Source: Candidatus Aminicenantes bacterium (lineage in GTDB: Bacteria; Acidobacteriota; Aminicenantia; Aminicenantales; Saccharicenantaceae). Taken from it: a stretch of DNA of 64,000 nt. A model generated the notes under the pieces. The model saw only the letters and a program-made list of their open reading frames with translations. It was not told where the DNA came from and made no database searches. The translations under genes and the position numbers were made by a program. Shown piece after piece: positions 1 to 64,000 of the stretch. The DNA is taken from positions 941,840-1,005,839 of the forward strand of contig CAVQXL010000004.1 of assembly GCA_963717865.1 (NCBI GenBank). Direction: 5' to 3'. Every line of letters starts with the position of its first letter. Positions within the stretch are counted from its first letter, which is position 1.

Positions 1-107
1 ATTTCCCCGGAGCTCGAGAGACTGCGCCCTCGTCTGCGTCACGGAGCAGCACTCGAAGGAGCGATATCGATAGGCTGGCCGGGGCGCTCGAGGAGGTGCT
101 CCGATGA
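1..107 (+). CDS. gcvPA: glycine dehydrogenase (decarboxylating) subunit 1, C-terminal end (partial, one frame change)
   Basis: One frame reads ..ALVCVTEQHSKE and the next reads [14 protein letters not shown]-stop (TGA 105-107), a typical GcvPA C-terminus. ATGA overlap with the gcvPB start at 104. Confidence 0.6.
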   Translation, partial: FPGARETAPSSASRSSTRRSDIDRLAGALEEVLR

Positions 108-1566
108 TCCGCGAAATGCGCGAACCGCTGGCCTTCGAGCTCAGCTCGGAGGGAAAGCGGGCCTTCCGGGCGCGAGAAGCTGGATGTCCCCGAACGCAAG
201 GACGTCCTCGAGGGGGTCGCCGTCCGGGAGGCGATCGACGGGTTCCCCGAGCTCTCCGAGGTCGAGGTCACCCGCCACTTCACCCGTCTCTCCCAGACGA
301 ATTACTGCGTGGACCTGGGGTTCTACCCCCTGGGCTCCTGCACGATGAAATACAATCCCAAGGTCAACGAGAAGGTAGCGGCCCTCCCCGGCTTCACGGG
401 CACCCACCCCAACGCCCCCGAGGAGCTCGTCCAGGGGAACCTGCGCCTTCTCAAGACAGGTCGAGCGACCTGCTCGGCGAGATCACCGGGCATGGACGCG
501 TTCACCCTCCAGCCCGCCGCCGGCGCCCACGGCGAGCTCACCGGCATGATGCTCATCCGGGCCGCCCTCGAGGCGCGGGGGAACGCCCGCAAGTACGTCC
601 TCATCCCGGATTCGGCCCACGGGACGAACCCGTCGAGCGCCCATATCTGCGGCTACACGGTCAAGGAGATCAAGTCGAACGAGAAGGGGACCATCGACCT
701 CGAGGACCTGGCCCGCTTCATGAACGAGGACGTGGCCGCCCTGATGGTCACCAATCCCAATACGCTCGGCGTCTTCGAGTCGGACATCTGCCGGATCGCC
801 GAGATCGTCCATTCCAAGGGAGGATTCCTCTACATGGACGGCGCCAATATGAACGCCCTGACCGGCATCGTCCGGCCCGGGGGACATGGGCGTCGACGTC
901 CTCCACCTCAACCTCCACAAGACCTTCTCGACCCCGCACGGCGGCGGCGGCCCCGGCTCCGGCCCCGTCGGCGTGAAGAAGGAGCTGGAGCCTTATCTCC
1001 CGGTCCCGGTCATCGAGGAGAAGGACGGCCGGTTCATCGTGGATCGGGGACAGGCCCAGTTCCATCGGCCGGGTGAAGAGCTTCTACGGGAACTTCCTGG
1101 TCATCGTCCGGGCCCTGGCCTATATCCTCAACCTGGGCCCCGAAGGGGTCCGGGAGATCGCCGAGACCGCCGTCCTCAACGCCAACTACATCCGCAAGAG
1201 CCTGGAGGGCGACTATTCACCTGAAGTATCCCGCCGCGACCCTCCATGAATGCGTCTTCTCGGACAAATACCAGAAGGAGCACGGCGTCTCGAACCTCGA
1301 CATCGCCAAGCGGCTGATCGACTATCGGGCTCCATCCCCCGACGATGTCGTTCCCGCTCATCGTCCACGGCGCGCTTATGATCGAGCCGACCGAGACGGA
1401 GAGCAAGCGGGACCTGGACCGGTTCATCGAGGCCATGAAGGCCATCGCCAAGGAGGCCGTCGAGGACCCCGAGGTCCTGCACGCGGCGCCTCACGCCACT
1501 TACGTCCGGCGCCTGGACGAGACCGCGGCCGCCCGCACTCCCGTCCTGAAGTGGGAGAAGAAATAG
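104..1566 (+). CDS. gcvPB: glycine dehydrogenase (decarboxylating) subunit 2, disrupted by multiple frame changes in this assembly
   Basis: Consecutive GcvPB segments lie in track ORFs 104-, 309-1076, 886-1224 and 1345-1566 ([63 protein letters not shown]). At least six frame changes are needed to join them. Confidence 0.9.
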
Positions 1567-2418
1567 ATGGCTCTCCAGGACCTGATCCTGAAGCTCCAGG
1601 CCTACTGGGCCGGGGCAGGGATGTTACCTGGCCCCGACCTACGATCTGGAGGTGGGCGCGGGGACCATGACCCCGGACACGTTCTTCCGGGTCCTGGGCA
1701 AGAAGCCCTGGAACGTCGCCTACGTCCAGCCGGCGCGCCGGCCGACCGACGGCCGGTACGGGGAGAACCCCCACCGCGTCCAGAAGCACCACCAGTTCCA
1801 GGTCATCATGAAGCCCGCCCCGGCGGACATCCAGGCGATCTACGTCCAGAGCCTCTCGGCGCTCGGGATCGAGCTCCGGGACCACGACCTGCGCTTCGAC
1901 GAGGACGACTGGGAGTCGCCGACCATCGGCGCCTGGGGCGTCGGCTGGCAGGTCATGCTCGACGGGCTGGAGATCTCCCAGTTCACCTATTTCCAGCAGG
2001 CCGGCGGGATCGAGCTCTCTCCCGTCCCGGTCGAGATCACCTACGGGCTGGAGCGGCTGGAGATGTTCCTGGAGCAGAAGGACGACATCTACGACCTCGA
2101 CTGGTCGAAGGACGTGACCTATCGCGACCTTCGGCTCGCCGAGGAGAAGGAGTTCTCGGAGTACAATTTCAACGGCGGCCGACACGTCCCTCCTCAGGAG
2201 CTGCTTCCAGGCCTGTGAGAAGGAAGCGGCTGCGCTCATCGAAAAGGGCCTGCTCCTTCCGGCCTACGACATGTGCCTGAAGTGCTCCCATCTCTTCAAC
2301 CTGCTCGACGCGCGGGGGGCCATCAGCGTCACCGAACGGGTCAAGATGATCGCCCGGATCCGGGTCCCAGGTCAACGAGATCGCCCAGAGATTCACGGCT
2401 TCGGGAAGGGGAGCCTGA
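1567..2418 (+). CDS. glyQ: glycine--tRNA ligase alpha subunit, frameshifted in this assembly
   Basis: [55 protein letters not shown] and [14 protein letters not shown] are spread over ORFs 1567-, 1652-2218 and 2271-. Reconstructed stop is TGA 2416-2418. Confidence 0.9.
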
Positions 2419-4532
2419 TGGAATTCCTGCTTGGAGATCCTGACCGAAGAACTGCCCGCCTCCCACGTCCGGACCGGCCTTGGAACAGCTCGACGCGAAG
2501 TTCCGGGCCGAGCTCAGAGTCGGCCGGGATCGCCGTCCAGGAGCTCGAGACCTGCGGCACATGCCGGCGGCTCGCCGTCACGGCGGACCTCGCCGCGGGA
2601 CAGGAGGACGCCGGCGTCGTCGTCACCGGGCCGCCCAAGTCCACGGCGCTCCTCGCCGACGGGACCTATTCTCCGGCCGCCCTGGGATTCGCCAAGGCCA
2701 AGGGCATCCCGGTAGAGGCCCTCGAGATCGTGTCAAACGCCGCGCGGCGAGTATCTGGGGATACGAGGACGGTCCGGAAGGGCAAGTCCGCCGCGGAGAT
2801 CCTGACCGGCTCCATCCCGGGGATCATCGCCTCGTTATCCTTTCCCCAAGACGATGCGCTGGAGGGAAAGCCCCTTCAGGTTCTCGCGGCCGATCAAGGG
2901 CCTCCTCTGCCCTTTGTGACGGAAAGGTCCTCCCGTTCAGTATTGGAGGGGATGACGGCTTCCGATATCGACCGTCGGCCATCCCATCTTTGCCCCCGGA
3001 CCCGTCCGAGTCACGGGGATCTCCGATTACAGGGACAAGCTCGACAAAGCCCTGGTGATCGTCGATCTCGAGGAGCGGCGGAAGACGATCCTCGCCCAGA
3101 TCGAGGAGAGGCTGGCTCCCCTCAAGGCCCGGATCTACCCCGACGACGAGCTCCTCGACAGGCTGGCTTACAACGTCGAATTCCCCTTCGTCATCCTGGG
3201 CGCGTTCCCGGACCAATACCTGGAGCTTGCCCATCGAGGTCCTGGCCACGGCGATGCGCGAAGGCCAGAAGCTCTTTTCCGTCGTCAAGGACAGGAAGCA
3301 GCTGCCGGTCTTTCTCGGGAGTCGCCGATGTCCCCGGGGACCCCAAGGGGCTCATCCGCACGGGCAACGAGCGCGTCCTCAAGGCGCGGCTCGAGGACGC
3401 CCGGTTCTTCTGGGCAGCAGGACGTCCGGAAACCCCTGGCCGACAGGGCCGCCGGGCTGAAGAACGTCGTTTACCAGGAGAAGCTGGGGAGCTACGAGGA
3501 CAAGGCCCAGCGGCTGAAGAAGATCGTCGGGTACCTCTGCGATAGGACGGATGCCGCAAAGGTCAAGAAGGAGGCCGTCGAGGCCGCCGGGCTGTGCAAG
3601 GCCGACCTCCTGACCGACATGGTCCGGGAGTTCCCCTCGCTCCAGGGCAAGATGGGCGGGCTCTATGCCGAAGACCGAAGGATATCCCGCGGCCGTCCAC
3701 CAGGCCATCTACGAGCATTACCTCCCCGCGAGCCTGGAGGACGAGATCCCGTCGTCGATGACGGGCGCCCTGGTCTCCCTGGCCGACAAGATCGATTCGA
3801 TCGTCGGGGTCGTCGGCGTCGGCCTCCAGGTCTCGGGCTCGAGCGATCCGTTCGGCCTGCGCCGGAACGCCCACGGCGTCTGCGCAGATCATCATCGGGA
3901 AGAAGCTCGACCTTTCGTTCCCCCTTCTCCTCGACAAGGTCCTTTCGGTCTACGGCGACAAGCTCCTCGGGCCCAAAGCCGAGGTCAAGGCCGCATGCCT
4001 CGAGTTCTTCGCGGGGCGGCTCCGCTACATCTTCGAGAAGCAGGGCTTCCGTTACGACCTCATCAAAGCCGCCCTCGGGCCGGGCATCGACCGCATCGCG
4101 CACTCATCCCGGCGGATCAAGGCCCTCGACGGCCTCAAGTCGAGCCCCGATTTCGAGCCCTTCATCCTCATGGCCAAGCGGATCAACAACATCCTCAAGG
4201 AGGCCCCGGCCTGTCGGCTCGACCCCGAGCTCTTCGTCGAGAAAGAGGAGCGGGAGCTCCACTCGAACTTCGTCATCATCCGGGACAACGTCGAGCCGAT
4301 GATCGAGAAGGGGGATTTCGCCCGGGCCCAGAGCATCATCTTCAGGCTCCAGCCCTCGCTCAACGCCTTTTTCGACAAGGTCCTCGTGATGGCGGAGGAC
4401 AAGAAGGTCCGGCAGAACCGGCTGGCGCTCCTCCAGGCCATCCGAAAGCTCCTCCTCCAGGTCGCGGACTACTCCCGGTCGTGGTCGAGGGAGAGAGGAA
4501 CGGCAAGCCGGGAAGTTCCCGCTAGATACTGA
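2418..4532 (+). CDS. glyS: glycine--tRNA ligase beta subunit, many frame changes in this assembly
   Basis: ATG 2418 forms a TGATG overlap with glyQ. The N-terminus reads [17 protein letters not shown] once the GG run at 2433-2434 is corrected. Later segments are in ORFs 2271-3545, 3055-4302, 3665-4525 and 4170-4532 ([21 protein letters not shown]; [21 protein letters not shown]). The exact 3' end is uncertain. Confidence 0.85.
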
Positions 4533-4957
4533 ACTCGCTGTTGTTCCCGGTGCCGCCCTGGTCCCCGGGCTCGATGAACTTCTGCTCCAGGGCGATGATC
4601 TTGACCAGGGCTCCGGGATAGTTCTGGTCCTTCTTTTCCCCGTAGGCGCTGAACTGGACGCCCGACCTGGAATTTATAGCTTTTGCCGGGGTTGAACGAG
4701 GACCAGCGGACGTGTCCTCTGAGGTTGAGCGGGATGCGCTCCCCGGGGATGGAGATCTGAAGGACGACCCGGGCCTTGAACTTGAGAGGCTTCTGGGTCA
4801 GGAAACGGACGCCGCCCCGGCTGATGTCGAGGACCGGGCAGAATTCCTGCTCGAAACCCTTGGGGGGGAAGAAACGCCGTTCCCTCTGGTAGGAAATCGT
4901 CGCGCCGGGGATCTTGAAGCGCTGGCATAGACGTCTTTCAATCCCCTTGTCGGACAT
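4522..4957 (-). CDS. PilZ domain protein (one frame change near 4660-4680)
   Basis: ORF 4469-4957 has the c-di-GMP binding motifs RRLCQR and DISRGGVRF. The C-terminal part continues in another frame to TAG at 4522-4524. Confidence 0.75.
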
Positions 4958-5020
4958 GGCGAACCTCCCGTCTCATCGGAACCTGTTACCCGGAAAACAT
5001 ACATCAATCACCGGGGGCTG

Positions 5021-6115
5021 TCAAAGAGTTCTTGCCGCCCGCTCCCTGGCGACGGTCCCGTTGGACGCCTCGAGGGAGACGGACGCCCTATATCGGAGCT
5101 CCGTCCCGGAGGGGCCGGGCCGGGTGAAGGAGAACCCCAGGGCCTGGGTCCTCCTGTAGGACGGGGGCGAGACGGAAGCCAGTTTCCGCTTCTTGCCGAT
5201 GTCCCGGATGGCCTGGATGGCCAAGGAGACGGCGTCGAGGATGGAGACCTGGTTGAACTGGGGCGCGTCCTTTCGCGGGACCATGAAGGGCTTGGTCCCC
5301 CAGGGGGACGGGCCGGGGATGGGGATCTTCAACGGAGCGGGCTTGGCGGAGAGCTTCTTGCTGGTGAGGATGAGCTTGTCGCCCACGTAGAGGGACACCT
5401 CGCCCTCGACCGCACGGGGCGCGGGCGGGGCGGGACGGCCGGCGGCGGGCGCGACCGGCGGGAAGGAGATCGCCGACGACGACTCGACGTCGACCTTGAC
5501 CGTGATGCGCTTCCGGACAACCAGCTCCGCGACCTTGAGGTCCAGGTCGAAGGAGATCTCTCCGGACCTGTCGTATCCGCTCGAGAACGGCAGGCGGAGG
5601 ATGTGGAAGCCTCCCTGCCAGAGGCCTCCGGCGAGAGTGCCTCCGTCGCCCGAGACCCTGTAGTAAGCCTCGTTCAAGAGATCGAGACCGACCTCGAGCC
5701 GGTCGGGAGGGGAGGGGTCGTTCTCTCCGGCCCTTTCGAGGAGCACGAACCCCGAGGCCAAGGGATAGCTGGTTTTCCACGTTCCCCAAAATACCATGAA
5801 CTCCCGCCCCATGGCGTCGTCCAGAAAGTCGAAGGCCGGTTCGACGTCCCCGTAGGTCTCGAAGCAGGCGACGACCCGTTCGAGTTCGTCCCGGGGATCA
5901 CCGGCCTTCCGGGCGAGGAACGCGAGGAACTCCGCGGCGGTCGGCTTCTCCTCGGGGTCCAGGCCGTCGAAGCTTTCGCGCAGATAGGTCCGCGCCGCGC
6001 CGACGTCGCGCCGGGGCGGGTCGAGGAGCGCCCTGACATCGGTCTTCCAGTCGGCGGAGAGGGCCGTCGCCGAAAGGAGGCCGGCGAGGAAAAGGGCGGC
6101 GGGTCTCTTAGTCAT
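5021..6115 (-). CDS. secreted hypothetical protein
   Basis: This is the in-frame part of ORF 5021-6238. ATG at 6115 gives the signal-peptide-like MTKRPAALFLAGLLSATALSA. I recognise no family. The start overlaps the upstream TonB-family gene stop by 8 nt. Confidence 0.6.
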   Translation of the reverse strand: MTKRPAALFLAGLLSATALSADWKTDVRALLDPPRRDVGAARTYLRESFDGLDPEEKPTAAEFLAFLARKAGDPRDELERVVACFETYGDVEPAFDFLDDAMGREFMVFWGTWKTSYPLASGFVLLERAGENDPSPPDRLEVGLDLLNEAYYRVSGDGGTLAGGLWQGGFHILRLPFSSGYDRSGEISFDLDLKVAELVVRKRITVKVDVESSSAISFPPVAPAAGRPAPPAPRAVEGEVSLYVGDKLILTSKKLSAKPAPLKIPIPGPSPWGTKPFMVPRKDAPQFNQVSILDAVSLAIQAIRDIGKKRKLASVSPPSYRRTQALGFSFTRPGPSGTELRYRASVSLEASNGTVARERAARTL

Positions 6116-7059
6116 GATATGCGAACACGAATTCGGCCGGGAGGTTCGAGGCGGGGAAATCGTCGGGCAGGGGAGGCAGGGGGGCGCTCGCCCGCAGGGC
6201 GGCTTCTGCGGCGGCGTTGAAGACTTCGAGCTCCGCAAGCTCGGTCACCTCGAACGCCGAGAATGCGCCGCTTTTCTCGATGGTGACGGCGATCCGGACC
6301 TCGCTCCTTCCCGTGACATTCAGGGCGCTCGGGATGGCCCAGTTAAGCTGGACCCGGTCCATGACCTTGGCCGCCCAAGGGGAGATGTCGTAACCCGGGG
6401 ACTGGAACACGGCGCTCGCCCGCTGTCCGACTTCCTCCCGTCCCCCCGCCGGCCCCGGAACCGCGGCGTCCGCGGTCACGGGAGGTCGCGAGCCCGGGCA
6501 GGACATACCCTCGGAACGACCGGCCGCTCGGGACACCGCCCTCGAAGCCCATGGGGGCGTCCTGGACGTGGTCTGGAATGGCTAGAAGGTTGATCCGGAG
6601 CCTTCCGTCCCCTTCGTCCGCGTACCGCGAACCCAGGGCGAGACTGCCGCTCAGGGATTCCCCGGAAGAAGGCGGGGTCCCGGGCGCGTTCTTCATGAGG
6701 TTATCGGGAGCGAGCCCGGACCTCGGGCCCGCTTCATCCGGATTCGAAGACTCGGGGGATGCCCCCGGCGCCGGGGCCGGGCGGGCGACCTGCCGGCGCG
6801 TCCCGAGCTCGAACGGTCCGGGCGCGGGGGAATTCCGTATGTAATCCTCTATGCGCTCCGGGACGACCATCCGGACCGGGGGAGCGAGCCGGACGTTCCG
6901 GACCTCCCTGCCGAAGGTCAGGATCTTGATCGTCCCCCTGGCGTGATACAAGCCGTAAATAAGGAGGGCGTGAAGGGCCAGCGAAATGGCGAGGCTCGCG
7001 GCCCGCCTTTTATAGAAAGGCTTCCGTTCCGGCTCTTCCGGTAAGAATCCGTCTCTCAA
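6108..7059 (-). CDS. energy transducer TonB-family protein (one frame change between 6343 and 6536)
   Basis: It has an N-terminal membrane anchor (AASLAISLALHALLIYGL), a Pro-rich linker and a TonB C-terminal-like domain (VQLNWAIP..GRSEVRIAVTIEKSG..). The two parts are in ORFs 6343-7059 and 6108-6536. Confidence 0.7.
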
Positions 7060-7078
7060 AACTCATACCTTCCAGACT

Positions 7079-7107
7079 ATTATATAGAAATGCCTTGCTC
7101 CCGACAA
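7079..7107 (-). promoter_or_regulatory. sigma70-like promoter for the TonB-family operon (TTGTCG-17-TATAAT)
   Basis: On the minus strand the -35 is 7107-7102 and the -10 is 7084-7079, with a 17-nt spacer, about 20 nt upstream of the 7059 start. Confidence 0.4.
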
Positions 7108-7181
7108 AGTTGCATAGGGACATGCGCCAGGCGGCTTTCCCCGTCGTTATAACGAAGCTTGCTTCGAGGCCGAAGCCCTGA

Positions 7182-9383
7182 CTAGAGGCCCCGATGGCCG
7201 CCCGGGACTTCAGGACGCGGATAAGCTGCGATGAAGATGAAGCAGAATGCGTTCATGAGGAACAGGGCGTCGAAGAGGGGTAGTATCCCGGCCAGCGGGA
7301 TGAGCAGGGCGGAGGCCGAGAGGGCCCCGAGGAAGGACCCCAGGAGGTCTGCCCCATAGGCCAGGCCGGTCCTTCGGGGACCGGCGGGGACGGCCCGTGC
7401 GGAAGCAACGAATAGTCGCCCCCCCAGCACCCCGAGGGCGAGGAGCAGGATATAGAAAAGGGCCTCCGGGGCCCGGTTCGCCAGGGAGATCCTGAACGCC
7501 GCGACGATGATCAGGAAGCCGGCCAAAGGCGCCAGGAGGCTCGGGGTTCCCCCGGGCTTTCCGGGGCGCCGGGGCCACGCCCCGAGGAACAAGCCGCCCA
7601 TGAACGCGGAGAGAAGAAGCGAGAGCTTTCCATAGACGTATCCGAAAAAGGACTGGAAAGCGATGAATGCGGCCAGCTCGGCGACGATGGTCGTGAAGCC
7701 CATGGTCCAGGCGGCCACAAGGGGAAGCGCGGCCCGCCGTTTCTTCCGGAGCGCGAGGAGCGAAAGAAAAAAGACATAGACGAAAAGGGGAACCCCGAGG
7801 AGGGCCGGGACCGGGATCCGCTCAAAAGATCGGAGCATCCCGGATTCGAAGCCCCGGAATTGACTGCTCCAAAGCACAGAATAGAAGTAATAGGCCGCCG
7901 GAGCGAGGTCCCGATTGAGGCGTACCGGTCCCGCGCCGATGCTTTCCGCGAGCCGTTCCATCCGCAGGGGGTTCAGGCGCGCGGAAAGAAGCCCGGCGTT
8001 GATGGAGAGGAGCGGCAGTCCGAGCTCTTCGATCCGCCGCTCGAGGATCTTCGGATCGAGGGTGAGGGGGGCCGAAGACGCCAGGAATACGTTCGCGTTG
8101 CCGGGGACCACCCGGACCTCGGGAAAGACGGACCGAAGCGTCGCATAAAGGGACGACAGGAAACGCCGGAGGTCGGCCCCCAAAGAGTCCTCGGAGGAAG
8201 GGACTACGAAGGAGAAGACCCCGGCGGACGCGAGCCGCGAGCGGGCCAGGACGAAGAATTCTTTCGTGTAGAACCGGTTGATCTGGGCGGTCGCGGGCTC
8301 GGGCAGGTTCAGGATGATGACGTCGTATCGCTCTTTCCCTCCTCGAAGGAACCCGACCCCGTCCCCCCTGTGGACGTTGACCCTCGGGTCCCGAAGGGCG
8401 GTCCGGTCCTTCTCCGGAAGCATGGCCTCCGCCATGCGGATGATCCCCGGGTCGAGCTCCACGGAGTCCGCCGAGACGTTCGGATATTTCAGGACCTCGC
8501 CGATCCCGCCGCCGACGCCCCCGCCGATGAGCAGGACCTTTCGGGCTCCCGGGTCCTGGAGCATCGCGAAGTGGACGGGCGTTTCGGCCGCGGCCGGGTC
8601 CGGGGTCGTAAGGACGGGAATTCCGCTGGCATAGAGCGACAGCTGATCGCCGGTCCTGACCGCTTGGAGCTTCGCATAGGGCGTATCCCGGCTCCCGACG
8701 AGCTCGAAGGGCTTCCACCATATCTTTTGGGAGGACAAGTCGCCGGCGAAGAATGCCGCGAGGAGGGCCATGACCGCCAGGGGGGCCAGGGGACGCTTCC
8801 TCCGCCCGAAGATCAGGAAGGCGCCCGTGGCCGCGATCCCGGCCGCGAGAGCGGCGCCCTGCCAATTCGTGACGAGGGGAATGAGGCCCAGCGAAACGGT
8901 CAGGCCGGCGGCAACGGCCCCGAGGGACTCGAAAGCGTACACGCGGGGCACGTCGGCGCCGGGCAGTCTGGCGATGAGGGCGAAGAGGACACCAAGGGGG
9001 AAGCTGGAGACGAAGCCTATCGCCGCGGCGGCGGCAAGGGCAGGCGCCATGCCGGTCAATTCTCCGGGCAGGGTTCCCATAGCGAACCGGGAGAACCTCA
9101 GGGCGACGAGGCCCATCGGGAAGAGGAGGGCGACGGCATAAAAAAGCCGTTCGATCCGCTCTTTCGAGCCGGCGAAACGGGGGCCGGCGAGGCTCCCAAG
9201 GCCCCCCCAGAACAGCCAGCTGGCCAGGACGATGCCGTAAACCAGCTCGTTCCCCGAAAAATGGGCGGAGAACTCCCGGAGGAGATAGATCTGGAAGGCC
9301 GTTGCGGTGAAACCGAGGAGGATCGCGGGCGCGTGGGCCGTCAGGCCCAGATCCCGGGGATTGGGGCGCCGCAGAAACCGCAT
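7182..9383 (-). CDS. polytopic membrane protein with central spermidine synthase-like (SAM methyltransferase-fold) domain
   Basis: Intact frame. Several N-terminal TM helices are followed by VLLIGGGVGGGIGEVLKY..VELDPGII..YDVIILNLPEPATAQINRFYT (SpeE-like), then about six C-terminal TM helices. ATG 9383 is chosen because the upstream part of ORF 7182-9647 overlaps the radical SAM gene. Confidence 0.75.
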   Translation of the reverse strand: MRFLRRPNPRDLGLTAHAPAILLGFTATAFQIYLLREFSAHFSGNELVYGIVLASWLFWGGLGSLAGPRFAGSKERIERLFYAVALLFPMGLVALRFSRFAMGTLPGELTGMAPALAAAAAIGFVSSFPLGVLFALIARLPGADVPRVYAFESLGAVAAGLTVSLGLIPLVTNWQGAALAAGIAATGAFLIFGRRKRPLAPLAVMALLAAFFAGDLSSQKIWWKPFELVGSRDTPYAKLQAVRTGDQLSLYASGIPVLTTPDPAAAETPVHFAMLQDPGARKVLLIGGGVGGGIGEVLKYPNVSADSVELDPGIIRMAEAMLPEKDRTALRDPRVNVHRGDGVGFLRGGKERYDVIILNLPEPATAQINRFYTKEFFVLARSRLASAGVFSFVVPSSEDSLGADLRRFLSSLYATLRSVFPEVRVVPGNANVFLASSAPLTLDPKILERRIEELGLPLLSINAGLLSARLNPLRMERLAESIGAGPVRLNRDLAPAAYYFYSVLWSSQFRGFESGMLRSFERIPVPALLGVPLFVYVFFLSLLALRKKRRAALPLVAAWTMGFTTIVAELAAFIAFQSFFGYVYGKLSLLLSAFMGGLFLGAWPRRPGKPGGTPSLLAPLAGFLIIVAAFRISLANRAPEALFYILLLALGVLGGRLFVASARAVPAGPRRTGLAYGADLLGSFLGALSASALLIPLAGILPLFDALFLMNAFCFIFIAAYPRPEVPGGHRGL

Positions 9384-10462
9384 TTCCCGCTCCTGATGTC
9401 GATCTTCCGGACGTCGTATCCCGACCTGGCGATGACCACGCGGCGGCAGTCGGGACAGCTCGTGCTTTCGGCCGCATGACCGGGGACGTTGCCGACATAG
9501 ACGTAGCGCAGGCCCTCTTCGAGCGCGATGCCGCGGGACCGCTCCAGCGTCGAGACCGGCGTCGGCGGGAGGTTCTTGACCAGGTACATGGGCTGGAAAC
9601 GGGAGAAGTGCAGGGGGACGTCCGGCCCGGCCTCCGCTTTCAGCCACCGGCTCATTTCCCGGATCTCCCCGGGAGAGTCGTTGAGAGTGGGGATGACAAG
9701 ATAGACGACCTCGAGCCAGACCTTGCTTCCGGCCACGATCCGGATCGCCTCGAGGACCGCCTCGAGATCTCCCCGGACGTATTCGGCGTAGAAGTCCTTG
9801 GAAAACGCCTTGAGGTCGATCTTGACCGCGTCCACGACTTCGAGAAGGTCCCGCAGAGGCTCCGGCTTGATGTGCCCGCCGGTGACGACGAGGTTCCGGA
9901 TCCGCTTCTTCCGGACGGCGACGGCCGCGTCGGCCATGTACTCGAAGAACACGACCGGTTCCGTGTAGGTGTAGGCGACCGAGGGACAGCCGTATCGTTC
10001 GGCCGACGCGGCGACGGCTTCGGGGGGGAGGTCGAAGTGCTCGACCTGTTCCGGGCGGACCTGGGAGATCTGCCAGTTCTGACAGAACTTGCAGTTCACG
10101 TTACAGCCCGCCGCGGCCAGGGAGAGGGCGTTCGTCCCGGGGAGGACGTGGAAGAAGGGTTTTTTCTCGACGGGGTCGACGTTGAGGCTGCAGGCCTTGC
10201 CGTAGACGAGGGTGTAATAGGTCCCGCCCTGATTCTCGCGGACGCCGCAATAGCCGCGCTCCTTGTCCCCCAGCCGGCATAGTCTCGGGCAGAGACTGCA
10301 TTCGATCTCTCGGTCGGGGAGCTTCCTGTAATAGCGGGCTTCGACATGGGAAAGCCCGGACGGCGCGGCAAAGGCTGCCATCTCCGAGCATAACGACGGC
10401 AGGCAGGTCCCCAGGACGAGGCCCGCGCCCGCGCCCTCCCGGATGAAACGTCGCCGGTCCAT
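9341..10462 (-). CDS. radical SAM enzyme, AmmeMemoRadiSam (AmrS)-like, with N-terminal twin-arginine signal
   Basis: The N-terminus MDRRRFIREGAGAGLVLG...AFAAPS matches a Tat motif plus h-region plus AxA site. It also has an N-terminal Cys cluster (CSLCPRLCRL..GYCGVR), the radical SAM box CNVNCKFCQNW, and a C-terminal CPDC..CGFCG ribbon. Intact frame. Confidence 0.8.
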   Translation of the reverse strand: MDRRRFIREGAGAGLVLGTCLPSLCSEMAAFAAPSGLSHVEARYYRKLPDREIECSLCPRLCRLGDKERGYCGVRENQGGTYYTLVYGKACSLNVDPVEKKPFFHVLPGTNALSLAAAGCNVNCKFCQNWQISQVRPEQVEHFDLPPEAVAASAERYGCPSVAYTYTEPVVFFEYMADAAVAVRKKRIRNLVVTGGHIKPEPLRDLLEVVDAVKIDLKAFSKDFYAEYVRGDLEAVLEAIRIVAGSKVWLEVVYLVIPTLNDSPGEIREMSRWLKAEAGPDVPLHFSRFQPMYLVKNLPPTPVSTLERSRGIALEEGLRYVYVGNVPGHAAESTSCPDCRRVVIARSGYDVRKIDIRSGKCGFCGAPIPGIWA

Positions 10463-10463
10463 G

Positions 10464-11363
10464 TCAGACCTCGGCCTCGACGATCGAGATCCGGCCCGGG
10501 TCGACGGTGCCGAGCCCCAGCTTTTCGGCGGTGGCCAGGTAGGACGGCTCCCGTTGTTCTTCGGCGAGGGAGGGGAGGCCCTTCTTCGCCCGCAGGCCTT
10601 CGATGAGCCGCCAGCCGACCGCGTCCGTCGCCACGGGGTCCGTCCCGAAGACGAGGGCGCCGGCCCTTTCCGCCCAGGACGGGTGGTAGGAAGGGCCGCG
10701 GTGATATTGAACGGTCAAGGCATCCAGGATGGTCAGCCGGTGCCTCCCTCTGACGGGCGGGGCATCGAAGACATCGGCGACGTATGGATCGCAGCGGCCG
10801 TCGTGGTATTTGTTCGGATTGTGGATGGCGCCGAAATAATTCTTCATCCCGGCGGTTACGCCCGCCATCCCGTGGTCCTTGAGGACGGCCAGGCTGATCG
10901 AGGCCGTGACGTAATCTTCCTGGATGGAAGAGAAGAGGCTCCCGATGTCGCGGTGGACGACGAGCTCGCGGCCGTAGCCGACCCCGTCGGTGTCCGTGCC
11001 GAATACGCGGGGCCCGGCGCCTCCGGAGGAGAGCTTATAGCCCGCGGACCTGAGCTCGTGGTTCGTGCGGTCCCAGACGATGACGTTCCCCGGCTTGACG
11101 GTCTTTTCGGCGAGCCAGGAAGCCAGGGGTAGCGAGACGTCCGGACGGGTGCTGAGGGCCTTTCCGCCGATGGCGTTGATCTTGATGCCGACCACATCGC
11201 CGGGACCGAACAGCCGGCGCAGTCCGGCGTCCGGATCGCTCTCTCCGGTCAGGATGCGGATCCCCGTTTCATACATGCGCCGGATCGTCCCCGGAGGGGC
11301 GTCCCCCGGGGGGAGCCCCTTCGCCCTGATCACCACGATCCGTGACGCGTCCATCCCAACCAT
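10464..11363 (-). CDS. DUF362 domain protein
   Basis: The sequence resembles the DUF362 family (VGIKINAIGG.., VLKDHGMAGVTAGMKNYFG, DALTVQY). The stop is 1 nt from the radical SAM start. The track ORF begins at TTG 11390; in-frame ATG 11363 is preferred. Confidence 0.7.
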   Translation of the reverse strand: MVGMDASRIVVIRAKGLPPGDAPPGTIRRMYETGIRILTGESDPDAGLRRLFGPGDVVGIKINAIGGKALSTRPDVSLPLASWLAEKTVKPGNVIVWDRTNHELRSAGYKLSSGGAGPRVFGTDTDGVGYGRELVVHRDIGSLFSSIQEDYVTASISLAVLKDHGMAGVTAGMKNYFGAIHNPNKYHDGRCDPYVADVFDAPPVRGRHRLTILDALTVQYHRGPSYHPSWAERAGALVFGTDPVATDAVGWRLIEGLRAKKGLPSLAEEQREPSYLATAEKLGLGTVDPGRISIVEAEV

Positions 11364-11404
11364 GATGGCTCTTATACCGGGGGCTGTCAACTCCGCGCGC
11401 CCGC

Positions 11405-11433
11405 TTGAAATGGGGGTGCGGAGCCGCTATATT
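11405..11433 (+). promoter_or_regulatory. sigma70-like promoter (TTGAAA-17-TATATT)
   Basis: The -35 is 11405-11410 and the -10 is 11428-11433. A GGGAGG Shine-Dalgarno lies just before ATG 11466. Confidence 0.45.
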
Positions 11434-11465
11434 GGGAGGGCGGTTCCGATGGTCCGGGAGGCATC

Positions 11466-12389
11466 ATGAAAATATCGAGCAGAGCGTTTGGTCCGGCGGC
11501 GATGTTGGTCGCGGTCCTATTCTCCGCCGCTCGGGGGGCGGAAGGGAGGGCGCAGAGGGCGGGCGACCCGTCGCTCCTGGCCCTGATCCCGACGATCGAC
11601 GGCTGGACGGCGACCGAAAAGCCGCGGAGCTTCTTCCCCGACACCTTGTACGAATACATCGACGGGGCCGCCGAAAGCTACATCGGCTACGATTTCGAGG
11701 AGCTGGCCGTCGCCGAGTTCTCCCAGGCAGGAACGACGGCGTCCCTGACCCTCGAGATCTACGACATGGGAGACACCCTCGACGCGTTCGGCATCTATAG
11801 CGCCGAGCGTTTCCCGGACAACAAGGCCGTCGATATCGGGACCCACGGCTACATCGAGGGCGAGGTCCTCAACTTCGTCGCGGGGCCCAACTACGTGAAG
11901 CTCCTCTGCTTCAACGGCGGGGAGTCGACCGCCTCGATCCTCGAAGTCTTCGCCCGAAAAGTCGCCGCGGCGGCGGGGGCCAAGGGCGCCATCCCGGCCC
12001 CGTTCTCGGTGTTCCCGAAGGACGGGCTCGTCCCGAACAGCGAGAAGTACATCCGGCGGAACGTCATGGGATTCGATTTTCTGAGCGACGGGTACTTGGT
12101 CTCCTATAAAGCGGACGGGGCCGAGTTCGAGGGCTTCGTCATCGAGCCCGACAAGGCGCAGGACCCGGCGGCGTTGTTGAAGCGCCTCCTGGATTTCTTC
12201 ACCCGGGACGGACAGGCCGTGGAGCCTTCGGCCGCCGGCTATCGCGTCAGGAACAAGTACGCCCAGAACCTGTTCCTCGGGATCGCCGGGGACCGCCTTT
12301 GCGGGATCAACAGGGTTCCGGACGGGTCCGAACGGGCGGGCTCGGCATTGTTCGAGCGTCTGGCCGAAGCCGTGAAAAAAGGCGCCTGA
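11466..12389 (+). CDS. secreted hypothetical protein
   Basis: Intact 307-aa ORF with a signal peptide (MKISSRAFGPAAMLVAVLFSAARGAEG). I cannot assign a family with confidence. Confidence 0.6.
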   Translation: MKISSRAFGPAAMLVAVLFSAARGAEGRAQRAGDPSLLALIPTIDGWTATEKPRSFFPDTLYEYIDGAAESYIGYDFEELAVAEFSQAGTTASLTLEIYDMGDTLDAFGIYSAERFPDNKAVDIGTHGYIEGEVLNFVAGPNYVKLLCFNGGESTASILEVFARKVAAAAGAKGAIPAPFSVFPKDGLVPNSEKYIRRNVMGFDFLSDGYLVSYKADGAEFEGFVIEPDKAQDPAALLKRLLDFFTRDGQAVEPSAAGYRVRNKYAQNLFLGIAGDRLCGINRVPDGSERAGSALFERLAEAVKKGA

Positions 12390-12392
12390 ATC

Positions 12393-12734
12393 CTACAAGG
12401 GATTCTGGCGGAGGTGGTCGCGGAGCCTTTGGAATTCCTTTTCCAGCCCCTGAAGGTTCGCCTGGGCCTTTGCGGCACTGCCGTTCCTCCCGGCGAGCTC
12501 GATGGCCGACGCGCGATCCCGAAGCAGGGGCAGGCTCAGGTTGGCCGAGGACCCCTTGATCGCGTGACCGAGCTGTTCGACGGCCTTGAGGTCGCCCTGG
12601 GCGAGAGCCCCCCGGAGCCCGGCGACCCTCGTCGCGAGATCGGCCGTATAGATGTCGAGGAGTTCCTTGAGGAAATCCCTGTCGTCTCCCACCCGGGCCA
12701 GGGCGTCCGCAACGTCGATCGGAATTCGTTCCAT
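12393..12734 (-). CDS. Hpt (histidine phosphotransfer) domain protein
   Basis: MERIPIDVADAL.. contains the Hpt signature HAIKGSSANLSL. Start chosen at ATG 12734 inside ORF 12393-12851. Confidence 0.8.
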   Translation of the reverse strand: MERIPIDVADALARVGDDRDFLKELLDIYTADLATRVAGLRGALAQGDLKAVEQLGHAIKGSSANLSLPLLRDRASAIELAGRNGSAAKAQANLQGLEKEFQRLRDHLRQNPL

Positions 12735-12750
12735 GTTTTCCTCCGTCCTC

Positions 12751-13656
12751 TCAAGCCCCCGCGACGACGCGGTTCCTTCCCAGGCTCTTGCCCTTGTAAA
12801 GGGCGGCATCGCTCGCCTGGACCAGAGTCTCGGCCGTGGCGTCCGGGGCAAGCTCCGACGAGGCGCAGCCCAGCGTCACCGTGACCAGGACGTCGCCGGC
12901 CGGCGTCCTTACCTTCCTCCCGGAGATGGCCTTCCGGAGCCGCTCCCCGATGGCCGCCGCGTCGGCGAGGCCGCATCCCGGAAGGACGACGAGCATCTCA
13001 TCTCCGCCGTAGCGGCCCACCCTGTCGTAGGGACGGACGCCCCGCTCCAGCCGCTTGGCGATCTCTATGAGGGCGACGTCACCGGCGAGGTGGCCGTGGG
13101 CGTCGTTGATCTTCTTGAAGTTGTCGATGTCGATCATGATCGCGCTCACGGGGTGGCTCTCCCTCCGCCCCCGGGCCAGGTCCTCCTCGAGGAACAGGAA
13201 GGCGTTCGCCCTGTTCCAGAGGCTCGTCAAATTGTCCCGGCTGGCCATGTCCTTGAGCTTCCGGTTGGATTCGAGAAGCTTGTCCTCGAGCTCGACGAGG
13301 CGCCGGCCCGTCTGGATCCGCGCCCGGAGCTCCAGGAGGTTCACCGGCTTGGCCATGTAGTCGTCGGCGCCGGCTTCGAGGCCTTCGACGATGTCCTGCC
13401 TCCGGTCCCTGGAGGTGAGCATGATGATGTAGACGTACTTCGGCCCGCCGTCCTGACGGACGAACCGGCAGATCTCGAGGCCGTTGATCCCCGGCATCAT
13501 CCAGTCGAGGATGGCCAGGCGGACTTCCCCTCCCCGGAGGATCGCCAGGGCTTCATCGCCGTTCCCGGCGAGGGCGCAGTCGTAGTCCCAGCCCGAGATG
13601 CTCTTCTCCAGCAATCTCCGGGAGACCGGGTCGTCCTCGGCGATCAGGATCTTCAT
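12751..13656 (-). CDS. response regulator with GGDEF diguanylate cyclase domain (REC-GGDEF)
   Basis: The receiver has the acceptor Asp in AILDWMMPG. The GGDEF domain has the variant active-site motif GGDEM (12994-13008) and an RxxD I-site (RPYD) five residues upstream. Intact frame with a 4-nt overlap with the kinase gene. Confidence 0.9.
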   Translation of the reverse strand: MKILIAEDDPVSRRLLEKSISGWDYDCALAGNGDEALAILRGGEVRLAILDWMMPGINGLEICRFVRQDGGPKYVYIIMLTSRDRRQDIVEGLEAGADDYMAKPVNLLELRARIQTGRRLVELEDKLLESNRKLKDMASRDNLTSLWNRANAFLFLEEDLARGRRESHPVSAIMIDIDNFKKINDAHGHLAGDVALIEIAKRLERGVRPYDRVGRYGGDEMLVVLPGCGLADAAAIGERLRKAISGRKVRTPAGDVLVTVTLGCASSELAPDATAETLVQASDAALYKGKSLGRNRVVAGA

Positions 13657-16088
13657 TCGGGGCCTCTCTTCACGGTTCCCCGGGCGACGCGGTCCAGTGT
13701 CCGGAAAAGCTCTTCGGGGTTCAGGGGCTTGGAAACGTAGTCGTCCATCCCGGCCTCGAGGCAGCGCTTCCGGTCCTCCTTGAGGGCATGGGCGGTCAGG
13801 GCGATGACGGGCATGTGGCGGCGGGTCCGGCGCTCCCGGGCCCGGATCCGGGCCGTGGCTTCGAACCCGTCGAGGACCGGCATCTGGACGTCCATCAGGA
13901 CGGCATCGAACTCCTCCTTGTCCAGGGCGTCCAGGACCTCGTTCCCGTTACCGGCCGTCCGGACGATGTGTCCGCGCTTCTCGAGGATGTGGACGGCTAC
14001 TTTCTGGTTGATGGGATTGTCCTCCGCGAGGAGGATCCTCAGAGGCGGGCCGGCGGCGACGGGGACCGGCCGGGTGATGATCTCGGGAGCGTCCCCGGCC
14101 GCGAGCCGCGAGCCTTGGGCGAGAAGGATGGCGTCGAGGAGCTCCGACTGCTTGACGGGTTTCGTGAGGTAGGCCTGGACCCCCAGGCCCCGGCAGCGAT
14201 CGACGTCGCCGATGCGGTCCGAGGAGGTCAGGATCATGATCTTGAGCCCCTTCAAGGCCGGGTCCTTACGGACGCGGTCGATGAGGTCGAAGCCGTCCAT
14301 GCCGGGCATGTTGGCGTCGATGAGGGCGAGGGCGAAGTCCCGGCCGCGGCGGCCCTTCCGCTTGAGGAGCCGCAGGGCTTCCGTCCCGCTCGCCACGTCC
14401 ACGGGCCGCATCTGCCAGTTCGTCAGGATCTCCTTCAGGATCCGCCGGTTCGTGGCGTTGTCGTCGACGATGAGGACCGGCAGGTCTCGAACCTCCTCGG
14501 GCTCGGCCGGCGTCGCCCTCCGGGAGACTGTCCGCTGGAGTCCGAGCCGGGCCGTGAAATGGAAGCGGCTTCCGGCCCCCGGTTCGCTCTCGACCCAGAT
14601 GCGGCCCCCCATGAGCTCGACGAGGCGGTAGGAGATCGTCAGGCCCAGGCCCGTACCGCCGTAACGCCGGGTCGTTGACCCGTCGGCCTGGACGAAGGCC
14701 TGAAAGATGGCTTTCTGCTTGTCCCGGGGGATGCCGATCCCCGTGTCCGAGACCGTGAAGTGGAGGAGGACGTGGTTCCTGTCGGCGGATTCCGCGGTCG
14801 CGTCGATGACGACCTCGCCGCGCTCGGTGAACTTGATCGCGTTGCTCGTTAGATTGATGAGGACCTGACGGAGGCGGCGGATGTCGCCGACGAGGCCGTC
14901 CGGGACGTCGGGGGAGATGCGGCAGGCGAGCTCCAGTCCCTTCCGGTGGGCTTCCAGGCCCAGGAAAGAGGCGGTCTCGGCGACGGCGTCGCGCAGGCCG
15001 AAGCGGATCGGTTCGAGGTCCATCATCCGGGCCTCGATCTTGGAGAAATCGAGGATATCGTTGAGCAGGACGAGGAGCGAATCCGCCGACGCCTTGATGG
15101 CGTTCAGGTAATCCCGCTGGATGGGGGAAAGGGGCGTGTCCAGGGCGAGGTCGGTCATCCCGATGATACCGTTCATCGGCGTGCGGATCTCGTGGCTCAT
15201 ATTGGCCAGGAACTCGGACTTGGCGGCGTTGGCGGCCTGGGCCTCGAGACGGGAGGCCTTGAGCTCGGCCTCGGCCTGTTTCTGCAGGGAGATGTTGGTG
15301 ACCGCGGAGAGGACTCCCATGAACTTGCCCGCTTCGAACAGCGATCGGGCGCTCACCAGGACCGGGACAGGCGTTCCCTCCTTGGACCGGAGCACGGTCT
15401 CGTAGATCTCGAGCGTGCTTTTCGAGCGCCGCGAGCGGGTCTTCTTCCGGATGCGGGCGAGCTCTTCCGGCGAGATGAAATCCTTCGGGTCGCGGCCGGT
15501 CAGCTCCTCGGCCCGGAACCCTAGGAGCCGCTCAAGGGCGGGATTGACGAAGACCACCCGGCCTCGGGCGTCCTCGAGGATGATGCCCTCGGCCAATCCA
15601 TTGACGATGTTCTCGTTGAATTCCTTGAGGGACTCGAGCTCCTTCTGGAAGCGCGCGATCTCCCGCTCCTTTTTCCGGCGCTCCGAGATGTCCCTGTAGA
15701 TGCCGACGGCGCCCTCGATCCGGCCGTTCCAGAGGATGGGAGAGGCCGAGATGCTGATATCCACGGGCGTCCCGTCCTTCCGATAGCGAACCGACTCCGC
15801 ATCGATGAGCGGGCCGTTCCTGCGGCTAACGGTCCGGGATAGGGCCAGCGCTTCTTTGTACTTCGGCCCGCCGACGAGCCTGTCGATGTTCTTTCCGACC
15901 GCTTCCCGGCGCCCGTAGCCGAAGATCCTCCGGGCGCCGTCGCTCCATTCGACGATGTTGTTCTTGCGGTCGAGGGCGACGATGCCGTCGGCGAGGCTTT
16001 GGACGACCGCTTTCCAGTATAGGGAGCGTTCGTTGTTCTTTTCGGCTTCTCTAAGGAAGGTGCGGAAGGCATGGGGGCTCGTTTTCAT
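13653..16088 (-). CDS. hybrid sensor histidine kinase (PAS-PAS-HisKA-HATPase-REC-REC)
   Basis: Intact 811-aa ORF with H-box SHEIRTPMNGIIG, ATPase motif GGTGLGLTIS, and two receiver domains (IDANMPGMDG; MDVQMPVLDG). Confidence 0.9.
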   Translation of the reverse strand: MKTSPHAFRTFLREAEKNNERSLYWKAVVQSLADGIVALDRKNNIVEWSDGARRIFGYGRREAVGKNIDRLVGGPKYKEALALSRTVSRRNGPLIDAESVRYRKDGTPVDISISASPILWNGRIEGAVGIYRDISERRKKEREIARFQKELESLKEFNENIVNGLAEGIILEDARGRVVFVNPALERLLGFRAEELTGRDPKDFISPEELARIRKKTRSRRSKSTLEIYETVLRSKEGTPVPVLVSARSLFEAGKFMGVLSAVTNISLQKQAEAELKASRLEAQAANAAKSEFLANMSHEIRTPMNGIIGMTDLALDTPLSPIQRDYLNAIKASADSLLVLLNDILDFSKIEARMMDLEPIRFGLRDAVAETASFLGLEAHRKGLELACRISPDVPDGLVGDIRRLRQVLINLTSNAIKFTERGEVVIDATAESADRNHVLLHFTVSDTGIGIPRDKQKAIFQAFVQADGSTTRRYGGTGLGLTISYRLVELMGGRIWVESEPGAGSRFHFTARLGLQRTVSRRATPAEPEEVRDLPVLIVDDNATNRRILKEILTNWQMRPVDVASGTEALRLLKRKGRRGRDFALALIDANMPGMDGFDLIDRVRKDPALKGLKIMILTSSDRIGDVDRCRGLGVQAYLTKPVKQSELLDAILLAQGSRLAAGDAPEIITRPVPVAAGPPLRILLAEDNPINQKVAVHILEKRGHIVRTAGNGNEVLDALDKEEFDAVLMDVQMPVLDGFEATARIRARERRTRRHMPVIALTAHALKEDRKRCLEAGMDDYVSKPLNPEELFRTLDRVARGTVKRGPE

Positions 16089-16095
16089 GCCTCCG

Positions 16096-16123
16096 ATTGT
16101 ACCCTGCCCCGCGCCCTCGTCAA
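16096..16123 (-). promoter_or_regulatory. promoter of the kinase operon (TTGACG-16-TACAAT), leaderless geometry
   Basis: On the minus strand the -35 is 16123-16118 and the -10 is 16101-16096. Only 7 nt separate the -10 from ATG 16088. Confidence 0.45.
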
Positions 16124-16176
16124 TCGCCGATGCGGGTGAGAGCGGGGGGGGATATTCACGCGCCTCGCCTCATCGC

Positions 16177-16203
16177 GGGGGGCGAGGGGGGAGGGGGAGG
16201 GGG
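16177..16203 (+). other. G-quadruplex-forming motif (G6-N3-G6-N1-G5-N1-G5)
   Basis: GGGGGGCGAGGGGGGAGGGGGAGGGGG is read directly from the sequence. A further G8 run lies at 16144-16151. Confidence 0.5.
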
Positions 16204-16227
16204 ATGATTCCTTTTTCCCGGCGTTTA

Positions 16228-16236
16228 TGTTAGATA
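16228..16236 (+). promoter_or_regulatory. extended -10 element (TGT-TAGATA), leaderless geometry for the AI-2E transporter gene
   Basis: The TG is at 16228-16229 and the hexamer at 16231-16236, followed by 7 nt and then ATG 16244. No Shine-Dalgarno is possible. Confidence 0.35.
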
Positions 16237-16243
16237 TAATTCC

Positions 16244-17260
16244 ATGAACGACAACAAGTTCCTCAACGTGGCGATGGGCTTCATCGCCCTCGTCGTCGCC
16301 GGCGTCGTCATCAAGCTGGCCAAGCCGGTCCTTTTCCCGTTCTTCCTGGCCATCTTCATTTCTTACATCATCAACCCGGCCCTGGAATTCCTGATGCGGC
16401 GGAAGATCCCGAAGCCCCTGGCCGTCCTTGGCCTCATCCTAGCTACCTTTTCCTTAATGTACCTTTTCGGCGCGATCTTCTATTCGAGCGGGAAGGCGTT
16501 CGCCGCGGAATTCCCCAAGTACGGGGCGCAGTTCGAAGCCCTCCTCGCGAAGCTCGAGGCTTCTCGTTTTCTGGGCGTCCACTGGAGCCAATCGATCCTG
16601 CTCGGGGCGATCAACGTCGAAAAGATCGCTGCGATCGCCGTCTCTGCCCTCGGCCCGTTCTTTTCTTTCATGTCGACCCTCGTCCTCGTTCTCGTCTTCC
16701 TCATCTTCATCCTGGCGGGACGGGGAAGGCTCGCCGCGAAGATCGAGTGCTCGTTCAGCCCCGGTCAAGCGAAAAAGATCAGCGCGATGCTCGAAAACAT
16801 CAACGGACAGATCGAGAAATACCTGGCCATCAAGACCGTCTTCTGCATCATTAATGGGATCGTTGTCGGCGTCGTTCTCGCCCTCTTCGGCGTCGAATTC
16901 GCCGTTGTCTTCGGCTTCCTGGCCTTCTTCCTGAACTACATCCCTAATATCGGTTCGACGGTCTCTACCGCTGTCCCCATCATCATCGCATTCCTTCAGT
17001 ACGGGAGCGTCTTGAGGTGCCTGGCCATCCTGGCCATCGTGGTCCTGCTCGACAATGTCATGGGGAATTTCCTGGAACCCAGGTTCATGGGCCGCGGATT
17101 GGGGCTCAGCCCGCTCGTCGTCATCTTCTCCCTCATCTTCTGGGGCTGGCTCTGGGGGATCCCGGGCATGGTGCTGTCCGTGCCCATTACCGCCGTCATC
17201 AAGATCGTCTGCGCCAACATCCCGTCGCTCCGCCCGGTCGCGGAGCTCATGAGCAAGTAG
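16244..17260 (+). CDS. AI-2E family transporter (PerM-like permease)
   Basis: Intact 338-aa polytopic membrane ORF with typical family segments (FFLNYIPNIGSTVS.., LGLSPLVVIFSLIFWGWLWG). Confidence 0.85.
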   Translation: MNDNKFLNVAMGFIALVVAGVVIKLAKPVLFPFFLAIFISYIINPALEFLMRRKIPKPLAVLGLILATFSLMYLFGAIFYSSGKAFAAEFPKYGAQFEALLAKLEASRFLGVHWSQSILLGAINVEKIAAIAVSALGPFFSFMSTLVLVLVFLIFILAGRGRLAAKIECSFSPGQAKKISAMLENINGQIEKYLAIKTVFCIINGIVVGVVLALFGVEFAVVFGFLAFFLNYIPNIGSTVSTAVPIIIAFLQYGSVLRCLAILAIVVLLDNVMGNFLEPRFMGRGLGLSPLVVIFSLIFWGWLWGIPGMVLSVPITAVIKIVCANIPSLRPVAELMSK

Positions 17261-17287
17261 GTTCCAGCCGTTTCGGCCGCCCCGTTC

Positions 17288-17932
17288 CTATGGGATGATC
17301 CGGTTCTTTTGCGTTAGGCCTCTGATCCTGGCGAAACGGTCGACGAGATCGTCGAGATAGACCCGGCCGTCGGGGGCGCTCCGGACTCTGAGCCGGACCG
17401 AGTCGATGATCCTGTCCAGACAGCGGAGCTTCTCCTCCCGCCCGTACGATTCGAGTCCAGAGGTCAGGAGCACCGGGGCTTCCCAACGGGCCCTTTCGGA
17501 AGCGGTGAAAACCGCTTCGCCGAGCTCGTTCGAGGGCTTGCGGCTCTCGCCCGGGATGATCAGGAGCCCCTTTCCCTTATCGACCTTGGCCCGGGCGTAC
17601 TCGAGCGCCAGGAGGGCCTGCCCATCCGTCAGGGAGGGGGAGCGTTCGGAGATCTGAGCGAGAGGGGCCTCGAGCTGGAGGACCAGCCAGGCGAGCCGCT
17701 CGTCCTTGAGGACGTCGTCCTCGGCCCGGCGCGAGCGGGGGGGCCGGACGGAGACCCTTTCCAGGACCCGCTTTTCCTGATAGGGCTTGTGCCGGGCGAG
17801 GTGGGGGCAGGCCGGGGGGCAGTGGAGCTCTTTTTCCCGAAGGCGTCCGCAACAGAGGTTGCAGAGTCGGCTCCCCAGGGCGGGGCACGACCGCTTGGCT
17901 ACCCGGATCCCGCATTTGGGGCAGAGGGGCAT
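17288..17932 (-). CDS. hypothetical protein with Cys-rich (zinc-ribbon-like) N-terminus
   Basis: ATG 17932 gives MPLCPKCGIRVAKRSCPALGSRLCNLCCGRL..HCPPACPH. The upstream part of ORF 17288-18292 lies over rnc in another frame. Confidence 0.55.
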   Translation of the reverse strand: MPLCPKCGIRVAKRSCPALGSRLCNLCCGRLREKELHCPPACPHLARHKPYQEKRVLERVSVRPPRSRRAEDDVLKDERLAWLVLQLEAPLAQISERSPSLTDGQALLALEYARAKVDKGKGLLIIPGESRKPSNELGEAVFTASERARWEAPVLLTSGLESYGREEKLRCLDRIIDSVRLRVRSAPDGRVYLDDLVDRFARIRGLTQKNRIIP

Positions 17933-17937
17933 GCGCG

Positions 17938-18675
17938 TCAATCCTTCTTCGCGACGATGAACGTTTCGGACGTCAGGACCTTCATCTTCCGGCCGAGCAT
18001 GGACTTGAGGGCCTTCTGGGCGGCGGCCTGTTCGGCGGCCTTGCGGGAGTGCCCCTTGGCCTTGGCCAGGACCCTGTCCCGGGCACAGACCTCGACGACG
18101 AACGTCTTGTCGTGGGCGGGTCCCTTCTCGACGACCGTCCGGTAGGAAGGGGAGGGGAGGCCGTCCTTCTGGAACGCCTCCTGGAGGGCCGACTTGAAGT
18201 TGTTGATGAGGAACTCCTCCCGGATGGGCCGGAACGACGAAGCGAGGACCTTTGCGATGAACGCCCGCGCGGGCTCGAATCCGCCGTCGCAATAGATCGC
18301 CCCGACGACCGCTTCGAAGACCCCGGCCAGGATCGTCTTTTTGCCCCGGCCGCCGCTTTTTTCCTCGCCCCTTCCGAGGAGCATGGCCTTGTCCAGCTTG
18401 AGCTTTTGGGCGAATTCGGAGAGCGAAAGCGTCGAGGAGGCCGTGGACTTCAGCTTGGACAGCTCCCCCTCGGCGAGGCCCGGATAAGCCTCATAGAAGT
18501 GGTGGGCGACGGCCAGGCCCACGACGGAGTCGCCCAGGAATTCCAAGAGCTCGTTGTCCTTCGCCCCGGGCTTTTCAAAGGCGAACGAGCTGTGGGTCAG
18601 CGCCTTTTCGAGGAGGTCCCTGTCCTTGAACGCGTAGCCGAGCCTCTTTTCGAGGCGGTCGAGATTCGTTTTCAT
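17938..18675 (-). CDS. rnc: ribonuclease III
   Basis: Intact frame with the RNase III signature NELLEFLGDSVVGLAVA, catalytic-region GGRGKKTILAGVFEAVVGAIY, and a C-terminal dsRBD. Confidence 0.95.
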   Translation of the reverse strand: MKTNLDRLEKRLGYAFKDRDLLEKALTHSSFAFEKPGAKDNELLEFLGDSVVGLAVAHHFYEAYPGLAEGELSKLKSTASSTLSLSEFAQKLKLDKAMLLGRGEEKSGGRGKKTILAGVFEAVVGAIYCDGGFEPARAFIAKVLASSFRPIREEFLINNFKSALQEAFQKDGLPSPSYRTVVEKGPAHDKTFVVEVCARDRVLAKAKGHSRKAAEQAAAQKALKSMLGRKMKVLTSETFIVAKKD

Positions 18676-18676
18676 G

Positions 18677-19970
18677 TCACGTCCGGCCGAATGGGTAGAC
18701 GATGTTGCCCCCGACGACGGTCATCGCGGGGGCGCCCCTGAGGGCCCAGCCGTCGAACGGAGTGTTGCGGCTCAGGGATTCGAATCGGGTCCGGTCGACG
18801 ACCGTCCGCCGGTCGAGGTCGAGGAGCGTGAGGTCCGCGTCGGCCCCGGCGGCGATCCTTCCCTTGCGCCCGAGGCCCAGGAGCCGGGCGGGATTGAGGG
18901 ACAGGAGGGCGATGAACCGGCTCAGGGAGATCGTGTTCGGGCGGACCAGCCGGTCGAGGAGGACCGGGACGGCCGTTTCCAGGCCGACGATCCCGAACGG
19001 CGCTTCTTCGAAGCCGAGGGCCTTTTCTTCTTCGGTGTGGGGAGCGTGGTCGGTGGCGATGACGTCGACTACCCCGTCCCGGAGGGCGGCGACCAGCGCT
19101 GCGACGTCCGCGGCGCTCCTCAGGGGAGGGTTCATCTTGAAGTTCGCGTTGCGGTCCTCCAGGAGGGATTCGTCGAGGAGGAGATGATGGGGCGTGGCTT
19201 CCGCGGAGACCCGGACGCCCCTCTCGCGCGCTTCGGCCACGGCCCGGACGGCGCCCCGGACGCTCAGATGGGCGATGTGGACGCGGGCCCCGGCGGCCTC
19301 GGCCAGGCGGATGTCCCGGACGACCATGACCTCCTCGGCGGCCGCCGGCATGCCCCGGAGTCCGAGACGGCGGGACGTCGGGCCCTCGTTCATAGAGCCC
19401 CGCCGGGTGAGGCTTCGGATCCTCGCAGTGATCGATGACGAGCGTCTCCGAGGTCCCGCGAGCTTTCGAGGGCCCGCCGCATGATGTCCGCGTTCCCCGA
19501 CCGGGCGGCCGTCGTCGGAGAACGCGACGGCGCCGGCCCGGACGAGGGCGGCCAAGTCCGACGGTGTCGTCGCCCTTGAGCCCCAGGGTGACGGCGGCGA
19601 TGGGAAGGACGTTGACGACGGCGCTCCGCCGGGCCTCGGCGAGGACGAATTCCGTGACCGCGGGCGTGTCGTTGACGGGGTTCGTGTTGGGCATGCCGCA
19701 GATCGTCGTGAACCCGCCGCGCGCGGCCGCCCGGGCGGCCGTCCGGATGGTCTCCTTCTTTTCGAAGCCGGGCTCGCGGAGATGGACATGCATGTCGATG
19801 AAGCCCGGGCGCCACGACGAGCCCGGACGCGTCGATCGTCTCGTGACCGGCGGGAGGCGATACGGGGCGCGACGGCCTCGATCGTCGCCTCCGGAGACGA
19901 GGACGTCCAGGCTCTCGTCGGTCCCCGAATCCGGATCGACGACCCGGCCGCCCCTGATCAGGAGTCCCAT
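18677..19970 (-). CDS. pyrC: dihydroorotase, several frame changes in this assembly
   Basis: MGLLIRGGRVVDP.., FIDMHVHLREPG, GGFTTICGMPNT, VHIAHLS and ATDHAPH are split between ORFs 18672-19970 and 18677-19789. Confidence 0.85.
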
Positions 19971-19981
19971 GATCCCGGTCC

Positions 19982-20539
19982 CTAGCCCAGCTTCACGGGC
20001 TCGGTGATCAGGACCTCGTCCTTGCCGTCCACTTCCTTGAGCAGGACCTGGACGATCTCGCGCCGGGACGTGGGAAGGACCTTCCCGACGTAATCCGGGC
20101 GGATGGGGAGCTCCCGGTGGCCGCGGTCGATGAGGACGAGGAGCTGGACCGTCCGCGGCCGGCCGAGGTTGAAGACCCCGTCCATGGCGGCTCGGATGGT
20201 CCGGCCCGTGAAGAGGACGTCGTCGACGAGGAGAACGTCCTTCTTGGCGACCGGGAATTCGATCTGTGTCTTCTTCGGCGAGGGCTTGGACTCGAAAGCG
20301 GGGATGTCGTCCCGGAAGGGTGCGATGTCCAGGACGCCGACCGGGATGGCGACGCCTTCCATCTCCCGGACGATCTGGGAGATGCGCTTCCCGATATCGA
20401 TTCCGCGGGTCCGGATGCCCACGATGACGACGTTCTTGAGAGCGCGGTTGCGCTCGACGATCTCCGTCGCCAGGCGATAGAGGACGCGCCGGATCTTGCT
20501 CGCGTCCATGACCCGGGCCTTGATCTTGGTCTTTTCCAT
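19982..20539 (-). CDS. pyrR: bifunctional pyrimidine operon regulator / uracil phosphoribosyltransferase
   Basis: Intact frame with PRPP-binding VLLVDDVLFTGRTIRAA and typical PyrR length and ends. Confidence 0.9.
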   Translation of the reverse strand: MEKTKIKARVMDASKIRRVLYRLATEIVERNRALKNVVIVGIRTRGIDIGKRISQIVREMEGVAIPVGVLDIAPFRDDIPAFESKPSPKKTQIEFPVAKKDVLLVDDVLFTGRTIRAAMDGVFNLGRPRTVQLLVLIDRGHRELPIRPDYVGKVLPTSRREIVQVLLKEVDGKDEVLITEPVKLG

Positions 20540-20552
20540 GGGGGACTCCTCG

Positions 20553-21524
20553 TCATGCGCCCGGGGGTTTTTCCCGGGAATCCAGAAGATGCATCATCCT
20601 TCCGGAAATGTCAAGGAACGCGGTCCGTGCGGCGCGGAGGTCCCGGCCGACCTGGCGGGCCAGGGCCTCGGGCGTCGCGAAGCGGCGCTCGTTCCGGAGC
20701 TTCCGGATGAACCCGAGGCGGACGATCCGTCCGTAAAGGTCGCCCCGGAAGCCCAGGAGATGGGCTTCGACGCCGGGCGGATTGTTCCCGAACGTGGGTT
20801 TGACGCCGATGTTGGTCAATGAAGGGAACGTGCGGCGGCCGACCGAAGCCACGGTCAGAAAAACCCCCGGCGGGAGGATCTCGTTGGTCGTTTCGAGGTT
20901 CGCCGTAGGGAATCCCAGGGCCCGGCCCCGGGCCTGGCCGGGAACGACTCGGCCCTCGATCTCGTAGGGTGTCCCGAGCAGCCGGGCGGCGCCCGCGACG
21001 TCCCCCTTTGCGAGGAGCCGGCGGATGAGACTGGAACTGACGGTCCTCCCGTCGCGGACCACTGGGGGGATCGAGTGCACGGTGAACCCGAAGCCGCGCC
21101 CGAGGTCCTCGAGGTCGGCGGCCGCGGACCCCCGTCCCCGGCCGAAACGGAAATTCGCTCCGACGACGACGGATCGGGCCCGCAGGGCCCGGGCGAGGAT
21201 CCTCTCCGCGAACTCCGGCCCCGTGAGCTCGAACAGGGCCCGGTCGAGGGGAACGACGACGACGCTTGCGACCCCCGCCCGGCGGAAGCCGGACAGCCGC
21301 TGGTCGAGGGTTTGGACGAGCGGGACGTCGTTGCCGGCGATGGCTCGCGCCGGGTGGGGAAAGAACGTCAGGACCAGGGATCGGAGGCGCTCGCGCTCCG
21401 CCAGGGAGGCCAGGCGCGCGAGTATCCTTCTGTGGCCGACATGAAGGCCGTCGAAATTCCCGATGGCGACCGCGGCCCCCCGCCGGGAGCGGGGGAGCCC
21501 GTCGAACCCGGTGTAAACCCTCAT
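20553..21524 (-). CDS. ribF: bifunctional riboflavin kinase / FAD synthetase
   Basis: Intact frame with GNFDGLHVGH, FFPHP, FRFG and GFPTANL motifs. Confidence 0.9.
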   Translation of the reverse strand: MRVYTGFDGLPRSRRGAAVAIGNFDGLHVGHRRILARLASLAERERLRSLVLTFFPHPARAIAGNDVPLVQTLDQRLSGFRRAGVASVVVVPLDRALFELTGPEFAERILARALRARSVVVGANFRFGRGRGSAAADLEDLGRGFGFTVHSIPPVVRDGRTVSSSLIRRLLAKGDVAGAARLLGTPYEIEGRVVPGQARGRALGFPTANLETTNEILPPGVFLTVASVGRRTFPSLTNIGVKPTFGNNPPGVEAHLLGFRGDLYGRIVRLGFIRKLRNERRFATPEALARQVGRDLRAARTAFLDISGRMMHLLDSREKPPGA

Positions 21525-21528
21525 CGGC

Positions 21529-21825
21529 TTACGACTTGCCGGGCTTGGTCCGCTCGATGTAGGCCAGCTTGAGCTGGGCCAGGCAGGCCTCGAGCAGCTT
21601 CTCCTCGTCCTCCTCCAGGTTTCCCTCGGTGCGGGCTCTGAGCAGATCGAGGAGGTCGATAAGCCTCTTGCCGAGCTCGAGATTCTCGGACCTCATCTTG
21701 GAGACGGGGTCCTCGACCTTGCCGAGCTTGATGACGGCCTGCATGTAGAACGGCATCACCAGGGACCCGAACTCGAGGGGCGGCAGGAATTCCTTTTTTT
21801 CTTTCTGTTCTTCGTCGCTGGCCAT
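21529..21825 (-). CDS. DUF1844 domain protein
   Basis: Intact 98-aa ORF with the shape of the family (FGSLVMPFYMQAVIKLG.. and an acidic tail). Confidence 0.65.
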   Translation of the reverse strand: MASDEEQKEKKEFLPPLEFGSLVMPFYMQAVIKLGKVEDPVSKMRSENLELGKRLIDLLDLLRARTEGNLEEDEEKLLEACLAQLKLAYIERTKPGKS

Positions 21826-21938
21826 GAAGCGTCCTCCCGGCGGATTCTACGGGCCCGAGGTTGTTTTCGCCGGCAACTTCGGGTATTTTACGGGAACGAA
21901 TATTACATTTTTCGGACCCTGAATTCAAGGATGTGCCC

Positions 21939-22733
21939 ATGACCGAGACCGGGAACGCCGGGAAGAAGTTCGATGAGCTGGTCGGGATCCTCGAGGCCCT
22001 GCGCGGCCCCGGGGGATGCCCGTGGGACAGAGCACGGACCGCCCTCGATATCCGGGATTATTTCCTTGAGGAGGTCTACGAAGCCGTCGAGGCCCTCGAG
22101 GCCGGGAACGCCGCGAACCTGGCGGAGGAGCTGGGCGACGTGCTTATGGAAGTCGTCTTCCTGTCGCGGATCCATGAGGAGCGGGGGGAGTTCAGCGTTG
22201 TCGACGCCCTCGACCGGATCAACGCCAAGATGATCGCCCGCCACCCCCATGTCTTCGCATCACCGCGGGACATGACCGCCGTCGGCGTCGCCGGCGCCTG
22301 GCAGGAGGGAAAGAGGGCCGAAAAGCGGGCCTCCTCCGTCCTGGAGGACCCGGGGCCCGCCACGCCGGCGCTTCTTTCGGCGTTCCAGATCGGGCGCAGG
22401 GTATCCGCGTACGGCTTCGACTGGCCGGACGCCGCCGGGGTCCTCGCCAAGGTCCGGGAAGAGACGGGGGAGCTCGAAGCGGCGGTCTCGGAGGCGGACG
22501 CCGCCGGGGTCGAGGAAGAGATCGGCGACCTGATGTTCTCCCTGGCCAACGCGGCCCGGAAGCTCGGGCTCAATCCCGAGCTGGCCCTCCGCAAGGCCAA
22601 CGCGAAATTCGTCCGGAGGTTCAGGGCGCTCGAAGAGGAGGTCCGCTCCTCCGGAAAGGACCTCGGGAAGCTGAGCCTCGAAGAGATGGATTCGATCTGG
22701 GACCGCCAAAAGGCCCGCGATAGGCGGTCCTGA
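21939..22733 (+). CDS. mazG: nucleoside triphosphate pyrophosphohydrolase MazG
   Basis: Two MazG repeats ([22 protein letters not shown]; [18 protein letters not shown]). ATG 21939 is chosen inside ORF 21861-22733. Confidence 0.85.
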
Positions 22734-22760
22734 GTTCTCTCAGGCGGTCCGGCCGGGATC

Positions 22761-23893
22761 TCAGCCGGCCTGTTCCTGAGCGGTCTTCTTGCGGAGGACG
22801 AGGCTGGCCTTGATGAATTCGTCGAGGTCGCCGTCGAGGACCCGGTCGACGTCGCCGGTTTCGAGGCGGGTCCGCAGGTCCTTGATCATCCGGTAGGGCT
22901 GGAGGACGTAGGACCGGATCTGGTTGCCCCAGGCGATGTCGGACTTGGCGTCCTCGAGCTTCTCGACCTTGTCCGTTCTTCTTCATCTTCTCGAGCTCGT
23001 AGAGGCGGGCCTTGAGGACCTTCATGGCCGCGGCCTTGTTCTTGTGCTGGGAGCGCTCGTTCTGGCACTGGACGACGATGCCCGGTCGGGATGTGGGTGA
23101 TGCGGACGGCCGAGTCGGTCGTGTTGACGTGCTGGCCGCCCTTGCCGCCCGAGCGATAGGTGTCGATCCGGAGGTCGTCCGGGTTGATGTCGATCTCGAT
23201 GTCCTCGTCGATCTCGGGATAGACGAAGACCGCGGCGAACGACGTGTGGCGCCGCTTGGCGGCGTCGAAGGGCGAGATGCGGACGAGCCGGTGGACGCCG
23301 GTCTCCTGGCTGAGGTTGCCGAAGGCGAAATCGCCCTCGATCCGGATGGTGGCGCTCTTGAGCCCGGCTTCCTCCCCCGGCTGGTGGTCGAGGACCTCGA
23401 CCTTGAAGCCCTTGCGCTCGGCGTAGCGCAGGTACATCCGGAGGAGCATCTGGGCCCAGTCCTGGGATTCCGTGCCTCCGGCGCCCGGATGGATGGTCAG
23501 GATGGCGTTGCGGGGGTCGTCGGCGTCGAAGAACAGGGTCCGGAGCTCGGCCTCTGGAGGTCCTTCTCGAGCCCGGACAGGGCCGCGGCGACGTCGGCCG
23601 TCGACGTTCTCACCCTCGCCGGCGAGCTCAGACAGGACCTCGAGCTCCTCCTTCTGGCCGAGGATCCTCTCGAAGAACTGGAGGTCCTTCTCGAGGAGCT
23701 TCTTCTTCTGTTGGAGGGCCTGGGAGCGTCTTCTGGTCCTGCCAGACCTCGGGGGAGCCGAGCTGGGTGTTTATCGCCTCGAACTCGGCCTTCTTGTGAT
23801 CGAGGTCAAAGAAAACCTCGGAGCTCTTCGAACTTTCGCGAAGAGGCCGTCGAGGCGGGCTTTGAGGTCTTCGGATGTCTCGATGTGGGCCAT
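22761..23893 (-). CDS. prfB: peptide chain release factor 2 (natural +1 frameshift plus additional assembly frame changes)
   Basis: [14 protein letters not shown].., the SPF motif in RISPFDA, GGQ in [20 protein letters not shown], and C-terminal ..[15 protein letters not shown].. are spread over ORFs 22621-23025, 22886-23449 and 23771-23977. Confidence 0.9.
23805..23811 (-). promoter_or_regulatory. prfB: prfB programmed +1 ribosomal frameshift site CTT TGA C
   Basis: The minus strand reads ..GAGCTCCGAGGTTTTCTTTGACCTCGAT... The 0 frame ends ..EELRGFL-TGA and the +1 frame continues [12 protein letters not shown]... A GAGGT Shine-Dalgarno-like element lies 3 nt upstream of CTT. Confidence 0.8.
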
Positions 23894-23951
23894 GGCGGTT
23901 ATTCCTTGTGGTCTATTGAAAAGACTCATAATAAAGGAGTTGAGGCTGAAG

Positions 23952-24602
23952 TCAAGAGTCGTGGACGATCTGGCCAAGTTCCTCCGGATGTATACCCGTT
24001 CTCTTGCCGCCGCGCGCGTTCAGCTTGGCCAGGAGGTCGACGGCCTTGTCCCTTGGTCGTGTAGCCGCCGAGCCTGACGCGGTAGCCAGGTCTTCTTGTC
24101 CGTCGGCAGGGCGTTCAGGACGACCGTCGCGTAGCCCTGTTTCTTGAATTTGGCGGCGAAGGCTGTCGGCCTGGGTCTTGTCGGTGAAGGCTCCGACCTG
24201 GATGTAGTACAGGTCCCCGACGTCGCCGGCGGGCGTGGTCTTCGTCTCGGCGGGCTTGGTCGCGACAGGTTCCGGCGCCGTCGTCCGGGGCGCGGGCTTT
24301 TGCGGACCGGCTGGACCTCGGCCGCGCCTTCCGGCGACCGGGACTCGTCGCGTCCGGCTTGAGCTCGGACGGCGGCGGCATCGACGCCGGACGTCGTTCC
24401 TTGAGGACGGCCGGGCCTCGCCGGAGACGGTCTCCGTCGCCGGCCGGGCGAGGAGCGTCGTCGGGCCGGCCATCTGGACCTGCTTCTTCCCGACGGAGAC
24501 GCCGAGGAGGAAGATGAACACGCCCAGGACGAGGATGGCGAGAAAGATGAAGACGAGCAGCGAGCTCGAGACCTGGATCTCCCGGAATTCCTTGTTCTTC
24601 AT
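23952..24602 (-). CDS. SPOR domain membrane protein (frameshifted)
   Basis: It has an N-terminal TM helix ([21 protein letters not shown]), a Pro/Thr-rich linker, and a SPOR-like C-terminus ([24 protein letters not shown] in shifted frames). The 3' end is approximate. Confidence 0.6.
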
Positions 24603-24606
24603 CGGT

Positions 24607-25389
24607 CTATTTCTTCTCCTGGGCTTGATCGTACGAGAACGCTTTGAGGAGCTCGAGCGGCAGGGGGAAAACGATCGTGGAGTTCTTCTCGGCGGCGATC
24701 TCGGTCAGCGTCCCCAGGAACCGGAGCTGGAGGGCCTGGGGATTGCTGGGAAATGATGTCGGCGGCCTGGGTCAGCTTGTCGGCGGCCTGGAATTCGCCG
24801 TCGGCGTGGATGACCTTGGCCCGCCGTTCGCGCTCGGCCTCGGCCTGCTTGGCGATGGCCCGGATCATGTTCTCGGGCAGGTCGACCTGCTTCATCTCGA
24901 CGAGCTGGACCTTGATGCCCCAGGGATCGGTGTGCTGTTCGATGATCTCCTGGAGGCGGGCGTTGAGCTTGTCCCGCTCCGAGAGGAGGTCGTCGAGCGG
25001 GACCTGGCCGAGGACGCTGCGCAGGGTCGTCTGGGCGAGCTGGGAGGTGGCGTAGAGGTAATCCTGGACCTCGATCACGCACTTGAGCGGGTCGATGACC
25101 CGGAAGTAGAGGACGGCGTTGACCTTGACCGTGACGTTGTCCTTGGTGATGACGTCCTGCGGCGGGATGTCCATGGTGATGAGCCGCAGGCTGATCTTGA
25201 CGATGCGGTCGATCGGGGCGAAGACCAGGATGATGCCCGGGCCCCTTGGGCTGGGGCAGGACGCGGCCGAGCCGGAAGATGACGCCGCGCTCGTACTCCC
25301 TCAGGACCTTGATGGAGTTCAGGATGTAAAGGACGATGATCCCGACGATGATGATCAGAGGCGGATGGTCATGGGCTTTGTCATGTTCG
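24607..25389 (-). CDS. SPFH/band 7 (stomatin-like) protein, frameshifted
   Basis: ..[15 protein letters not shown].., [40 protein letters not shown] and [17 protein letters not shown] are present. The corrected C-terminus ends at TAG 24607-24609. The boundary with nfeD is uncertain. Confidence 0.8.
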
Positions 25390-26684
25390 ACTCCTTTGCC
25401 GACCTTGATTTTCAGGCCGTCGCCGAAGCTTCGACGACCCTGCACCTTCTCGCCCGTCGCGGACGGGCCCGTCGGCTTCGGCGTTCCAGAGCTCGCCGTG
25501 GACGAAGACCTTGCCGGTCGGGGAGAGGTCGGTCCGGGCCGTCCCGATCTCGCCGATCATGCCCTTCGCGCCCGGTGACGGCGCGGCGGGCCTGGGCCCG
25601 GACGACGAGGGTCGACCAGGAAGATGCAGACGAGCGAGATCGCCCACGGCCGACGGGGACGATGAACCGCAGGCTCGGCCTGCAGCTCGGGAACGGGGGA
25701 ATTGATGAGCATCAGGGATCCGATGATCATGGCGACGATACCTCCGACGGAGAGCATGCCGTAGCTGTGGACCTTGACCTCGAGGATGAAGAGGACGATG
25801 GCCAGGATGATGAGGACGAGGCCGACGTAGTTGATGGGCAGGATCTGGAAAGCGAAGACGGCCAGGAGCAGGGAGATCCCGCCCAGGACGCCCGGCAGGA
25901 TGGCCCCGGGATGGGCGAACTCGAAATAGAGGCCGAGGAGCCCGATCATGAGCAGGATATAGGCGAGGTTGGGGTTGGAGATGGTCAGGAGGAACTTCTG
26001 GCGGAAGGTCATGGGCCGATCGACGACGGTCTTCGCCGGCGAGGGCGAGCGTCGTCTCCGCGCCGTCGAAGCGCTTGAGGACGTCCGGCCGTCGAGGCCG
26101 GCGAGGATGTCCTCCGTCGCTCTTGGCGACGAGGTCGATCAGGCCGCCCGTCGAGGGCCTCCTTCTCGGTGTAGGACAGGCTCTTGCGGACGGCGTCCTC
26201 GGCCATGCGCGACGTTCCGGCCGCGCTTCTCGGCGAGGGTCTTGATGTAGGCGGCCGCGTCGTGGGTGACCTTCTCCTCCATCGTCTTGTCCATGGCCTG
26301 GCCGGTGATGCGAGATGCCGACCGGGTGGGCCGCCCCGGTGCTCGTTCCCGGGGCCATGACGAAGACGTCGCAGGCGACGCCGATGAAGAAGCCCGCCGA
26401 GGCGGCCCGCGCGCCGCTCGGGCTGACGTAGGCGGCGACGGGGATCTTGGCGTTGACGATCGCCTCGATGATCTCGCGCATCGACGTGTCGAGCCCTCCG
26501 GGCGTGTCGAGGGCCATGATGAGGAGGCGGCGCCGTCGCCGTCGGCCGCTCCGACGGACCTGACGATGTATTCGGACGTGATGGGGTGGATGGGCGCGTT
26601 GACCTTGATCTTGAGGACCTCGGCGCGCAGAGCGAGGACGGGCGCCAGAACGACGAAAGAAAGGACCCGGATTCTCTGGCTCAC
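25381..26684 (-). CDS. NfeD-family membrane-bound serine protease, many frame changes
   Basis: It has a signal peptide (MSQRIRVLSFVVLAPVLALRA), a ClpP-like segment (LIMALDTPGGLDTSMREII), TM segments (ORF 25557-12) and an OB-fold tail (GKVFVHGELWNAEADGP). It sits in the classical nfeD-stomatin pair. Confidence 0.75.
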
Positions 26685-26736
26685 GTGAGTTCATTATAGG
26701 AACTAAGCACGGTCAAGTCAATGAGTTATAATTCGC

Positions 26737-26765
26737 TTGACATTTATTCTTCAATTAATTAATTA
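26737..26765 (+). promoter_or_regulatory. sigma70-like promoter in AT-rich island (TTGACA-17-TAATTA)
   Basis: The -35 is 26737-26742 and the -10 about 26760-26765. An AAGGAG Shine-Dalgarno lies before ATG 26798. Confidence 0.4.
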
Positions 26766-26797
26766 TTAACTATTCGCGCGGAGCTAAGGAGAGATCG

Positions 26798-27086
26798 ATG
26801 ATCAAGAACGATATCGCCCTGGCGATCGAGAAGAAGTCCGAATTCAACAGGGCCAAGTCGCTGTCGATCGTCGAATCCATTCTGGAGTCCCTCAAAACCG
26901 CGCTCGTCCAGGAACGAAAAAGTGGAGATCCGCGGCTTCGGCAGCTTCCGCGTCGTCGCCAAGAAGACGGGCTTCGGCCGGGACATCCGCCGGCAGAAGC
27001 AGATCCGGATCGAGAAGGGCCAGCGGATCAAGTTCCGCCCCGGCCAGGAGCTGAAGAACCTCCTCTCGAAATCGAAGGCCTCCTAG
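26798..27086 (+). CDS. HU/IHF-family DNA-binding protein (one frame change at A5 run 26917-26921)
   Basis: MIKNDIALAIEKK..SLKTALVQERK, then after removing one A: VEIRGFGSFRVVAKKTGFGRDIRRQKQIRIEKGQRIKFRPGQELK, ending at TAG 27084-27086. Confidence 0.8.
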
Positions 27087-27117
27087 CCCGAGCCGGGCCG
27101 CCGCTCCGCCATCCGCC

Positions 27118-28083
27118 ATGTCGCCGTCACGCCGAGTCCCCGGGAAGCCGAACCTGCTCTCCGCCGAGGGACTGAAAACCTATCCCCTCCGCGGCCGCCG
27201 GAGCAAGGTCGACGCCGCCGCGTTCGCGAAGCCGGTCCCGGCGGGAGCGTCCTTCGAGACGTTCCTCGGCTCCCTCCCCGACGTCCTCGGCTGCGCGCGA
27301 CTTCCGCGACCTTCCTCGGGCTCGTGAAAAAGGCCCGCGGCGACGGGAAGCCGATCCTCTTCGGCTGCGGCGCCCACGTCATCAAGGTCGGGCTCCAGCC
27401 GGTCCTCATCGACCTCATGGAGAGAGGATTCGTCCAGGGCCTGGCCCTCAACGGGGCCGGGATCATCCACGACTTCGAGATCGCCTTCGCCGGCCGGACG
27501 TCGGAGGACGTGGGCGCGCAGATCCGGGACGGCCGTTTCGGGGCGGCCCGCGAGACGGGCGAGTATCCTCAATCGGGCCATCCGCGAGGGCGTCGCGGAC
27601 GGCCTCGGGCTCGGGGCCGCGGTCGGCCGGATGATCGCCGGCTCCCGGTTCCCGCACCGGAAGCTGAGCCTCCTCGCCGCGGGTCACCGGCTGGGCATCC
27701 CCGTCACGGTCCACGTCGCCCTCGGCGCGGACATCATCCACTTCCACCCGGGCGCCGACGGGGCCGCGATCGGGGAGGGCTCGCTCCGGGATTTCTTCAC
27801 GTTCGCGTCCCTGGTCGGAGGCCTCGACGGCGGCGTCTATATCAACGTGGGCTCGGCCGTCATGCTCCCCGAGGTCTTCCTGAAGGCGGTCTCATTCGCC
27901 CGGAACAAGGGGGCCCGCCTCGACCGCATGACCACCGCGGTCTTCGATTTCAACCGCCATTACAGGCCGGACGAGAACGTCGTCCGGCGGCCTGTGGGGA
28001 AGCGGGGGAGAGGGTTCTACTTCATCGGCGCCCACGAGATCATGATCCCGCTCTTCGCCGCCGGGCTGAAGACGCGCGGCTGA
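27118..28083 (+). CDS. conserved hypothetical protein, deoxyhypusine synthase-like (frameshifted)
   Basis: Segments KPILFGCGAHVIKVGLQPVLIDLMERGFVQGLALNGAGIIHDFEIAF and GIPVTVHVALGADIIH..GGVYINVGSAV resemble the DS-family layout from memory. The parts are in ORFs 27118-, 27324- and 27631-28083. Confidence 0.4.
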
Positions 28084-28100
28084 GCCCCGGCTTCGGGACG

Positions 28101-28533
28101 ATGACCGGAAGACCCGCCGCAGGAGGGATCGCGGCGCTCGTCCTGGCGGCGTCGGCGCTCTTCCTGTCCGCCTGTTCCTCCCCGACGTCGCCGGAGCTCG
28201 AAGGCGGCGTCCTGGCGACGTTCGACGTCCGCGGGGAACGTTACAGCATCTTCATTATCGACGCGCAGCGCCATCGAACAGGTCCTGGCCCTGTCCAAGG
28301 GTCAAAGCGAAGCGAGGATCCCGAGCGGCCGCGTCGTCAAAGGCCGGGAATCCTACAACGCGCCGTGGAGCTGGCATATCGATCCCCGGGATATCCAAAT
28401 GGCGGAGGTCACGATGGAGCTGTGCGACGGCCTCCCGTCCGACGTCGAGAAGGACATCGACTATTGGGCGGGCACCGTCGGCCGTTTCTGTCCTTGGTCG
28501 GCGGTCCTGGTCTCGCTCAAGGATTACCGCTAG
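28101..28533 (+). CDS. lipoprotein, hypothetical (one frame change near 28270)
   Basis: MTGRPAAGGIAALVLAASALFLSAC has a lipobox. The C-terminal half (..APWSWHIDPRDIQMAEVTMELCDG..KDYR-stop) is in a second frame. Confidence 0.6.
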
Positions 28534-28570
28534 GCGGGTCGGGGCGTCGCGGGAACCCTGACGCGGCGGC

Positions 28571-29201
28571 TCACGGCTCCCGGCGGTCCTTGAGCTCCTC
28601 GTCCCGGACGAGCATGGCGTAGACACGCTCGGTCTGTTCGACCGTCTCGGCGAGCGTCCCGGACGCGTCGATCACGTAGTCGGCGCGGCCGGTCTTTTCC
28701 GCCTGAGGCAACTGGGACCCGATCTTCCGCAGGGCTTCGTCCCGGCCGATCCCGTCCCGTGGCCATCAGGCGCGCGGAGCCGGACGTCCTCGCGGCAGGA
28801 GACGACGACGATCCTGTCGAAGAACGGCGCGAACCCGGCTTCGATGATCAGGGCGGCCTCCGAGACGAAGATCCGGCAGCGGCCATCCTCCTCGAGCCGG
28901 CGACGACCTCGCGGACCCGGTCGAGGACCAGGGGGTGGACGAGGCGTCCAGCGACCGCCCGGGCCGCCGGGTCGGCGAAGACGATGGCGCCCAGCTGCTT
29001 CCGGTCGATCGTCCCGTCGGCGGCGAGGATCGCCGGGCCCGAACCGGGCGACGACGGGCGCCAGGCCGGTCCGTCCGGGGACATCAGCTCGTGGGCGGCC
29101 CGGTCGGCGGAATGGACGACAACAGCCCTTCTCGCGCGAGGATGCGCGGCGACGACGGATTTGCCGCAGGCGATCCCTCCCGTCAGGGCGACGGCGAGCA
29201 C
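28571..29201 (-). CDS. coaE: dephospho-CoA kinase, frameshifted
   Basis: P-loop VLAVALTGGIACGKS, DGTIDRKQLGAIVFADP, HPLV, ..EAALIIEAGFAPFFDRIVVV.. and C-terminal ..DYVIDASGTLAETVEQ.. are spread across three frames. A GTG start at 29201 is assumed. Confidence 0.8.
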
Positions 29202-29206
29202 GGACG

Positions 29207-29607
29207 CTATTTCTTCTTGGCGTTTTCGGGGACGACTCTGGAAGTCCTTGCTGAACCGGACGGCGACGCCCTGCTTCTTGGTCTTCTTGTCGGGCTTCTC
29301 CAGGCGGACGGTGATGCCGCCGAGGCGCATCTTCAGCTTCTTGCCGTCGGTGAGCTTCTCCGGGAGCTCGATGATACAGGTTGAGCTTGGAGCCGACGAC
29401 GACGCCGGAGTCCAGGGAGAAATAGGCCCCGCCGGAGGAGATGTTCTCGAGCCGCGTCTCCTCCTTGAACTTCCGGCCGTCGGCGAGGCTTGCCCTCGAT
29501 CTCGGCGGTCGAGGGGGAGGTCGAACCGCCATTCCCGGCGGCGGTTGATCTCGACGTCCTCGGGGACGCTTCTTGGCTTTTTTTTCGGCGGCGGCTTTCT
29601 TTGTCAT
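29207..29607 (-). CDS. PilZ domain protein, frameshifted
   Basis: MTKKAAAEKKAKK.. is followed by RRREWR and ENISSGGAYF motifs when frames are joined. The tail is ..VRLEKPDKKTKKQGVAVRFSKDF.. Confidence 0.6.
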
Positions 29608-29635
29608 CGGCGTCCTTGTTCATGGCGTCCTCGCT

Positions 29636-30328
29636 CTAAAAGAGGGCCGAGTTGATGGCGTAGAGCGCCAGCTGGAGACGGCTGTGCGTGTCGAGCTTGG
29701 CGTAGATGCTCTTGATGTGGGAGCGGACGGTGTTCTTGCTGATGAACATGCAGCTCGGCGATCTCGTCGTTGCTCTTGCCCTGGCCGATGAGGCGGAGGA
29801 CCTGGAACTCGGTCGGCGTGAGCTGGTCGAGGGTCTTTTCCTTGAGGTCCCGGCCGACGACGGAGATGATCCGGTCCATGATGCTGGACATCTTGTCGCG
29901 GGGCAGCCAGATCTCGCCCTTGTGGACGGCGTGGACGGCCTCGGGCAGCTGGGTGGAGGGTCGTTGAGGTCGAAATAGCCGCGGGCCCCGGCGTTGATGA
30001 GGTTGACGATCTCCTCGTGGGCCGGGATGTTGCCCATGAGCAGGAGCTCCGATCTGGCCTGGATCTTGGAGATCTCCGGATGGCCTTGCAGATCTCCCGC
30101 AGGTTGGGCAGGGCCTCCATGTTGGCGAACAGGATGACCTCGGGCTTGAGCTTCTTGATCGAGTCCATGAACGACTGTCGATCGTGTTCTTCTCGATGTT
30201 CAGGATCTCCAGGTCCGCGTCGGCCTCCAGGGCCTCGCAGGATCCCGGAGAGGATGATGTCGGAGGGGCAAAAGATCAGGATGCTGATCTTCTTGGCTTC
30301 GGCGTGGCGGGCTTTTTTTCTTTTCCAT
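29636..30328 (-). CDS. LuxR/NarL-type response regulator with atypical receiver, frameshifted
   Basis: The C-terminal HTH is LTPTEFQVLRLIGQGKSNDEIA...ISKNTVRSHIKSIYAKL. The N-terminal receiver-like part (KISILIFCPSD.., KPEVILFANMEALPNL) appears to lack the acceptor Asp. Confidence 0.7.
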
Positions 30329-30365
30329 GCGCTTTGAACCCCTTCGGAACGTTATCTTTACGAAA

Positions 30366-30395
30366 ATTCTATGTTAATCCTCATCGGGATGTCAA
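30366..30395 (-). promoter_or_regulatory. sigma70-like promoter for the LuxR-type regulator (TTGACA-18-TAGAAT)
   Basis: On the minus strand the -35 is 30395-30390 and the -10 is 30371-30366. One TCTCGCGACTTA box lies 3 nt upstream of the -35. Confidence 0.4.
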
Positions 30396-30398
30396 GTC

Positions 30399-30484
30399 TA
30401 AGTCGCGAGATCGTGGCGAGACTTGTGCACGGCAGTACGGGGAGCGTAAGGAGGAGCGAGATGCTGCTCGAGTAAGTCGCGAGA
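30399..30484. repeat. two exact 12-nt boxes TAAGTCGCGAGA spaced 74 nt apart
   Basis: The copies are at 30399-30410 and 30473-30484 (plus-strand reading) and contain the palindromic core TCGCGA. Confidence 0.6.
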
Positions 30485-30544
30485 CGGGCGCCGGCGAGAG
30501 GCCGGCGGGAAAAACGGCGCTCAGGACGACCGGGGGCGGGCCGT

Positions 30545-30933
30545 TTACGAATTCGATAGAAGCTTGTAGGTCCGGTCGAGCCGGGCGACGATGTACTGCC
30601 GTTTGGCCCGGCCCTGCTCGGCGCGCACGGAGACGACGGCGCCCGACAGGAGGAGGCGGAGGGGCTTTTCGAGGATGAGGGTCCTGGGGACGTCCAGGTT
30701 GAGGACGAGCTTGCAGCCGATCAGGAGCCGCGTCTTCAAGGCGGAAGGAGACCTCCTGGGCGCTGATGGAGCAGATGTCGGTCCTCTCCTCGAAGGCTTC
30801 CGCCCGAGGCGTCCTGTCCCGATGACCACGGCCGGGAGAGAGAGCTCGAAGGCCCTCTCCCTTCTCCCGGCGGACGAGGCGTCGCGGAAGGAGGCCCGGT
30901 ATCGTTTCACTGAGGGACCTGCTCGATGTTCAT
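30545..30933 (-). CDS. PilZ-like protein, frameshifted; start uncertain
   Basis: The ORF 30545-30910 tail (..CKLVLNLDVPRTLILEKPLRLLLSGAVVSVRAEQGRAKRQYIVARL) and shifted-frame EERTDICSISAQEVSF resemble a degenerate PilZ barrel. Confidence 0.4.
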
Positions 30934-30979
30934 GGCGTATCCATTGTTTCAGTTCGCCGCCCGGCCGGCAATCGCTCCT

Positions 30980-31001
30980 CCGGGGTGATTCCCGGGGTGA
31001 T
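30980..31001. repeat. tandem 10-nt direct repeat CCGGGGTGAT-TC-CCGGGGTGAT
   Basis: The copies are at 30980-30989 and 30992-31001 (12-nt period), in the region upstream of the 30545-30933 gene on the minus strand. Confidence 0.6.
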
Positions 31002-31070
31002 ATTTTGCGGCCGCGCTCTCACCGGTAGACGGCTAACCCGCTCCGCCGGCCGCGGGCCACGCCTCGCCCG

Positions 31071-31491
31071 TCACGCGGCCCCTCCTTCCGTCGGGGGCTG
31101 GATGACGTAACGGGACTCCAGTTTCAAGGCGACCCGGCGGCCCTTCCCGTCCGCGCTCGCCGGGCCGACGGAGACGATCCTGCCCCGGATGACGAGGTTG
31201 AGGTCTCCGGCCTTCGGCGAGCTTGGGCGGGAGGCTCGACGATGAGCTTGAGGTCCGCCCCGCGGGTCACGGGGCTTCGGAGCTCGAAGAGCCGCCGACG
31301 CGTGGCTCATGGTTTGGAGGACCGTCCGCTCCTCGAAATCGCGCCCGGACGCGTCGCGGCCCAGCGACCCTCATCGGCAGGCCGAGCTCGAAACCGGGTC
31401 CTTCTCGCGGGACGCGGGCGGGCCGCTCCCGGGGGTTCCTTTCCACATCATCGTCTTTTCCTTTTCCTTTGAGCGCGACTAAAATGCACAT
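31071..31491 (-). CDS. possible PilZ-like protein, badly fragmented
   Basis: Fragments ..ERNPRERPARV..GFELGLPMRV.. and ..GDLNLVIRGRIVSVGPASADGKGRRVALKLESRYVIQP lie in different frames. This is a weak call. Confidence 0.3.
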
Positions 31492-31567
31492 TTCGTTCCG
31501 GGACGGTCAATCACCTCTAAGGATGAAATGACGGGGGATATTGCCCTCGGCGCGGCCGGTCCGTTCC

Positions 31568-31596
31568 TTGACAATTCGGGAGGCGGCGGCTAGAAT
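31568..31596 (+). promoter_or_regulatory. sigma70 promoter for proS (TTGACA-17-TAGAAT)
   Basis: The -35 is 31568-31573 and the -10 is 31591-31596. An AAGGAG Shine-Dalgarno lies before GTG 31628. Confidence 0.5.
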
Positions 31597-31627
31597 AGTA
31601 AAACGTCTCAAAGGCAAAGGAGATAAA

Positions 31628-33098
<1,471 letters not shown>

Positions 33099-33149
33099 AC
33101 AGTCCGGGACGCGGCGCGGCGCCGCGGCTGGGTCGTCGAAGGGAGTTCG

Positions 33150-33818
33150 ATGGTCCCGATCGGAGGACGAGCGGCTGAGGATGGTCGAGACCCAGATCCG
33201 GGCCCGGGGCATCAGGACGCGCGGGTCCTCGCGGCCATGGCCAAGGTCCCCCGCCATCTCTTCGTGCCCGACGGCCTGCGCGTCCTACGCCTACGCCGAC
33301 GAGCCCCTGCCGATCGGCGGGGCCAGACCATTTCCCAGCCTTACATCGTCGCCTACATGACCGAAGCCCTGCGGCTCCGGGGAGGGGAGAAGGTCCTCGA
33401 GATCGGAACGGGATCGGGTTACCAGACGGCCGTCCTGGCCGAGGTCGCCGGCGAGGTCTGGACGGTCGAGATCGTCGAGGAGCTTTCCCTGCGGGCCCGG
33501 GACCGGCTCGAAGCGCTCGGCTACAAGAACATCCATTTCCGCGTCGGCGACGGGTCCGCGGGATGGCCGGAAGCCGCCCCTTTCGACGCCATCCTCGTCA
33601 CGGCCGCGCCCGAATCGGTCCCGTCGGCGCTCGAGGGCGAGCTGGCCCCGGGGGGCCGGATGATCGTCCCCGTCGGCCTGGGGTCCCAGGAGCTCGTCCT
33701 GATCCGGCGCGAAGCGGAATCTTTCCGGAGGAAGAGGCTGATCGGGGTCCGGTTCGTGCCGTTGGTGCGGCGGGCCGACGCGGGAAGGCGGCGAGACATG
33801 ATAAGGAGAGGACGATGA
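33150..33818 (+). CDS. pcm: protein-L-isoaspartate O-methyltransferase (frame changes in first 200 nt)
   Basis: [47 protein letters not shown] and [16 protein letters not shown] are present. The start is approximate. Confidence 0.85.
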
Positions 33819-34282
33819 TAGCGAAAGCTGGAACGCGAATGGCCGCGGCCGTCCTGGGGCTGGCATTCCTCACGGCGGGGCTCCTGGCATTCTGCCGTGC
33901 CCCCGAAAAGGACAGGTTCGTCAAGGTCTTCTTCCCCGACGGCAAGGCGGTCACCGCCGAGCTGGCCGTGACCGACGCGGAGAGGGCGCGGGGCCTGATG
34001 TTCCGGAAGAGGATCGAGGCCGATCAGGGAATGCTCTTCGTCTTCGAAGAGGAGGGGGTCTATCCCTTCTGGATGAAGAACACGCTCATCCCTCTGGATA
34101 TCCTCTGGCTCGGCCGCGACCGGCGTATCGTCCATATCGCCGCCGACGTCCCGCCGTGCGAAGCCGACCCTTGCCCGTCCTACGGGCCGGGAGCCCCGGC
34201 CCTGTTCGTCCTCGAGCTCAAGGCCGGCGAATGCCGGGCCCGGGGCCTCGAGCCCGGAGACCGGCTGGAATTCGTCCTCTAG
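33815..34282 (+). CDS. DUF192 domain protein
   Basis: Intact 155-aa ORF with a signal/TM N-terminus and DUF192-like motifs ([14 protein letters not shown].., [15 protein letters not shown]). ATGA overlap with pcm. Confidence 0.8.
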
Positions 34283-34863
34283 ATCATCACGAACGATTTC
34301 TCGATGGTGGCGCTCTTCTCGGAATGGGCGTCCCGGACCGTGAGGAGGATCTTGTATCGGCCGGGCTGAAGGCCTGTGAACGAGAAGTTGAAGGTCAGGG
34401 CGATCTCGGTGTTGGCATTCCAGGAAGAGAAGCGGGGGCTGGCGAAATCTTTCTGGCCGCCCAGCACCTTGCCCGCCGCGTCCTCGAGGGAGAAATCGGC
34501 CGAGAACCCGAATTCGTGCTTGCCGTCCCCCGACCCCATCAGGACCTGGCCGACCGGCTCGAGATACAGGTAGATGACGTCCCCGGCCCCGAACGTATCG
34601 GAAGCCCGGGGCTCGTAGATCCCGTAGCTCGCCGAGTCGCTCGTGACGAACTTGACGTTTTCGAGGAGGAGGGGAGACCGCTCCCGGAAGGCCTCGAACG
34701 ACGACCTGAGAGCGGCCAGGGCCGCCGAATAATCACTTCCGGCCAGGGCCGCCTCGAAGCGCGCGAATCCGGCGTCGAAGGCGCTTGGTTCGGACTTCTT
34801 TCCGGAACATCCGAAGGATATGGCCAACAGGGCCGCGAGGCCCAGGACGTAGCGGCGTTTCAT
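34279..34863 (-). CDS. lipoprotein, hypothetical
   Basis: Intact frame with the lipobox LAISFGCSG. I recognise no family. Confidence 0.6.
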   Translation of the reverse strand: MKRRYVLGLAALLAISFGCSGKKSEPSAFDAGFARFEAALAGSDYSAALAALRSSFEAFRERSPLLLENVKFVTSDSASYGIYEPRASDTFGAGDVIYLYLEPVGQVLMGSGDGKHEFGFSADFSLEDAAGKVLGGQKDFASPRFSSWNANTEIALTFNFSFTGLQPGRYKILLTVRDAHSEKSATIEKSFVMI

Positions 34864-34880
34864 GGGTCACCTCCGTTCGT

Positions 34881-34909
34881 TTGACGCCTCAGGATAGGTC
34901 GAATATAAT
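34881..34909 (+). promoter_or_regulatory. sigma70 promoter (TTGACG-17-TATAAT), near-leaderless
   Basis: The -35 is 34881-34886 and the -10 is 34904-34909. Only 11 nt separate the -10 from ATG 34921, and there is no Shine-Dalgarno. Confidence 0.5.
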
Positions 34910-34920
34910 CCGTTGTCAAC

Positions 34921-36765
34921 ATGAGCGCCGACGCCTTTCGCGACCGCATTTCCCGGGGGGTCCTTCTCTGCGACGGCGGTATGGGGACGATGCTCTATGC
35001 CAAGGGCGTCTATATCAATACGTGCTTCGACGAGCTCAACCTCACCGGCCCCGACCTCGTCCGGGAAGTCCACGCGGAGTACCTCCGGAGCGGGGCCGAC
35101 GTCATCGAGACGAACACGTTCGGAGCCAGTCGCTACAAGCTGAAGAAATTCGGCCTCGAGGACCGGACGGTCGCCGTCAACCGGGCGGGAGCGGCGATCG
35201 CCCGGGATGCCGCCGGGCCGGACGCCCTGGTCGCGGGGGCCATCGGACCGCTGGGCGTGAGCGTCGAGCCGTGGGGCCCGGTCCCGGCCGCCGAAGCCGG
35301 CGAGGCCTTCGCCGTCCAGGCGGACGCGCTCGCCTCGGGGGGCGTCGATCTCTTCATCCTGGAAACCTTTTCCGACCTCAACGAGATCCGCGCCGCATTG
35401 GAAGCGGTCCGGAGGGCGGGGAGGGGCCTGCCCGTCGTCGCCCAGATGACGATCGGCGAGGACGGCGCGAGCCGCTACGGAACGACTCCGGAGGATTTCA
35501 CCCGGAAGCTCGAGGAATGGGGGGCCGACGTCGTCGGGGTCAACTGCAGCGTCGGACCGGCGCCCATGCTCGAGTGCGTCGAACGCATGGCCCGGGTGAC
35601 GGCCCTGCCCTTGTCGGCCATGCCCAATGCCGGCCTGCCGCGGGAGGTCGACGGGCGCAACCTCTATCTGAGCTCTCCCGACTATATGGCCGAATACGCC
35701 AAGAGGTTCATCCTCGCGGGCGTGAAGCTCGTCGGTGGCTGCTGCGGGACGACCCCGGCCCATATCAAGGCCATGCGGGGCGCCGTCCGCGCCCTCCAAC
35801 CCCCCCGGCGTCACGTCGTTTCCGCCCTCCCCGCGGAGAGCGAAGGGCCGCGGATCGAGCCCGCGCCCAAAAGGGAACGGTCCGAGCTGGGGCGGAGGCT
35901 CGAGGACGGAGAGTTCGTCGTCAGCGTCGAGGTCGTCCCGCCGCGCGGACCGGACCCCGCCAAGACCCTGGAAGCGGCCCGCCGGCTTGCCGACAAGGGC
36001 ATCCTCTGCGTCAACATTCCGGACGGACCCCGCGCGAGCGCCCGGATGAGCCCGATGGCCCTGGCCTTCCTCCTGGCCAAGGACGCGCGGATCGAGCCCA
36101 TCCTTCACTATACGTGCCGGGACAGGAATCTCCTGGGCATGCAGTCGGACCTTCTCGGCATCTCCGCCCAGGGGATCCGGAACCTTCTCATCGTCACCGG
36201 AGATCCCCCGAAAATGGGGGATTATCCGAGCGCGACCGCCGTCTTCGACGTGGATTCGATCGGCCTCGTCGGCGTCGTCAGCTCGCTCAACCGGGGGAGG
36301 GACATCGGCGGCAAGACGATCAACGGACCGACGGGATTCCTCATCGGCGTCGGGGCGAACCCGGGGGCCGTCAATCCCGGGCACGAGCTCTCGAGGCTCG
36401 AGGCCAAGGTTCGGGCGGGCGCGGAGTTCGTGATCACCCAGCCGGTGTTCGATGTCCGCAAGCTCGAAGAATTCCTGGACGCCGTCTCGGGCTTCCAAGT
36501 TCCGGTCATCGCCGGCCTGTGGCCCCTCGCGAGCCTGCGGAACGCGGAGTTCATGAACAATGAGGTCCCGGGAGCGAGCGTCCCGGACGGGATCATGGAC
36601 AGGATGAGGAAGGCTCAGGACCGCGGCGCCGAGGACGCGCGGGAAGAAGGCGTCCGGATCGCCCGTGAGATCCTGGCAGCCATCAAGCCCCTCGTCCGCG
36701 GCATCCAGATCAGCCCGCCCCTCGGCCGGTATGACCTCGCCCTCCGGGTGGTCGAAGGCCTCTGA
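34921..36765 (+). CDS. bifunctional homocysteine S-methyltransferase / 5,10-methylenetetrahydrofolate reductase
   Basis: Intact 614-aa ORF. The N-terminal Hcy-binding domain has LLCDGGMGT and GGCCGTTPAHI. The C-terminal MetF-like domain has HYTCRDRN and VITQPVFD. Confidence 0.9.
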   Translation: MSADAFRDRISRGVLLCDGGMGTMLYAKGVYINTCFDELNLTGPDLVREVHAEYLRSGADVIETNTFGASRYKLKKFGLEDRTVAVNRAGAAIARDAAGPDALVAGAIGPLGVSVEPWGPVPAAEAGEAFAVQADALASGGVDLFILETFSDLNEIRAALEAVRRAGRGLPVVAQMTIGEDGASRYGTTPEDFTRKLEEWGADVVGVNCSVGPAPMLECVERMARVTALPLSAMPNAGLPREVDGRNLYLSSPDYMAEYAKRFILAGVKLVGGCCGTTPAHIKAMRGAVRALQPPRRHVVSALPAESEGPRIEPAPKRERSELGRRLEDGEFVVSVEVVPPRGPDPAKTLEAARRLADKGILCVNIPDGPRASARMSPMALAFLLAKDARIEPILHYTCRDRNLLGMQSDLLGISAQGIRNLLIVTGDPPKMGDYPSATAVFDVDSIGLVGVVSSLNRGRDIGGKTINGPTGFLIGVGANPGAVNPGHELSRLEAKVRAGAEFVITQPVFDVRKLEEFLDAVSGFQVPVIAGLWPLASLRNAEFMNNEVPGASVPDGIMDRMRKAQDRGAEDAREEGVRIAREILAAIKPLVRGIQISPPLGRYDLALRVVEGL

Positions 36766-36769
36766 GCGC

Positions 36770-37927
36770 CTAGTCCGTCCCGGCCGTCTTTCCTTCCGTG
36801 ACCAGGAACCTCTCCAGCTCGCGCGCCGCGTTCTCCGAGGCCCTGCCTTCCCCGAGGCTCTTCCGGATCTCGAGGAAGCCGTCCCGCATTTCCCGGCGGG
36901 CGCTTTCCGAGCCAAGGACGCGGAGGGTCTCGCGGGCGAGATTCTCGGCCGTGAACTCTCCTTGGATCAGCTCGGGGACAAGCGGCCTTCCCGCCAGGAT
37001 GTTGACGATGCTGTAATGGTCGATCTTGACGAATCTCCGTCCGGCGCGGTAGGTCAGCGGGGAGATCCGGTAGAAGGCGACGACCGGAGCGGCGAGAAGG
37101 GCGGCTTCGAGCGTGGCCGTACCGCAGGAGGACAGGACGATGTCCGCCGCGGCCATGGCCTCGTAACCGTCCCGGTCGAGGACGGTGATCCCCTCGATCG
37201 GTCCGGGCCAGGACCCTTCCAGGGCGCTTCGGTCCAGGCTTTCCGCGAGGACGAGGGCGAACTGAAGGTCGGGGGACGACCGGAGCCGGGCGACCGTTTC
37301 CGCGAGGACCGGAGCGTGATACCTGAGCTCGCCCCGGCGGCTTCCCGGAAGGAGGACGACGAGCTTCTTCGCGGGATCGAGCCCGTATTTGGCGAAGAGG
37401 TCGGCGCGGCCGAATTCCGCCCGGACCCGTTCGAGCAGGGGATGGCCGATATAGGAGGCGGGGATCCCTTCGGACCGGTAGATGGCCTCCTCGAACGGAA
37501 AGATCAGCATCATCCGTGACACGAATCGCCGGACGGCCTTGAGACGGCCCCGCCTCCAGGCCCAGACTGTGGGGCTGACGTAGTAGAGGACCGGGACCCC
37601 GGCCTTATTAAGCTTCTTCGCCAGGCGCAGGTTGAAATCGGGCGAATCGATGAGGACGGCGGCGGAGGGCTTCCGTGACGAAGCCTCCCGGACGAGATGG
37701 CGGAAGATCCAGCGGATGCGCGGGACCTGCGAGAGGACCTCGAAGATCCCCATCACGGCCAGGTGCCCGGTCGGGAAGAGGATCTCGACCCCCTCGGCGG
37801 CCATCCGCTTGCCGCCGATCCCGAAGAACGCGGTTTCCGGCCGGAGCTTGCGGAACTCGCGGACGAGGGCCGCCCCGTATCTCTCTCCGGAGCTTTCCCC
37901 GGCGACGATGAGGACGGAGCCGCTCAC
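36770..37927 (-). CDS. lpxB: lipid-A-disaccharide synthase
   Basis: Intact frame with VLIVAGESSGERYG, VLIDSPDFNLRLAKK, YYVSPTVWAWR and GTATLEAAL. A GTG start at 37927 forms a GTGA overlap with the upstream gene; the longer ORF 36770-38542 is read-through. Confidence 0.9.
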   Translation of the reverse strand: MSGSVLIVAGESSGERYGAALVREFRKLRPETAFFGIGGKRMAAEGVEILFPTGHLAVMGIFEVLSQVPRIRWIFRHLVREASSRKPSAAVLIDSPDFNLRLAKKLNKAGVPVLYYVSPTVWAWRRGRLKAVRRFVSRMMLIFPFEEAIYRSEGIPASYIGHPLLERVRAEFGRADLFAKYGLDPAKKLVVLLPGSRRGELRYHAPVLAETVARLRSSPDLQFALVLAESLDRSALEGSWPGPIEGITVLDRDGYEAMAAADIVLSSCGTATLEAALLAAPVVAFYRISPLTYRAGRRFVKIDHYSIVNILAGRPLVPELIQGEFTAENLARETLRVLGSESARREMRDGFLEIRKSLGEGRASENAARELERFLVTEGKTAGTD

Positions 37928-38487
37928 TCCTCCGCTCCCGATCCCTCTTCTTGCTCTTCTTCCTCTTGCTCCCCGCCCAGGCGGACGACCTTCGGCTGGG
38001 TGCCGGGATCGTGGCCGTAATAAAAGAGCCACTTGTCGTACCGGTCCTGATCCTCGTAAAGGCGGATCGACGTCCTCTTCGAAGAGCTCACGACGCCGAG
38101 GACGCTCGGATTCTGGACGGAGCCGAGGGCGGAGAGGGGAGCGACGAGGACCTGTCGGGTCCCTCCGGCCTCGGCCTCGGCCTGCCCGCTCGGATTGAGA
38201 ATGACGTCCCATTCGCCCGAGGCGGTCATGGGGTCGGGGAAGGGCCTCCGGAGGAATCCCCCGTCCAGGAGCTCTTTGAGGGACGCCGGGAAGCGGCCGG
38301 GGTTCTTCGCCTGGAAGAGCCGGATGGCCTCGACGTACTGGCGGCCGCGGAAAATGAGCTCCTCTTCCTTTTCCCGCTGGAGCTCGGTCTCGAGGACGGG
38401 GACGGCCACCGTGAGGGCCAGGGCGAGGACGAAGACGACCATCATCAGGATGATGAGGACGTAACCGGGTTTCCCGCGTTTCACCAT
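37924..38487 (-). CDS. pseudopilin-like protein (atypical N-terminus)
   Basis: Intact frame. MVKRGKPGYVLIILMMVVFVLALAL resembles a prepilin leader but has no Glu at +5. The tail is acidic (EQEEEEQEEGSGAEE). Confidence 0.5.
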   Translation of the reverse strand: MVKRGKPGYVLIILMMVVFVLALALTVAVPVLETELQREKEEELIFRGRQYVEAIRLFQAKNPGRFPASLKELLDGGFLRRPFPDPMTASGEWDVILNPSGQAEAEAGGTRQVLVAPLSALGSVQNPSVLGVVSSSKRTSIRLYEDQDRYDKWLFYYGHDPGTQPKVVRLGGEQEEEEQEEGSGAEE

Positions 38488-38889
38488 GTGTTGAAGAGCG
38501 TGCCGTCCAGGGCCTTGGCTTCGGACCCGGATCGGACATCAATGACGCCCATATTCTCGGGCGGGGGTATATTCGTCGGGGGCCGGCGTCTCCCGGACCT
38601 CGACCCAGGTCGTCGCCGATTTCGTCATCGGGTCGACCGGGATGGTCCGGAGGTATTTCTCGTCGACCAGGGTCTGGAGAGAAGCCGGGTACTTGCCCTT
38701 GTCCTGGAAATACTGGTCGATGAGCTTGCGGAACTGGAACAGGTCTTCCTTGAGGACGGCTTCCCGGGCCCGCTTGGCCGCGCTCTGGTACTGGGGGAGG
38801 CCCAGTCCGACCAGGATCCCGATGAGGGTGAAGACGATGATCATCTCGATGAGCGTGAACCCGGAGCCCTTCGCTTTTCGTCGTGTCAT
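38481..38889 (-). CDS. GspG-like type II secretion pseudopilin (one frame change in G/C run 38559-38567)
   Basis: The prepilin motif is KGSGFTLIEMIIVFTLIGIL. The corrected C-terminus ..VIDVRSGSEAKALDGTLFNTW parallels its neighbour and overlaps the next start codon. Confidence 0.7.
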
Positions 38890-38896
38890 GCCGCCC

Positions 38897-39428
38897 TCAC
38901 CAGTCCTTGTACCTGGTGCCGTCCAGGGCCTTGGCCCGGCTCTTCGAATAGACGTCATAGACGTTCTCTTCCCCCCAGACGTCGCTGTCGCGGTCGTCCT
39001 GGTAGGATCGCAGCCCCCACTCCGTCGAGCCCGTCATCGGGTCCCGGGGGATTCGGCGCAGGAAGCGGACGAGTTTTTTTTTCGCTTCGGGGCGCGCCCG
39101 TCCCGTCCCCTCCGCCTCCTGGCCCTCCGAGGGGGTCTCCTCGATCTCGACGCCTTTGACCAGGGTCTCGAGGTCCGGGGGATAGCCCTCGCTGTCCTCC
39201 TCCGTCTCGATCTTCTTTTCGTCGGCCAGCTTCTTGTAGGCGTCGATGGCCTCGCGGATCTGGCGCAGGTCCCGCGGAGCTCGATCTCCTTTTCGCGCTT
39301 GGACGGCGGTTTTGGCGATGGGGAAGATCGCCGAGGCCAGGATCGCCAGGACCGTCAGGGTCACCAGCATCTCGACCAGGGTGAATCCCCGGCCGGCCGG
39401 AGCGTGCGGTTCCCGTCCCCGCGAACAT
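38897..39428 (-). CDS. GspG-like pseudopilin with acidic insertion (one frame change at C4 run 39387-39390)
   Basis: ..RPG/FTLVEMLVTLTVLAILA.. is followed by a long acidic insert ETEEDSEGYPPDLETLVKGVEIEETPSEGQEAEG and the C-terminus ..SRAKALDGTRYKDW. Confidence 0.65.
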
Positions 39429-39435
39429 GTGAGAC

Positions 39436-41649
39436 CTAGTATCGGTTGCGGCGACCCCTGTCCCTCGGTACGGCCGCGGCCTCTGCGGTCGTCCGGCTCC
39501 GGCCGCCGTTCGGGCCTGGCTTCCTTCGGGCGGCAGCCGGGGGCGTCGGGGTCCGCGCAGGGCCTTCAGGCTGACCCGGACCTTGCGGTCCTCGTCGATG
39601 GTGATGCACCTTGACCGTCAGGTCCTGGCCCATCTGGATGACGTCCCGGATGCTCTTGATCCGGTAGGGCGCGACCTCGGAGATGTGGAGGAGGCCGACG
39701 AGGTTGGGCAGGATCTCGACGAACGCGCCGTATTCCTCGAGGCGGATGACCTTGCCCGTGTAGGTCTTGCCGATCTCGGCCTCGGCCGTGATGTCGCGGA
39801 TCATCTGCATGGCCTTCTCGGCCGCGGCGACGTCCGTCGAGGCGATGGTGATCTTGCCGTCGTCCTCGATGTCGATCTTGGCCCCGGTCATGGCGACGAT
39901 CTTCTTGATGACCTTGCCGGCGGGCCCGATGACCTCGCTCGACCTTCTCGGGGTTGACGAAGAGGGTGAAGATGCGCGGCGCGTAAGGCGAGATGTCGGC
40001 CCGCGGGGCCGGCGAGGGCCTCTTTCATCCTGGCCAGGACCTGGAGCCGGGCCTGGCGGGACTTGGCGAAGGCCTCCCGGAGCAGGGCGAGGGTGACGGA
40101 CGGGATCTTCAGGTCCATCTGGATGGCGGTGACGCCCTTTTCGCGTCCCGACGACCTTGAAGTCCATGTCCCCGAGGTGGTCTTCGAGGCCGGCGATGTC
40201 GGTCAGGATGGCGTAGCCGTCGCCGTCCGGTGACGAGGCCCATGGCGATGCCGGCGACGATCATCTTCAGGGGGACGCCGGCGTCCATCAGGGCCAGGAC
40301 GCCGCCGCAGACCGTGGCCATGGAGGAGGAGCCGTTGGATTCCAGGATGTCGGAGACGATGCGGATCGTGTAGGGGAACGTCTCGTCGTCGGGGATGGAG
40401 GGCAGGATGCGACTTTTCGGCCAGGGCGCCGTGCCCGATCTCCCGGCGGCCCGGGCCCCTCAGGAAGCCCACCTCGCCGACCGAGAACGGCGGGAAGTTG
40501 TAGTGGAGCATGAACCGCTTCTTGGTATTCCTCGCCGAGGCTGTCCAGCCGCTGGGCGTCCTCGACCGTGCCCAGGGTGACCGTGGCCAGGCACTGGGTC
40601 TCGCCCCGGGTGAAGAGGGCCGAACCGTGGGTCCGGGGCAGGAGGCCGACCTCGATCGTGATCGGCCGGATCTCGTCGAACCGCCGGCCGTCGGTCCGCC
40701 TTCCCTGGTTGAGGATGAAGCTCGCGGACGAGCTTCTCCTCGAGCTCGTAGAAGATCTCCTTGGTCTCCTGGGCTTCTCTTCGGGCTTGTCTTCGGGGAT
40801 CGGCGAGCCAGGAGCGGCTTCGCAGGACCTTCTTGACGGCCGCCTCGCTCTGGCCTTCTTGTCCTTGATCTGGATGGCCTCGAGGAGGGCCGCGGCCGAT
40901 GCTCGCTGCTCGATCCGGGCCAGCTTCGCTCGGGTTCGAGGGCCTTGGGCGTGAATTCGCGCTTCTTGATGCCGAGCTGGGCGAAGAGGTCCTTCTGGGC
41001 CTGGATGATCTGCCGGATGGTCTCGTGGGCCAGGGTGATGCCCTCGATGAGCTTTTCCTCCTCGACTTCCTTGGCCCCGGCCTCGATCATGACGACGCCG
41101 TCCTCGGTGCCGACGACGGTCATGTTGAGCGGGCTCGCGGTCGAGCTCGCGGTCACGGTCGGGTTGATGACGAACGCGCCGTCGACCAGGCCGACCTTGA
41201 CGGCGCCGATGGGGGTCGTGAACGGGATGTCGGAGAAGTAGAGGGCGGCCGAGGCGCCGATGACGCCGAGCGTGTCGGGCTCGTTCTCCAGGTCGGCCGA
41301 GAGGAGGAGGCCGACGATCTGGGTGTCGAAGAAGTAGCCTTCGGGGAAGAGCGGCCGGATCGGCCGGTCGATCAGCCGGGCCATCCAGGATCTCGCGCTC
41401 CGAGGGCCGGCCTTCGCGCTTGAAGAAGCCGCCGGGGATCTTGCCGGCGGCATAGGTGTTCTCGCGGTAGTCGACGATGAGGGGGAGGAAGGGCTTGGCC
41501 TCCTTGACCTCCTTCTTGGACGTGGCCGTGACGAGCATGATGGTGTCGCCGTAGCGGACCAGGGCCGAGCCGTCGGCCTGCTTGGCGACCTTGCCGATCT
41601 CGATGGACAGGGTCCGGTTGTTGATCTCGAGACTGATGGTGTGTGACAT
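39436..41649 (-). CDS. pnp: polyribonucleotide nucleotidyltransferase (PNPase), many frame changes
   Basis: [36 protein letters not shown].., [15 protein letters not shown], the second RNase PH repeat, and KH plus S1 ([32 protein letters not shown]) are spread across ORFs 40288-41940, 40203-41453 and 39436-40167. Confidence 0.9.
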
Positions 41650-41674
41650 GTTGGGTTCCTTTGGAGGCCGGGGC

Positions 41675-41940
41675 CTACTTGCGCAGGCCGAGCTTCTGGA
41701 TGAGCTTTTCGTAGCGGCTGACATCTTCTTCTTGAGGTATTCGAGGAGCCGCTTTCTCTGGCCGACGAGCTTCATCAGTCCCGACCGGGAATGATGGTCC
41801 TTCTTGTGGGTCGAGAAATGCTCGATGAGCATGTTGATCCGCTCGGTGAGGAGGGCGACCTGGACCTCGGGCGACCCCGAATCCGTGGGATGCGCCTGAT
41901 TGTCCTTGACGATCTTGGTCTTCACTTCTTTGCTAAGCAC
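41675..41940 (-). CDS. rpsO: 30S ribosomal protein S15 (one frame change near 41720)
   Basis: GTG 41940 gives [71 protein letters not shown]. The shifted tail reads ..[16 protein letters not shown]-stop (TAG 41675-41677). Confidence 0.9.
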
Positions 41941-42059
41941 GCGGTATTCTCCTATGTTTTTTTTCGCCCTGTATCATATCAAAGGGAGGGGGAAAAGTAA
42001 ACTGTTTATTTTCTGCGCTTCCGGGGGCAGGACTCCGGCGTTCCGGAGGGGGACCGCCC

Positions 42060-42245
42060 TCAGGGCTTCAGGGACTTCTTCCGGAGGAGGAGCTGTCGGG
42101 CGTACTTGGATGTCAATCCGCCCTGCTTTTCCTGGACCTCGGCCAGCTTGGCGTCAAGCTCGGCGATCGTCATCTCGTTGATCTTCTTGTTCCCGGCGGG
42201 GGCCTCGGGGGTCCCGGCCTGATCGGCTTTCTTTTCTTCGGCCAT
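42060..42245 (-). CDS. small hypothetical protein (61 aa)
   Basis: Intact ORF with an AGGAAA Shine-Dalgarno-like element and its own plausible promoter. I recognise no family. Confidence 0.4.
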   Translation of the reverse strand: MAEEKKADQAGTPEAPAGNKKINEMTIAELDAKLAEVQEKQGGLTSKYARQLLLRKKSLKP

Positions 42246-42299
42246 GCTCGTTTCCTTTCGAATCTCCTGAAAACTTTCCGTGAGGGGTTCCGGAAGCCC

Positions 42300-42328
42300 A
42301 GATTACCAGATTCCCTTCCCGGAGGCAA
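42300..42328 (-). promoter_or_regulatory. sigma70-like promoter (TTGCCT-17-TAATCT) for the small ORF
   Basis: On the minus strand the -35 is 42328-42323 and the -10 is 42305-42300. Confidence 0.35.
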
Positions 42329-42380
42329 CCGCGGGACCATCCCGGTCCTCCGCCCCGGCCCTCCGGCGGCCCGGGGAACG

Positions 42381-42409
42381 TTGCGCGGCCCGGGGGAATC
42401 TAGTATAGT
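42381..42409 (+). promoter_or_regulatory. sigma70 promoter (TTGCGC-17-TATAGT), leaderless geometry for waaA
   Basis: The -35 is 42381-42386 and the -10 is 42404-42409. GTG 42418 begins 8 nt after the -10. Confidence 0.45.
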
Positions 42410-42417
42410 CAAGGGCC

Positions 42418-43692
42418 GTGTACCTGATCTATTCGTTCGCCCTGGCCGTCGCGCTCGCCCTCTATCTCCCCTTCTATGCGTTCCGGATGAAGGTCCTGAA
42501 AAAGGACCGCGTCCATCTCCGCGAGCGCCTCGCCCTGGGCCTGGAGAGCCGGCCGGAGGGCCGGGAAGCGGTCTGGATCCACGCGGTCTCGGTGGGCGAG
42601 GTCATTTCGCTCCAGCACCTCATCCGGGAGCTCAAGCGCCGGCATCCCGAGTGGGACATCGTCTTCTCCACGCTCACCCATACCGGGATCAAGGTGGCCA
42701 GGGAAAAGCTCGTCGAGGCGGACCGGATCTTCTTCGTCCCCCTCGATTTCCGGCGCGTCATCCGCCGGGTCTTCCGGGCCGTGCGCCCCGGCGCCCTTGT
42801 CCTGGCGGAATCCGAGTTCTGGCCGAACCTCGTCGGCGAGGCGGCCGACCGTGGGCTGAAGGTCCTCCTGATCAACGGGCGGATCTCCGAGCATACCTTC
42901 AAGGTCTACGAGGACATCCGGCCGATCGCCCGGCGCATCCTCGGGAACGTCGACCGCTTCCTCGTCCAGACCGACGAGGACCGGGAGAGGCTCGAACGGC
43001 TGGGGATCGAGCCCGCGAGGCTCGAGGTCGCCGGCAACCTGAAGTCCGAGGTCCGGCTCCCCGTTTTCTCCGAGGGGGAGCTTCGGGATTTCAAGCGAAG
43101 CCTCGGGCTCGGGGACGGGGAGAAGGTCGTCGTCGCCGGCTCGACGCGGAAGGGCGAGGAGGACCGCCTTCTCAAGGCGTTCGCCGAGGCGCGCAAGGAG
43201 CGGCCGGACCTCCGGTTCATCGTCGCTCCCCGGCACATCGAGAGGGCCGGGGAGATCGAAAGGGCCGCCCAGGCGACCGGCTTCACTGTCGTCCGGCGGA
43301 CGCAGGCCCGGCCGGAAGATCGATGGGATGTGCTTGTCCTGGACACGATCGGGGAGCTGGCCCGCGTTTATGCTCTTTCGGACGCGGCGTTCGTCGGCGG
43401 GAGCCTCGTCGATTGGGGCGGCCACAACATCCTCGAGCCGGCCTATTACGGAAAGCCGGTCTTCTTCGGGCCTCACATGCAGAACTTCGCCCGGCTGGCG
43501 GACTCGTTCATCCGGGCGGGAGGCGCCAGGATCGTCCGGACGGACCCGGATCTCGTGGACATGTTCCTTCTCCGGGACAGTGAAGGCCTCGAAAGAATGG
43601 GCGCACAGGCCCGGGCCCATCTGGCGTCGCTCGGCGGAGCGACGGAACGGACCATCCGGGCCATTGAATGGGCCATGACGAAAAAGGGCTGA
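42418..43692 (+). CDS. waaA: 3-deoxy-D-manno-octulosonic acid (Kdo) transferase
   Basis: Intact 424-aa ORF with WIHAVSVGEV, ESEFWPNL and GGSLVDWGGHNILEPA. Confidence 0.9.
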   Translation: MYLIYSFALAVALALYLPFYAFRMKVLKKDRVHLRERLALGLESRPEGREAVWIHAVSVGEVISLQHLIRELKRRHPEWDIVFSTLTHTGIKVAREKLVEADRIFFVPLDFRRVIRRVFRAVRPGALVLAESEFWPNLVGEAADRGLKVLLINGRISEHTFKVYEDIRPIARRILGNVDRFLVQTDEDRERLERLGIEPARLEVAGNLKSEVRLPVFSEGELRDFKRSLGLGDGEKVVVAGSTRKGEEDRLLKAFAEARKERPDLRFIVAPRHIERAGEIERAAQATGFTVVRRTQARPEDRWDVLVLDTIGELARVYALSDAAFVGGSLVDWGGHNILEPAYYGKPVFFGPHMQNFARLADSFIRAGGARIVRTDPDLVDMFLLRDSEGLERMGAQARAHLASLGGATERTIRAIEWAMTKKG

Positions 43693-44537
43693 GGTCGAGT
43701 TTGCGCTCGAGATCTAGATCGGGCTCAGGAACGCGCCGGGTGCTGGCCGTCGTCCTGATCCTCGGCTTGACGCCCTTCGCGACCGGGGCCGCGACCGAAA
43801 AGGACGCCGGGTCGTTCTCCCGGGCGTTCCATATGACCCCGCCCGTCATCGGGAAGACTCTCGCCTCGCCCGCCCACTGGAAGGGTTCGGACTTTCTGAA
43901 GCTCTCGGCCGTCGTCGGCGCCGGATTCTTCCTTGGCTTCGCGGACGAGGGCATCCGGAACAGCGTCATGGATCATCGGACGCTGGGCGAGAAGCATTTC
44001 TTCGAGCACGTTACGCACTTTGGCGACGGGATCATCCTCGGCGGTTTCATGGCGGGGCTCTTTGCGGTCGGCCAGTTCTCCGGGAACGATGGATTGAGGA
44101 AGACGGCGTGGCTCGGGGTCGAGAGCTACCTCACCGCGAGCGTTTTCTCGACGGTCCTCAAACTTGCGATCGGACGGGACAGGCCCGGAGTAGATAAGGG
44201 GAACCGGAGCTTCCATCCGTTCTCGACGCGATCGTCGCAAACGTCCATGCCGTCCGGGCACGCGACCTCCGTATGGTCCGTGGCCACTGTCATCGCGGAT
44301 CGGGCGGAAAACGGTTTTGTCGATGCCGCCTGCTATGGCGTCGCCGTCCTGACTTCGCTTTCACGGATCTATGTGGACAAGCACTGGGCCTCGGACATCC
44401 TCATCGGATCGGCGATCGGATATTTCACCGCCAAGAAGATCTGTGCCTTGAACCGGGACCCCGGAGGTCCGAGGCTTTCGGCGTCGTTCGGGCCCGCCGG
44501 CCGCGGGCAGGCCATCACCCTTTCGCTCACGTTCTGA
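43668..44537 (+). CDS. PAP2-family phosphatase (membrane)
   Basis: Intact frame with the PAP2 motifs KLAIGRDRP, MPSGHAT and SRIYVDKHWASD. The start is uncertain (ATG 43668 overlaps the waaA 3' end). Confidence 0.8.
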   Translation: MGHDEKGLRSSLRSRSRSGSGTRRVLAVVLILGLTPFATGAATEKDAGSFSRAFHMTPPVIGKTLASPAHWKGSDFLKLSAVVGAGFFLGFADEGIRNSVMDHRTLGEKHFFEHVTHFGDGIILGGFMAGLFAVGQFSGNDGLRKTAWLGVESYLTASVFSTVLKLAIGRDRPGVDKGNRSFHPFSTRSSQTSMPSGHATSVWSVATVIADRAENGFVDAACYGVAVLTSLSRIYVDKHWASDILIGSAIGYFTAKKICALNRDPGGPRLSASFGPAGRGQAITLSLTF

Positions 44538-44637
44538 CGGACCATGAAATCGCCTGGCCGTCGGGCTCGACTTCAGGACGGCCGCGAGCTTCGGGCGCTC
44601 AAGAGTTCCCGCGCCGCCGTTATGCCCTCGTTCTTCA

Positions 44638-44808
44638 AGGCGGGGCGAGAAGCGGGGCTCAGGACTACCCCAGGACAAACCCCGCTATTCCTGCGGGAAG
44701 TCAAAAGGGTTGACCCGTTCGCTGACGCTGGACCCCGCCTTTCCAGGCGGGGCGAGAGGCGGGGCTCAGGGTAACCCCATAATAGCTCTAGCTTTTATGG
44801 GGTTGACG
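44638..44808. repeat. tandem ~107-nt module (two copies), each AGGCGGGGCGAGA(A/G)GCGGGGCTCAGG...GGGTTGAC
   Basis: The 26-nt cores at 44638-44663 and 44745-44770 differ at one position. Each unit ends in a GGGTTGAC -35-like element (44708-44715 and 44801-44808). Confidence 0.6.
44773..44804. promoter_or_regulatory. perfect inverted repeat AACCCCATAA-N12-TTATGGGGTT overlapping the -35
   Basis: The arms are 44773-44782 and 44795-44804. The right arm runs into TTGACG (44803-44808). Confidence 0.6.
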
Positions 44809-44832
44809 GCGCTCCGCGTCCGGCGATATAGT
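44803..44832 (+). promoter_or_regulatory. sigma70 promoter (TTGACG-18-TATAGT) for the MFS gene
   Basis: The -35 is 44803-44808 and the -10 is 44827-44832. An AAGGAGG Shine-Dalgarno lies before ATG 44900. Confidence 0.45.
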
Positions 44833-44899
44833 CGCAATCGGCGCGAGGAATGACGGGCGCGTCCCGTCGCCATTCGAGTGGACCGACCGTGTAAGGAGG

Positions 44900-46303
44900 T
44901 TGACGATGACCGAACAACTGAAAAAGATCCTCAGCGACTCCAAGACCGCCCGCTGGACGGTGATCATGCTGATCTCGGTCACCATGTTCGCCGGGTATTT
45001 CCTGTCCGACGTCATGTCGCCGCTCCAGGGCATGCTCGAAAAGCAGCTGGGTTGGAGCAGTACGGACTATGGATGGTATACCGGCGCCTACGGCTGGTTC
45101 AACGTTTTCCTGTTCTTCCTGATCCTCGGCGGGATGATCCTCGACCGGCTCGGTTCCCGTTTCGCCGGCCTGGCTTCGGCGATCGTCATGGTCGCGGGAG
45201 CATCCATTAAATATTGGGCCATCACGACCCATGTCCTCGACGGGCGGAGCTGGCACATCCTGTTCTGGACCTTCCCCGCCCAGGTCTGGATGGCGGCCTT
45301 CGGATACGCCGTCTTCGGCGTCGGGGTGGAGGTGGCGGGCATCACCACGTCCAAGATCATCGTCAAGTGGTTCAAGGGCCACGAATTGGCGTTGGCCATG
45401 GGCCTGCAGTTGGCCATTGCCCGACTGGGAACGGCCGTCGCCCTCTCGACCTCACTGCCGATCGCCAAGGCCTTCGGGCGCGTCTCGGCGCCGGTCCTGT
45501 TCTGCCTGGTCATGCTCTGCGTCGGTCTGCTGAGCTTCTTCGTCTTCACGTTCAAGGACAGGAAGCTCGACGCCACGATCGCCGCCGCCAAGGTCGGCAC
45601 GGACGCCCCGCCGGAGGAGGCCTTCAGGCTGAAGGACATCCTGATGATCATCAGGAACCGGGGCTGGTGGTACGTGACCATCCTGTGCGCGCTGTTCTAC
45701 TCCGCCGTGTTCCCGTTCCTGAAGTACGCCACCTATTTCATGGTCAACAAGTTCGGCGTCCCGGAATCGTGGGCGGGCGCCATCCCGGGTCTCCTGCCCT
45801 TCGGCACGATCCTGCTGACCCCCGTCTTCGGCAACCTGTACGACCGCAAGGGCAAGGGCGCCTCCATCATGATCCTCGGGTCGGCCCTCATCATCCTGGT
45901 CCACATGCTGTTCGCCGTCCCCATCCTGAACCATTGGCTGCTCGCCATCGGGCTCATGATCATCCTCGGGATCGGCTTCTCCCTCGTTCCTTCGGCCATG
46001 TGGCCGTCCGTCCCGAAGATCATCCCCGAGCGGCAGCTCGGAACGGCGTACGCGCTCATCTTCTGGGTCCAGAACGCGTTCGCCCTGATGTCCGTCCCGG
46101 CCCTGATCGGCTGGGTGCTCGACAAGTACTGCGTGATCGGGACCGTCGTGAGGGACGGGCAATCCGTAACCGCCTATAATTACACCATCCCCATGATCAT
46201 TTTCATGACGTTCGGCCTGACGGCCCTCGTTTTCGCGTTCCTTCTGAAAGCGGAAGACAAGAAGAAGGGCTACGGCCTCGAGCTGCCCAACATCCGGAAA
46301 TAG
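44900..46303 (+). CDS. MFS transporter
   Basis: Intact 467-aa ORF with about 12 TM helices and typical MFS loop motifs (GGMILDRLGSR). Confidence 0.85.
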   Translation: MTMTEQLKKILSDSKTARWTVIMLISVTMFAGYFLSDVMSPLQGMLEKQLGWSSTDYGWYTGAYGWFNVFLFFLILGGMILDRLGSRFAGLASAIVMVAGASIKYWAITTHVLDGRSWHILFWTFPAQVWMAAFGYAVFGVGVEVAGITTSKIIVKWFKGHELALAMGLQLAIARLGTAVALSTSLPIAKAFGRVSAPVLFCLVMLCVGLLSFFVFTFKDRKLDATIAAAKVGTDAPPEEAFRLKDILMIIRNRGWWYVTILCALFYSAVFPFLKYATYFMVNKFGVPESWAGAIPGLLPFGTILLTPVFGNLYDRKGKGASIMILGSALIILVHMLFAVPILNHWLLAIGLMIILGIGFSLVPSAMWPSVPKIIPERQLGTAYALIFWVQNAFALMSVPALIGWVLDKYCVIGTVVRDGQSVTAYNYTIPMIIFMTFGLTALVFAFLLKAEDKKKGYGLELPNIRK

Positions 46304-46399
46304 GGCGCTTCCATGGAGTCGAAACGGTCCTCATCGGAGGCCTCCTCGGCCAAGGCCGGGAGAAGACGCTCCCCAGCCCCATCGAAGGCTTGAAGGTCG

Positions 46400-46987
46400 A
46401 TGCCGCAGGCGATGGATGACGGGGCTGCCCGCAGGCTTTTCAAGAACGGGGGAGCGTGGAGGGCGTGGCTCGCGAAGCACCACGACAAGGAAAAGGGGAT
46501 CTGGCTCCTCTATTACAAGAAGGGATCCGGGAAGACATCGATCACCTACCCGGAGGCGCTCGACGAGGCCCTCTGCTATGGATGGATCGATTCCATCGTC
46601 AAGAAATGCGACGAAGAAAGATACATGCAGAGGTATACGCCGCGAAATCCCCGGAGCCTGTGGTCGGCCGCGAACAAGGGGCACGTCGCAAGGCTCATCC
46701 GCGAAGGCCGGATGACCGAACACGGGCTGGCGAAGGTCGAGGCGGCCAAACGGAACGGCTCATGGACGAGGCTCGACGCGATCGACCGGGACCGCGAGCC
46801 GCCGCGGGACCTCCTCGAGGCCCTGGCCGCCGACCCTGAGGCCGGAACGTGCTTTACAAAGATGTCGCCGTCGTCCAGGAAGCTCTATAGCTTCTGGGTC
46901 GACAGCGCCAAAAGGCCGGAGACGAAGACGCGGCGGATCGCCGAGACCCTCGCCCGGGTCAAGGCGGGCCGGCGGCCCGGGATCTGA
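46400..46987 (+). CDS. YdeI/OmpD-associated family protein
   Basis: Intact frame with WRAWLAKHHDKEKGIWLLYYKK..YPEALDEALCYGWIDS..RYTPRNPRSLWSAANK, typical of the family. Confidence 0.8.
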   Translation: MPQAMDDGAARRLFKNGGAWRAWLAKHHDKEKGIWLLYYKKGSGKTSITYPEALDEALCYGWIDSIVKKCDEERYMQRYTPRNPRSLWSAANKGHVARLIREGRMTEHGLAKVEAAKRNGSWTRLDAIDRDREPPRDLLEALAADPEAGTCFTKMSPSSRKLYSFWVDSAKRPETKTRRIAETLARVKAGRRPGI

Positions 46988-47028
46988 TCCCCTGCTTCCG
47001 GAATCCGTGGACGGATATACCCGATATT

Positions 47029-47037
47029 TGCTATGCT
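47029..47037 (+). promoter_or_regulatory. extended -10 element (TGC-TATGCT)
   Basis: It lies about 20 nt upstream of ATG 47058, with an AAAGGAGA Shine-Dalgarno between. Confidence 0.3.
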
Positions 47038-47057
47038 TGCCCAAAGGAGAAAACGCC

Positions 47058-48752
47058 ATGGCCGAAATTTCGCGCAGGGACTTCATGAGGACGGCTGGAC
47101 TGGCGGCGGCGGGGGGCTGTGGGCTGCTACTCAAAGGCTGTGCGTCCAAGACCTCGTATGACGTCGTCATCAAGGACGGACTCGTCGTCGACGGGCTGGG
47201 GACCCCCGGCCGCGTCGCCGATATCGGGATCGTCGGGGATTCCATCTCCCGGATCGGATCGATCCCGTCCTCCCGCGGCGCGTTGGTCATCCCGGCCCGG
47301 GGGATGGTCGTCGCCCCCGGTTTCATCGACGTTCACAATCACACCGACATCAATATCCTGGTGAATCCCAAGGCCGAAAGCTGTATCCGCCAGGGCGTGA
47401 CCACCCTTGTCGCGGGCCAATGCGGCGACTCGCCGTTCCCGCTTTCGGACGCGATGTTCGAGGAAGCGGAGAGGAACATGAGGAAGGAATACGGCCTCGT
47501 CCTCTCCTGGCGCGATATCCGGGGGTTCTATGCCCTCATCGACCGGGCGGGCACGGCCCTGAATTTTTCGTCGTTCGTAGGACAGGGGACCGTCCGGGCG
47601 GCCGCCATGGGGTATGGGGACGGAAAACCTCAACCGGCCGAGCTCGAGCTCATGAAAAAGCTTGTCGCCGAGAGCATGGCCGGCGGGGCTTTCGGCATCT
47701 CGACCGGCCTCGAGTACGCGCCGGGAGGATTCTCGTCGACGGAGGAGCTCATCGAGGTTTGCCGGGCGGCCGCACCCTATAAAGCGATGTACGCCACTCA
47801 TATGCGGGACGAAGAAGATTTCGTCGTCGAGGCCGTGGACGAGGCCATCCGTATCGCCCGGGAAGCCGGCCTTCCCCTCGAGATCTCCCACCTGAAGACG
47901 GGGTACGTCCGCAACTGGCCCAAGCTCGGGACCATCCTCGAACACATCGAAGCGGCCCGGGCGGAAGGCCTGGACGTCTTCTGCGACCGTTACCCGTACG
48001 TCGCGTCGGCGACGGGCCTCGACCTGTATTTCCCGTTATGGGCGAGGGAAGGGACGACGGATGTCTTCCTGGGTCGGCTCCGCGATCCGGGGCTCGAGGA
48101 AAAGCTCAAGGCCTACGTTGATACCAAAGAGGCGGAGATGGGCTCCTGGGACAAGGTCCTCATTTCCGGCGTCGGTACGGAAAAGAACAAAGGGCTCGAG
48201 GGCATGAACATCCTCGAGGCCTCCCGGAAACAGGGCAAGCCGCCCTACGATTTCATCAGGGACCTTCTCATCGAGGAGAGAGGCCGCGTGGGCATCGTCC
48301 AGTTCGCCATGAGCGAGGACAACCTCAGGACCCTCATGGCCCATCCCCTCGTCGGGATCGGCTCGGACGGCTCCGCCCTCGCGCCCTACGGCCCCCTGGG
48401 CAAGGGCAAGCCCCACCCCCGTTCGTACGGCGCCTTCCCGAGGGCCCTCGGCAAGTATGTCCGCGAGGAACGGCTCCTGCCCCTCGAAGCGATGGTCCGG
48501 AAGATGACCTCGGTCCCCGCCGAAAGGTTCGGCTTCGAGAGAAGAGGGGTCCTGCGGGCCGGCAACTTTGCGGACATTGTCGTGTTCGACCCCGACAGGA
48601 TCCGCGACAAGGCCACATGGGCCGATCCTCATCAATACCCGGAAGGCATCCCCCATGTCCTCGTCAACGGGAAGGTGGTCATCAAGGACGGCGAACATAC
48701 CGGAATCACGGCCGGCGCGGTGCTCCGGAAGGGGGGCCCGGAGGCGGCGTGA
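47058..48752 (+). CDS. N-acyl-D-amino-acid deacylase (D-aminoacylase) family amidohydrolase with Tat signal
   Basis: MAEISRRDFMRTAGLAAAGG is a twin-arginine signal. DVVIKDGLVVDG.., PGFIDVHNHTD follow. Intact frame. Confidence 0.85.
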   Translation: MAEISRRDFMRTAGLAAAGGCGLLLKGCASKTSYDVVIKDGLVVDGLGTPGRVADIGIVGDSISRIGSIPSSRGALVIPARGMVVAPGFIDVHNHTDINILVNPKAESCIRQGVTTLVAGQCGDSPFPLSDAMFEEAERNMRKEYGLVLSWRDIRGFYALIDRAGTALNFSSFVGQGTVRAAAMGYGDGKPQPAELELMKKLVAESMAGGAFGISTGLEYAPGGFSSTEELIEVCRAAAPYKAMYATHMRDEEDFVVEAVDEAIRIAREAGLPLEISHLKTGYVRNWPKLGTILEHIEAARAEGLDVFCDRYPYVASATGLDLYFPLWAREGTTDVFLGRLRDPGLEEKLKAYVDTKEAEMGSWDKVLISGVGTEKNKGLEGMNILEASRKQGKPPYDFIRDLLIEERGRVGIVQFAMSEDNLRTLMAHPLVGIGSDGSALAPYGPLGKGKPHPRSYGAFPRALGKYVREERLLPLEAMVRKMTSVPAERFGFERRGVLRAGNFADIVVFDPDRIRDKATWADPHQYPEGIPHVLVNGKVVIKDGEHTGITAGAVLRKGGPEAA

Positions 48753-49651
48753 TGGTCCGGAGATCCCGGGCCGTCCTTGCGCTCGTCGTCGTCGTCGCTT
48801 CGGCGGCGGCGGCAGCGGCGCTTTCCGCGGCGCGGCAGGATACGCCCCCGGGCCCGGTCATCGGGCTCAAGTACAGGTCCCTCAAGCCCGGCGAGGCCAT
48901 CGTCGCCACGCTCGAGAACGGGAAGGGCGTCCGCCGGGCCGTCTTCAGCTTTCGCGGGCGGGACTATGAGCTCGTCAATTCCGCGGGCGCGGACGAGGCT
49001 CTCGTCTTCATCGGCCTCGACCTGGGGACCCCCGCGGGGACCTATCCCTTATCGGTCGCCGTCGAGAGGTCGGGAGGCGCCCGTGAGATCCTGCGCCGGG
49101 ACATCGTGGTCGAAGCCAAGGAGTTCCCGAGCAAGAAGCTCTGGGTCAAGGAGAGCTTCGCCGTCCCCCCGAAGTCCGTCGAGGAACGGATCGCCAGGGA
49201 GGGCGAGCTCGTCGCGGCCGTCTACGCGAGGGTCACGCCCCGCTGGCTGGGCCGTGGGGATTTCGTCCTTCCGCACGAGGGCAAGGCCTTTCCCAACTTC
49301 GGCCAGCGTCGGATCTACAACGACAAGCCGCGCTCGACCCACGCCGGCGTGGATATCGCCGCGCCCATGGGGTCTCCCATCCGGGCCGCCAACGCCGGCA
49401 CGGTCGTCCTGGCCAGCGACCTGTATCTCTCGGGCCGGACCGTCATCATCGAACACGGGCTCGGCGTCTTCAGCTCCTACGGACACATGTCGAAGATCCT
49501 GGTGAAGAGGGGAGCGTCCGTCGGGAAGGGCGATATCCTCGGAAAGGCCGGCTCGACCGGCCGGTCCACCGGCCCCCACCTCCATTGGGCCGTGAGGATC
49601 TACGACGCGCGCGTCGATCCCTTCTCCCTGCTGGGCCTCGGCCTCGAGTAG
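48752..49651 (+). CDS. M23 family metallopeptidase (secreted)
   Basis: ATG 48752 forms a TGATG overlap. It has a signal peptide, HAGVDIAAPMGSPI and GRSTGPHLHWAV. Confidence 0.85.
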   Translation: MVRRSRAVLALVVVVASAAAAAALSAARQDTPPGPVIGLKYRSLKPGEAIVATLENGKGVRRAVFSFRGRDYELVNSAGADEALVFIGLDLGTPAGTYPLSVAVERSGGAREILRRDIVVEAKEFPSKKLWVKESFAVPPKSVEERIAREGELVAAVYARVTPRWLGRGDFVLPHEGKAFPNFGQRRIYNDKPRSTHAGVDIAAPMGSPIRAANAGTVVLASDLYLSGRTVIIEHGLGVFSSYGHMSKILVKRGASVGKGDILGKAGSTGRSTGPHLHWAVRIYDARVDPFSLLGLGLE

Positions 49652-49731
49652 GGGGCTCCGGCCCCCCTGCGGAGTGAGACGCCCGGCCGCGGTTTCCCGT
49701 CATCAACGAGATGGTGTAGACTGGGAGACCC

Positions 49732-51315
49732 ATGCCCGTCCCGAAAAAGATCGAGATCAACGACGAGTTCCGGAAAGCCCTGGAGCTGATGGAAGGGACG
49801 AACAGCCACGTTTTCGTGACGGGGAAGGCCGGGACGGGGAAATCGACGCTCCTCGAGCACTTCCGGACCGTCACGGGAAAGAAGATCGCCGTGCTCGCGC
49901 CGACGGGCGTGGCCGCCCTGAACGTCGACGGCCAGACGGTCCACTCCTTCTGCCGGTTCAAGCCCGGCGTCACCCTCGACACGGTCAAGAAGGCCCGCGG
50001 GGAGGGGGCGGACCTCTACCGGAATCTCGACGCCGTCGTCATCGACGAGATCTCCATGGTCCGGGCCGACCTCCTGGATTGCGTCGAGAAGTTCCTCCGC
50101 CTGAACGGCCGCCGCCCCCGGGCCTGGTTCGGCGGGACGCAGATGATCTTCATCGGCGATCTCTATCAGCTCCCTCCGGTGGTCACGACCCCGGAGAAGG
50201 ACATCTTCTCCGGCCGCTACGAGACGCCGTATTTCTTTTCTTCGAAGATCTTCGCCGAACCGACGTTCGACATGGAGCTCGTCGAGCTCGAAAAGGTCTA
50301 CCGACAGACGGACGCGGAGTTCGTCCGGCTCCTCAACGCCTTCCGGAACGGTTCGGTCACGGCCGAGGACGTCGCCCTCCTCAACGAGAAGCTCGACCCC
50401 GCCTTCACGCCCCCCGACAGGGACTTCTACATCACCCTGACCAGCACGAACGACCTGGCGGGGCAACGGAACCGGGAAAAGCTCGACCGCCTGCGGGGGG
50501 AGACCTGGACCTCGCGCGGCGAGCTCGACGGCGAGTTCGAGCGGTCCTCGCTCCCGGCCGACGAGCTCCTCGAGCTCAAGGCCGGGGCCCAGGTCATGCT
50601 GGTCAACAACGACCGGCAGGGCCGGTGGGTCAACGGGTCCATCGGCAGGGTCGCCGGATTCACCCGGGAGGAAGAGGGACACGACCGCGTCCTCGTCGAG
50701 CTCCGGGACGGACCGACCGTCGAGGTCGAGCCCTGGGTCTGGGAGCTCTTCCGGTACGGCTACGACAAGGAGGCGAACCGGATCTACGCGGAGCCGACCG
50801 GGTCCTTCACCCAGTATCCGCTGAAGCTCGCCTGGGCGGTCACGATCCACAAGAGCCAGGGGAAGACCTTCGACAGGGTCGTCGTGGACATCGGGCGCGG
50901 CACGTTCGCCCACGGCCAGCTCTATGTCGCCCTCAGCCGCTGTACGAACTTCCCGGGCCTCGTCCTCCGGACGCGGGTCGGCAGACAGCACATCCGGCTG
51001 GACTATCGCGTCATCCGTTTCCTGACCAGGTACCAATACCGGAAGGCCGAGGAACGACTCTCCTATGCGGACAAGAAAGCGCTCATCCGGAGGGCCATCA
51101 GGAGCCGCGTCGAGCTGGACATCGTCTATCTGAAGACCGACGATGCCAAAACGCGCCGCCGCATCCGGCCCGAGAGCATCGAGATGATGGAGTACCGGGG
51201 CAAGGCCTTCGAGGGAGTCCGGGCGTTCTGCCACAAGAGGGGAGAGCCCCGGACGTTCCGCATCGACCGGATGCTCGAGGTCGACGAGGTTCGGGCCAGG
51301 GCGTCAAGGGACTGA
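49732..51315 (+). CDS. PIF1-family 5'-3' DNA helicase with C-terminal WYL domain
   Basis: Intact 527-aa ORF with Walker A GKAGTGKST, VVIDEISMV, IFIGDLYQLPPV, VYRQTD, AVTIHKSQGKTF and YVALSRC. The C-terminus is VELDIVYLKTDD..RRRIRPESIE..FCHKRGEPRTFRIDRM (WYL-like). Confidence 0.85.
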   Translation: MPVPKKIEINDEFRKALELMEGTNSHVFVTGKAGTGKSTLLEHFRTVTGKKIAVLAPTGVAALNVDGQTVHSFCRFKPGVTLDTVKKARGEGADLYRNLDAVVIDEISMVRADLLDCVEKFLRLNGRRPRAWFGGTQMIFIGDLYQLPPVVTTPEKDIFSGRYETPYFFSSKIFAEPTFDMELVELEKVYRQTDAEFVRLLNAFRNGSVTAEDVALLNEKLDPAFTPPDRDFYITLTSTNDLAGQRNREKLDRLRGETWTSRGELDGEFERSSLPADELLELKAGAQVMLVNNDRQGRWVNGSIGRVAGFTREEEGHDRVLVELRDGPTVEVEPWVWELFRYGYDKEANRIYAEPTGSFTQYPLKLAWAVTIHKSQGKTFDRVVVDIGRGTFAHGQLYVALSRCTNFPGLVLRTRVGRQHIRLDYRVIRFLTRYQYRKAEERLSYADKKALIRRAIRSRVELDIVYLKTDDAKTRRRIRPESIEMMEYRGKAFEGVRAFCHKRGEPRTFRIDRMLEVDEVRARASRD

Positions 51316-51339
51316 CCCGAATTCGCCGGAGCCCTTCCG

Positions 51340-51364
51340 GGCGGGGCTCAGGGTCAACCCCATA
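51340..51364. repeat. third copy of GGCGGGGCTCAGGGT(C)AACCCCATA
   Basis: This 25-nt copy is identical to 44758-44781 apart from one extra C. It lies 24 nt after the helicase stop and 35 nt before the next -35. Confidence 0.65.
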
Positions 51365-51398
51365 CATCCTCGATACCAGTGTCGGGCAGGCGAAGGGT

Positions 51399-51427
51399 TT
51401 GACAAAGGCCGGGAGGCTTCCTATAGT
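51399..51427 (+). promoter_or_regulatory. sigma70 promoter (TTGACA-17-TATAGT)
   Basis: The -35 is 51399-51404 and the -10 is 51422-51427, 25 nt upstream of ATG 51453. Confidence 0.5.
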
Positions 51428-51452
51428 AGAGGCTCAAAAAAAGGACCCAAGC

Positions 51453-53039
51453 ATGACGATCACGAGCTTTCCCGACGCCGTCCGTAAAGCCTACGCGGCC
51501 GGCCAGGAGGACGAAGCCCTCGAGCCCATCGTCCGGGTGGACGCGGCGGGCCGTCCCGTGGGCAAGATCGCGGCCGGAGATTCCGTCATCTTCTACGACA
51601 TCCGGGGCGAGCGGGAAGTCGAGCTGACGGAAGCCCTCGTCGACCCGGCATTCTCGCATTTTCCCGCCCGCCGTCTCGATCTCAATTTCGTCACGCTCAT
51701 CGAGTACTCGCGGTCCCTGGGCGTCAAGGTCGCCTTCCCGCCCGAGGAGCATCTCAAGAACACCCTGGTCGAGGTCCTCTCGCTCGCCGGCTTCCGAGTG
51801 ATCAAGGTCGCGGAGTCGGAGAAGGCCATCCACGTCGCCTACTTCTTCAACGGCAAGAGCGATACGGTCTTTCCCCGCGAGGAACGGGTGGTCGTCCCGT
51901 CCCCTCAGACCGGAGATTACGCTTCCGTTCCGGCCATGAGCGCCGCGGGCGTCGTCGACGCGGTCGAAAAGGCCCTGGCCGGCAACGGCTCCAAGCTCGT
52001 CATCGCCAACCTCGCCAACGTGGACGTCGTCGGCCACATCGAGGACAAGAAGGCCGTGCTCGAGGCCATCGGGACCGTGGACAAGGCCCTCGGACGGATC
52101 GTGGAGGCCGCCCGGCGGGAGAAGGCCGTCCTCGTCGTCACCGCCGACCACGGGACCGTGGAGGAATGGCTCTACCCGGACGGGACCGTGAACACCGGGC
52201 ACACGAAGAATCCGGTCCCGTTCATCCTGGCCGATCTTTCCGGCGAGCCCGGCGCCGCCGCCCGATTGAGAGCGTCCGGGGAGCTGGCCGACGTCGCCCC
52301 CACGATCCTCGCGCTGGCGGGAGTCGCCGTCCCGCCGGAGATGACCGGCCGGAGCCTCCTCGAGGGCCCGGCGCCGATCGGGCCCCGCCGGAAGATCATG
52401 CTCCTCATCCTCGACGGCTGGGGCCGGCGCGAGGACGCTGTTCGGCAACATGATCCTGGAGGCGGAGACGCCGCATTTCGACGGCCTCTGGTCGGCCTTC
52501 CCGCACGCCGTCCTCGACTCGTTCGGCGAGGCCGTGGGCATGCCGGCCGGAACCGTCGGCAATTCCGAGGCCGGGCATCTCCATCTCGGCGCGGGCCGGC
52601 GCGTCCTCCTCGACCGGGTCAAGATCGACAAGGCCGTCGAGGACGGGACGTTCTTCCGGAACGAAGCGTTCGTCTGGGCGATGGAGCGCGCCCGGGCGGC
52701 CGACCGGGCCCTTCACCTCATGGGCATCGTCTCCCATTACAGCTCGCACGGCACGATCCGCCATCTCTTCGCCCTCCTGCGCATGGCCCGGGACGCCGGG
52801 CCTGAAGGATGTTTTCGTCCACTGCTTCATCGGCCGGCGGGGGGAGAGGCCGGAGAGCGGGGCCATTTATGTGGAGAAGGTCGAGGAGACCTGCCGGGAT
52901 CTCGGCGACGGGCGAGGTCGTGACGGTCATGGGTCGATTCTGGCCCCTGGACCGGGAGGAGAACTGGGACCGCGTCGAAAAAGCCTATCGCGCCCTCGTC
53001 GACGGCGTCGGCACGAGGGTTTCCCGCCGGGACGCGTGA
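51453..53039 (+). CDS. gpmI: cofactor-independent phosphoglycerate mutase homolog with circularly permuted segment order (about three frame changes)
   Basis: The first about 310 codons match the C-terminal part of canonical GpmI (DSVIFYDIRGERE, IKVAESEKAIHVAYFFNG, ANLANVDVVGH, VTADHG, ELADVAPTILALAGV..PEMTGRSLL). The same frame then continues into the canonical N-terminus (KIMLLILDGWG, GMPAGTVGNSEAGHLHLGAGR, LHLMGIVS, GRFWPLDREENWDRVEKAYRAL), ending at TGA 53037-53039. Confidence 0.75.
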
Positions 53040-53077
53040 CGAGGAACTTTTTACGCCGGCTCCCGTAAGACATTAAG

Positions 53078-53992
53078 ATGAGCCTGGAAGTCAACGATAT
53101 CCATTTCAGCTACGGGCCGATCGCCGCCCTCGCCGGCGTGAGCCTCAAGCTCGAGGGCGGCGCCGTGGGGCTCCTGGGGCCGAACGGCGCCGGAAAGAGC
53201 ACGCTCCTCCGCATCCTCCTCGGGTTCCTGACGCCGTCGAAGGGGGAGGGGAGGGTCCTCGGCTACGACATCCGCACCGAAAGGGCGCTCATCCGCCGGT
53301 CGGTCGGCTATATGCCCGAGGACGACTGCTTCATCGTGGGCATGGACGCCGTTTCCTTCACCTCGTATTTCGGCGAGCTCTCGGGCATGCCCCGTCAGGA
53401 AGCCATGAAGAGGGCCCACGAGGTCCTGTTCTACGTCGGGCTCGGCGAATCGCGGTACAGGCTCCTCGACACGTATTCGGCCGGGATGAAGCAGCGGCTG
53501 AAGCTGGCCCAGGCCCTCGTCCACGATCCCAAGCTTCTGTTCCTCGACGAGCCGACGTCCAACCTCGACCCTCACGGCCGCCAGGAGATCCTCGAGCTCA
53601 TCCGGGACATCTCCTCGGCCAAGGACATCCAGGTCCTCGTCTCGTCGCACATCCTGGCCGATATCGAGACCCTCTGCGCCGACGTCGTCATCCTGAACAA
53701 AGGCCAGGTCGCCGCCCAGGGGAGCTCTGGAGAGCCTCCGGGCGATCGACTACAGCCTGTTCGAGGTCCGCGTCAAGGGCGACGAGAGTCTTTTCCGGGG
53801 CGAAGCCGAGAGCTCGGGGATGCCGCGTCGACGAGACCGAGGACGGCATCCTCAAGGTCTATATGCCCGCCGACAAGGACCGGATGGAGATCTTCCGGGC
53901 GGCCGCTGCGGCCGGGGTCGCAGGTCCGTCACTTCGTCAAGAGCCGGACGTCGCTCGAGGACCTCTTCGCCCGGACGGTGGGAGTGGATTGA
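53078..53992 (+). CDS. ABC transporter ATP-binding protein (frameshifted C-terminal third)
   Basis: Walker A GPNGAGKST, signature YSAGMKQRL, Walker B LLFLDEPTSNLD. The corrected tail is ..DGILKVYMPADKDRMEIFRAAAAAGVQVRHFVKSRTSLEDLF. Confidence 0.85.
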   Translation: MSLEVNDIHFSYGPIAALAGVSLKLEGGAVGLLGPNGAGKSTLLRILLGFLTPSKGEGRVLGYDIRTERALIRRSVGYMPEDDCFIVGMDAVSFTSYFGELSGMPRQEAMKRAHEVLFYVGLGESRYRLLDTYSAGMKQRLKLAQALVHDPKLLFLDEPTSNLDPHGRQEILELIRDISSAKDIQVLVSSHILADIETLCADVVILNKGQVAAQGSSGEPPGDRLQPVRGPRQGRRESFPGRSRELGDAASTRPRTASSRSICPPTRTGWRSSGRPLRPGSQVRHFVKSRTSLEDLFARTVGVD

Positions 53993-54867
53993 TGGCGACG
54001 ATCCGCGAGAAGGGCTACACCCACTGGGACGGGACGCTCCAGGAGCGCCGTTTCCCCTGGTGGCCGATCACCCGGACCGGGCATCCTGCTGACGTTCCGG
54101 AAGAAGCAATTCAAGTTCTTCTTCACCTTCGCCTTCGTCCCCGCCCTGGTCTTCCTGGCCGGGATCTATATCTCGGAGCGGCTCGAGGACTTCAAGTTCA
54201 TGTTCAAGGGCTCGGAGAAGTTCATCACCATCAATCCGGCCTACTTCAAGACCTATTTCACGAGCGACTTCCTGCTGTTCATGATGGTCATGATCCTCGT
54301 CTTCGCCGGCGCGGGGCTCATCTCGGACGACCTGAAGCACAATGCCCTCCAGCTCTATTTCTCCCGGCCTCTCGGGAAAAAGGACTACCTGCTGGGCAAG
54401 GCCTCGGTCGTCTTCTTCTTCATCCTCCTCCTGACGCTGGTCCCCGGTCTCCTCTTCATCGTCTTCAAGCTCATCTTCTCCGGGAGCTTCCGGTTCCTGG
54501 CCGAATATCCCTGGCTCATCCTGTCCGTCATCGGCTATTCCGCCCTGCTGACCCTCTTTTTCGCCTGCTACACGCTCCTCCTGTCCGCGCTCAGCAAGAA
54601 CCGGAGGTACGTGACCATCCTCATCTTCGCCGTCTACCTGTTCTCGGACATCCTCTACGGGATCCTGTTCGGCATCTTCCGCAGCCCGTACGTCGCCCTC
54701 TTCAGCCTCAAGGGGAACCTCCAGCAGGCCGGGGCGATGATGTTCGGTCAGAAGCCGCCGTTCGCCTTTCCGGCGTACCTTTCCTTCCTCGTCCTGGCCG
54801 CGATCTGCGCCGTGGCGGCCGCCGTTCTCTGGCGGCGGATCTGCGGAGCGTCGAGGTGGTCCGGTGA
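53992..54867 (+). CDS. ABC-2 type permease (frameshifted)
   Basis: MATIREKGYTHWDGTLQERRFPWWPITRTG.. is followed by six TM segments in ORF 54200-. The 3' end near 54867 is uncertain. Confidence 0.7.
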   Translation: MATIREKGYTHWDGTLQERRFPWWPITRTGHPADVPEEAIQVLLHLRLRPRPGLPGRDLYLGAARGLQVHVQGLGEVHHHQSGLLQDLFHERLPAVHDGHDPRLRRRGAHLGRPEAQCPPALFLPASREKGLPAGQGLGRLLLHPPPDAGPRSPLHRLQAHLLRELPVPGRISLAHPVRHRLFRPADPLFRLLHAPPVRAQQEPEVRDHPHLRRLPVLGHPLRDPVRHLPQPVRRPLQPQGEPPAGRGDDVRSEAAVRLSGVPFLPRPGRDLRRGGRRSLAADLRSVEVVR

Positions 54868-55795
54868 ATCGCCGACGATCGAGACGCGGAACCTCTCCAA
54901 GTGGTACGGGAACGTCCTCGGCCTGAGCGACGTCACGCTGTCCATCGAGCCCGGGATCACCGGCCTGCTGGGGCCCAACGGGGCGGGCAAATCGACCTTC
55001 ATGAAGCTCCTGACCGGCCAGCTCAAGCCCAACATCGGCGACGTCGCGGTCCTGGGCCGCCGGATCCGCAACGCCTATCCTCTGTTCGCCAAGATCGGCT
55101 TCTGCCCGGAATCGGACGCCTTCTACGAGGAGATCACCGGGTGGGAGTTCCTGACTGGGGCTCCTGTCCTTCTACGGCTATTCGCGGGACGAGGCCCGGG
55201 ACCGGGCGACGAAGGCCCTGGACATCGTCGAGCTCACCGCGGACAAGGACCGGAGGATCCGCGGCTACAGCCGGGGCATGCGCCAGCGCATCAAGTTCGC
55301 CCAGGCCATCGCCCATGACCCCGAGATCATCATCCTCGACGAGCCGCTGAGCGGCCTCGACCCCCTGGGCAAGCGGAAGCTCATCCATCTCGTCAAGCAG
55401 TACCGGGACCAGGGCCGGACCATCCTCGTCTCGAGCCACGTCCTGCCGGAGATCGAGGCCATGACGTCGCGGATCATCCTCATCCACCAGGGGAAGATCC
55501 TGGCCCAGGGCGACATCCATTACATCCGCGACCTCATCGAGACGCATCCGCACGTCATCTCGATCAGGTGCGACGATCCCCGCGCCCTGGCCGCCCGGTT
55601 CGTGAACGGAACCCTACGTCCAGAACCTGAGCTTCGGGCCGGACGCGGACGGCCTCGTCGTCGAGACCCACAACCGGGACGCCTTCTTCGGCCGGCTCGA
55701 ACGCCGTCATCCTGGAGGGGGGCGTCCGCGTCGACGAGATCACCTCGCCCGACGACAACCTTCAGGCCGTGTTCGATTACCTGGTGGGGAAATGA
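54850..55795 (+). CDS. ABC transporter ATP-binding protein (frameshifted; start uncertain)
   Basis: IETRNLSKWYG, GPNGAGKST, YSRGMRQRIKFAQA and IIILDEPLSGLD are present. The corrected C-terminus is ..DEITSPDDNLQAVFDYLVGK, ending at TGA 55793-55795. Confidence 0.8.
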
Positions 55796-55796
55796 C

Positions 55797-56572
55797 ATGC
55801 TGAGAACCGTCCGCGAAGTCGCCGCGTTCTTCTTCTTCCTCGGGCGGAGGGCCCGGAAGATCCGGGCGTTCATCCTGCTCGGCCTGCTCCCGGTCGCCCT
55901 GGCGATCATTGGTGCAGGATCGTCTTCACCCACCGCTCGAGCGAGGTGATGTCCGTGTTCCAGGACATCCTGATGATCTACGACCTGCAGTTCCTGGTCG
56001 GTCATCCTGACGCTGTTCTACGGGACGTCGGTCTGCTCCGAGGAGATCGAAGGGAAGACCCTGCCGTACCTGACCACCCGGCCGCTCTCCAAGGCCGGCA
56101 TCGTCCTGGGGAAATTCGCCGCCTATACGGCCCTGGCTCTCTCATCGTGGGACTGAGCCTGGCGGCATCCTACCTCATCATGAACGGGCGCCGGCTCGGA
56201 CGAGCTGTCAGCCTGGACGGCCCTCCTGCGCTATGCCGGGGTCCTCTTCCTCGGGCTGATGGCCTATATGGCCCTCTTCACGTTCCTCGGCACCCTTCTG
56301 AAGAGGTCCATCCTGATCGGGCTGGCCTTCGGATTCGGCTGGGAAACCGTGATCCAGTACTTTCCCGGATCGACCCAGCGCTTCTCGATCGTCCACTACC
56401 TCAAATCGCTGCTGCCCGTACTACTCGCCGGGGAAGTATCTCGATCCTGACGTTCCGGCTGGAGCCGACGGGCCCGGCGACGGCGGTCCTCGCCCTCATC
56501 CTGATCACGGCCGTCTTCCTGGGGCTGGCCTGCCTGGTCTTCAGTCTGAAAGAATATATGTTCGAGGATTAA
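55797..56572 (+). CDS. ABC-2 type permease (frameshifted)
   Basis: MLRTVREVAAFFFFLGRR.., EEIEGKTLPYLTTRPLSK, ..LIGLAFGFGWETVIQYFPG.. and ..LACLVFSLKEYMFED are spread across three frames. Confidence 0.65.
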
Positions 56573-57631
56573 CCCTCGGGCTCTTCCGCAGGCTCTTCGT
56601 TCGGTACCTCGGCAGGCTCCTCGACCGCAGTCCCTTCGTGGGGCTTCATCATGCCTTCGACCTTCTGCGCGGCCGACTTCGAGAGCCGTTCGAGGACGTC
56701 CTCCGGCAGGCCGGCGGCGATCTTGACGAAATCGGCTCCCGAGGAGATCTCGATCCGGTTCAGGAGCTCGCCGACGTCGGGGTTCTTGGCCGCGGCCCCG
56801 GCCCCCAGGGCCTTGAAGCCGGTCAGCATATCGGCCAGCTGCTTGTTCTTCGCCGCTTCCCCGCCCTGGGTCTTGATCTCCAGGAGGAACGTCTTGTCCT
56901 TGTAGTCGAAGAAGAAGGTCATGGCCTTGATGCCCTCGAGGCTGCTCATCATCGGGTTGGACTGGGCGAGCTTCTTCGTCGCTTCCTCGGGGATGGCGAA
57001 GGCGCTCCAGACCAGGGCGCCCTTGTTCGCGGTCCCGATGATCGCGGCCAGGGCGTCGTTCTTGAGGACGCTCTCGGCTTTCTTCTGCTGGACGTCGATG
57101 ACCTGCCGGACCATCGCGTCGGTGCCGAACGCAGCCGTGGAGGCGTCGAGGAACGCGCCGGAGGCGGGGGGCTTGCCGGGCTCGGACTTGACCCCGGAGT
57201 AGATGGTGACCCCGTTGTAGACGTCTTCCTTGATCTCGGCCTTACCGTCCTTCTTCAGCTTGGCCAGGAGAAGGTCCTTGTCGTACTTCATCCTGACGAC
57301 GACGGCCGCTTCCTGTTTCATGCCTTCGGCCGATCCGGCTACGCCCACGGCGACGAAGTAGATGTCCTTCTGCGGATCGATGCCGGTCTCCTTGATGAAT
57401 TCCTGGTATTTCTGATAGTTCTTGTCCTCTTTGATCGCCTTGTCGGCGAACGGCAGTGGCCATGGCCCGGTGGACGTCGACGACGACGACCCCCTGGGAG
57501 CTCTTGGGAAGAAGCTCGAGGGCGGCCTTGGCGTCGGCCGTCCCGCCCTGCGGGCCTTCCTTCTTGCCGCAGGCGGTGAACGAGAACAGAACGAGCGAAA
57601 TGACGATCCCGAATGTCGCGAGTTTTTTCAT
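56569..57631 (-). CDS. lipoprotein, hypothetical (one or two frame changes near 57400-57500)
   Basis: ATG 57631 gives MKKLATFGIVISLVLFSFTACGKK (lipobox) after a GGAGGA Shine-Dalgarno. The body is in ORF 56569-57348. I recognise no family. Confidence 0.6.
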
Positions 57632-57662
57632 GAGATATCCTCCTCTTCGAGTCCTCGGATGG

Positions 57663-57692
57663 ACTATAGCAGAATCGGGAAGGTCAATGCAA
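57663..57692 (-). promoter_or_regulatory. sigma70-like promoter (TTGCAT-18-TATAGT) for the lipoprotein gene
   Basis: On the minus strand the -35 is 57692-57687 and the -10 is 57668-57663. Confidence 0.4.
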
Positions 57693-57802
57693 GACGAGTG
57701 TTTCGGCGGGTCCGGGGCGGCGGCGGGCGGAATTATTTCATTTGATTTTCCCCCGGCGTTCGCATTACCTTGGAATCCATGAAACGGAGGGAAGGAGTGC
57801 CC

Positions 57803-59872
57803 ATGAGACGCGAATGCTTCGGTCGTATTCTTGGCCCGGCTATCGCTTTGACGATCTTCGTCCTTGTCCGGCCCCTGCCGGCGGAGGCCCCCGTCACCCC
57901 GGAGGAGATCGTCCGGACGCTGGCCGGAGAGGTCTCGGGAGAGACCGCGCGCCGTTTCACGGACGCCATCTCGAAGTTCGATCGCATCCAGGCCGCCCCC
58001 GGCTACCACGACGCCGCGGTCTGGATCAAGGGCGGGCTCGAGCGGGCGGGCTACCAGGACGTCACGCTCGAGGGCTGGCCTTCCGACGGGACGAAGCGGT
58101 ATTCCACGTACCGGAGCGTCATCGGCTGGAAGGCCTCGAAGGGCGAGCTCTGGATGACCTCTCCGGTCCGGGAGCGCCTGTGCTCGTATGAGGAGCTCCC
58201 GCTGAGCCTCGTCGGACGCAGCCGTTCGGCCTCGGTTGAGGCGGATCTCGTAGATGTGGGCACCGGCATCGGCAAGGCGGCCTACGAGGGGAAGGACGTC
58301 CGCGGGAAGATCGTCCTGGCCACCGGCGCGCCGGCGGAGGTCATGAGGCAGGCGGTCATGGTGCGCGGCGCCGCCGGGATCCTGACGTATTACGCCCCCG
58401 ACACACGTCCGGGCTACCCGAACCTGGTCCGTTACGCGTCCTTCTGGCCGCGCTGGGAGGACCGGGACAGGGTCGGGTTCGGCTTCAACCTCAGCAAGAA
58501 TCAGGGCGCCGCCCTCAAGCGGAGTCTCGAGGAAGGACGGAGGATCGTCCTCGAAGCCGAGGTCGCATCCGAGTTCTTCCCCAGCCGCCTCGAGGTCCTC
58601 TCGGCCGCGTTCCCCGGGAGCGCGGAGCCCGAAAAGGAGGTCATGCTCATCGCCCACCTCTGCCACCCGATGCCGAGCGCCAACGACAACGCCTCGGGCA
58701 GCGGCGGCCTGATGGAGATGGCCAGGGCCCTCAAGGTCCTGGTGGACAAAGGTCTCCTGGCCGCGCCGAAGCGGACGATTCGCTTCGTCTGGGTCCCCGA
58801 GTTCAATGGGACGGTGCCCTACGTGCTGGCCCATCCCGACAGCGTCCGGAACACGCTGGCCGTCATCAACTGCGACATGATCGGCGAGGACCTGCACAAG
58901 ACCGGCGGCGCGCTCAACATCTTCGGAACTCCCGATTCCGTTCCGAGCTTCCTCAATGACGCGGTTGCCCGATTCGCCGGGCTCGTCGAGGAGCGCCGAT
59001 TGACGAGCCTGAACGGCTCGACCCATCCGTTCGTCTGGAGGCTCAGGTCGTACGGCGGGGGCAGCGACCACGTCGTCTTCAACGACGGATCGCTGAAGGT
59101 GGCGGCGATCATGCTCAACCGGGACGACCTCTTCCACCACACGAGCCTTGACGACATGGACAAGGTCGATCCGACCGAGCTCAGGCGCGCCTCGGTCCTC
59201 GCTCTCGCGACGGCTTATGCCATCGCGGCGGCGGGGGACCGGGAGGCCGCGGACCTGGCCCGGCTCGTGGCCCGCAACGGAGTCGGGCGCCTGTCGGCCG
59301 AATATTACGACGCCCTGGATGGACTCCACGCCGCGGGGGACCCTGAAGGGCTGCACCGGGCTTACCGGCACGTCCTGAACGTTATCACCCACGCAGCGCG
59401 CCGGGAGTCCCAGGCCATCGCCTCGGCGGGCGTTCTGGCGTCCGACCCGATGTCCAAGCAGGATATCTCCGCCCTCAAGGGAAGCATCGACAACCTTGCG
59501 CTTTCGTTCCCGAAGGAGGCCGCCGGCGTCTATAAAAAGCTCTGCGGGGCGATGGGGACCGCCCCCGGGCCGATGGGCCTCTCCGAAGAGGACCGCGCTC
59601 TGGCGCGACTCGTGCCCGTCCGGACGGCCGGTTTCATCGGTCCGCTGGAGGATGATTATCTGGAGGAGAAGCTTGGCCTCGATATCTTCGACGAGGTCGG
59701 GCTGAAGGGCAATACGGCCTACGAGGCCCTCAATTTCGCCGACGGAAAGAAGAATCTCCACGAGATCCTGCTGGCCGTATCCGCCGAGTTCGGCCCGGTG
59801 CGGGGCGCGGACGTCCGGGCCTTCTTCACGGTCCTGGAGCGCGCGGGCCTGATCATCCTGAAGGGGAGCTGA
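57803..59872 (+). CDS. M28-family (aminopeptidase-like) zinc peptidase homolog with long C-terminal extension
   Basis: Intact frame. ATG 57803 follows a GGAAGGAG Shine-Dalgarno. It has a signal peptide, HLCHPMPSANDNASGSGG and INCDMIGED metal-site-like motifs, and a C-terminal tail of about 200 aa. Confidence 0.75.
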   Translation: MRRECFGRILGPAIALTIFVLVRPLPAEAPVTPEEIVRTLAGEVSGETARRFTDAISKFDRIQAAPGYHDAAVWIKGGLERAGYQDVTLEGWPSDGTKRYSTYRSVIGWKASKGELWMTSPVRERLCSYEELPLSLVGRSRSASVEADLVDVGTGIGKAAYEGKDVRGKIVLATGAPAEVMRQAVMVRGAAGILTYYAPDTRPGYPNLVRYASFWPRWEDRDRVGFGFNLSKNQGAALKRSLEEGRRIVLEAEVASEFFPSRLEVLSAAFPGSAEPEKEVMLIAHLCHPMPSANDNASGSGGLMEMARALKVLVDKGLLAAPKRTIRFVWVPEFNGTVPYVLAHPDSVRNTLAVINCDMIGEDLHKTGGALNIFGTPDSVPSFLNDAVARFAGLVEERRLTSLNGSTHPFVWRLRSYGGGSDHVVFNDGSLKVAAIMLNRDDLFHHTSLDDMDKVDPTELRRASVLALATAYAIAAAGDREAADLARLVARNGVGRLSAEYYDALDGLHAAGDPEGLHRAYRHVLNVITHAARRESQAIASAGVLASDPMSKQDISALKGSIDNLALSFPKEAAGVYKKLCGAMGTAPGPMGLSEEDRALARLVPVRTAGFIGPLEDDYLEEKLGLDIFDEVGLKGNTAYEALNFADGKKNLHEILLAVSAEFGPVRGADVRAFFTVLERAGLIILKGS

Positions 59873-59874
59873 TC

Positions 59875-60426
59875 ATGCCGACGCCTTTGGACGCGCTCAT
59901 CCACTCCCGCCGGAGCATCCGCCGTTTCCTGCCCGATCCCGTGGACCGGGAGAAGATCCTCGCCTGTCTCGAGGCGCTCCGGCTTGCCCCTTCGGCCGAG
60001 AACGCCCAGCCGTGGAGGCTCCTCGTGGTCGACGAGCCGGAGCTTAAGGACAAGCTGGCCGCCGGCGCGTTCTCCGGGATCTACGGGATGACGAAGTTCG
60101 CCGGAAAGGCTCCGGTCCTCGTCGTCGTCCTCGCCTCGCTCGATCTTCTGGCACACCGTCTCGGCAGGCGCATCCAGGGGACGCAGTTCTATCTCATCGA
60201 CATCGGCATCGCCGGCACGCATTTCGTTCTCAAGGCCGAGGAGATGGGCCTGGCGACCTGCTGGATCGGGTGGTTCAACGCCCGGCGCGTGCGCAAGGTC
60301 CTCCATATTCCCCGGAAATACAAGATCGTCGCCCTTTTCCCCCTGGGGTACGCGGCGAGCCGGCCGCCGTCCGAAACGAAACGGAAGGCCCTGGAAGAGA
60401 TCGCCTGGTTCAACAGGATCCCATGA
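59875..60426 (+). CDS. nitroreductase family protein
   Basis: Intact frame with HSRRSIRRF, APSAENAQPWR and the C-terminal dimer-interface pattern. Confidence 0.85.
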   Translation: MPTPLDALIHSRRSIRRFLPDPVDREKILACLEALRLAPSAENAQPWRLLVVDEPELKDKLAAGAFSGIYGMTKFAGKAPVLVVVLASLDLLAHRLGRRIQGTQFYLIDIGIAGTHFVLKAEEMGLATCWIGWFNARRVRKVLHIPRKYKIVALFPLGYAASRPPSETKRKALEEIAWFNRIP

Positions 60427-61619
60427 GGAGATCGGAGATGGCCGTGTTCGTGCTCATCGTCCTCGTCGTCTACGGCGGCGCGAATTTCTACATCCTGCGC
60501 CGCGGCGCTCAGGCGCTCGCCGGATACCCGGCGGCCCGGGCCGTCTTCCTCGCCGCCTGCGGGCTGCTCGCCGTCGCCTATCCGCTCGGCCGCGCCCTGG
60601 GCGGCCGGCTCTCGGACGCCCTCACTCATGCCGGGTCCTTCTACCTGGCCCTGATGGTGAGCCTGTTCTTCGCGCTTCTCCTCGTGGACGCTTTCCGGCT
60701 CATCAACAGCGCGATCCGTATCTTCCCGAAAGCGTGGGCCGCGGACCCGCATCGGACCGGCCTCATCGCTTTCGCGGTCGTCATGGGGATCTCGGTGCTC
60801 GGGCTCGTCGGAGGATATGTGAACGCCCTCCACCCGCGCCTCCGGACCCTCGATATCAAGATCGAGAAGCCCGCGGGAGACGGGCGCGGCGGACTGAGGG
60901 CCGTGCTGGCCTCGGACATCCATCTGGGAACCATCATGGGGAGCCGGCGGCTGAAGACCATCGTGTCCAGGATCAACGCGCTCGAGCCCGACATCGTCCT
61001 TCTGCCCGGCGACATCGTGGACGAAAGCGTCTCGATCGCCGAGGAGGAGCGGATGATCTCCGTCCTCAGGTCCATAAAGGCGCCCCTGGGCGTCTTTTCC
61101 GTGCCGGGGAACCACGAGTATTTCGGCGGGCTCGCCAAGAACCTGGAATATCTTGTCCGGGGCGGAGTGAGGGTCCTCCAGGACGAGGTCGTCGCCGTCG
61201 GCGGCGCCTTCGCCCTCGCCGGGCGCAAGGACCCCACGGCTCTCCGGTTCGGGGAGTCGCGAAAAGCGCTCTCGGAGATCCTCGAGAGCGCCGGAGTCGG
61301 CCGGGCGCTCCCCGTCATCCTCCTCGACCATCAGCCGCTCCGGCTGAACGAGGCCGAAGATGCCGGCATCGACCTCCAGCTTTCCGGCCATACCCACGCC
61401 GGACAGCTGTTTCCCCTCAACCTCATCAACAAGATGATCTATGAGCAGTATTGGGGGTATCTGAGGAAGGGACGGACGCAGTACTACGTTTCCTGCGGCG
61501 TCGGCACCTGGGGGCCGGCCGTGCGCACCGGGAGCGTCCCCGAGATCATCCGGCTCGAGATCTCCTTCGGCCCTCCGGGCGGCCCGCCCCCGGTTCCATC
61601 AGGGAAGGATCCGTTGTAG
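60423..61619 (+). CDS. membrane-anchored metallophosphoesterase
   Basis: ATGA overlap at 60423. Several N-terminal TM helices are followed by SDIHLG, LLPGDIVD, GNHEY and GHTHAG motifs. Confidence 0.85.
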   Translation: MRRSEMAVFVLIVLVVYGGANFYILRRGAQALAGYPAARAVFLAACGLLAVAYPLGRALGGRLSDALTHAGSFYLALMVSLFFALLLVDAFRLINSAIRIFPKAWAADPHRTGLIAFAVVMGISVLGLVGGYVNALHPRLRTLDIKIEKPAGDGRGGLRAVLASDIHLGTIMGSRRLKTIVSRINALEPDIVLLPGDIVDESVSIAEEERMISVLRSIKAPLGVFSVPGNHEYFGGLAKNLEYLVRGGVRVLQDEVVAVGGAFALAGRKDPTALRFGESRKALSEILESAGVGRALPVILLDHQPLRLNEAEDAGIDLQLSGHTHAGQLFPLNLINKMIYEQYWGYLRKGRTQYYVSCGVGTWGPAVRTGSVPEIIRLEISFGPPGGPPPVPSGKDPL

Positions 61620-61671
61620 AATAGGCGCCGATGCGCCCGGGGCCGAACGACGGCGGGCAACGGGCCGAACG

Positions 61672-63105
61672 ATGACGAAAGGCGGTTCCATGACGAAAAG
61701 GAAGGGCTTCAAGCTCCCTCATACGCTCGTTCTGATCTATGCCCTGGTCATCGGGGTCTACGCCCTGAGCCTCGTCATTCCCTCGGGCGAGTTCAAGCGC
61801 ATCGAGAAGACGGTCCAGGGCCAGACGCGCCTGATGACCGTGGCGGGGACCTATGCGGAGACCCCGAAGCACCTGCTCGGGCCGCAATGGCTCCTCATCG
61901 CGCCGGTCCGGGGCTTCCAGGACGGGGCCCTCATCATCTTCATCATCCTCATCTTCGGCGGCACGTTCGCCATCCTGGGCAAGAGCGGGGCCATCGAATC
62001 GGGGATCCAGAGGCTGTCCCGGTTCTTCGCCCGGAAGCCGAAGACGCAGAAGTTCGTGATCCCCGTCTTGATGGTCGTCTTTTCGCTGGCGGGGGCGATC
62101 TACGGGATGGCCGAGGAATCCATCCCCTTCGTCCTCATCTTCATCCCTCTGGCCCTGTCCCTCGGCTACGACTCCCTTGTCGGCGTGGCCATCCCCTTCG
62201 TCGGGGCGGCCGCCGGCTTCGGCTCCGCGTTCTTCAATCCCTTCACGGTGGGCATCGCCCAGGGATTCTCGGAACTCCCGCTTTATTCGGGCCTGACCTA
62301 TAGGATCATTCTCTGGGTCGTCAACACGGTCCTGTCCATCGTCTTTGTCATGATCTACGCCGAGAAGGTCAGGAAGGACCCGAAGAAGAGCCTGGTCTAT
62401 GACGTCGATCTGGCGCGGGGCTACACGGCTTCGGAGGTCCAGGCCAAGGAATTGCCCTGGGGGCCGGCCCAGAAAGCGGTGTTGGGCATCCTGTTCGCCG
62501 GGATCGTCGCCCTTATCTACGGCATCCTGGCGAAGGGCTGGTACATGGAAGAGATCGGGGCGCTGTTCCTGGGCATCGGGCTCGTGGCCGGGCCGATCGC
62601 CGGGATCCGGCCCTCGGACATGGCCAAGACCTTCGTCTCGGGGGCCGCGGACCTGATCGGCGTCGCCATGATCATCGCCGGGGGCCGGGCCATCCTCATC
62701 ATCCTCAACGAGGCCGTGGTCCTGGACACGGTCCTGCAGGCCGCCGCCGGGTTCATCTCGGCCATGCCCGGCATCGTCACCGCCCAGATCATGTTCCTCA
62801 TGCAGGCGGTCATCAATTTCTTCGTCCATTCGGGAACCGCCCAGGCCGCGCTGACCATGCCGGTCATGGCCCCGCTCAGCGACCTCGTCGGCATCACCCG
62901 GCAGACGACGGTCCTGGCGTTCCAGCTCTGCGAGGTCATCAACCCCATTCTCCCGACCTCGGCCGTGACGATGGGCGTCCTCGGCGTCGCGAAGATCCCG
63001 TGGGAGAAATGGGCGAAATGGTTCCTGCCCCTGATGCTGATCCTGGTCGCGTTCAGCCTGGTCGCCCTGGTCCCGCCCGTCCTGATGAAGTGGGGGCCGT
63101 TCTGA
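61672..63105 (+). CDS. YfcC-family (C4-dicarboxylate anaerobic carrier-like) membrane transporter
   Basis: Intact 477-aa polytopic ORF with family-typical segments (FKLPHTLVLIY.., GGTFAILGKSGAIESG). ATG 61690 is an alternative start. Confidence 0.8.
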   Translation: MTKGGSMTKRKGFKLPHTLVLIYALVIGVYALSLVIPSGEFKRIEKTVQGQTRLMTVAGTYAETPKHLLGPQWLLIAPVRGFQDGALIIFIILIFGGTFAILGKSGAIESGIQRLSRFFARKPKTQKFVIPVLMVVFSLAGAIYGMAEESIPFVLIFIPLALSLGYDSLVGVAIPFVGAAAGFGSAFFNPFTVGIAQGFSELPLYSGLTYRIILWVVNTVLSIVFVMIYAEKVRKDPKKSLVYDVDLARGYTASEVQAKELPWGPAQKAVLGILFAGIVALIYGILAKGWYMEEIGALFLGIGLVAGPIAGIRPSDMAKTFVSGAADLIGVAMIIAGGRAILIILNEAVVLDTVLQAAAGFISAMPGIVTAQIMFLMQAVINFFVHSGTAQAALTMPVMAPLSDLVGITRQTTVLAFQLCEVINPILPTSAVTMGVLGVAKIPWEKWAKWFLPLMLILVAFSLVALVPPVLMKWGPF

Positions 63106-63179
63106 CGGCGCGAAAGCCCGCGATTCGGGGATAGCTATTCGGCGCGCCGGGCGTGCGCTTGAAAGAGGAGGGGCATGCC

Positions 63180-64000
63180 ATGAAAAGGATCGCCGTCATC
63201 ACGATCCTCGCTGTCCTGGGGCCGGCGCTCGCGTCGGCCGCCCGGTCCCGGGAGGGAACGGTCTCCGCGTTCGGATTCGCTCCATGCGCCATCCGGCTCT
63301 CGGGTCCGGCGCGGCCGGGAACGACCTTCGACAAGGTCGGCCGGAAGTTCGCCGTCCTCGGTTCCGGGGACGGCTCGTTCGAAGCCTGGGCCTGGCCGCT
63401 CAAGCTCTTCCGGAATTTCGAGATCTCCTTCCTTCTCGCTTCAAGCACGCTGCCGGTCGCGGGCCGCGACATCGCCCGTTTCATCGAGGTGACGCCGGCG
63501 CGGACGACGGTGACCTTCGTTCACCAGTCATTCACGATCCGGGCGCATTATATCGCGGCCGTCGATGAGCCGGGGGCCGTTGTCCTTCTCGAGGTCGATG
63601 CGAGCGAGCCCTTGTCGATCGTGGCCGGCTTTCTTCCCGTTCTTCAGCCGATGTGGCCGGCGGGGCTCGGGGGGCAATATGCGGCATGGGACGACACGCT
63701 CAAAGCCTATGTCATATCCGAGCCGACGCGGAAGAACCATGGACTCGTCGGCTCTCCGGCGGCGGCGGGGATCTCCTATACGCCGGCTCATATGCTTTCG
63801 GACGTCCCCAGCCAATTCAAGATCGCCGTCGACGATCCCTTGGACGTTGCCGGAAGGTATATCCCCGTCGTCATGGCCGGGGGAAAGGGGAGCCGTGAAT
63901 CCGTGGCCGACGTCTACCGGCGTCTGTCCGCGGACCCCGAATCGGTTTGCCGGGCGGCGGAAAAGCACTACGCGACCCTCCTCGCTTCGACACTGCGCGT
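63180..64000 (+). CDS. secreted hypothetical protein, 5' partial view (runs off window end)
   Basis: I translated this by hand from ATG 63180: MKRIAVITILAVLGPALASAA.. The frame stays open to position 64000. It is missing from the ORF track, presumably because it has no stop. Family not recognised. Confidence 0.55.
   Translation, partial: MKRIAVITILAVLGPALASAARSREGTVSAFGFAPCAIRLSGPARPGTTFDKVGRKFAVLGSGDGSFEAWAWPLKLFRNFEISFLLASSTLPVAGRDIARFIEVTPARTTVTFVHQSFTIRAHYIAAVDEPGAVVLLEVDASEPLSIVAGFLPVLQPMWPAGLGGQYAAWDDTLKAYVISEPTRKNHGLVGSPAAAGISYTPAHMLSDVPSQFKIAVDDPLDVAGRYIPVVMAGGKGSRESVADVYRRLSADPESVCRAAEKHYATLLASTLR

Follow-up and report, generated by a model that had tools for sequence, protein, structure and literature searches.

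What does a radical SAM enzyme do behind a signal for export? Radical SAM enzymes are held to operate only intracellularly; to our knowledge none functions extracytoplasmically, where no supply of SAM or low-potential reductants is known. The window analysed here, a stretch of 64,000 nucleotides from a Candidatus Aminicenantes bacterium, encodes a radical SAM enzyme (rSAM) with a twin-arginine signal, in the following setting:

10464-11363, minus strand: DUF362 (PF04015) protein, 299 aa from ATG, the operon's first gene
9341-10462, minus strand: AmmeMemoRadiSam-type radical SAM enzyme, 373 aa (TIGR04337, PF04055)
10367-10462, minus strand: its twin-arginine signal peptide, residues 1-32, from RR conservation and low pLDDT
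10082-10105, minus strand: its radical SAM cluster motif C120-x3-C124-x2-C127 (CNVNCKFC), read from the sequence, at least 90% conserved over 80 loci
7182-9383, minus strand: SpeE-membrane protein, 733 aa from ATG; the enclosing ORF extends to 9647
8718-9335, minus strand: its N-terminal 7-TM bundle, residues 17-222 (AF2); RRKR precedes TM7 at the bundle's end
7821-8705, minus strand: its SpeE-fold domain, residues 227-521 (Foldseek), with non-canonical active-site residues
7227-7811, minus strand: its C-terminal 7-TM bundle, residues 525-719 (AF2), opening with TM8, then RKKRR
11364-11465, no strand: 102-nt intergenic region separating the operon from the divergent DUF6599 gene
11466-12389, plus strand: DUF6599 secreted protein, 307 aa (PF20244, E 9e-47), divergently transcribed

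The earlier note on this DNA described a compact, intact three-gene operon with a 1-nt gap followed by a 43-nt overlap, and both coordinates and junctions were verified in the sequence. The three genes are intact and translationally coupled: the DUF362/rSAM junction reads TGAcATG, with a gap of 1 nt, and the rSAM stop lies beyond the SpeE-like start by an overlap of 43 nt, with SD-like GAGG and AGGAG motifs before the rSAM and SpeE-like starts, respectively. An alternative DUF362 start is possible at TTG 11390. Public gene calls on an ENA contig of 172,684 bp that encodes an identical SpeE-like protein match the gene lengths and spacing of the window. The intergenic region holds a promoter-like TTGAAA-17-TATATT on the plus strand (11405-11433) and a TTGACA at 11390 on the minus strand, both of them consensus matches only.

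The profiles proposed for checking these genes (TIGR04337, PF04055, PF04015 and PF01564) all match where expected. The rSAM scores 373.1 bits against TIGR04337 (cutoff 220), with the model match beginning at residue 42, and also matches PF04055. Its proposed AmmeMemoRadiSam-type layout is borne out by this score and by the presence of all three cysteine clusters; the N-terminal (C55-x2-C58-x3-C62...C72) and C-terminal cysteines (C336-x2-C339...C361-x2-C364) are, like the central motif, at least 90% conserved over the 80 loci. The AF2 model (pLDDT 87) has the PFL-activating enzyme as its nearest solved fold (TMt ~0.8). In a neighbor-joining tree, the Tat-bearing and membrane-anchored forms separate from the plain forms of ~335 aa, and signal-less rSAM-AMMECR1-Memo fusions also stand apart from them.

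The N-terminus of the enzyme, MDRRRFIREGAGAGLVLGTCLPSLCSEMAAFA-AP, agrees with the twin-arginine consensus: an n-region MDRRRFIRE is followed by the h-region GAGAGLVLGTCLPSLC and the c-region SEMAAFA, which ends in A-F-A. The near-consensus Tat signal with an AxA site noticed earlier is thus present in the window copy. A lack of RR conservation in orthologs had been named beforehand as a possible refutation; instead, 113 of the 120 closest homologs carry a strict RRx[FLIVMA][LIVMFA] and five more RRxFC, R3 and R4 are invariant in an alignment of 58 orthologs and at least 90% conserved across 80 loci from more than 10 phyla, and nearly all of these loci have a basic pair and an h-region ahead of the rSAM core. 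They were sampled from Aminicenantes, Bryobacterales, Holophagae, Zixibacteria, KSB1, Calditrichota, Krumholzibacteriota, Latescibacterota, Brocadiales, Phycisphaerae and Thermodesulfobacteriota. The signal segment measures about 32-40 residues. In the AF2 model, residues 1-39 have a pLDDT of 32-54, against values above 90 beyond, and the predicted twin-arginine segment is outside the folded enzyme. Conservation of the A-x-A site is lacking among the closest homologs examined, so that the signal may stay on as an anchor, and charged residues often follow the h-region in orthologs. A second protein of the window, an amidohydrolase (47007-48752), likewise has a twin-arginine-type N-terminus.

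That the rSAM is flanked by a DUF362 protein and a 733-aa protein with a SpeE-like domain between TM bundles, as first read, is agreed on by Pfam and AF2. The latter protein consists of seven TM helices, a SpeE-fold domain and seven further TM helices (AF2 pLDDT 87, pTM 0.88). The N-terminal helices (17-41, 46-69, 74-96, 112-138, 145-170, 173-192, 199-213) are homologous to the TM part of PRK03612; the C-terminal ones (525-545, 549-580, 583-602, 613-635, 640-664, 674-698, 700-719) weakly resemble the N-terminal ones (hhalign E 0.007), and neither half matched a transporter family in Pfam. RRKR-TM7 and TM8-RKKRR bracket the SpeE-like domain, and K+R in short loops amounts to 3.2 on the side of this domain versus 22.0 on the opposite side. 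On account of this charge distribution the domain is predicted to face the periplasm, although the topology has not been measured. PF01564 matches residues 267-393 (86 bits), and the best Foldseek match is 1uir (TMt 0.75). Unlike in aminopropyltransferases, however, the acidic residues are absent: the window protein and most of 43 orthologs have GGGVG in place of GGG[DE]G and N-L-P-E-P in place of D-x-x-D-P; the dcSAM-discriminating acid is missing in every ortholog examined and the catalytic Asp in most. The SpeE equivalog models remain far under their cutoffs (83.8 vs 249.55; 134.4 vs 472). G287-G289, G292, E309 and D341 are invariant.

The DUF362 protein (PF04015, E 1.1e-17) has no signal peptide in the window, and an RRxF Tat motif of its own is found at 0 of 19 Aminicenantes loci versus 26 of 28 others. 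In 43 related loci its gene immediately precedes that of the rSAM and shares its strand. Its conserved residues are K61, N63, W97-D98-R99, K162-D163-H164, K174-N175 and N182-P183-N184-K185-Y186-H187; no cysteine reaches 90% conservation among related loci. The co-occurrence outside the source genome that was to be checked is found: ORF clustering of 79 loci puts DUF362 in 50 and the SpeE-membrane protein in 47, and wherever the flank reaches at least 6 kb (32 loci) one or both accompany the rSAM (30 by ORF clustering, L012 and L038 by tblastn). The association is kept across phyla though order and orientation vary. As it recurs in this way, and as R3 and R4 are invariant in the 58 orthologs, neither the signal nor the gene association is due to chance.

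Which partners complete the module? In 20 related loci the cluster includes a Memo-AMMECR1 fusion with a Sec-type signal, which passes TIGR04336 and TIGR04335; an N-terminal signal or anchor segment is present in 112 of its 120 closest homologs. The absence of Memo and AMMECR1 from the window, noted at the outset, was upheld by tblastn over the 64 kb with 22 ORFs of one cluster (c5) from related loci, mostly Memo-AMMECR1 fusions, and both are missing within 10 kb at all Aminicenantes loci examined. The named Memo-AMMECR1 matches are few and none is from Aminicenantes, but so few do not demonstrate a genome-wide absence. DUF6599 occurs in 19 loci, none of them among the 20 with Memo-AMMECR1; the window copy and almost all orthologs listed begin with a signal peptide, and the gene is syntenic in Aminicenantes and adjoins that of the SpeE-like protein in an unrelated MAG (L036). 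The divergent secreted gene, suspected of belonging to the module, thus appears to do so, and judged by sequence it is probably an Aminicenantes-specific member. A module that replaces AMMECR1 and Memo is ruled out by the 20 loci with the exported fusion in the same cluster; these instead argue for an exported version of the AmmeMemoRadiSam system.

Membrane-anchored relatives bear on the supply of electrons. P0151 and P0153 combine a single N-terminal TM helix, an FMN_bind domain with the flavinylation motif D-x-V-S-G-A-T and the rSAM, without a TM helix between the latter two; in P0128, P0136 and P0148, NapH-like Fer4_5 and/or DsbD_2 are additionally fused. NapH-like proteins and extracytosolic FMN_bind form a modular transmembrane electron path (PMC8238504). 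At L085, the one such locus fully read for pairing with the SpeE-membrane protein, the FMN_bind-rSAM gene is followed directly by an overlapping full-length homolog of the window copy (tblastn q10-707, E 3e-23). The glycine-rich nucleotide loop of this distant homolog is degenerate (SATVSR), and therefore SAM binding by the SpeE-like domain is not universal. No recognisable electron-transfer module is found in the window cluster.

We consider it probable, if far from certain, that the operon is the Aminicenantes variant of a widespread extracytoplasmic AmmeMemoRadiSam system, whose rSAM is a full TIGR04337 member with a conserved Tat signal and whose neighbours themselves bear export or periplasm-facing features and recur across more than 10 phyla. 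We found no description of such a version in the literature, nothing experimental supports it, and the presence of tatA/tatC in the genome is unexamined. The earlier proposal of an uncharacterised, envelope-associated SAM-dependent module is thereby supported, with the amendment that it is an exported version of the AmmeMemoRadiSam system and not a replacement for AMMECR1/Memo. Of the three refutations named beforehand none came true: the RR conservation and the co-occurrence spoke for the idea, whereas the possible pairing with AMMECR1/Memo genes elsewhere in the genome spoke neither for nor against it. The rSAM would acquire its Fe-S clusters in the cytoplasm and be exported folded; the Tat system exports folded, cofactor-loaded proteins and also complexes with a signal on one subunit only (PMC10924467). 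By inference, the window DUF362 would probably leave the cell complexed with the rSAM as a hitchhiking passenger, and the 14-TM protein, with which the exported enzyme is most constantly associated, would display its SpeE-fold domain periplasmically. Radical SAM chemistry of the module may modify a substrate exposed at the envelope, for example a lipid, isoprenoid or envelope protein, whose identity is unknown. In other phyla, the Sec-exported fusion would provide the remaining two activities, its place being taken by secreted DUF6599 in Aminicenantes. Anchored relatives could draw electrons by way of flavinylated FMN_bind and of DsbD-like or NapH-like membrane modules that are fused to them or lie next to them; in the window cluster DUF362 is a mere guess for the reductant, having no conserved cysteine. 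For the delivery or holding of SAM outside, the best candidate, likewise only a guess, is the SpeE-membrane protein, in which adenosyl-binding residues are kept.

It is possible, though unlikely, that catalysis precedes export, with the precursor using cytoplasmic SAM and reductant, for instance on DUF362, on itself or on a small molecule bound to it, and the finished complex leaving without any SAM chemistry outside. The problem of SAM and electron supply would disappear, the window DUF362 is signal-less and translationally coupled to the rSAM, and Tat carries complexes that are already folded and loaded with cofactor, in some of which a single partner bears the signal (PMC10924467). A precedent is the rSAM-matured effector HxsA, found in the periplasmic fraction, whose rSAM is not described as exported (PMC13128918). 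However, an enzyme acting solely before export needs no exit, and the rSAM itself is signal-bearing in every sampled phylum; relatives have flavinylated FMN_bind and transmembrane electron modules as fusion partners on the outer side, implying that electrons are needed outside; the Memo-AMMECR1 partners have Sec-type signals and therefore fold and act only after export; and there are triple fusions with a single N-terminal signal or anchor, in P0152 a signal-like segment followed by Memo, AMMECR1 and rSAM, in P0138 a TM helix followed by rSAM, Memo and AMMECR1.

Somewhat less credible still is the absence of export altogether, in which the RR segment is an uncleaved tether or maturation-chaperone site that keeps the rSAM at the cytoplasmic membrane face beside a cytoplasm-facing SpeE-like domain. 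Such chemistry would stay near its cofactors, the topology is only predicted, and the unconserved A-x-A and the charged residues past the h-region would fit. Yet RR before an N-terminal helix puts the next domain outside by the positive-inside rule, RRKR and RKKRR lie opposite the SpeE-like domain, four other module proteins have ordinary export signals, and the FMN_bind fusions bear a flavinylation motif typical of extracytosolic domains (PMC8238504). Hardly tenable is a chance assembly in which the 733-aa protein is a membrane-bound spermidine synthase, the rSAM is a standard cytoplasmic AmmeMemoRadiSam enzyme whose start was mis-called, and DUF362 has nothing to do with either. Automatic annotation does read 'spermidine synthase' and 'pyruvate formate lyase activating enzyme', and the PF01564 match exceeds its cutoff, but the rSAM start is conserved (homologs are likewise 373 aa long and RR is invariant), the stops and starts overlap, and the association holds through changes of order and orientation across phyla; together with the locus counts, the low equivalog scores and the missing SpeE active-site acids, including the dcSAM-discriminating acid in all orthologs examined, this contradicts it. 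In the exported AmmeMemoRadiSam system that we favour, the conserved export signal and the envelope-facing partners point to extracytoplasmic radical chemistry in many little-known bacterial phyla.

What do the three minus-strand genes encode, and how reliable are their calls? The earlier note had described a packed run of intact genes for a DUF362 protein, an AmmeMemoRadiSam-type radical SAM enzyme (rSAM) and a membrane protein with a spermidine synthase (SpeE)-like domain. Open reading frames, junctions and family profiles confirm the three genes at their coordinates, and the family assignments stand as well, with profile matches to PF04015, TIGR04337 and PF01564 all above cutoff.

Genes of the operon and the divergent neighbour
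10464-11363, minus strand: DUF362 protein (PF04015, E 1e-17)
9341-10462, minus strand: radical SAM enzyme (TIGR04337, 373.1 bits)
7182-9383, minus strand: SpeE-membrane protein, 733 aa (PF01564 over residues 267-393)
11466-12389, plus strand: DUF6599 gene, divergent from the operon (E 9e-47)

A single nucleotide separates the DUF362 and rSAM genes (TGAcATG), and the rSAM and SpeE-like genes overlap by 43 nt, with Shine-Dalgarno-like sequences before the second (GAGG) and third (AGGAG) starts in operon order. Gene lengths and spacing are the same in the public gene calls of a 172,684-bp ENA contig (ERZ25039502 contig_149094), which encodes an identical SpeE-like protein. The window has a G+C content of 65-66% and its closest protein relatives come from Aminicenantes and Acidobacteriota MAGs; promoter and terminator scans gave consensus matches only, to which we attach no weight. 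The DUF362 protein scores 65.1 bits against PF04015 (cutoff 24) over model positions 1-199 of 200, a family placed in one clan with DUF2088, the N-terminal domain of LarA (PMC11770544). No solved structure matching DUF362 or DUF6599 by sequence was found, and the public names of the module proteins are only 'AmmeMemoRadiSam system radical SAM enzyme', 'pyruvate formate lyase activating enzyme' or 'spermidine synthase'.

The surroundings of the operon offer several separate observations. In a near-identical ENA contig (L081:14859-22155 and L082:12689-17931 in our numbering of related loci; window 1-4600 and about 37000-43000), many housekeeping genes are called as short fragments (glyQ 126 aa, gcvP 80 and 199 aa, gcvT 70 aa, lpxB 106 aa, PNPase 175 aa, kdtA 123 aa); within the window, same-strand ORFs overlap in different frames at 3055-4532, but kdtA remains a full 424-aa ORF at 42418-43692. 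The pattern resembles the indel errors of long-read assembly more than true pseudogenes; the three operon genes are intact. Just upstream of the operon and on the same strand (12393-16088, minus) lie genes for an Hpt protein, a response regulator-GGDEF protein and a PAS hybrid histidine kinase, which show synteny with the operon in several loci of Aminicenantes (ORF clusters c14 and c6) and may be its regulators. Directly downstream of the SpeE-like gene (4469-7059, minus) follow genes for a TonB_2-domain protein that has an N-terminal TM helix, a family-less 364-aa protein and a PilZ protein. Only close Aminicenantes relatives share this envelope-related set (c56, c36, c37), whose link to the module is unclear. 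Unrelated to the module is a fusion of a PIF1-like helicase and a WYL domain (49732-51315, plus), which may be tied to a mobile element or to defence.

The match of rSAM to TIGR04337, 'AmmeMemoRadiSam system radical SAM enzyme' (cutoff 220 bits), covers residues 42-372 and includes Cys residues conserved in at least 90% of 80 loci: C120/C124/C127 (CX3CX2C), C55/C58/C62/C72 and C336/C339/C361/C364. Ahead of this core, the protein begins with D-R-R-R-F-I-R-E, followed by the h-region GAGAGLVLGTCLPSLC and by A-F-A, which fits a twin-arginine (Tat) motif of the [ST]-R-R-x-F-L-K-like kind. Among the 120 closest homologs (66-92% identity, nearly all of about 373 aa), 113 have a strict RRx[FLIVMA][LIVMFA] and five more RRxFC; one close homolog, P0049 (337 aa), has no N-terminal extension. 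Scanning one genome per species yielded 80 rSAM loci, from Aminicenantes, Bryobacterales, Holophagae, Vicinamibacteria, Thermoanaerobaculales, Zixibacteria, KSB1, Calditrichota, Krumholzibacteriota, Latescibacterota, Brocadiales/Scalindua, Phycisphaerae and Thermodesulfobacteriota; Caldithrix and Bryobacteraceae relatives are among the sources. In nearly all of these loci a basic pair and an h-region ([ST]-R-R-x-F-[LI]-K type) precede the core in frame, even where the tblastn alignment begins only at residue 40; conservation of R3 and R4 reaches at least 90% over the 80 loci, and both are invariant in an alignment of 58 sequences. In the AlphaFold model (overall pLDDT 87), the fold begins near residue 40, and residues 1-39 have a pLDDT of 32-54. 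The RR motif on which the earlier note had rested its claim of export is thus conserved in orthologs and lies outside the fold. A mis-called start is ruled out by the 373-aa homologs with invariant RR and by the agreeing public gene calls.

The A-F-A of the window copy is not conserved in homologs, and cleavage of the signal peptide is therefore uncertain. Such signals are present in about 30 (27 by a scripted rule) of the 150 best representatives of clusters at 50% identity. In a neighbor-joining tree the signal-bearing forms group with membrane-anchored forms, which have an N-terminal TM helix or are fused to membrane modules, and the plain enzymes of about 335 aa and the signal-less rSAM-AMMECR1-Memo fusions stand apart from both. 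With its three Fe-S-type Cys clusters, rSAM fits the kind of cargo that needs folding or a cofactor before export, and folded, cofactor-requiring cargo is an established type of Tat substrate (PMC10924467). Judged on sequence alone, the twin-arginine signal of rSAM is real and old. As to its finer features, the h-region of the Aminicenantes enzymes ends in a conserved G-L-P-S-L-C (residues 20-25 of the 9341-10462 product) and Cys-rich h-regions (CLGC, CAFC) are found in Planctomycetota; none of these is a canonical lipobox. A second Tat-type N-terminus in the window, MAEISRRDFMRTAGLAAAGGCGL, belongs to an amidohydrolase (PF07969; 47007-48752, plus), a sign that the organism gives other proteins Tat-type signals as well.

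The grouping that the earlier note took for a module recurs well beyond the source genome and across many phyla. ORF clustering places DUF362 in 50 of 79 loci (in 43 it lies directly upstream of rSAM and shares its strand) and the SpeE-membrane protein in 47 of the 79. Where at least 6 kb could be followed on both sides (n = 32), 30 loci have one or both partners, and the remaining two, L012 and L038, have partner matches by tblastn. DUF362 has an RRxF Tat motif of its own in 26 of 28 loci outside Aminicenantes, compared with none of 19 within. No Cys of DUF362 reaches 90% conservation over the 80 loci, which leaves a role as an Fe-S ferredoxin unsupported.

In 20 of the 80 loci, rSAM adjoins a fusion of Memo (PF01875) and AMMECR1 (PF01871) of about 510 aa, which exceeds the TIGR04336 and TIGR04335 cutoffs and has a hydrophobic signal or a lipoprotein-like N-terminus, as do 112 of its 120 best homologs; P0152 and P0138 are triple fusions of rSAM, Memo and AMMECR1. 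DUF6599, with a signal peptide in the window copy and in almost all listed orthologs, occurs in 19 loci, namely those of Aminicenantes and the unrelated L036, in which the SpeE-like gene directly adjoins it, and it shares no locus with Memo-AMMECR1. The earlier note had described AMMECR1 and Memo as absent from the window, and we likewise find no match to them in its 64 kb, nor within 10 kb in any Aminicenantes locus; among the best 120 of 7864 profile matches of the fusion, few are named and none of those is from Aminicenantes.

Two lineages show their own gene orders. Six loci of Scalindua/Brocadiales, one of them labelled Thermodesulfobacteriota (L041, L045, L048, L049, L054, L065), have a Tat-type rSAM without DUF362, and all except L045 carry two DUF1538 membrane proteins, a P-II-like protein and a CBS protein between rSAM and a convergent SpeE-membrane gene; in anammox-type Planctomycetota, Tat and Sec signals may lead to the anammoxosome rather than the periplasm. 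In Zixibacteria and related unclassified MAGs (L029, L035, L039, L066, and also L038, with a weak SpeE match), rSAM and the SpeE-membrane protein are followed by a periplasmic S41 (Ctp-type) peptidase with a PDZ domain, which may mean that the substrate is a protein or that a component of the module is processed.

The AlphaFold model of the 733-aa protein (pLDDT 87, pTM 0.88) has seven TM helices, a SpeE fold (227-521) that is complete, including the N-terminal beta-hairpin domain, and seven further TM helices. SpeE structures are its best Foldseek matches (1uir, TMt 0.75), and PF01564 gives 86 bits against a cutoff of 22.9. In the short loops, Lys and Arg average 22.0 on one side and 3.2 on the other (56 orthologs), and the SpeE-like domain is bracketed by RRKR-TM7 and TM8-RKKRR; on these grounds the positive-inside rule predicts that the domain faces the periplasm. 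The adenosyl-binding G287-G289, G292, E309 and D341 are invariant. In SpeE, selectivity for decarboxylated SAM comes from the acid of GGG[DE]G, and the Asp of D-[ST]-x-D-P is catalytic. Here the motifs read GGGVG and N-L-P-E-P; the acid is absent from all 43 orthologs, which have Val, Ala, Met or Phe instead, and most of them have Asn or another residue at the position of the catalytic Asp, the first Asp of D-x-x-D-P being Asn in the window. The SpeE equivalog models stay far below cutoff (TIGR00417 83.8 vs 249.55; PRK00811 103.2 vs 260; PRK03612 134.4 vs 472). Since these residues are replaced and the equivalog scores are so low, the protein, as far as its sequence can tell, is not a canonical aminopropyltransferase, and an ordinary spermidine synthase is ruled out on the same grounds. 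The earlier note's SpeE-like SAM-binding domain between TM bundles thus holds for the 7+7 layout, the fold and the adenosyl positions, but the acids of an aminopropyltransferase are missing.

What the membrane part does is less tractable. The fused MFS/spermidine synthase model NF037959 reaches 33.5 bits (cutoff 40) and only over the SpeE part, no Pfam family matches the TM halves at E up to 10, the similarity between the two halves is weak (hhalign E 0.007, probability 5%), and the PDB fold search is dominated by the SpeE domain. An MFS identity was rejected for want of a Pfam match and of clear internal similarity, and with the PDB search so dominated a transporter role remains a guess. A motif, Y-x-x-[ED]-x-L-G-[AS]-x-x-x-x-L...L-I-P-L, is found both in TM5 (residues 149-170) and in TM13 (676-697), with an invariant acid in or near each (E152, D679), suggesting an internal repeat and a functional polar site within the membrane.

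Some membrane-anchored rSAM relatives are joined to modules that point to electron supply on the outer side.

Domain composition of rSAM relatives from protein clusters
P0128: DsbD_2, FMN_bind, NapH-like Fer4_5 and rSAM
P0136, P0148: TM, FMN_bind, Fer4_5 and rSAM
P0133, P0135: DsbD_2 and rSAM
P0125, P0131: signal, beta-propeller or CBM-like domain and rSAM
P0151, P0153: single N-terminal TM, FMN_bind and rSAM, with no TM in between

All FMN_bind domains of these relatives keep the flavinylation motif D-x-[IV]-[ST]-G-A-T, and the genes of P0151 and P0153 are preceded and overlapped by one for a DsbD_2+Fer4_5 membrane protein. NapH-like proteins and extracytosolic FMN_bind domains form modular transmembrane electron paths to extracytosolic redox enzymes; the survey describing them (Meheust et al. 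2021, PMC8238504) contains no occurrence of 'radical SAM', PF04055, AMMECR1 or DUF362. With DsbD_2, NapH-like Fer4_5 or flavinylated FMN_bind fused to rSAM (P0128, P0133, P0135, P0136, P0148, P0151, P0153) or adjacent to it (fused or adjacent also in L083-L087), a radical SAM enzyme is, judging from domain composition, connected to a chain of extracytosolic electron transfer, a combination that the flavinylation survey does not mention. In L085, the gene that follows and overlaps the rSAM gene encodes a homolog of the window's SpeE-membrane protein over its full length (721 aa, E 3e-23), and this pairing suggests that exported rSAM and the SpeE-membrane protein are the constant core. The G-loop of this homolog is degenerate, which weakens a universal SAM-binding role of the SpeE-like domain. 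Since tblastn found no DsbD_2/Fer4_5 or FMN_bind module in any of the 80 Tat-type loci, the window cluster included, these modules and DUF362 may be alternatives.

How does the module compare with known systems? AmmeMemoRadiSam consists of the families TIGR04337 (radical SAM enzyme), TIGR04335 (protein A/AMMECR1) and TIGR04336 (protein B/Memo). The window rSAM resembles the first in profile score and in its three Cys clusters, and 20 related loci have true protein A and protein B domains above cutoffs. The canonical enzymes of our sample, however, are of about 335 aa without a signal or are signal-less rSAM-AMMECR1-Memo fusions, whereas the module adds a Tat signal on rSAM, a Sec-type signal on Memo-AMMECR1 and two constant partners, DUF362 and the SpeE-membrane protein; in the window cluster, Memo-AMMECR1 is absent and DUF6599 present. 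The function of the canonical system is unknown, with RNA base modification as one prediction (PMC2034487).

PflA and the other glycyl-radical activases share the partial TIM-barrel core (3cb8, 3c8f and 8fo0 are the closest solved folds, TMt about 0.8), and the closest solved sequence (E 1.7e-7) is in this group too. Unlike them, the window rSAM has extra N- and C-terminal Cys4 modules, and it scores far below the activase cutoffs (TIGR02493 50.1 vs 231.75; TIGR02494 40.4 vs 174.35); no glycyl radical enzyme is among the genes annotated in the cluster, and the glycyl-radical activases are cytoplasmic. With SpeE, including the PRK03612 type, whose N-terminal TM bundle aligns with that of the window protein, the SpeE-membrane protein shares the fold, the G-loop, E309 and D341; it differs in the second 7-TM bundle after the domain, the predicted periplasmic location of the domain and the lack of an MFS Pfam match. 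An Fe-S protein with an RR signal beside a signal-less DUF362 recalls Tat hitchhiker complexes (hydrogenase small and large subunits, DmsAB), as does the Tat signal that DUF362 itself has in other lineages; but a complex has not been demonstrated, and the cargo would be a radical SAM enzyme, of which we know no exported example. For the canonical system, Burroughs et al. in 2019 reportedly predicted modification of nucleotide bases or isoprenoids. The flavinylated NapH-/DsbD-like systems (PMC8238504) resemble the rSAM relatives with such modules, but not the window cluster, which has none.

The best-supported reading of these data, in which export is inferred, makes the module a variant of the AmmeMemoRadiSam system that works outside the cytoplasm. 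The Fe-S enzyme rSAM and DUF362, possibly a cofactor protein, would be exported by Tat and Memo-AMMECR1 by Sec, a division that fits established Tat biology, as Fe-S and cofactor proteins use Tat. The signal-less, translationally coupled DUF362 of Aminicenantes may, by inference, hitchhike with rSAM, and the substrate would presumably be exposed in the envelope; RNA base modification as predicted (PMC2034487) cannot apply to an exported variant. A further step, possible but tentative, would place the whole pathway outside the cytoplasm. Tat-exported rSAM would then receive electrons from dedicated periplasmic or transmembrane carriers, which would be FMN_bind, NapH-like or DsbD-like in relatives and possibly DUF362 in the window cluster. 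The 14-TM protein, with its periplasmic SpeE-like domain, would carry SAM or another adenosyl compound across the membrane or hold it there.

Because a radical SAM enzyme depends on SAM and on an electron donor of low potential, these enzymes are, to our knowledge, regarded as strictly cytoplasmic, and two rival explanations require no catalysis outside. rSAM might complete its catalysis before export, which we consider unlikely, or it might stay tethered at the cytoplasmic face, to which we give only a slim chance; cleavage of the signal is unsettled, and relatives couple the enzyme to extracytosolic electron carriers. That these are ordinary genes, neighbours by coincidence, we regard as very improbable, and the partners recur in loci of many phyla. 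An extracytoplasmic AmmeMemoRadiSam variant thus remains the reading we prefer. We found no description in the literature of an exported AmmeMemoRadiSam or of any Tat-exported radical SAM enzyme, although a mention of secreted versions in Burroughs et al. 2019 is not excluded.

What, then, would such a system mean? A large, multi-phylum rSAM clade and its partners carry export signals, implying either an undescribed delivery of SAM and electrons outside the cell or an unrecognised mode of action such as pre-loading or a single turnover. Conservation of Memo and AMMECR1 extends from archaea to humans, and human disease has been linked to their genes, but what the two proteins do biochemically is unknown. 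For an exported version of the entire system, tRNA and rRNA are out of reach, and the shared chemistry is therefore more likely directed at a small molecule, a lipid or a peptide. Fusions and neighbours supply testable candidates, with FMN_bind, NapH-like and DsbD-like proteins for the electron supply and the SpeE-membrane protein as the handler of cofactor or substrate. If the entire pathway does operate outside the cytoplasm, it would be the first extracytoplasmic SAM-dependent radical chemistry, and Memo and AMMECR1 would be shown to act on an envelope-located substrate other than nucleic acid.

What the first reader, a model, noticed from the sequence alone, without database searches (positions are those of the whole stretch)
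51453..53039. Cofactor-independent phosphoglycerate mutase homolog with circularly permuted domain order
The ORF opens with sequence that aligns to about residues 225-511 of canonical GpmI. Matching blocks are AYAAGQEDEALEPIVRV (canonical SYKHGIYDEFVLPSVIV), DSVIFYDIRGERE (canonical DAIIFYNFRPDR), IKVAESEKAIHVAYFFNG (canonical RIAETEKYPHVTFFMSGG), ANVDVVGH (canonical ANPDMVGH), VTADHG and DVAPTILALAGV..PEMTGRSLL. After the canonical C-terminus the same reading frame continues through the linker EGPAPIGPRR (about 52360-52397). It then runs into the canonical N-terminus: KIMLLILDGWG, the nucleophile motif GNSEAGH (52558-52578), LHLMGIVS and GRFWPLDREENWDRVEKAYRALVDG. It stops where the canonical protein would reach about residue 235. 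In the known iPGM fold the N- and C-termini both belong to the phosphatase domain, so joining them and opening new termini inside the transferase domain is structurally plausible. Several canonical substrate-site motifs also diverge (SDGGVHSH becomes SHYSSHGT; FLDGRD becomes FIGRRG), so the activity may not be phosphoglycerate mutase. I am not aware of a described permuted iPGM, but I cannot search to confirm that. About three homopolymer-type frame changes (about 52440, 52800, 52905) lie in the second half. None is at the junction.
Basis: partly seen in the sequence, partly recalled or inferred. Interest (0 to 1): 0.75.

Follow-up and report, generated by a model that had tools for sequence, protein, structure and literature searches.

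The report
Circularly permuted cofactor-independent phosphoglycerate mutase
This gene encodes a glycolytic-type phosphoglycerate mutase whose two halves are joined in swapped order. The rearrangement is natural, is conserved across a whole bacterial class (Aminicenantes) and beyond, and I found no paper describing it; the frameshifts in this copy are sequencing errors.

Summary
Window 51453-53039 (+) encodes a 527-aa iPGM homolog in permuted order. Residues 9-303 match G. stearothermophilus iPGM 219-509. A 9-aa linker follows, then residues 313-520 match iPGM 4-211.

The three frame changes are single-base insertions relative to a 98.6-99.2 % identical public contig whose ORF is intact. They belong to a run of about 22 such insertions in window 52436-57457, so they are assembly errors and not decay.

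The architecture is not a mis-join. At least 80 species-level genomes, nearly all Aminicenantes and including complete chromosomes, carry full-length colinear orthologs. Of the 150 best 50 %-identity cluster representatives, 17 are permuted at the same breakpoint.

The window's protein belongs to a well-supported deep clade ("class I", NJ bootstrap 198/200). All metal ligands, the Ser nucleophile and 7 of 8 substrate-contact residues are kept. Asp154 and several other near-universal iPGM residues are replaced.

A second set of permuted proteins keeps canonical motifs; one of them overlaps pgi.

The mechanism is most likely that of iPGM. The substrate (3PG/2PG or another organophosphate) remains inferred. 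No paper describing a permuted iPGM was found.

The parts
51440..51445 (+). Possible ribosome-binding site (AAAGGA), 7 nt upstream of the start codon
   Evidence: Read from the sequence. This is inference only.
51453..53039 (+). Complete permuted iPGM gene. It gives 527 aa once the three spurious 1-nt insertions are removed. ATG at 51453, stop at 53037-53039.
   Evidence: The corrected product is 98 % identical over 527/527 residues, without gaps, to the intact P0001.
51453..51710 (+). Residues 1-86: C-terminal part of the transferase (cap) domain, canonical residues about 211-300. Contains Arg51 and Arg54, which correspond to Gst Arg261 and Arg264.
   Evidence: Pfam iPGM_N 137-216. PDB alignment. 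Residue table.
51735..52361 (+). Residues 95-303: C-terminal part of the phosphatase core. Contains Lys124 (= K336), Asp191/His195 (= D403/H407), Asp232/His233 (= D444/H445) and His250 (= H462).
   Evidence: Pfam Metalloenzyme 62-250, E 1.7e-41. Invariant columns of alignment A1.
52362..52388 (+). Nine-residue linker EGPAPIGPR, joining the canonical C-terminus to the canonical N-terminus
   Evidence: Unaligned gap between the two HMMER stretches. Linkers are 8-11 aa in other permuted proteins, and one homolog (P0113) has a roughly 40-aa insertion here. AF2 predicts coil, with pLDDT 77 for residues 301-310.
52389..52608 (+). Residues 313 to about 385: N-terminal part of the phosphatase core. 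Contains Asp321 (52413-15, = D12), the nucleophile Ser371 (52564-66, = S62) and His375 (= H66).
52624..53036 (+). Residues about 391-527: N-terminal part of the transferase domain. Contains His432 (52747-49, = H123), Arg462 (= R153), Gly463 (52841-43, in place of D154), Arg494 (= R185) and Arg500 (= R191).
   Evidence: Pfam iPGM_N 1-58 and 95-131..
52436..52436 (+). Spurious single-base insertion (C); frame shifts A to B
   Evidence: blastn against L001. L001 reads CGC GAA GAG CTG here.
52796..52797 (+). Spurious single-base insertion (one C of CC); frame shifts B to C
52907..52907 (+). Spurious single-base insertion (G); frame shifts C back to A

Best explanation
The locus is a functional gene for a circularly permuted member of the cofactor-independent phosphoglycerate mutase family.

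Architecture. In canonical iPGM the transferase (cap) domain is inserted into the phosphatase (alkaline-phosphatase-like) core. Here the chain starts in the middle of the transferase domain, at canonical residue about 212. It runs through hinge 2 and the C-terminal part of the core, then crosses a 9-residue linker that ties the old C-terminus to the old N-terminus. It continues through the N-terminal part of the core and hinge 1, and ends where it began in the transferase domain. The core therefore becomes the contiguous, 'inserted' domain and the cap becomes discontinuous.

Mechanism (inferred). The catalytic machinery is intact, so the mechanism is expected to be that of iPGM. The two domains close on the substrate, the phosphate is transferred to the active-site Ser on a two-metal centre, the substrate reorients in the Arg/His pocket, and the phosphate is transferred back. 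The most likely substrate pair is 3-phospho/2-phosphoglycerate, which I put at about 0.55, as the housekeeping PGM of Aminicenantes.

Frameshifts. The three frameshifts in this window are sequencing or assembly errors.

Shown versus inferred. Shown: the permutation, its conservation, residue conservation and purifying selection. Inferred: activity, substrate and the origin of the permutation (classically tandem duplication, in-frame fusion and end trimming).

The confidence of 0.8 refers to the core claim: a real, functional, permuted iPGM-family phosphotransferase whose frameshifts are errors.
For: Permuted order: Pfam, NCBIfam and PDB sequence matches.

Intact homolog: P0001 is 98 % identical over all 527 aa and sits in the same synteny.

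Frameshifts as errors: they are 3 of about 22 single-base insertions (against 1 deletion) confined to window 52436-57457, relative to a 98.6-99.2 % identical contig whose ORFs are intact.

Breadth: at least 120 full-length hits at 62-98 % identity. 80 of 80 best species-level genome loci are full-length and colinear, including closed chromosomes OY970122.1, OY969586.1, OY969696.1, OY969762.1 and CP070825.1. 17 of the 150 best 50 % representatives are permuted, with the same breakpoint and 8-11 aa linkers.

Selection: dN/dS is 0.19-0.26.

Residues: the Ser nucleophile, His66, all seven metal ligands, Lys336, His123, Arg185, Arg191, Arg261 and Arg264 are kept in 10 of 10 class I representatives, and are invariant in 38 Aminicenantes sequences. 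Pocket residue identities come from PMC5382265.

Structure: the AF2 model has pLDDT 86.4 and pTM 0.76. The 22 best Foldseek PDB hits are all iPGM, each aligning about 300 columns, as expected when a sequential aligner meets a permutant.

Permutation compatible with PGM: a permuted protein with fully canonical motifs overlaps pgi by 4 nt, so the permutation as such appears compatible with a glycolytic role.
Against: Asp154 is D in 52 of 55 canonical sequences but is Gly here, and S/G in 9 of 10 class I representatives.

Other near-universal iPGM residues are replaced throughout class I: G121S, V122S, S124G, N259 lost, D263E, M404V and N447 variable.

No glycolytic neighbours were seen in Aminicenantes loci. 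The conserved downstream neighbours are ABC-2 transporter genes.

In other class I lineages the gene sits beside GDPD and an ABC importer, or a PhnS2/T2/U2-like importer, or a bona fide ApgM, or a phosphohexomutase.

I could not test whether Aminicenantes genomes carry another PGM. No enzymology exists.
Confidence: 0.8

Rival explanations
1. Same permuted fold and phosphoserine/two-metal chemistry, but the class I clade, including this Aminicenantes protein, has a new substrate. It would be a phosphomutase or phosphatase acting on another organophosphate, such as a glycerophospho-compound, a phospho-sugar acid or an imported phosphoester, rather than 2/3-phosphoglycerate.
For: Class I is a distinct deep clade (NJ bootstrap 198/200).

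It carries clade-wide replacements of residues that are near-invariant in canonical iPGM: D154, N259, G121, V122, N447 and M404.

There is a recurrent gene cluster of GDPD plus an orthologous ABC importer in two lineages about 45 % identical to each other. One of those loci holds two class I paralogs.

A PhnS2/U2/T2-like importer lies directly upstream in a third lineage.

A bona fide ApgM-type PGM (561 bits against a cutoff of 468) lies in the same operon in a fourth lineage.
Against: The whole cationic pocket that holds phosphoglycerate (H123, R185, R191, R261, R264, K336 and mostly R153) is retained.

The Aminicenantes branch does not share the importer/GDPD context.

The gene is found in every one of the 80 best Aminicenantes-type genomes and is under purifying selection, like a housekeeping gene.

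Organisms with two PGMs are known; E. coli has GpmA and GpmM (own knowledge).
Confidence: 0.35
2. The copy in this window is a decaying pseudogene, and the three frameshifts are real mutations.
For: There are three +1 frameshifts within 480 nt of the second half. A public gene call of exactly this truncated 450-aa product exists (P0122).
Against: The insertions belong to a run of about 22 single-base insertions (1 deletion) over 5 kb. The run also breaks four ABC-transporter genes, while the flanking 8 kb upstream has almost none. The run is strongly insertion-biased and mostly not in homopolymers, which is typical of an unpolished long-read patch. Apart from the indels the sequence differs from the intact L001 copy at only 37 nt, with dN/dS 0.19.
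Confidence: 0.04
3. Assembly artefact: two tandem or collapsed gpmI copies were mis-joined, giving an apparent C-half then N-half order.
Against: The same single ORF, with the same junction and a short non-homologous linker, is present in at least 80 independently assembled genomes, including closed chromosomes. It also appears in JGI, ENA, NCBI and Logan assemblies. The gene is flanked by unrelated genes on both sides, and no further iPGM fragments occur in the window.
Confidence: 0.01

Closest known systems
Canonical bacterial cofactor-independent phosphoglycerate mutase (GpmI/GpmM; e.g. Geobacillus stearothermophilus iPGM, PDB 1EJJ/1O98; TIGR01307; Pfam PF01676 + PF06415)
   Same: Both domains are present in full, at about 36-44 % identity. 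The Ser nucleophile, His66, all seven metal ligands, Lys336 and pocket residues His123, Arg153, Arg185, Arg191, Arg261 and Arg264 are the same. Both hinges are retained. The predicted fold matches only iPGM structures.
   Different: The chain order is circularly permuted at canonical residue about 212-219, with a 9-aa linker joining the old termini. As a result the core, not the cap, is the contiguous domain. Asp154 is Gly. There are clade-specific changes: SDGGVHS to S..SSHG, NFRxDRA to (D/C)xRGERE, DMVGH to DV(V/I/L)GH, and the HGN Asn is lost. No glycolytic operon context was seen.
Permuted iPGMs with canonical motifs ('class II' here: P0132, P0134, P0136, P0253, module in P0176)
   Same: Same breakpoint and same linker length.
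   Different: They keep SDxGVHS, FLDGRD, GRYYAMDRD, NFRxDRARE and DMVGH. One overlaps pgi. They do not group with class I in NJ trees, and their placement is unsupported.
Archaeal-type iPGM (ApgM, TIGR00306/PF10143) and phosphopentomutase (DeoB)
   Same: Same alkaline-phosphatase-like metal core with a cap domain inserted into it. There are weak matches to the core only.
   Different: The cap domain is different. Scores are far below the family cut-offs: 31.6 against 320, and 41.8 against 254. These families are not permuted.

Membership tests
iPGM (GpmI; TIGR01307, PF01676+PF06415) | Contains a complete Metalloenzyme core and a complete iPGM_N cap domain | tested here: met
   Pfam pieces cover Metalloenzyme 23-250 and iPGM_N 1-58, 95-131 and 137-216. 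PDB matches cover 1EJJ 4-211 and 219-509.
iPGM (GpmI; TIGR01307, PF01676+PF06415) | Colinear order core-N / cap / core-C (cap inserted in core) | tested here: not met
   The order is cap-C / core-C / linker / core-N / cap-N.
iPGM (GpmI; TIGR01307, PF01676+PF06415) | NCBIfam equivalog score above the curated cut-off | tested here: inconclusive
   TIGR01307 scores 460 bits against a cutoff of 330, but only as the sum of two non-colinear stretches. NF003897 scores 370 against 862. NCBI records name the homologs inconsistently.
iPGM (GpmI; TIGR01307, PF01676+PF06415) | Ser nucleophile and the seven metal ligands (D12, S62, D403, H407, D444, H445, H462) | tested here: met
   All are invariant in the 38 Aminicenantes sequences and in 10 of 10 class I representatives.
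iPGM (GpmI; TIGR01307, PF01676+PF06415) | Phosphoglycerate pocket: H123, R153, D154, R185, R191, R261, R264, K336 | tested here: inconclusive
   Seven of eight are kept. D154 is Gly463 here and S/G in 9 of 10 class I representatives, against D in 52 of 55 canonical sequences. The residue list comes from PMC5382265.
iPGM (GpmI; TIGR01307, PF01676+PF06415) | iPGM fold | tested here: met
   The AF2 model has pLDDT 86.4. Foldseek top 22 hits are all iPGM, E 1e-17 to 1e-11, each aligning one half. A permutation-aware superposition was not available.
iPGM (GpmI; TIGR01307, PF01676+PF06415) | Catalyses 3PG to 2PG interconversion without 2,3-BPG | not testable with these tools
   No enzymology. Context is uninformative in Aminicenantes.
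ApgM (TIGR00306) | Score above the family cut-off; PhosphMutase cap | tested here: not met
   31.6 bits against 320, covering the core only.
Phosphopentomutase (DeoB) | Score above the family cut-off | tested here: not met
   41.8 bits against 254.
Natural circular permutant arising by duplication-fusion | Existence of tandem-fused intermediates | tested here: inconclusive
   None of the 10 long proteins (590 aa or more) among the 150 best representatives shows a duplicated half. Sampling was limited to those 150 best.

The most novel reading that the evidence does not exclude
The 'class I' permuted proteins, including the near-universal Aminicenantes gene in this window, are not phosphoglycerate mutases. 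They would be a previously unrecognised enzyme family in which circular permutation accompanied a change of substrate towards imported organophosphates. The support is the recurrent linkage to glycerophosphodiester phosphodiesterase and to a dedicated ABC importer, and to a true ApgM in the same operon. If this holds, the 'gpmI' calls in metabolic reconstructions of Aminicenantes and other lineages would be wrong.
Probability: 0.3. Interest if true: 0.75.

Novelty: new variant of a known kind. Interest (0 to 1): 0.55.

Why it matters
iPGM is a textbook two-domain enzyme whose catalysis depends on large hinge motions, and it is a drug target in nematodes and trypanosomatids. A natural, ancient and widespread permutant that inverts which domain is 'inserted' is a ready-made test of how chain connectivity affects domain closure and folding.

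It also matters for annotation. Sequence-profile pipelines name these proteins inconsistently (iPGM, alkaline phosphatase family, sulfatase-like, hypothetical). The clade containing this gene has a remodelled substrate pocket. The PGM step in reconstructions of Aminicenantes metabolism therefore rests on an untested assignment.

Finally, the case shows that the frameshifts in this window are assembly noise and not biology.

Tried and rejected
1. Collapsed tandem or mis-join. Rejected because at least 80 independent genomes carry the same ORF.

2. Pseudogene. Rejected because the insertions form a 5-kb, insertion-biased error patch spanning five genes, and dN/dS is about 0.19.

3. Single origin of all permuted proteins. 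Not demonstrable. NJ trees recover class I (198/200) but never an all-permuted clade (0/100 and 0/200). Class II placements have 26-37 % support. No ML tree tool was available.

4. Duplication-fusion intermediates. Searched for among the long representatives; none found.

Only the L090 ApgM was found.

6. Locating the window's own contig through its truncated product P0122. Not on record.

7. Shared ABC-2 transporter between Aminicenantes and L089. Not orthologous.

8. Literature. Four searches for permutation together with iPGM, PGM or the alkaline phosphatase superfamily gave nothing relevant. Aminicenantes papers did not address PGM.

9. tRNA and Rfam scans of the window. Both empty.

Full report
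**What is in the sequence**

Window 51453-53039 on the + strand opens with ATG at 51453, preceded by AAAGGA 7 nt upstream. The frame runs to about 52433, then continues in the +1 frame to about 52800, in the +2 frame to about 52909, and back in the original frame to the stop at 53037-39. Splicing the four pieces gives a 527-aa protein.

Pfam places the pieces in this order: iPGM_N 137-216, Metalloenzyme 62-250, Metalloenzyme 23-61, iPGM_N 1-58, iPGM_N 95-131. NCBIfam TIGR01307 (iPGM) scores 460 bits, but in two stretches. Protein residues 8-303 match model positions 215-504.

An intact public homolog, P0001, is 527 aa and 98 % identical without gaps. Against the G. stearothermophilus iPGM structure 1EJJ it matches as 313-520 to 4-211 and 9-303 to 219-509. 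A 9-residue linker (EGPAPIGPR, 52362-52388) joins the old C- and N-termini.

**The frameshifts**

P0001 is encoded on a 521-kb ENA contig (L001) with the same gene order as the window: M23 peptidase, PIF1-WYL helicase, permuted iPGM, two ABC-2 transporter pairs. The window is 98.6-99.2 % identical to it over 21.5 kb.

Each of the three frame changes is a single extra base in the window, at 52436, 52796/7 and 52907. They belong to a run of about 22 single-base insertions, against one deletion, confined to 52436-57457. The run also disrupts the downstream ABC genes, while the 8 kb upstream is almost free of indels. Most are not in homopolymers.

This pattern indicates a locally unpolished stretch of assembly and not gene decay. 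Apart from the indels the gene differs from L001 at 37 nt, with dN/dS 0.19. Against more distant orthologs dN/dS is 0.19-0.26. The truncated 450-aa product of the uncorrected ORF is itself in the public protein collection (P0122).

**Not an artefact, and not rare**

- The protein search returned at least 120 full-length hits at 62-98 % identity, all 503-571 aa.
- A scan of one genome per GTDB species returned 450 relatives. The best 80 are all full-length and colinear, at 55-87 % identity. Nearly all are labelled Candidatus Aminicenantes, Aminicenantales or Aminicenantia. They include five closed chromosomes and Ca. Aminicenans sakinawicola.
- In an exhaustive phmmer search of 1.84 billion 50 %-identity representatives, 17 of the best 150 are permuted and 132 are canonical.
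- All permuted proteins share the same breakpoint, within a few residues, and have linkers of 8-11 aa.
- Named members outside Aminicenantes include Limnochordia (Bacillota) and a Pseudomonadota-labelled MAG. NCBI names range from 'phosphoglycerate mutase' through 'alkaline phosphatase family protein' to 'hypothetical protein'.

**Two kinds of permuted iPGM**

Class I comprises ten representatives, including the window's protein. They form a clade in NJ trees of re-ordered sequences (bootstrap 198/200). They are only 37-48 % identical to each other.

Class I keeps every catalytic element:

- Asp12, Ser62, His66, Asp403, His407, Asp444, His445, His462 and Lys336;
- pocket residues His123, Arg185, Arg191, Arg261 and Arg264 in 10 of 10;
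- Arg153 in 7 of 10.

Class I replaces residues that are nearly invariant in canonical enzymes:

- Asp154 becomes S/G; it is Gly463 in the window protein, and D in 52 of 55 canonical sequences;
- Gly121 becomes Ser, Val122 becomes Ser, Ser124 becomes Gly and Asp263 becomes Glu;
- Asn259 is lost, Met404 becomes V/I/L and Asn447 is variable.

The pocket residue list is taken from the S. aureus/C. elegans comparison in PMC5382265.

Class II comprises five representatives that are permuted at the same place but keep all canonical motifs. Their position among canonical sequences is unresolved, with 26-37 % support for any pairing and 0/200 for an all-permuted clade. One origin or several cannot be decided here.

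**Structure**

An AF2 model of P0001, built with a 38-sequence alignment, has mean pLDDT 86.4 and pTM 0.76. The linker is predicted as coil, and residues 314-320 form the first core strand, which leads to Asp321. The 22 best Foldseek hits in the PDB are all iPGM. Each aligns about 300 columns with TM about 0.4-0.5 of full length, which is what a sequential aligner returns for a permutant.

The topological consequence is an inversion. In canonical iPGM the cap is inserted into the core. In this protein the core (about residues 95-385) is contiguous, and the cap is split between the two ends. Both hinges are retained.

**Function**

The intact two-metal and serine machinery, together with the retained cationic pocket, argues for iPGM-type phosphoryl transfer. 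The most likely substrate is 3PG/2PG. Presence in all 80 best Aminicenantes-type genomes, under purifying selection, fits a housekeeping role.

The permutation itself appears compatible with glycolysis. A class II gene overlaps pgi by 4 nt.

The substrate is nevertheless not established for class I. In Aminicenantes the gene has no glycolytic neighbours. In 58 of about 68 loci it is followed on the same strand, at a median gap of 78 bp, by a DrrA/GldA-like ABC ATPase and ABC-2 permeases.

Contexts in other class I lineages:

- beside a glycerophosphodiester phosphodiesterase and an orthologous SBP / fused-permease / ATPase importer in two divergent lineages, one of which carries two class I paralogs;
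- directly downstream of a PhnS2/U2/T2-like importer;
- in a HAD / class I / bona fide ApgM / PRK-like kinase cluster;
- next to a phosphohexomutase in Limnochordia.

I therefore put PGM activity at about 0.55 and a changed substrate at about 0.35.

**Comparison with what is known, and novelty**

By composition, residues and fold this protein is an iPGM-family member. It fails the family's colinear domain order and one pocket residue. It is not ApgM or DeoB.

Four full-text searches combining permutation with iPGM, PGM or the alkaline-phosphatase superfamily found nothing describing this. A 2025 survey of 338 iPGAMs does not mention it. The library covers open-access papers only. No NCBIfam or Pfam model is specific to this architecture.

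I rate it a new variant of a known kind: real, widespread, apparently undescribed, and of moderate interest (0.55). The interest would rise if class I proves to have a new specificity.

Noticed in passing
window 52436-57457: About 22 single-base insertions (1 deletion) relative to the 98.6-99.2 % identical contig L001. Most are not in homopolymers. They break the permuted iPGM gene and the four downstream ABC-transporter genes. The 8 kb upstream (42954-49669) has none. This looks like an unpolished, insertion-biased patch of a long-read assembly.
   Followed up: yes
window 49674-52805 (+): A 1043-aa 'ORF' arises because the iPGM reading frame stays open for 1.8 kb upstream, across the helicase gene. 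This is a high-GC artefact. The true start is ATG 51453, as in all homologs.
   Followed up: yes
window 49732-51315 (+): A PIF1-family helicase with a C-terminal WYL domain lies immediately upstream. It is present only in the window's closest relatives (L001-L003, 88-100 % identity). In the other Aminicenantes loci an M23 peptidase or a prolyl-oligopeptidase-like gene is the neighbour, so this is a lineage-specific insertion.
   Followed up: partly
window 53078-56600 (+); L002-L081: Two consecutive ABC ATPase + ABC-2 permease pairs (DrrA/GldA-like) follow the permuted iPGM on the same strand in 58 of about 68 Aminicenantes loci, at a median gap of 78 bp. Whether this reflects a functional link or inherited synteny is unknown.
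   Followed up: partly
L095 4073-13548; L087 6001-13038: Class I permuted iPGM genes are clustered with glycerophosphodiester phosphodiesterase(s), a LysR regulator and an orthologous ABC importer (fused permease 606-618 aa, ATPase, SBP-like protein). L095 carries a second class I paralog at the end of the cluster.
   Followed up: partly
L090 142-4949: An operon-like run of HAD hydrolase, class I permuted iPGM, bona fide ApgM-type PGM (NF003160 561 bits against cutoff 468), a 398-aa PRK/uridine-kinase-like protein, then LacI, KduI and a Gfo/Idh/MocA oxidoreductase.
   Followed up: partly
P0176 (5027 aa), residues 3859-4375: A permuted iPGM module with canonical motifs is embedded in a giant predicted protein that starts with a TM-like segment. 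It is not homologous to the giant PPDK_N protein that overlaps the class I gene in L091/L092. It is either a true fusion or a gene-calling artefact.
   Followed up: partly
window 51306-51393: The intergenic region between the helicase and the iPGM gene differs from L001 by several small indels and substitutions, more than the flanking coding DNA.
   Followed up: no
P0113 (L030), linker region: One Aminicenantales ortholog has a roughly 40-aa insertion exactly in the linker that joins the old termini. This shows the linker tolerates large insertions.
   Followed up: no
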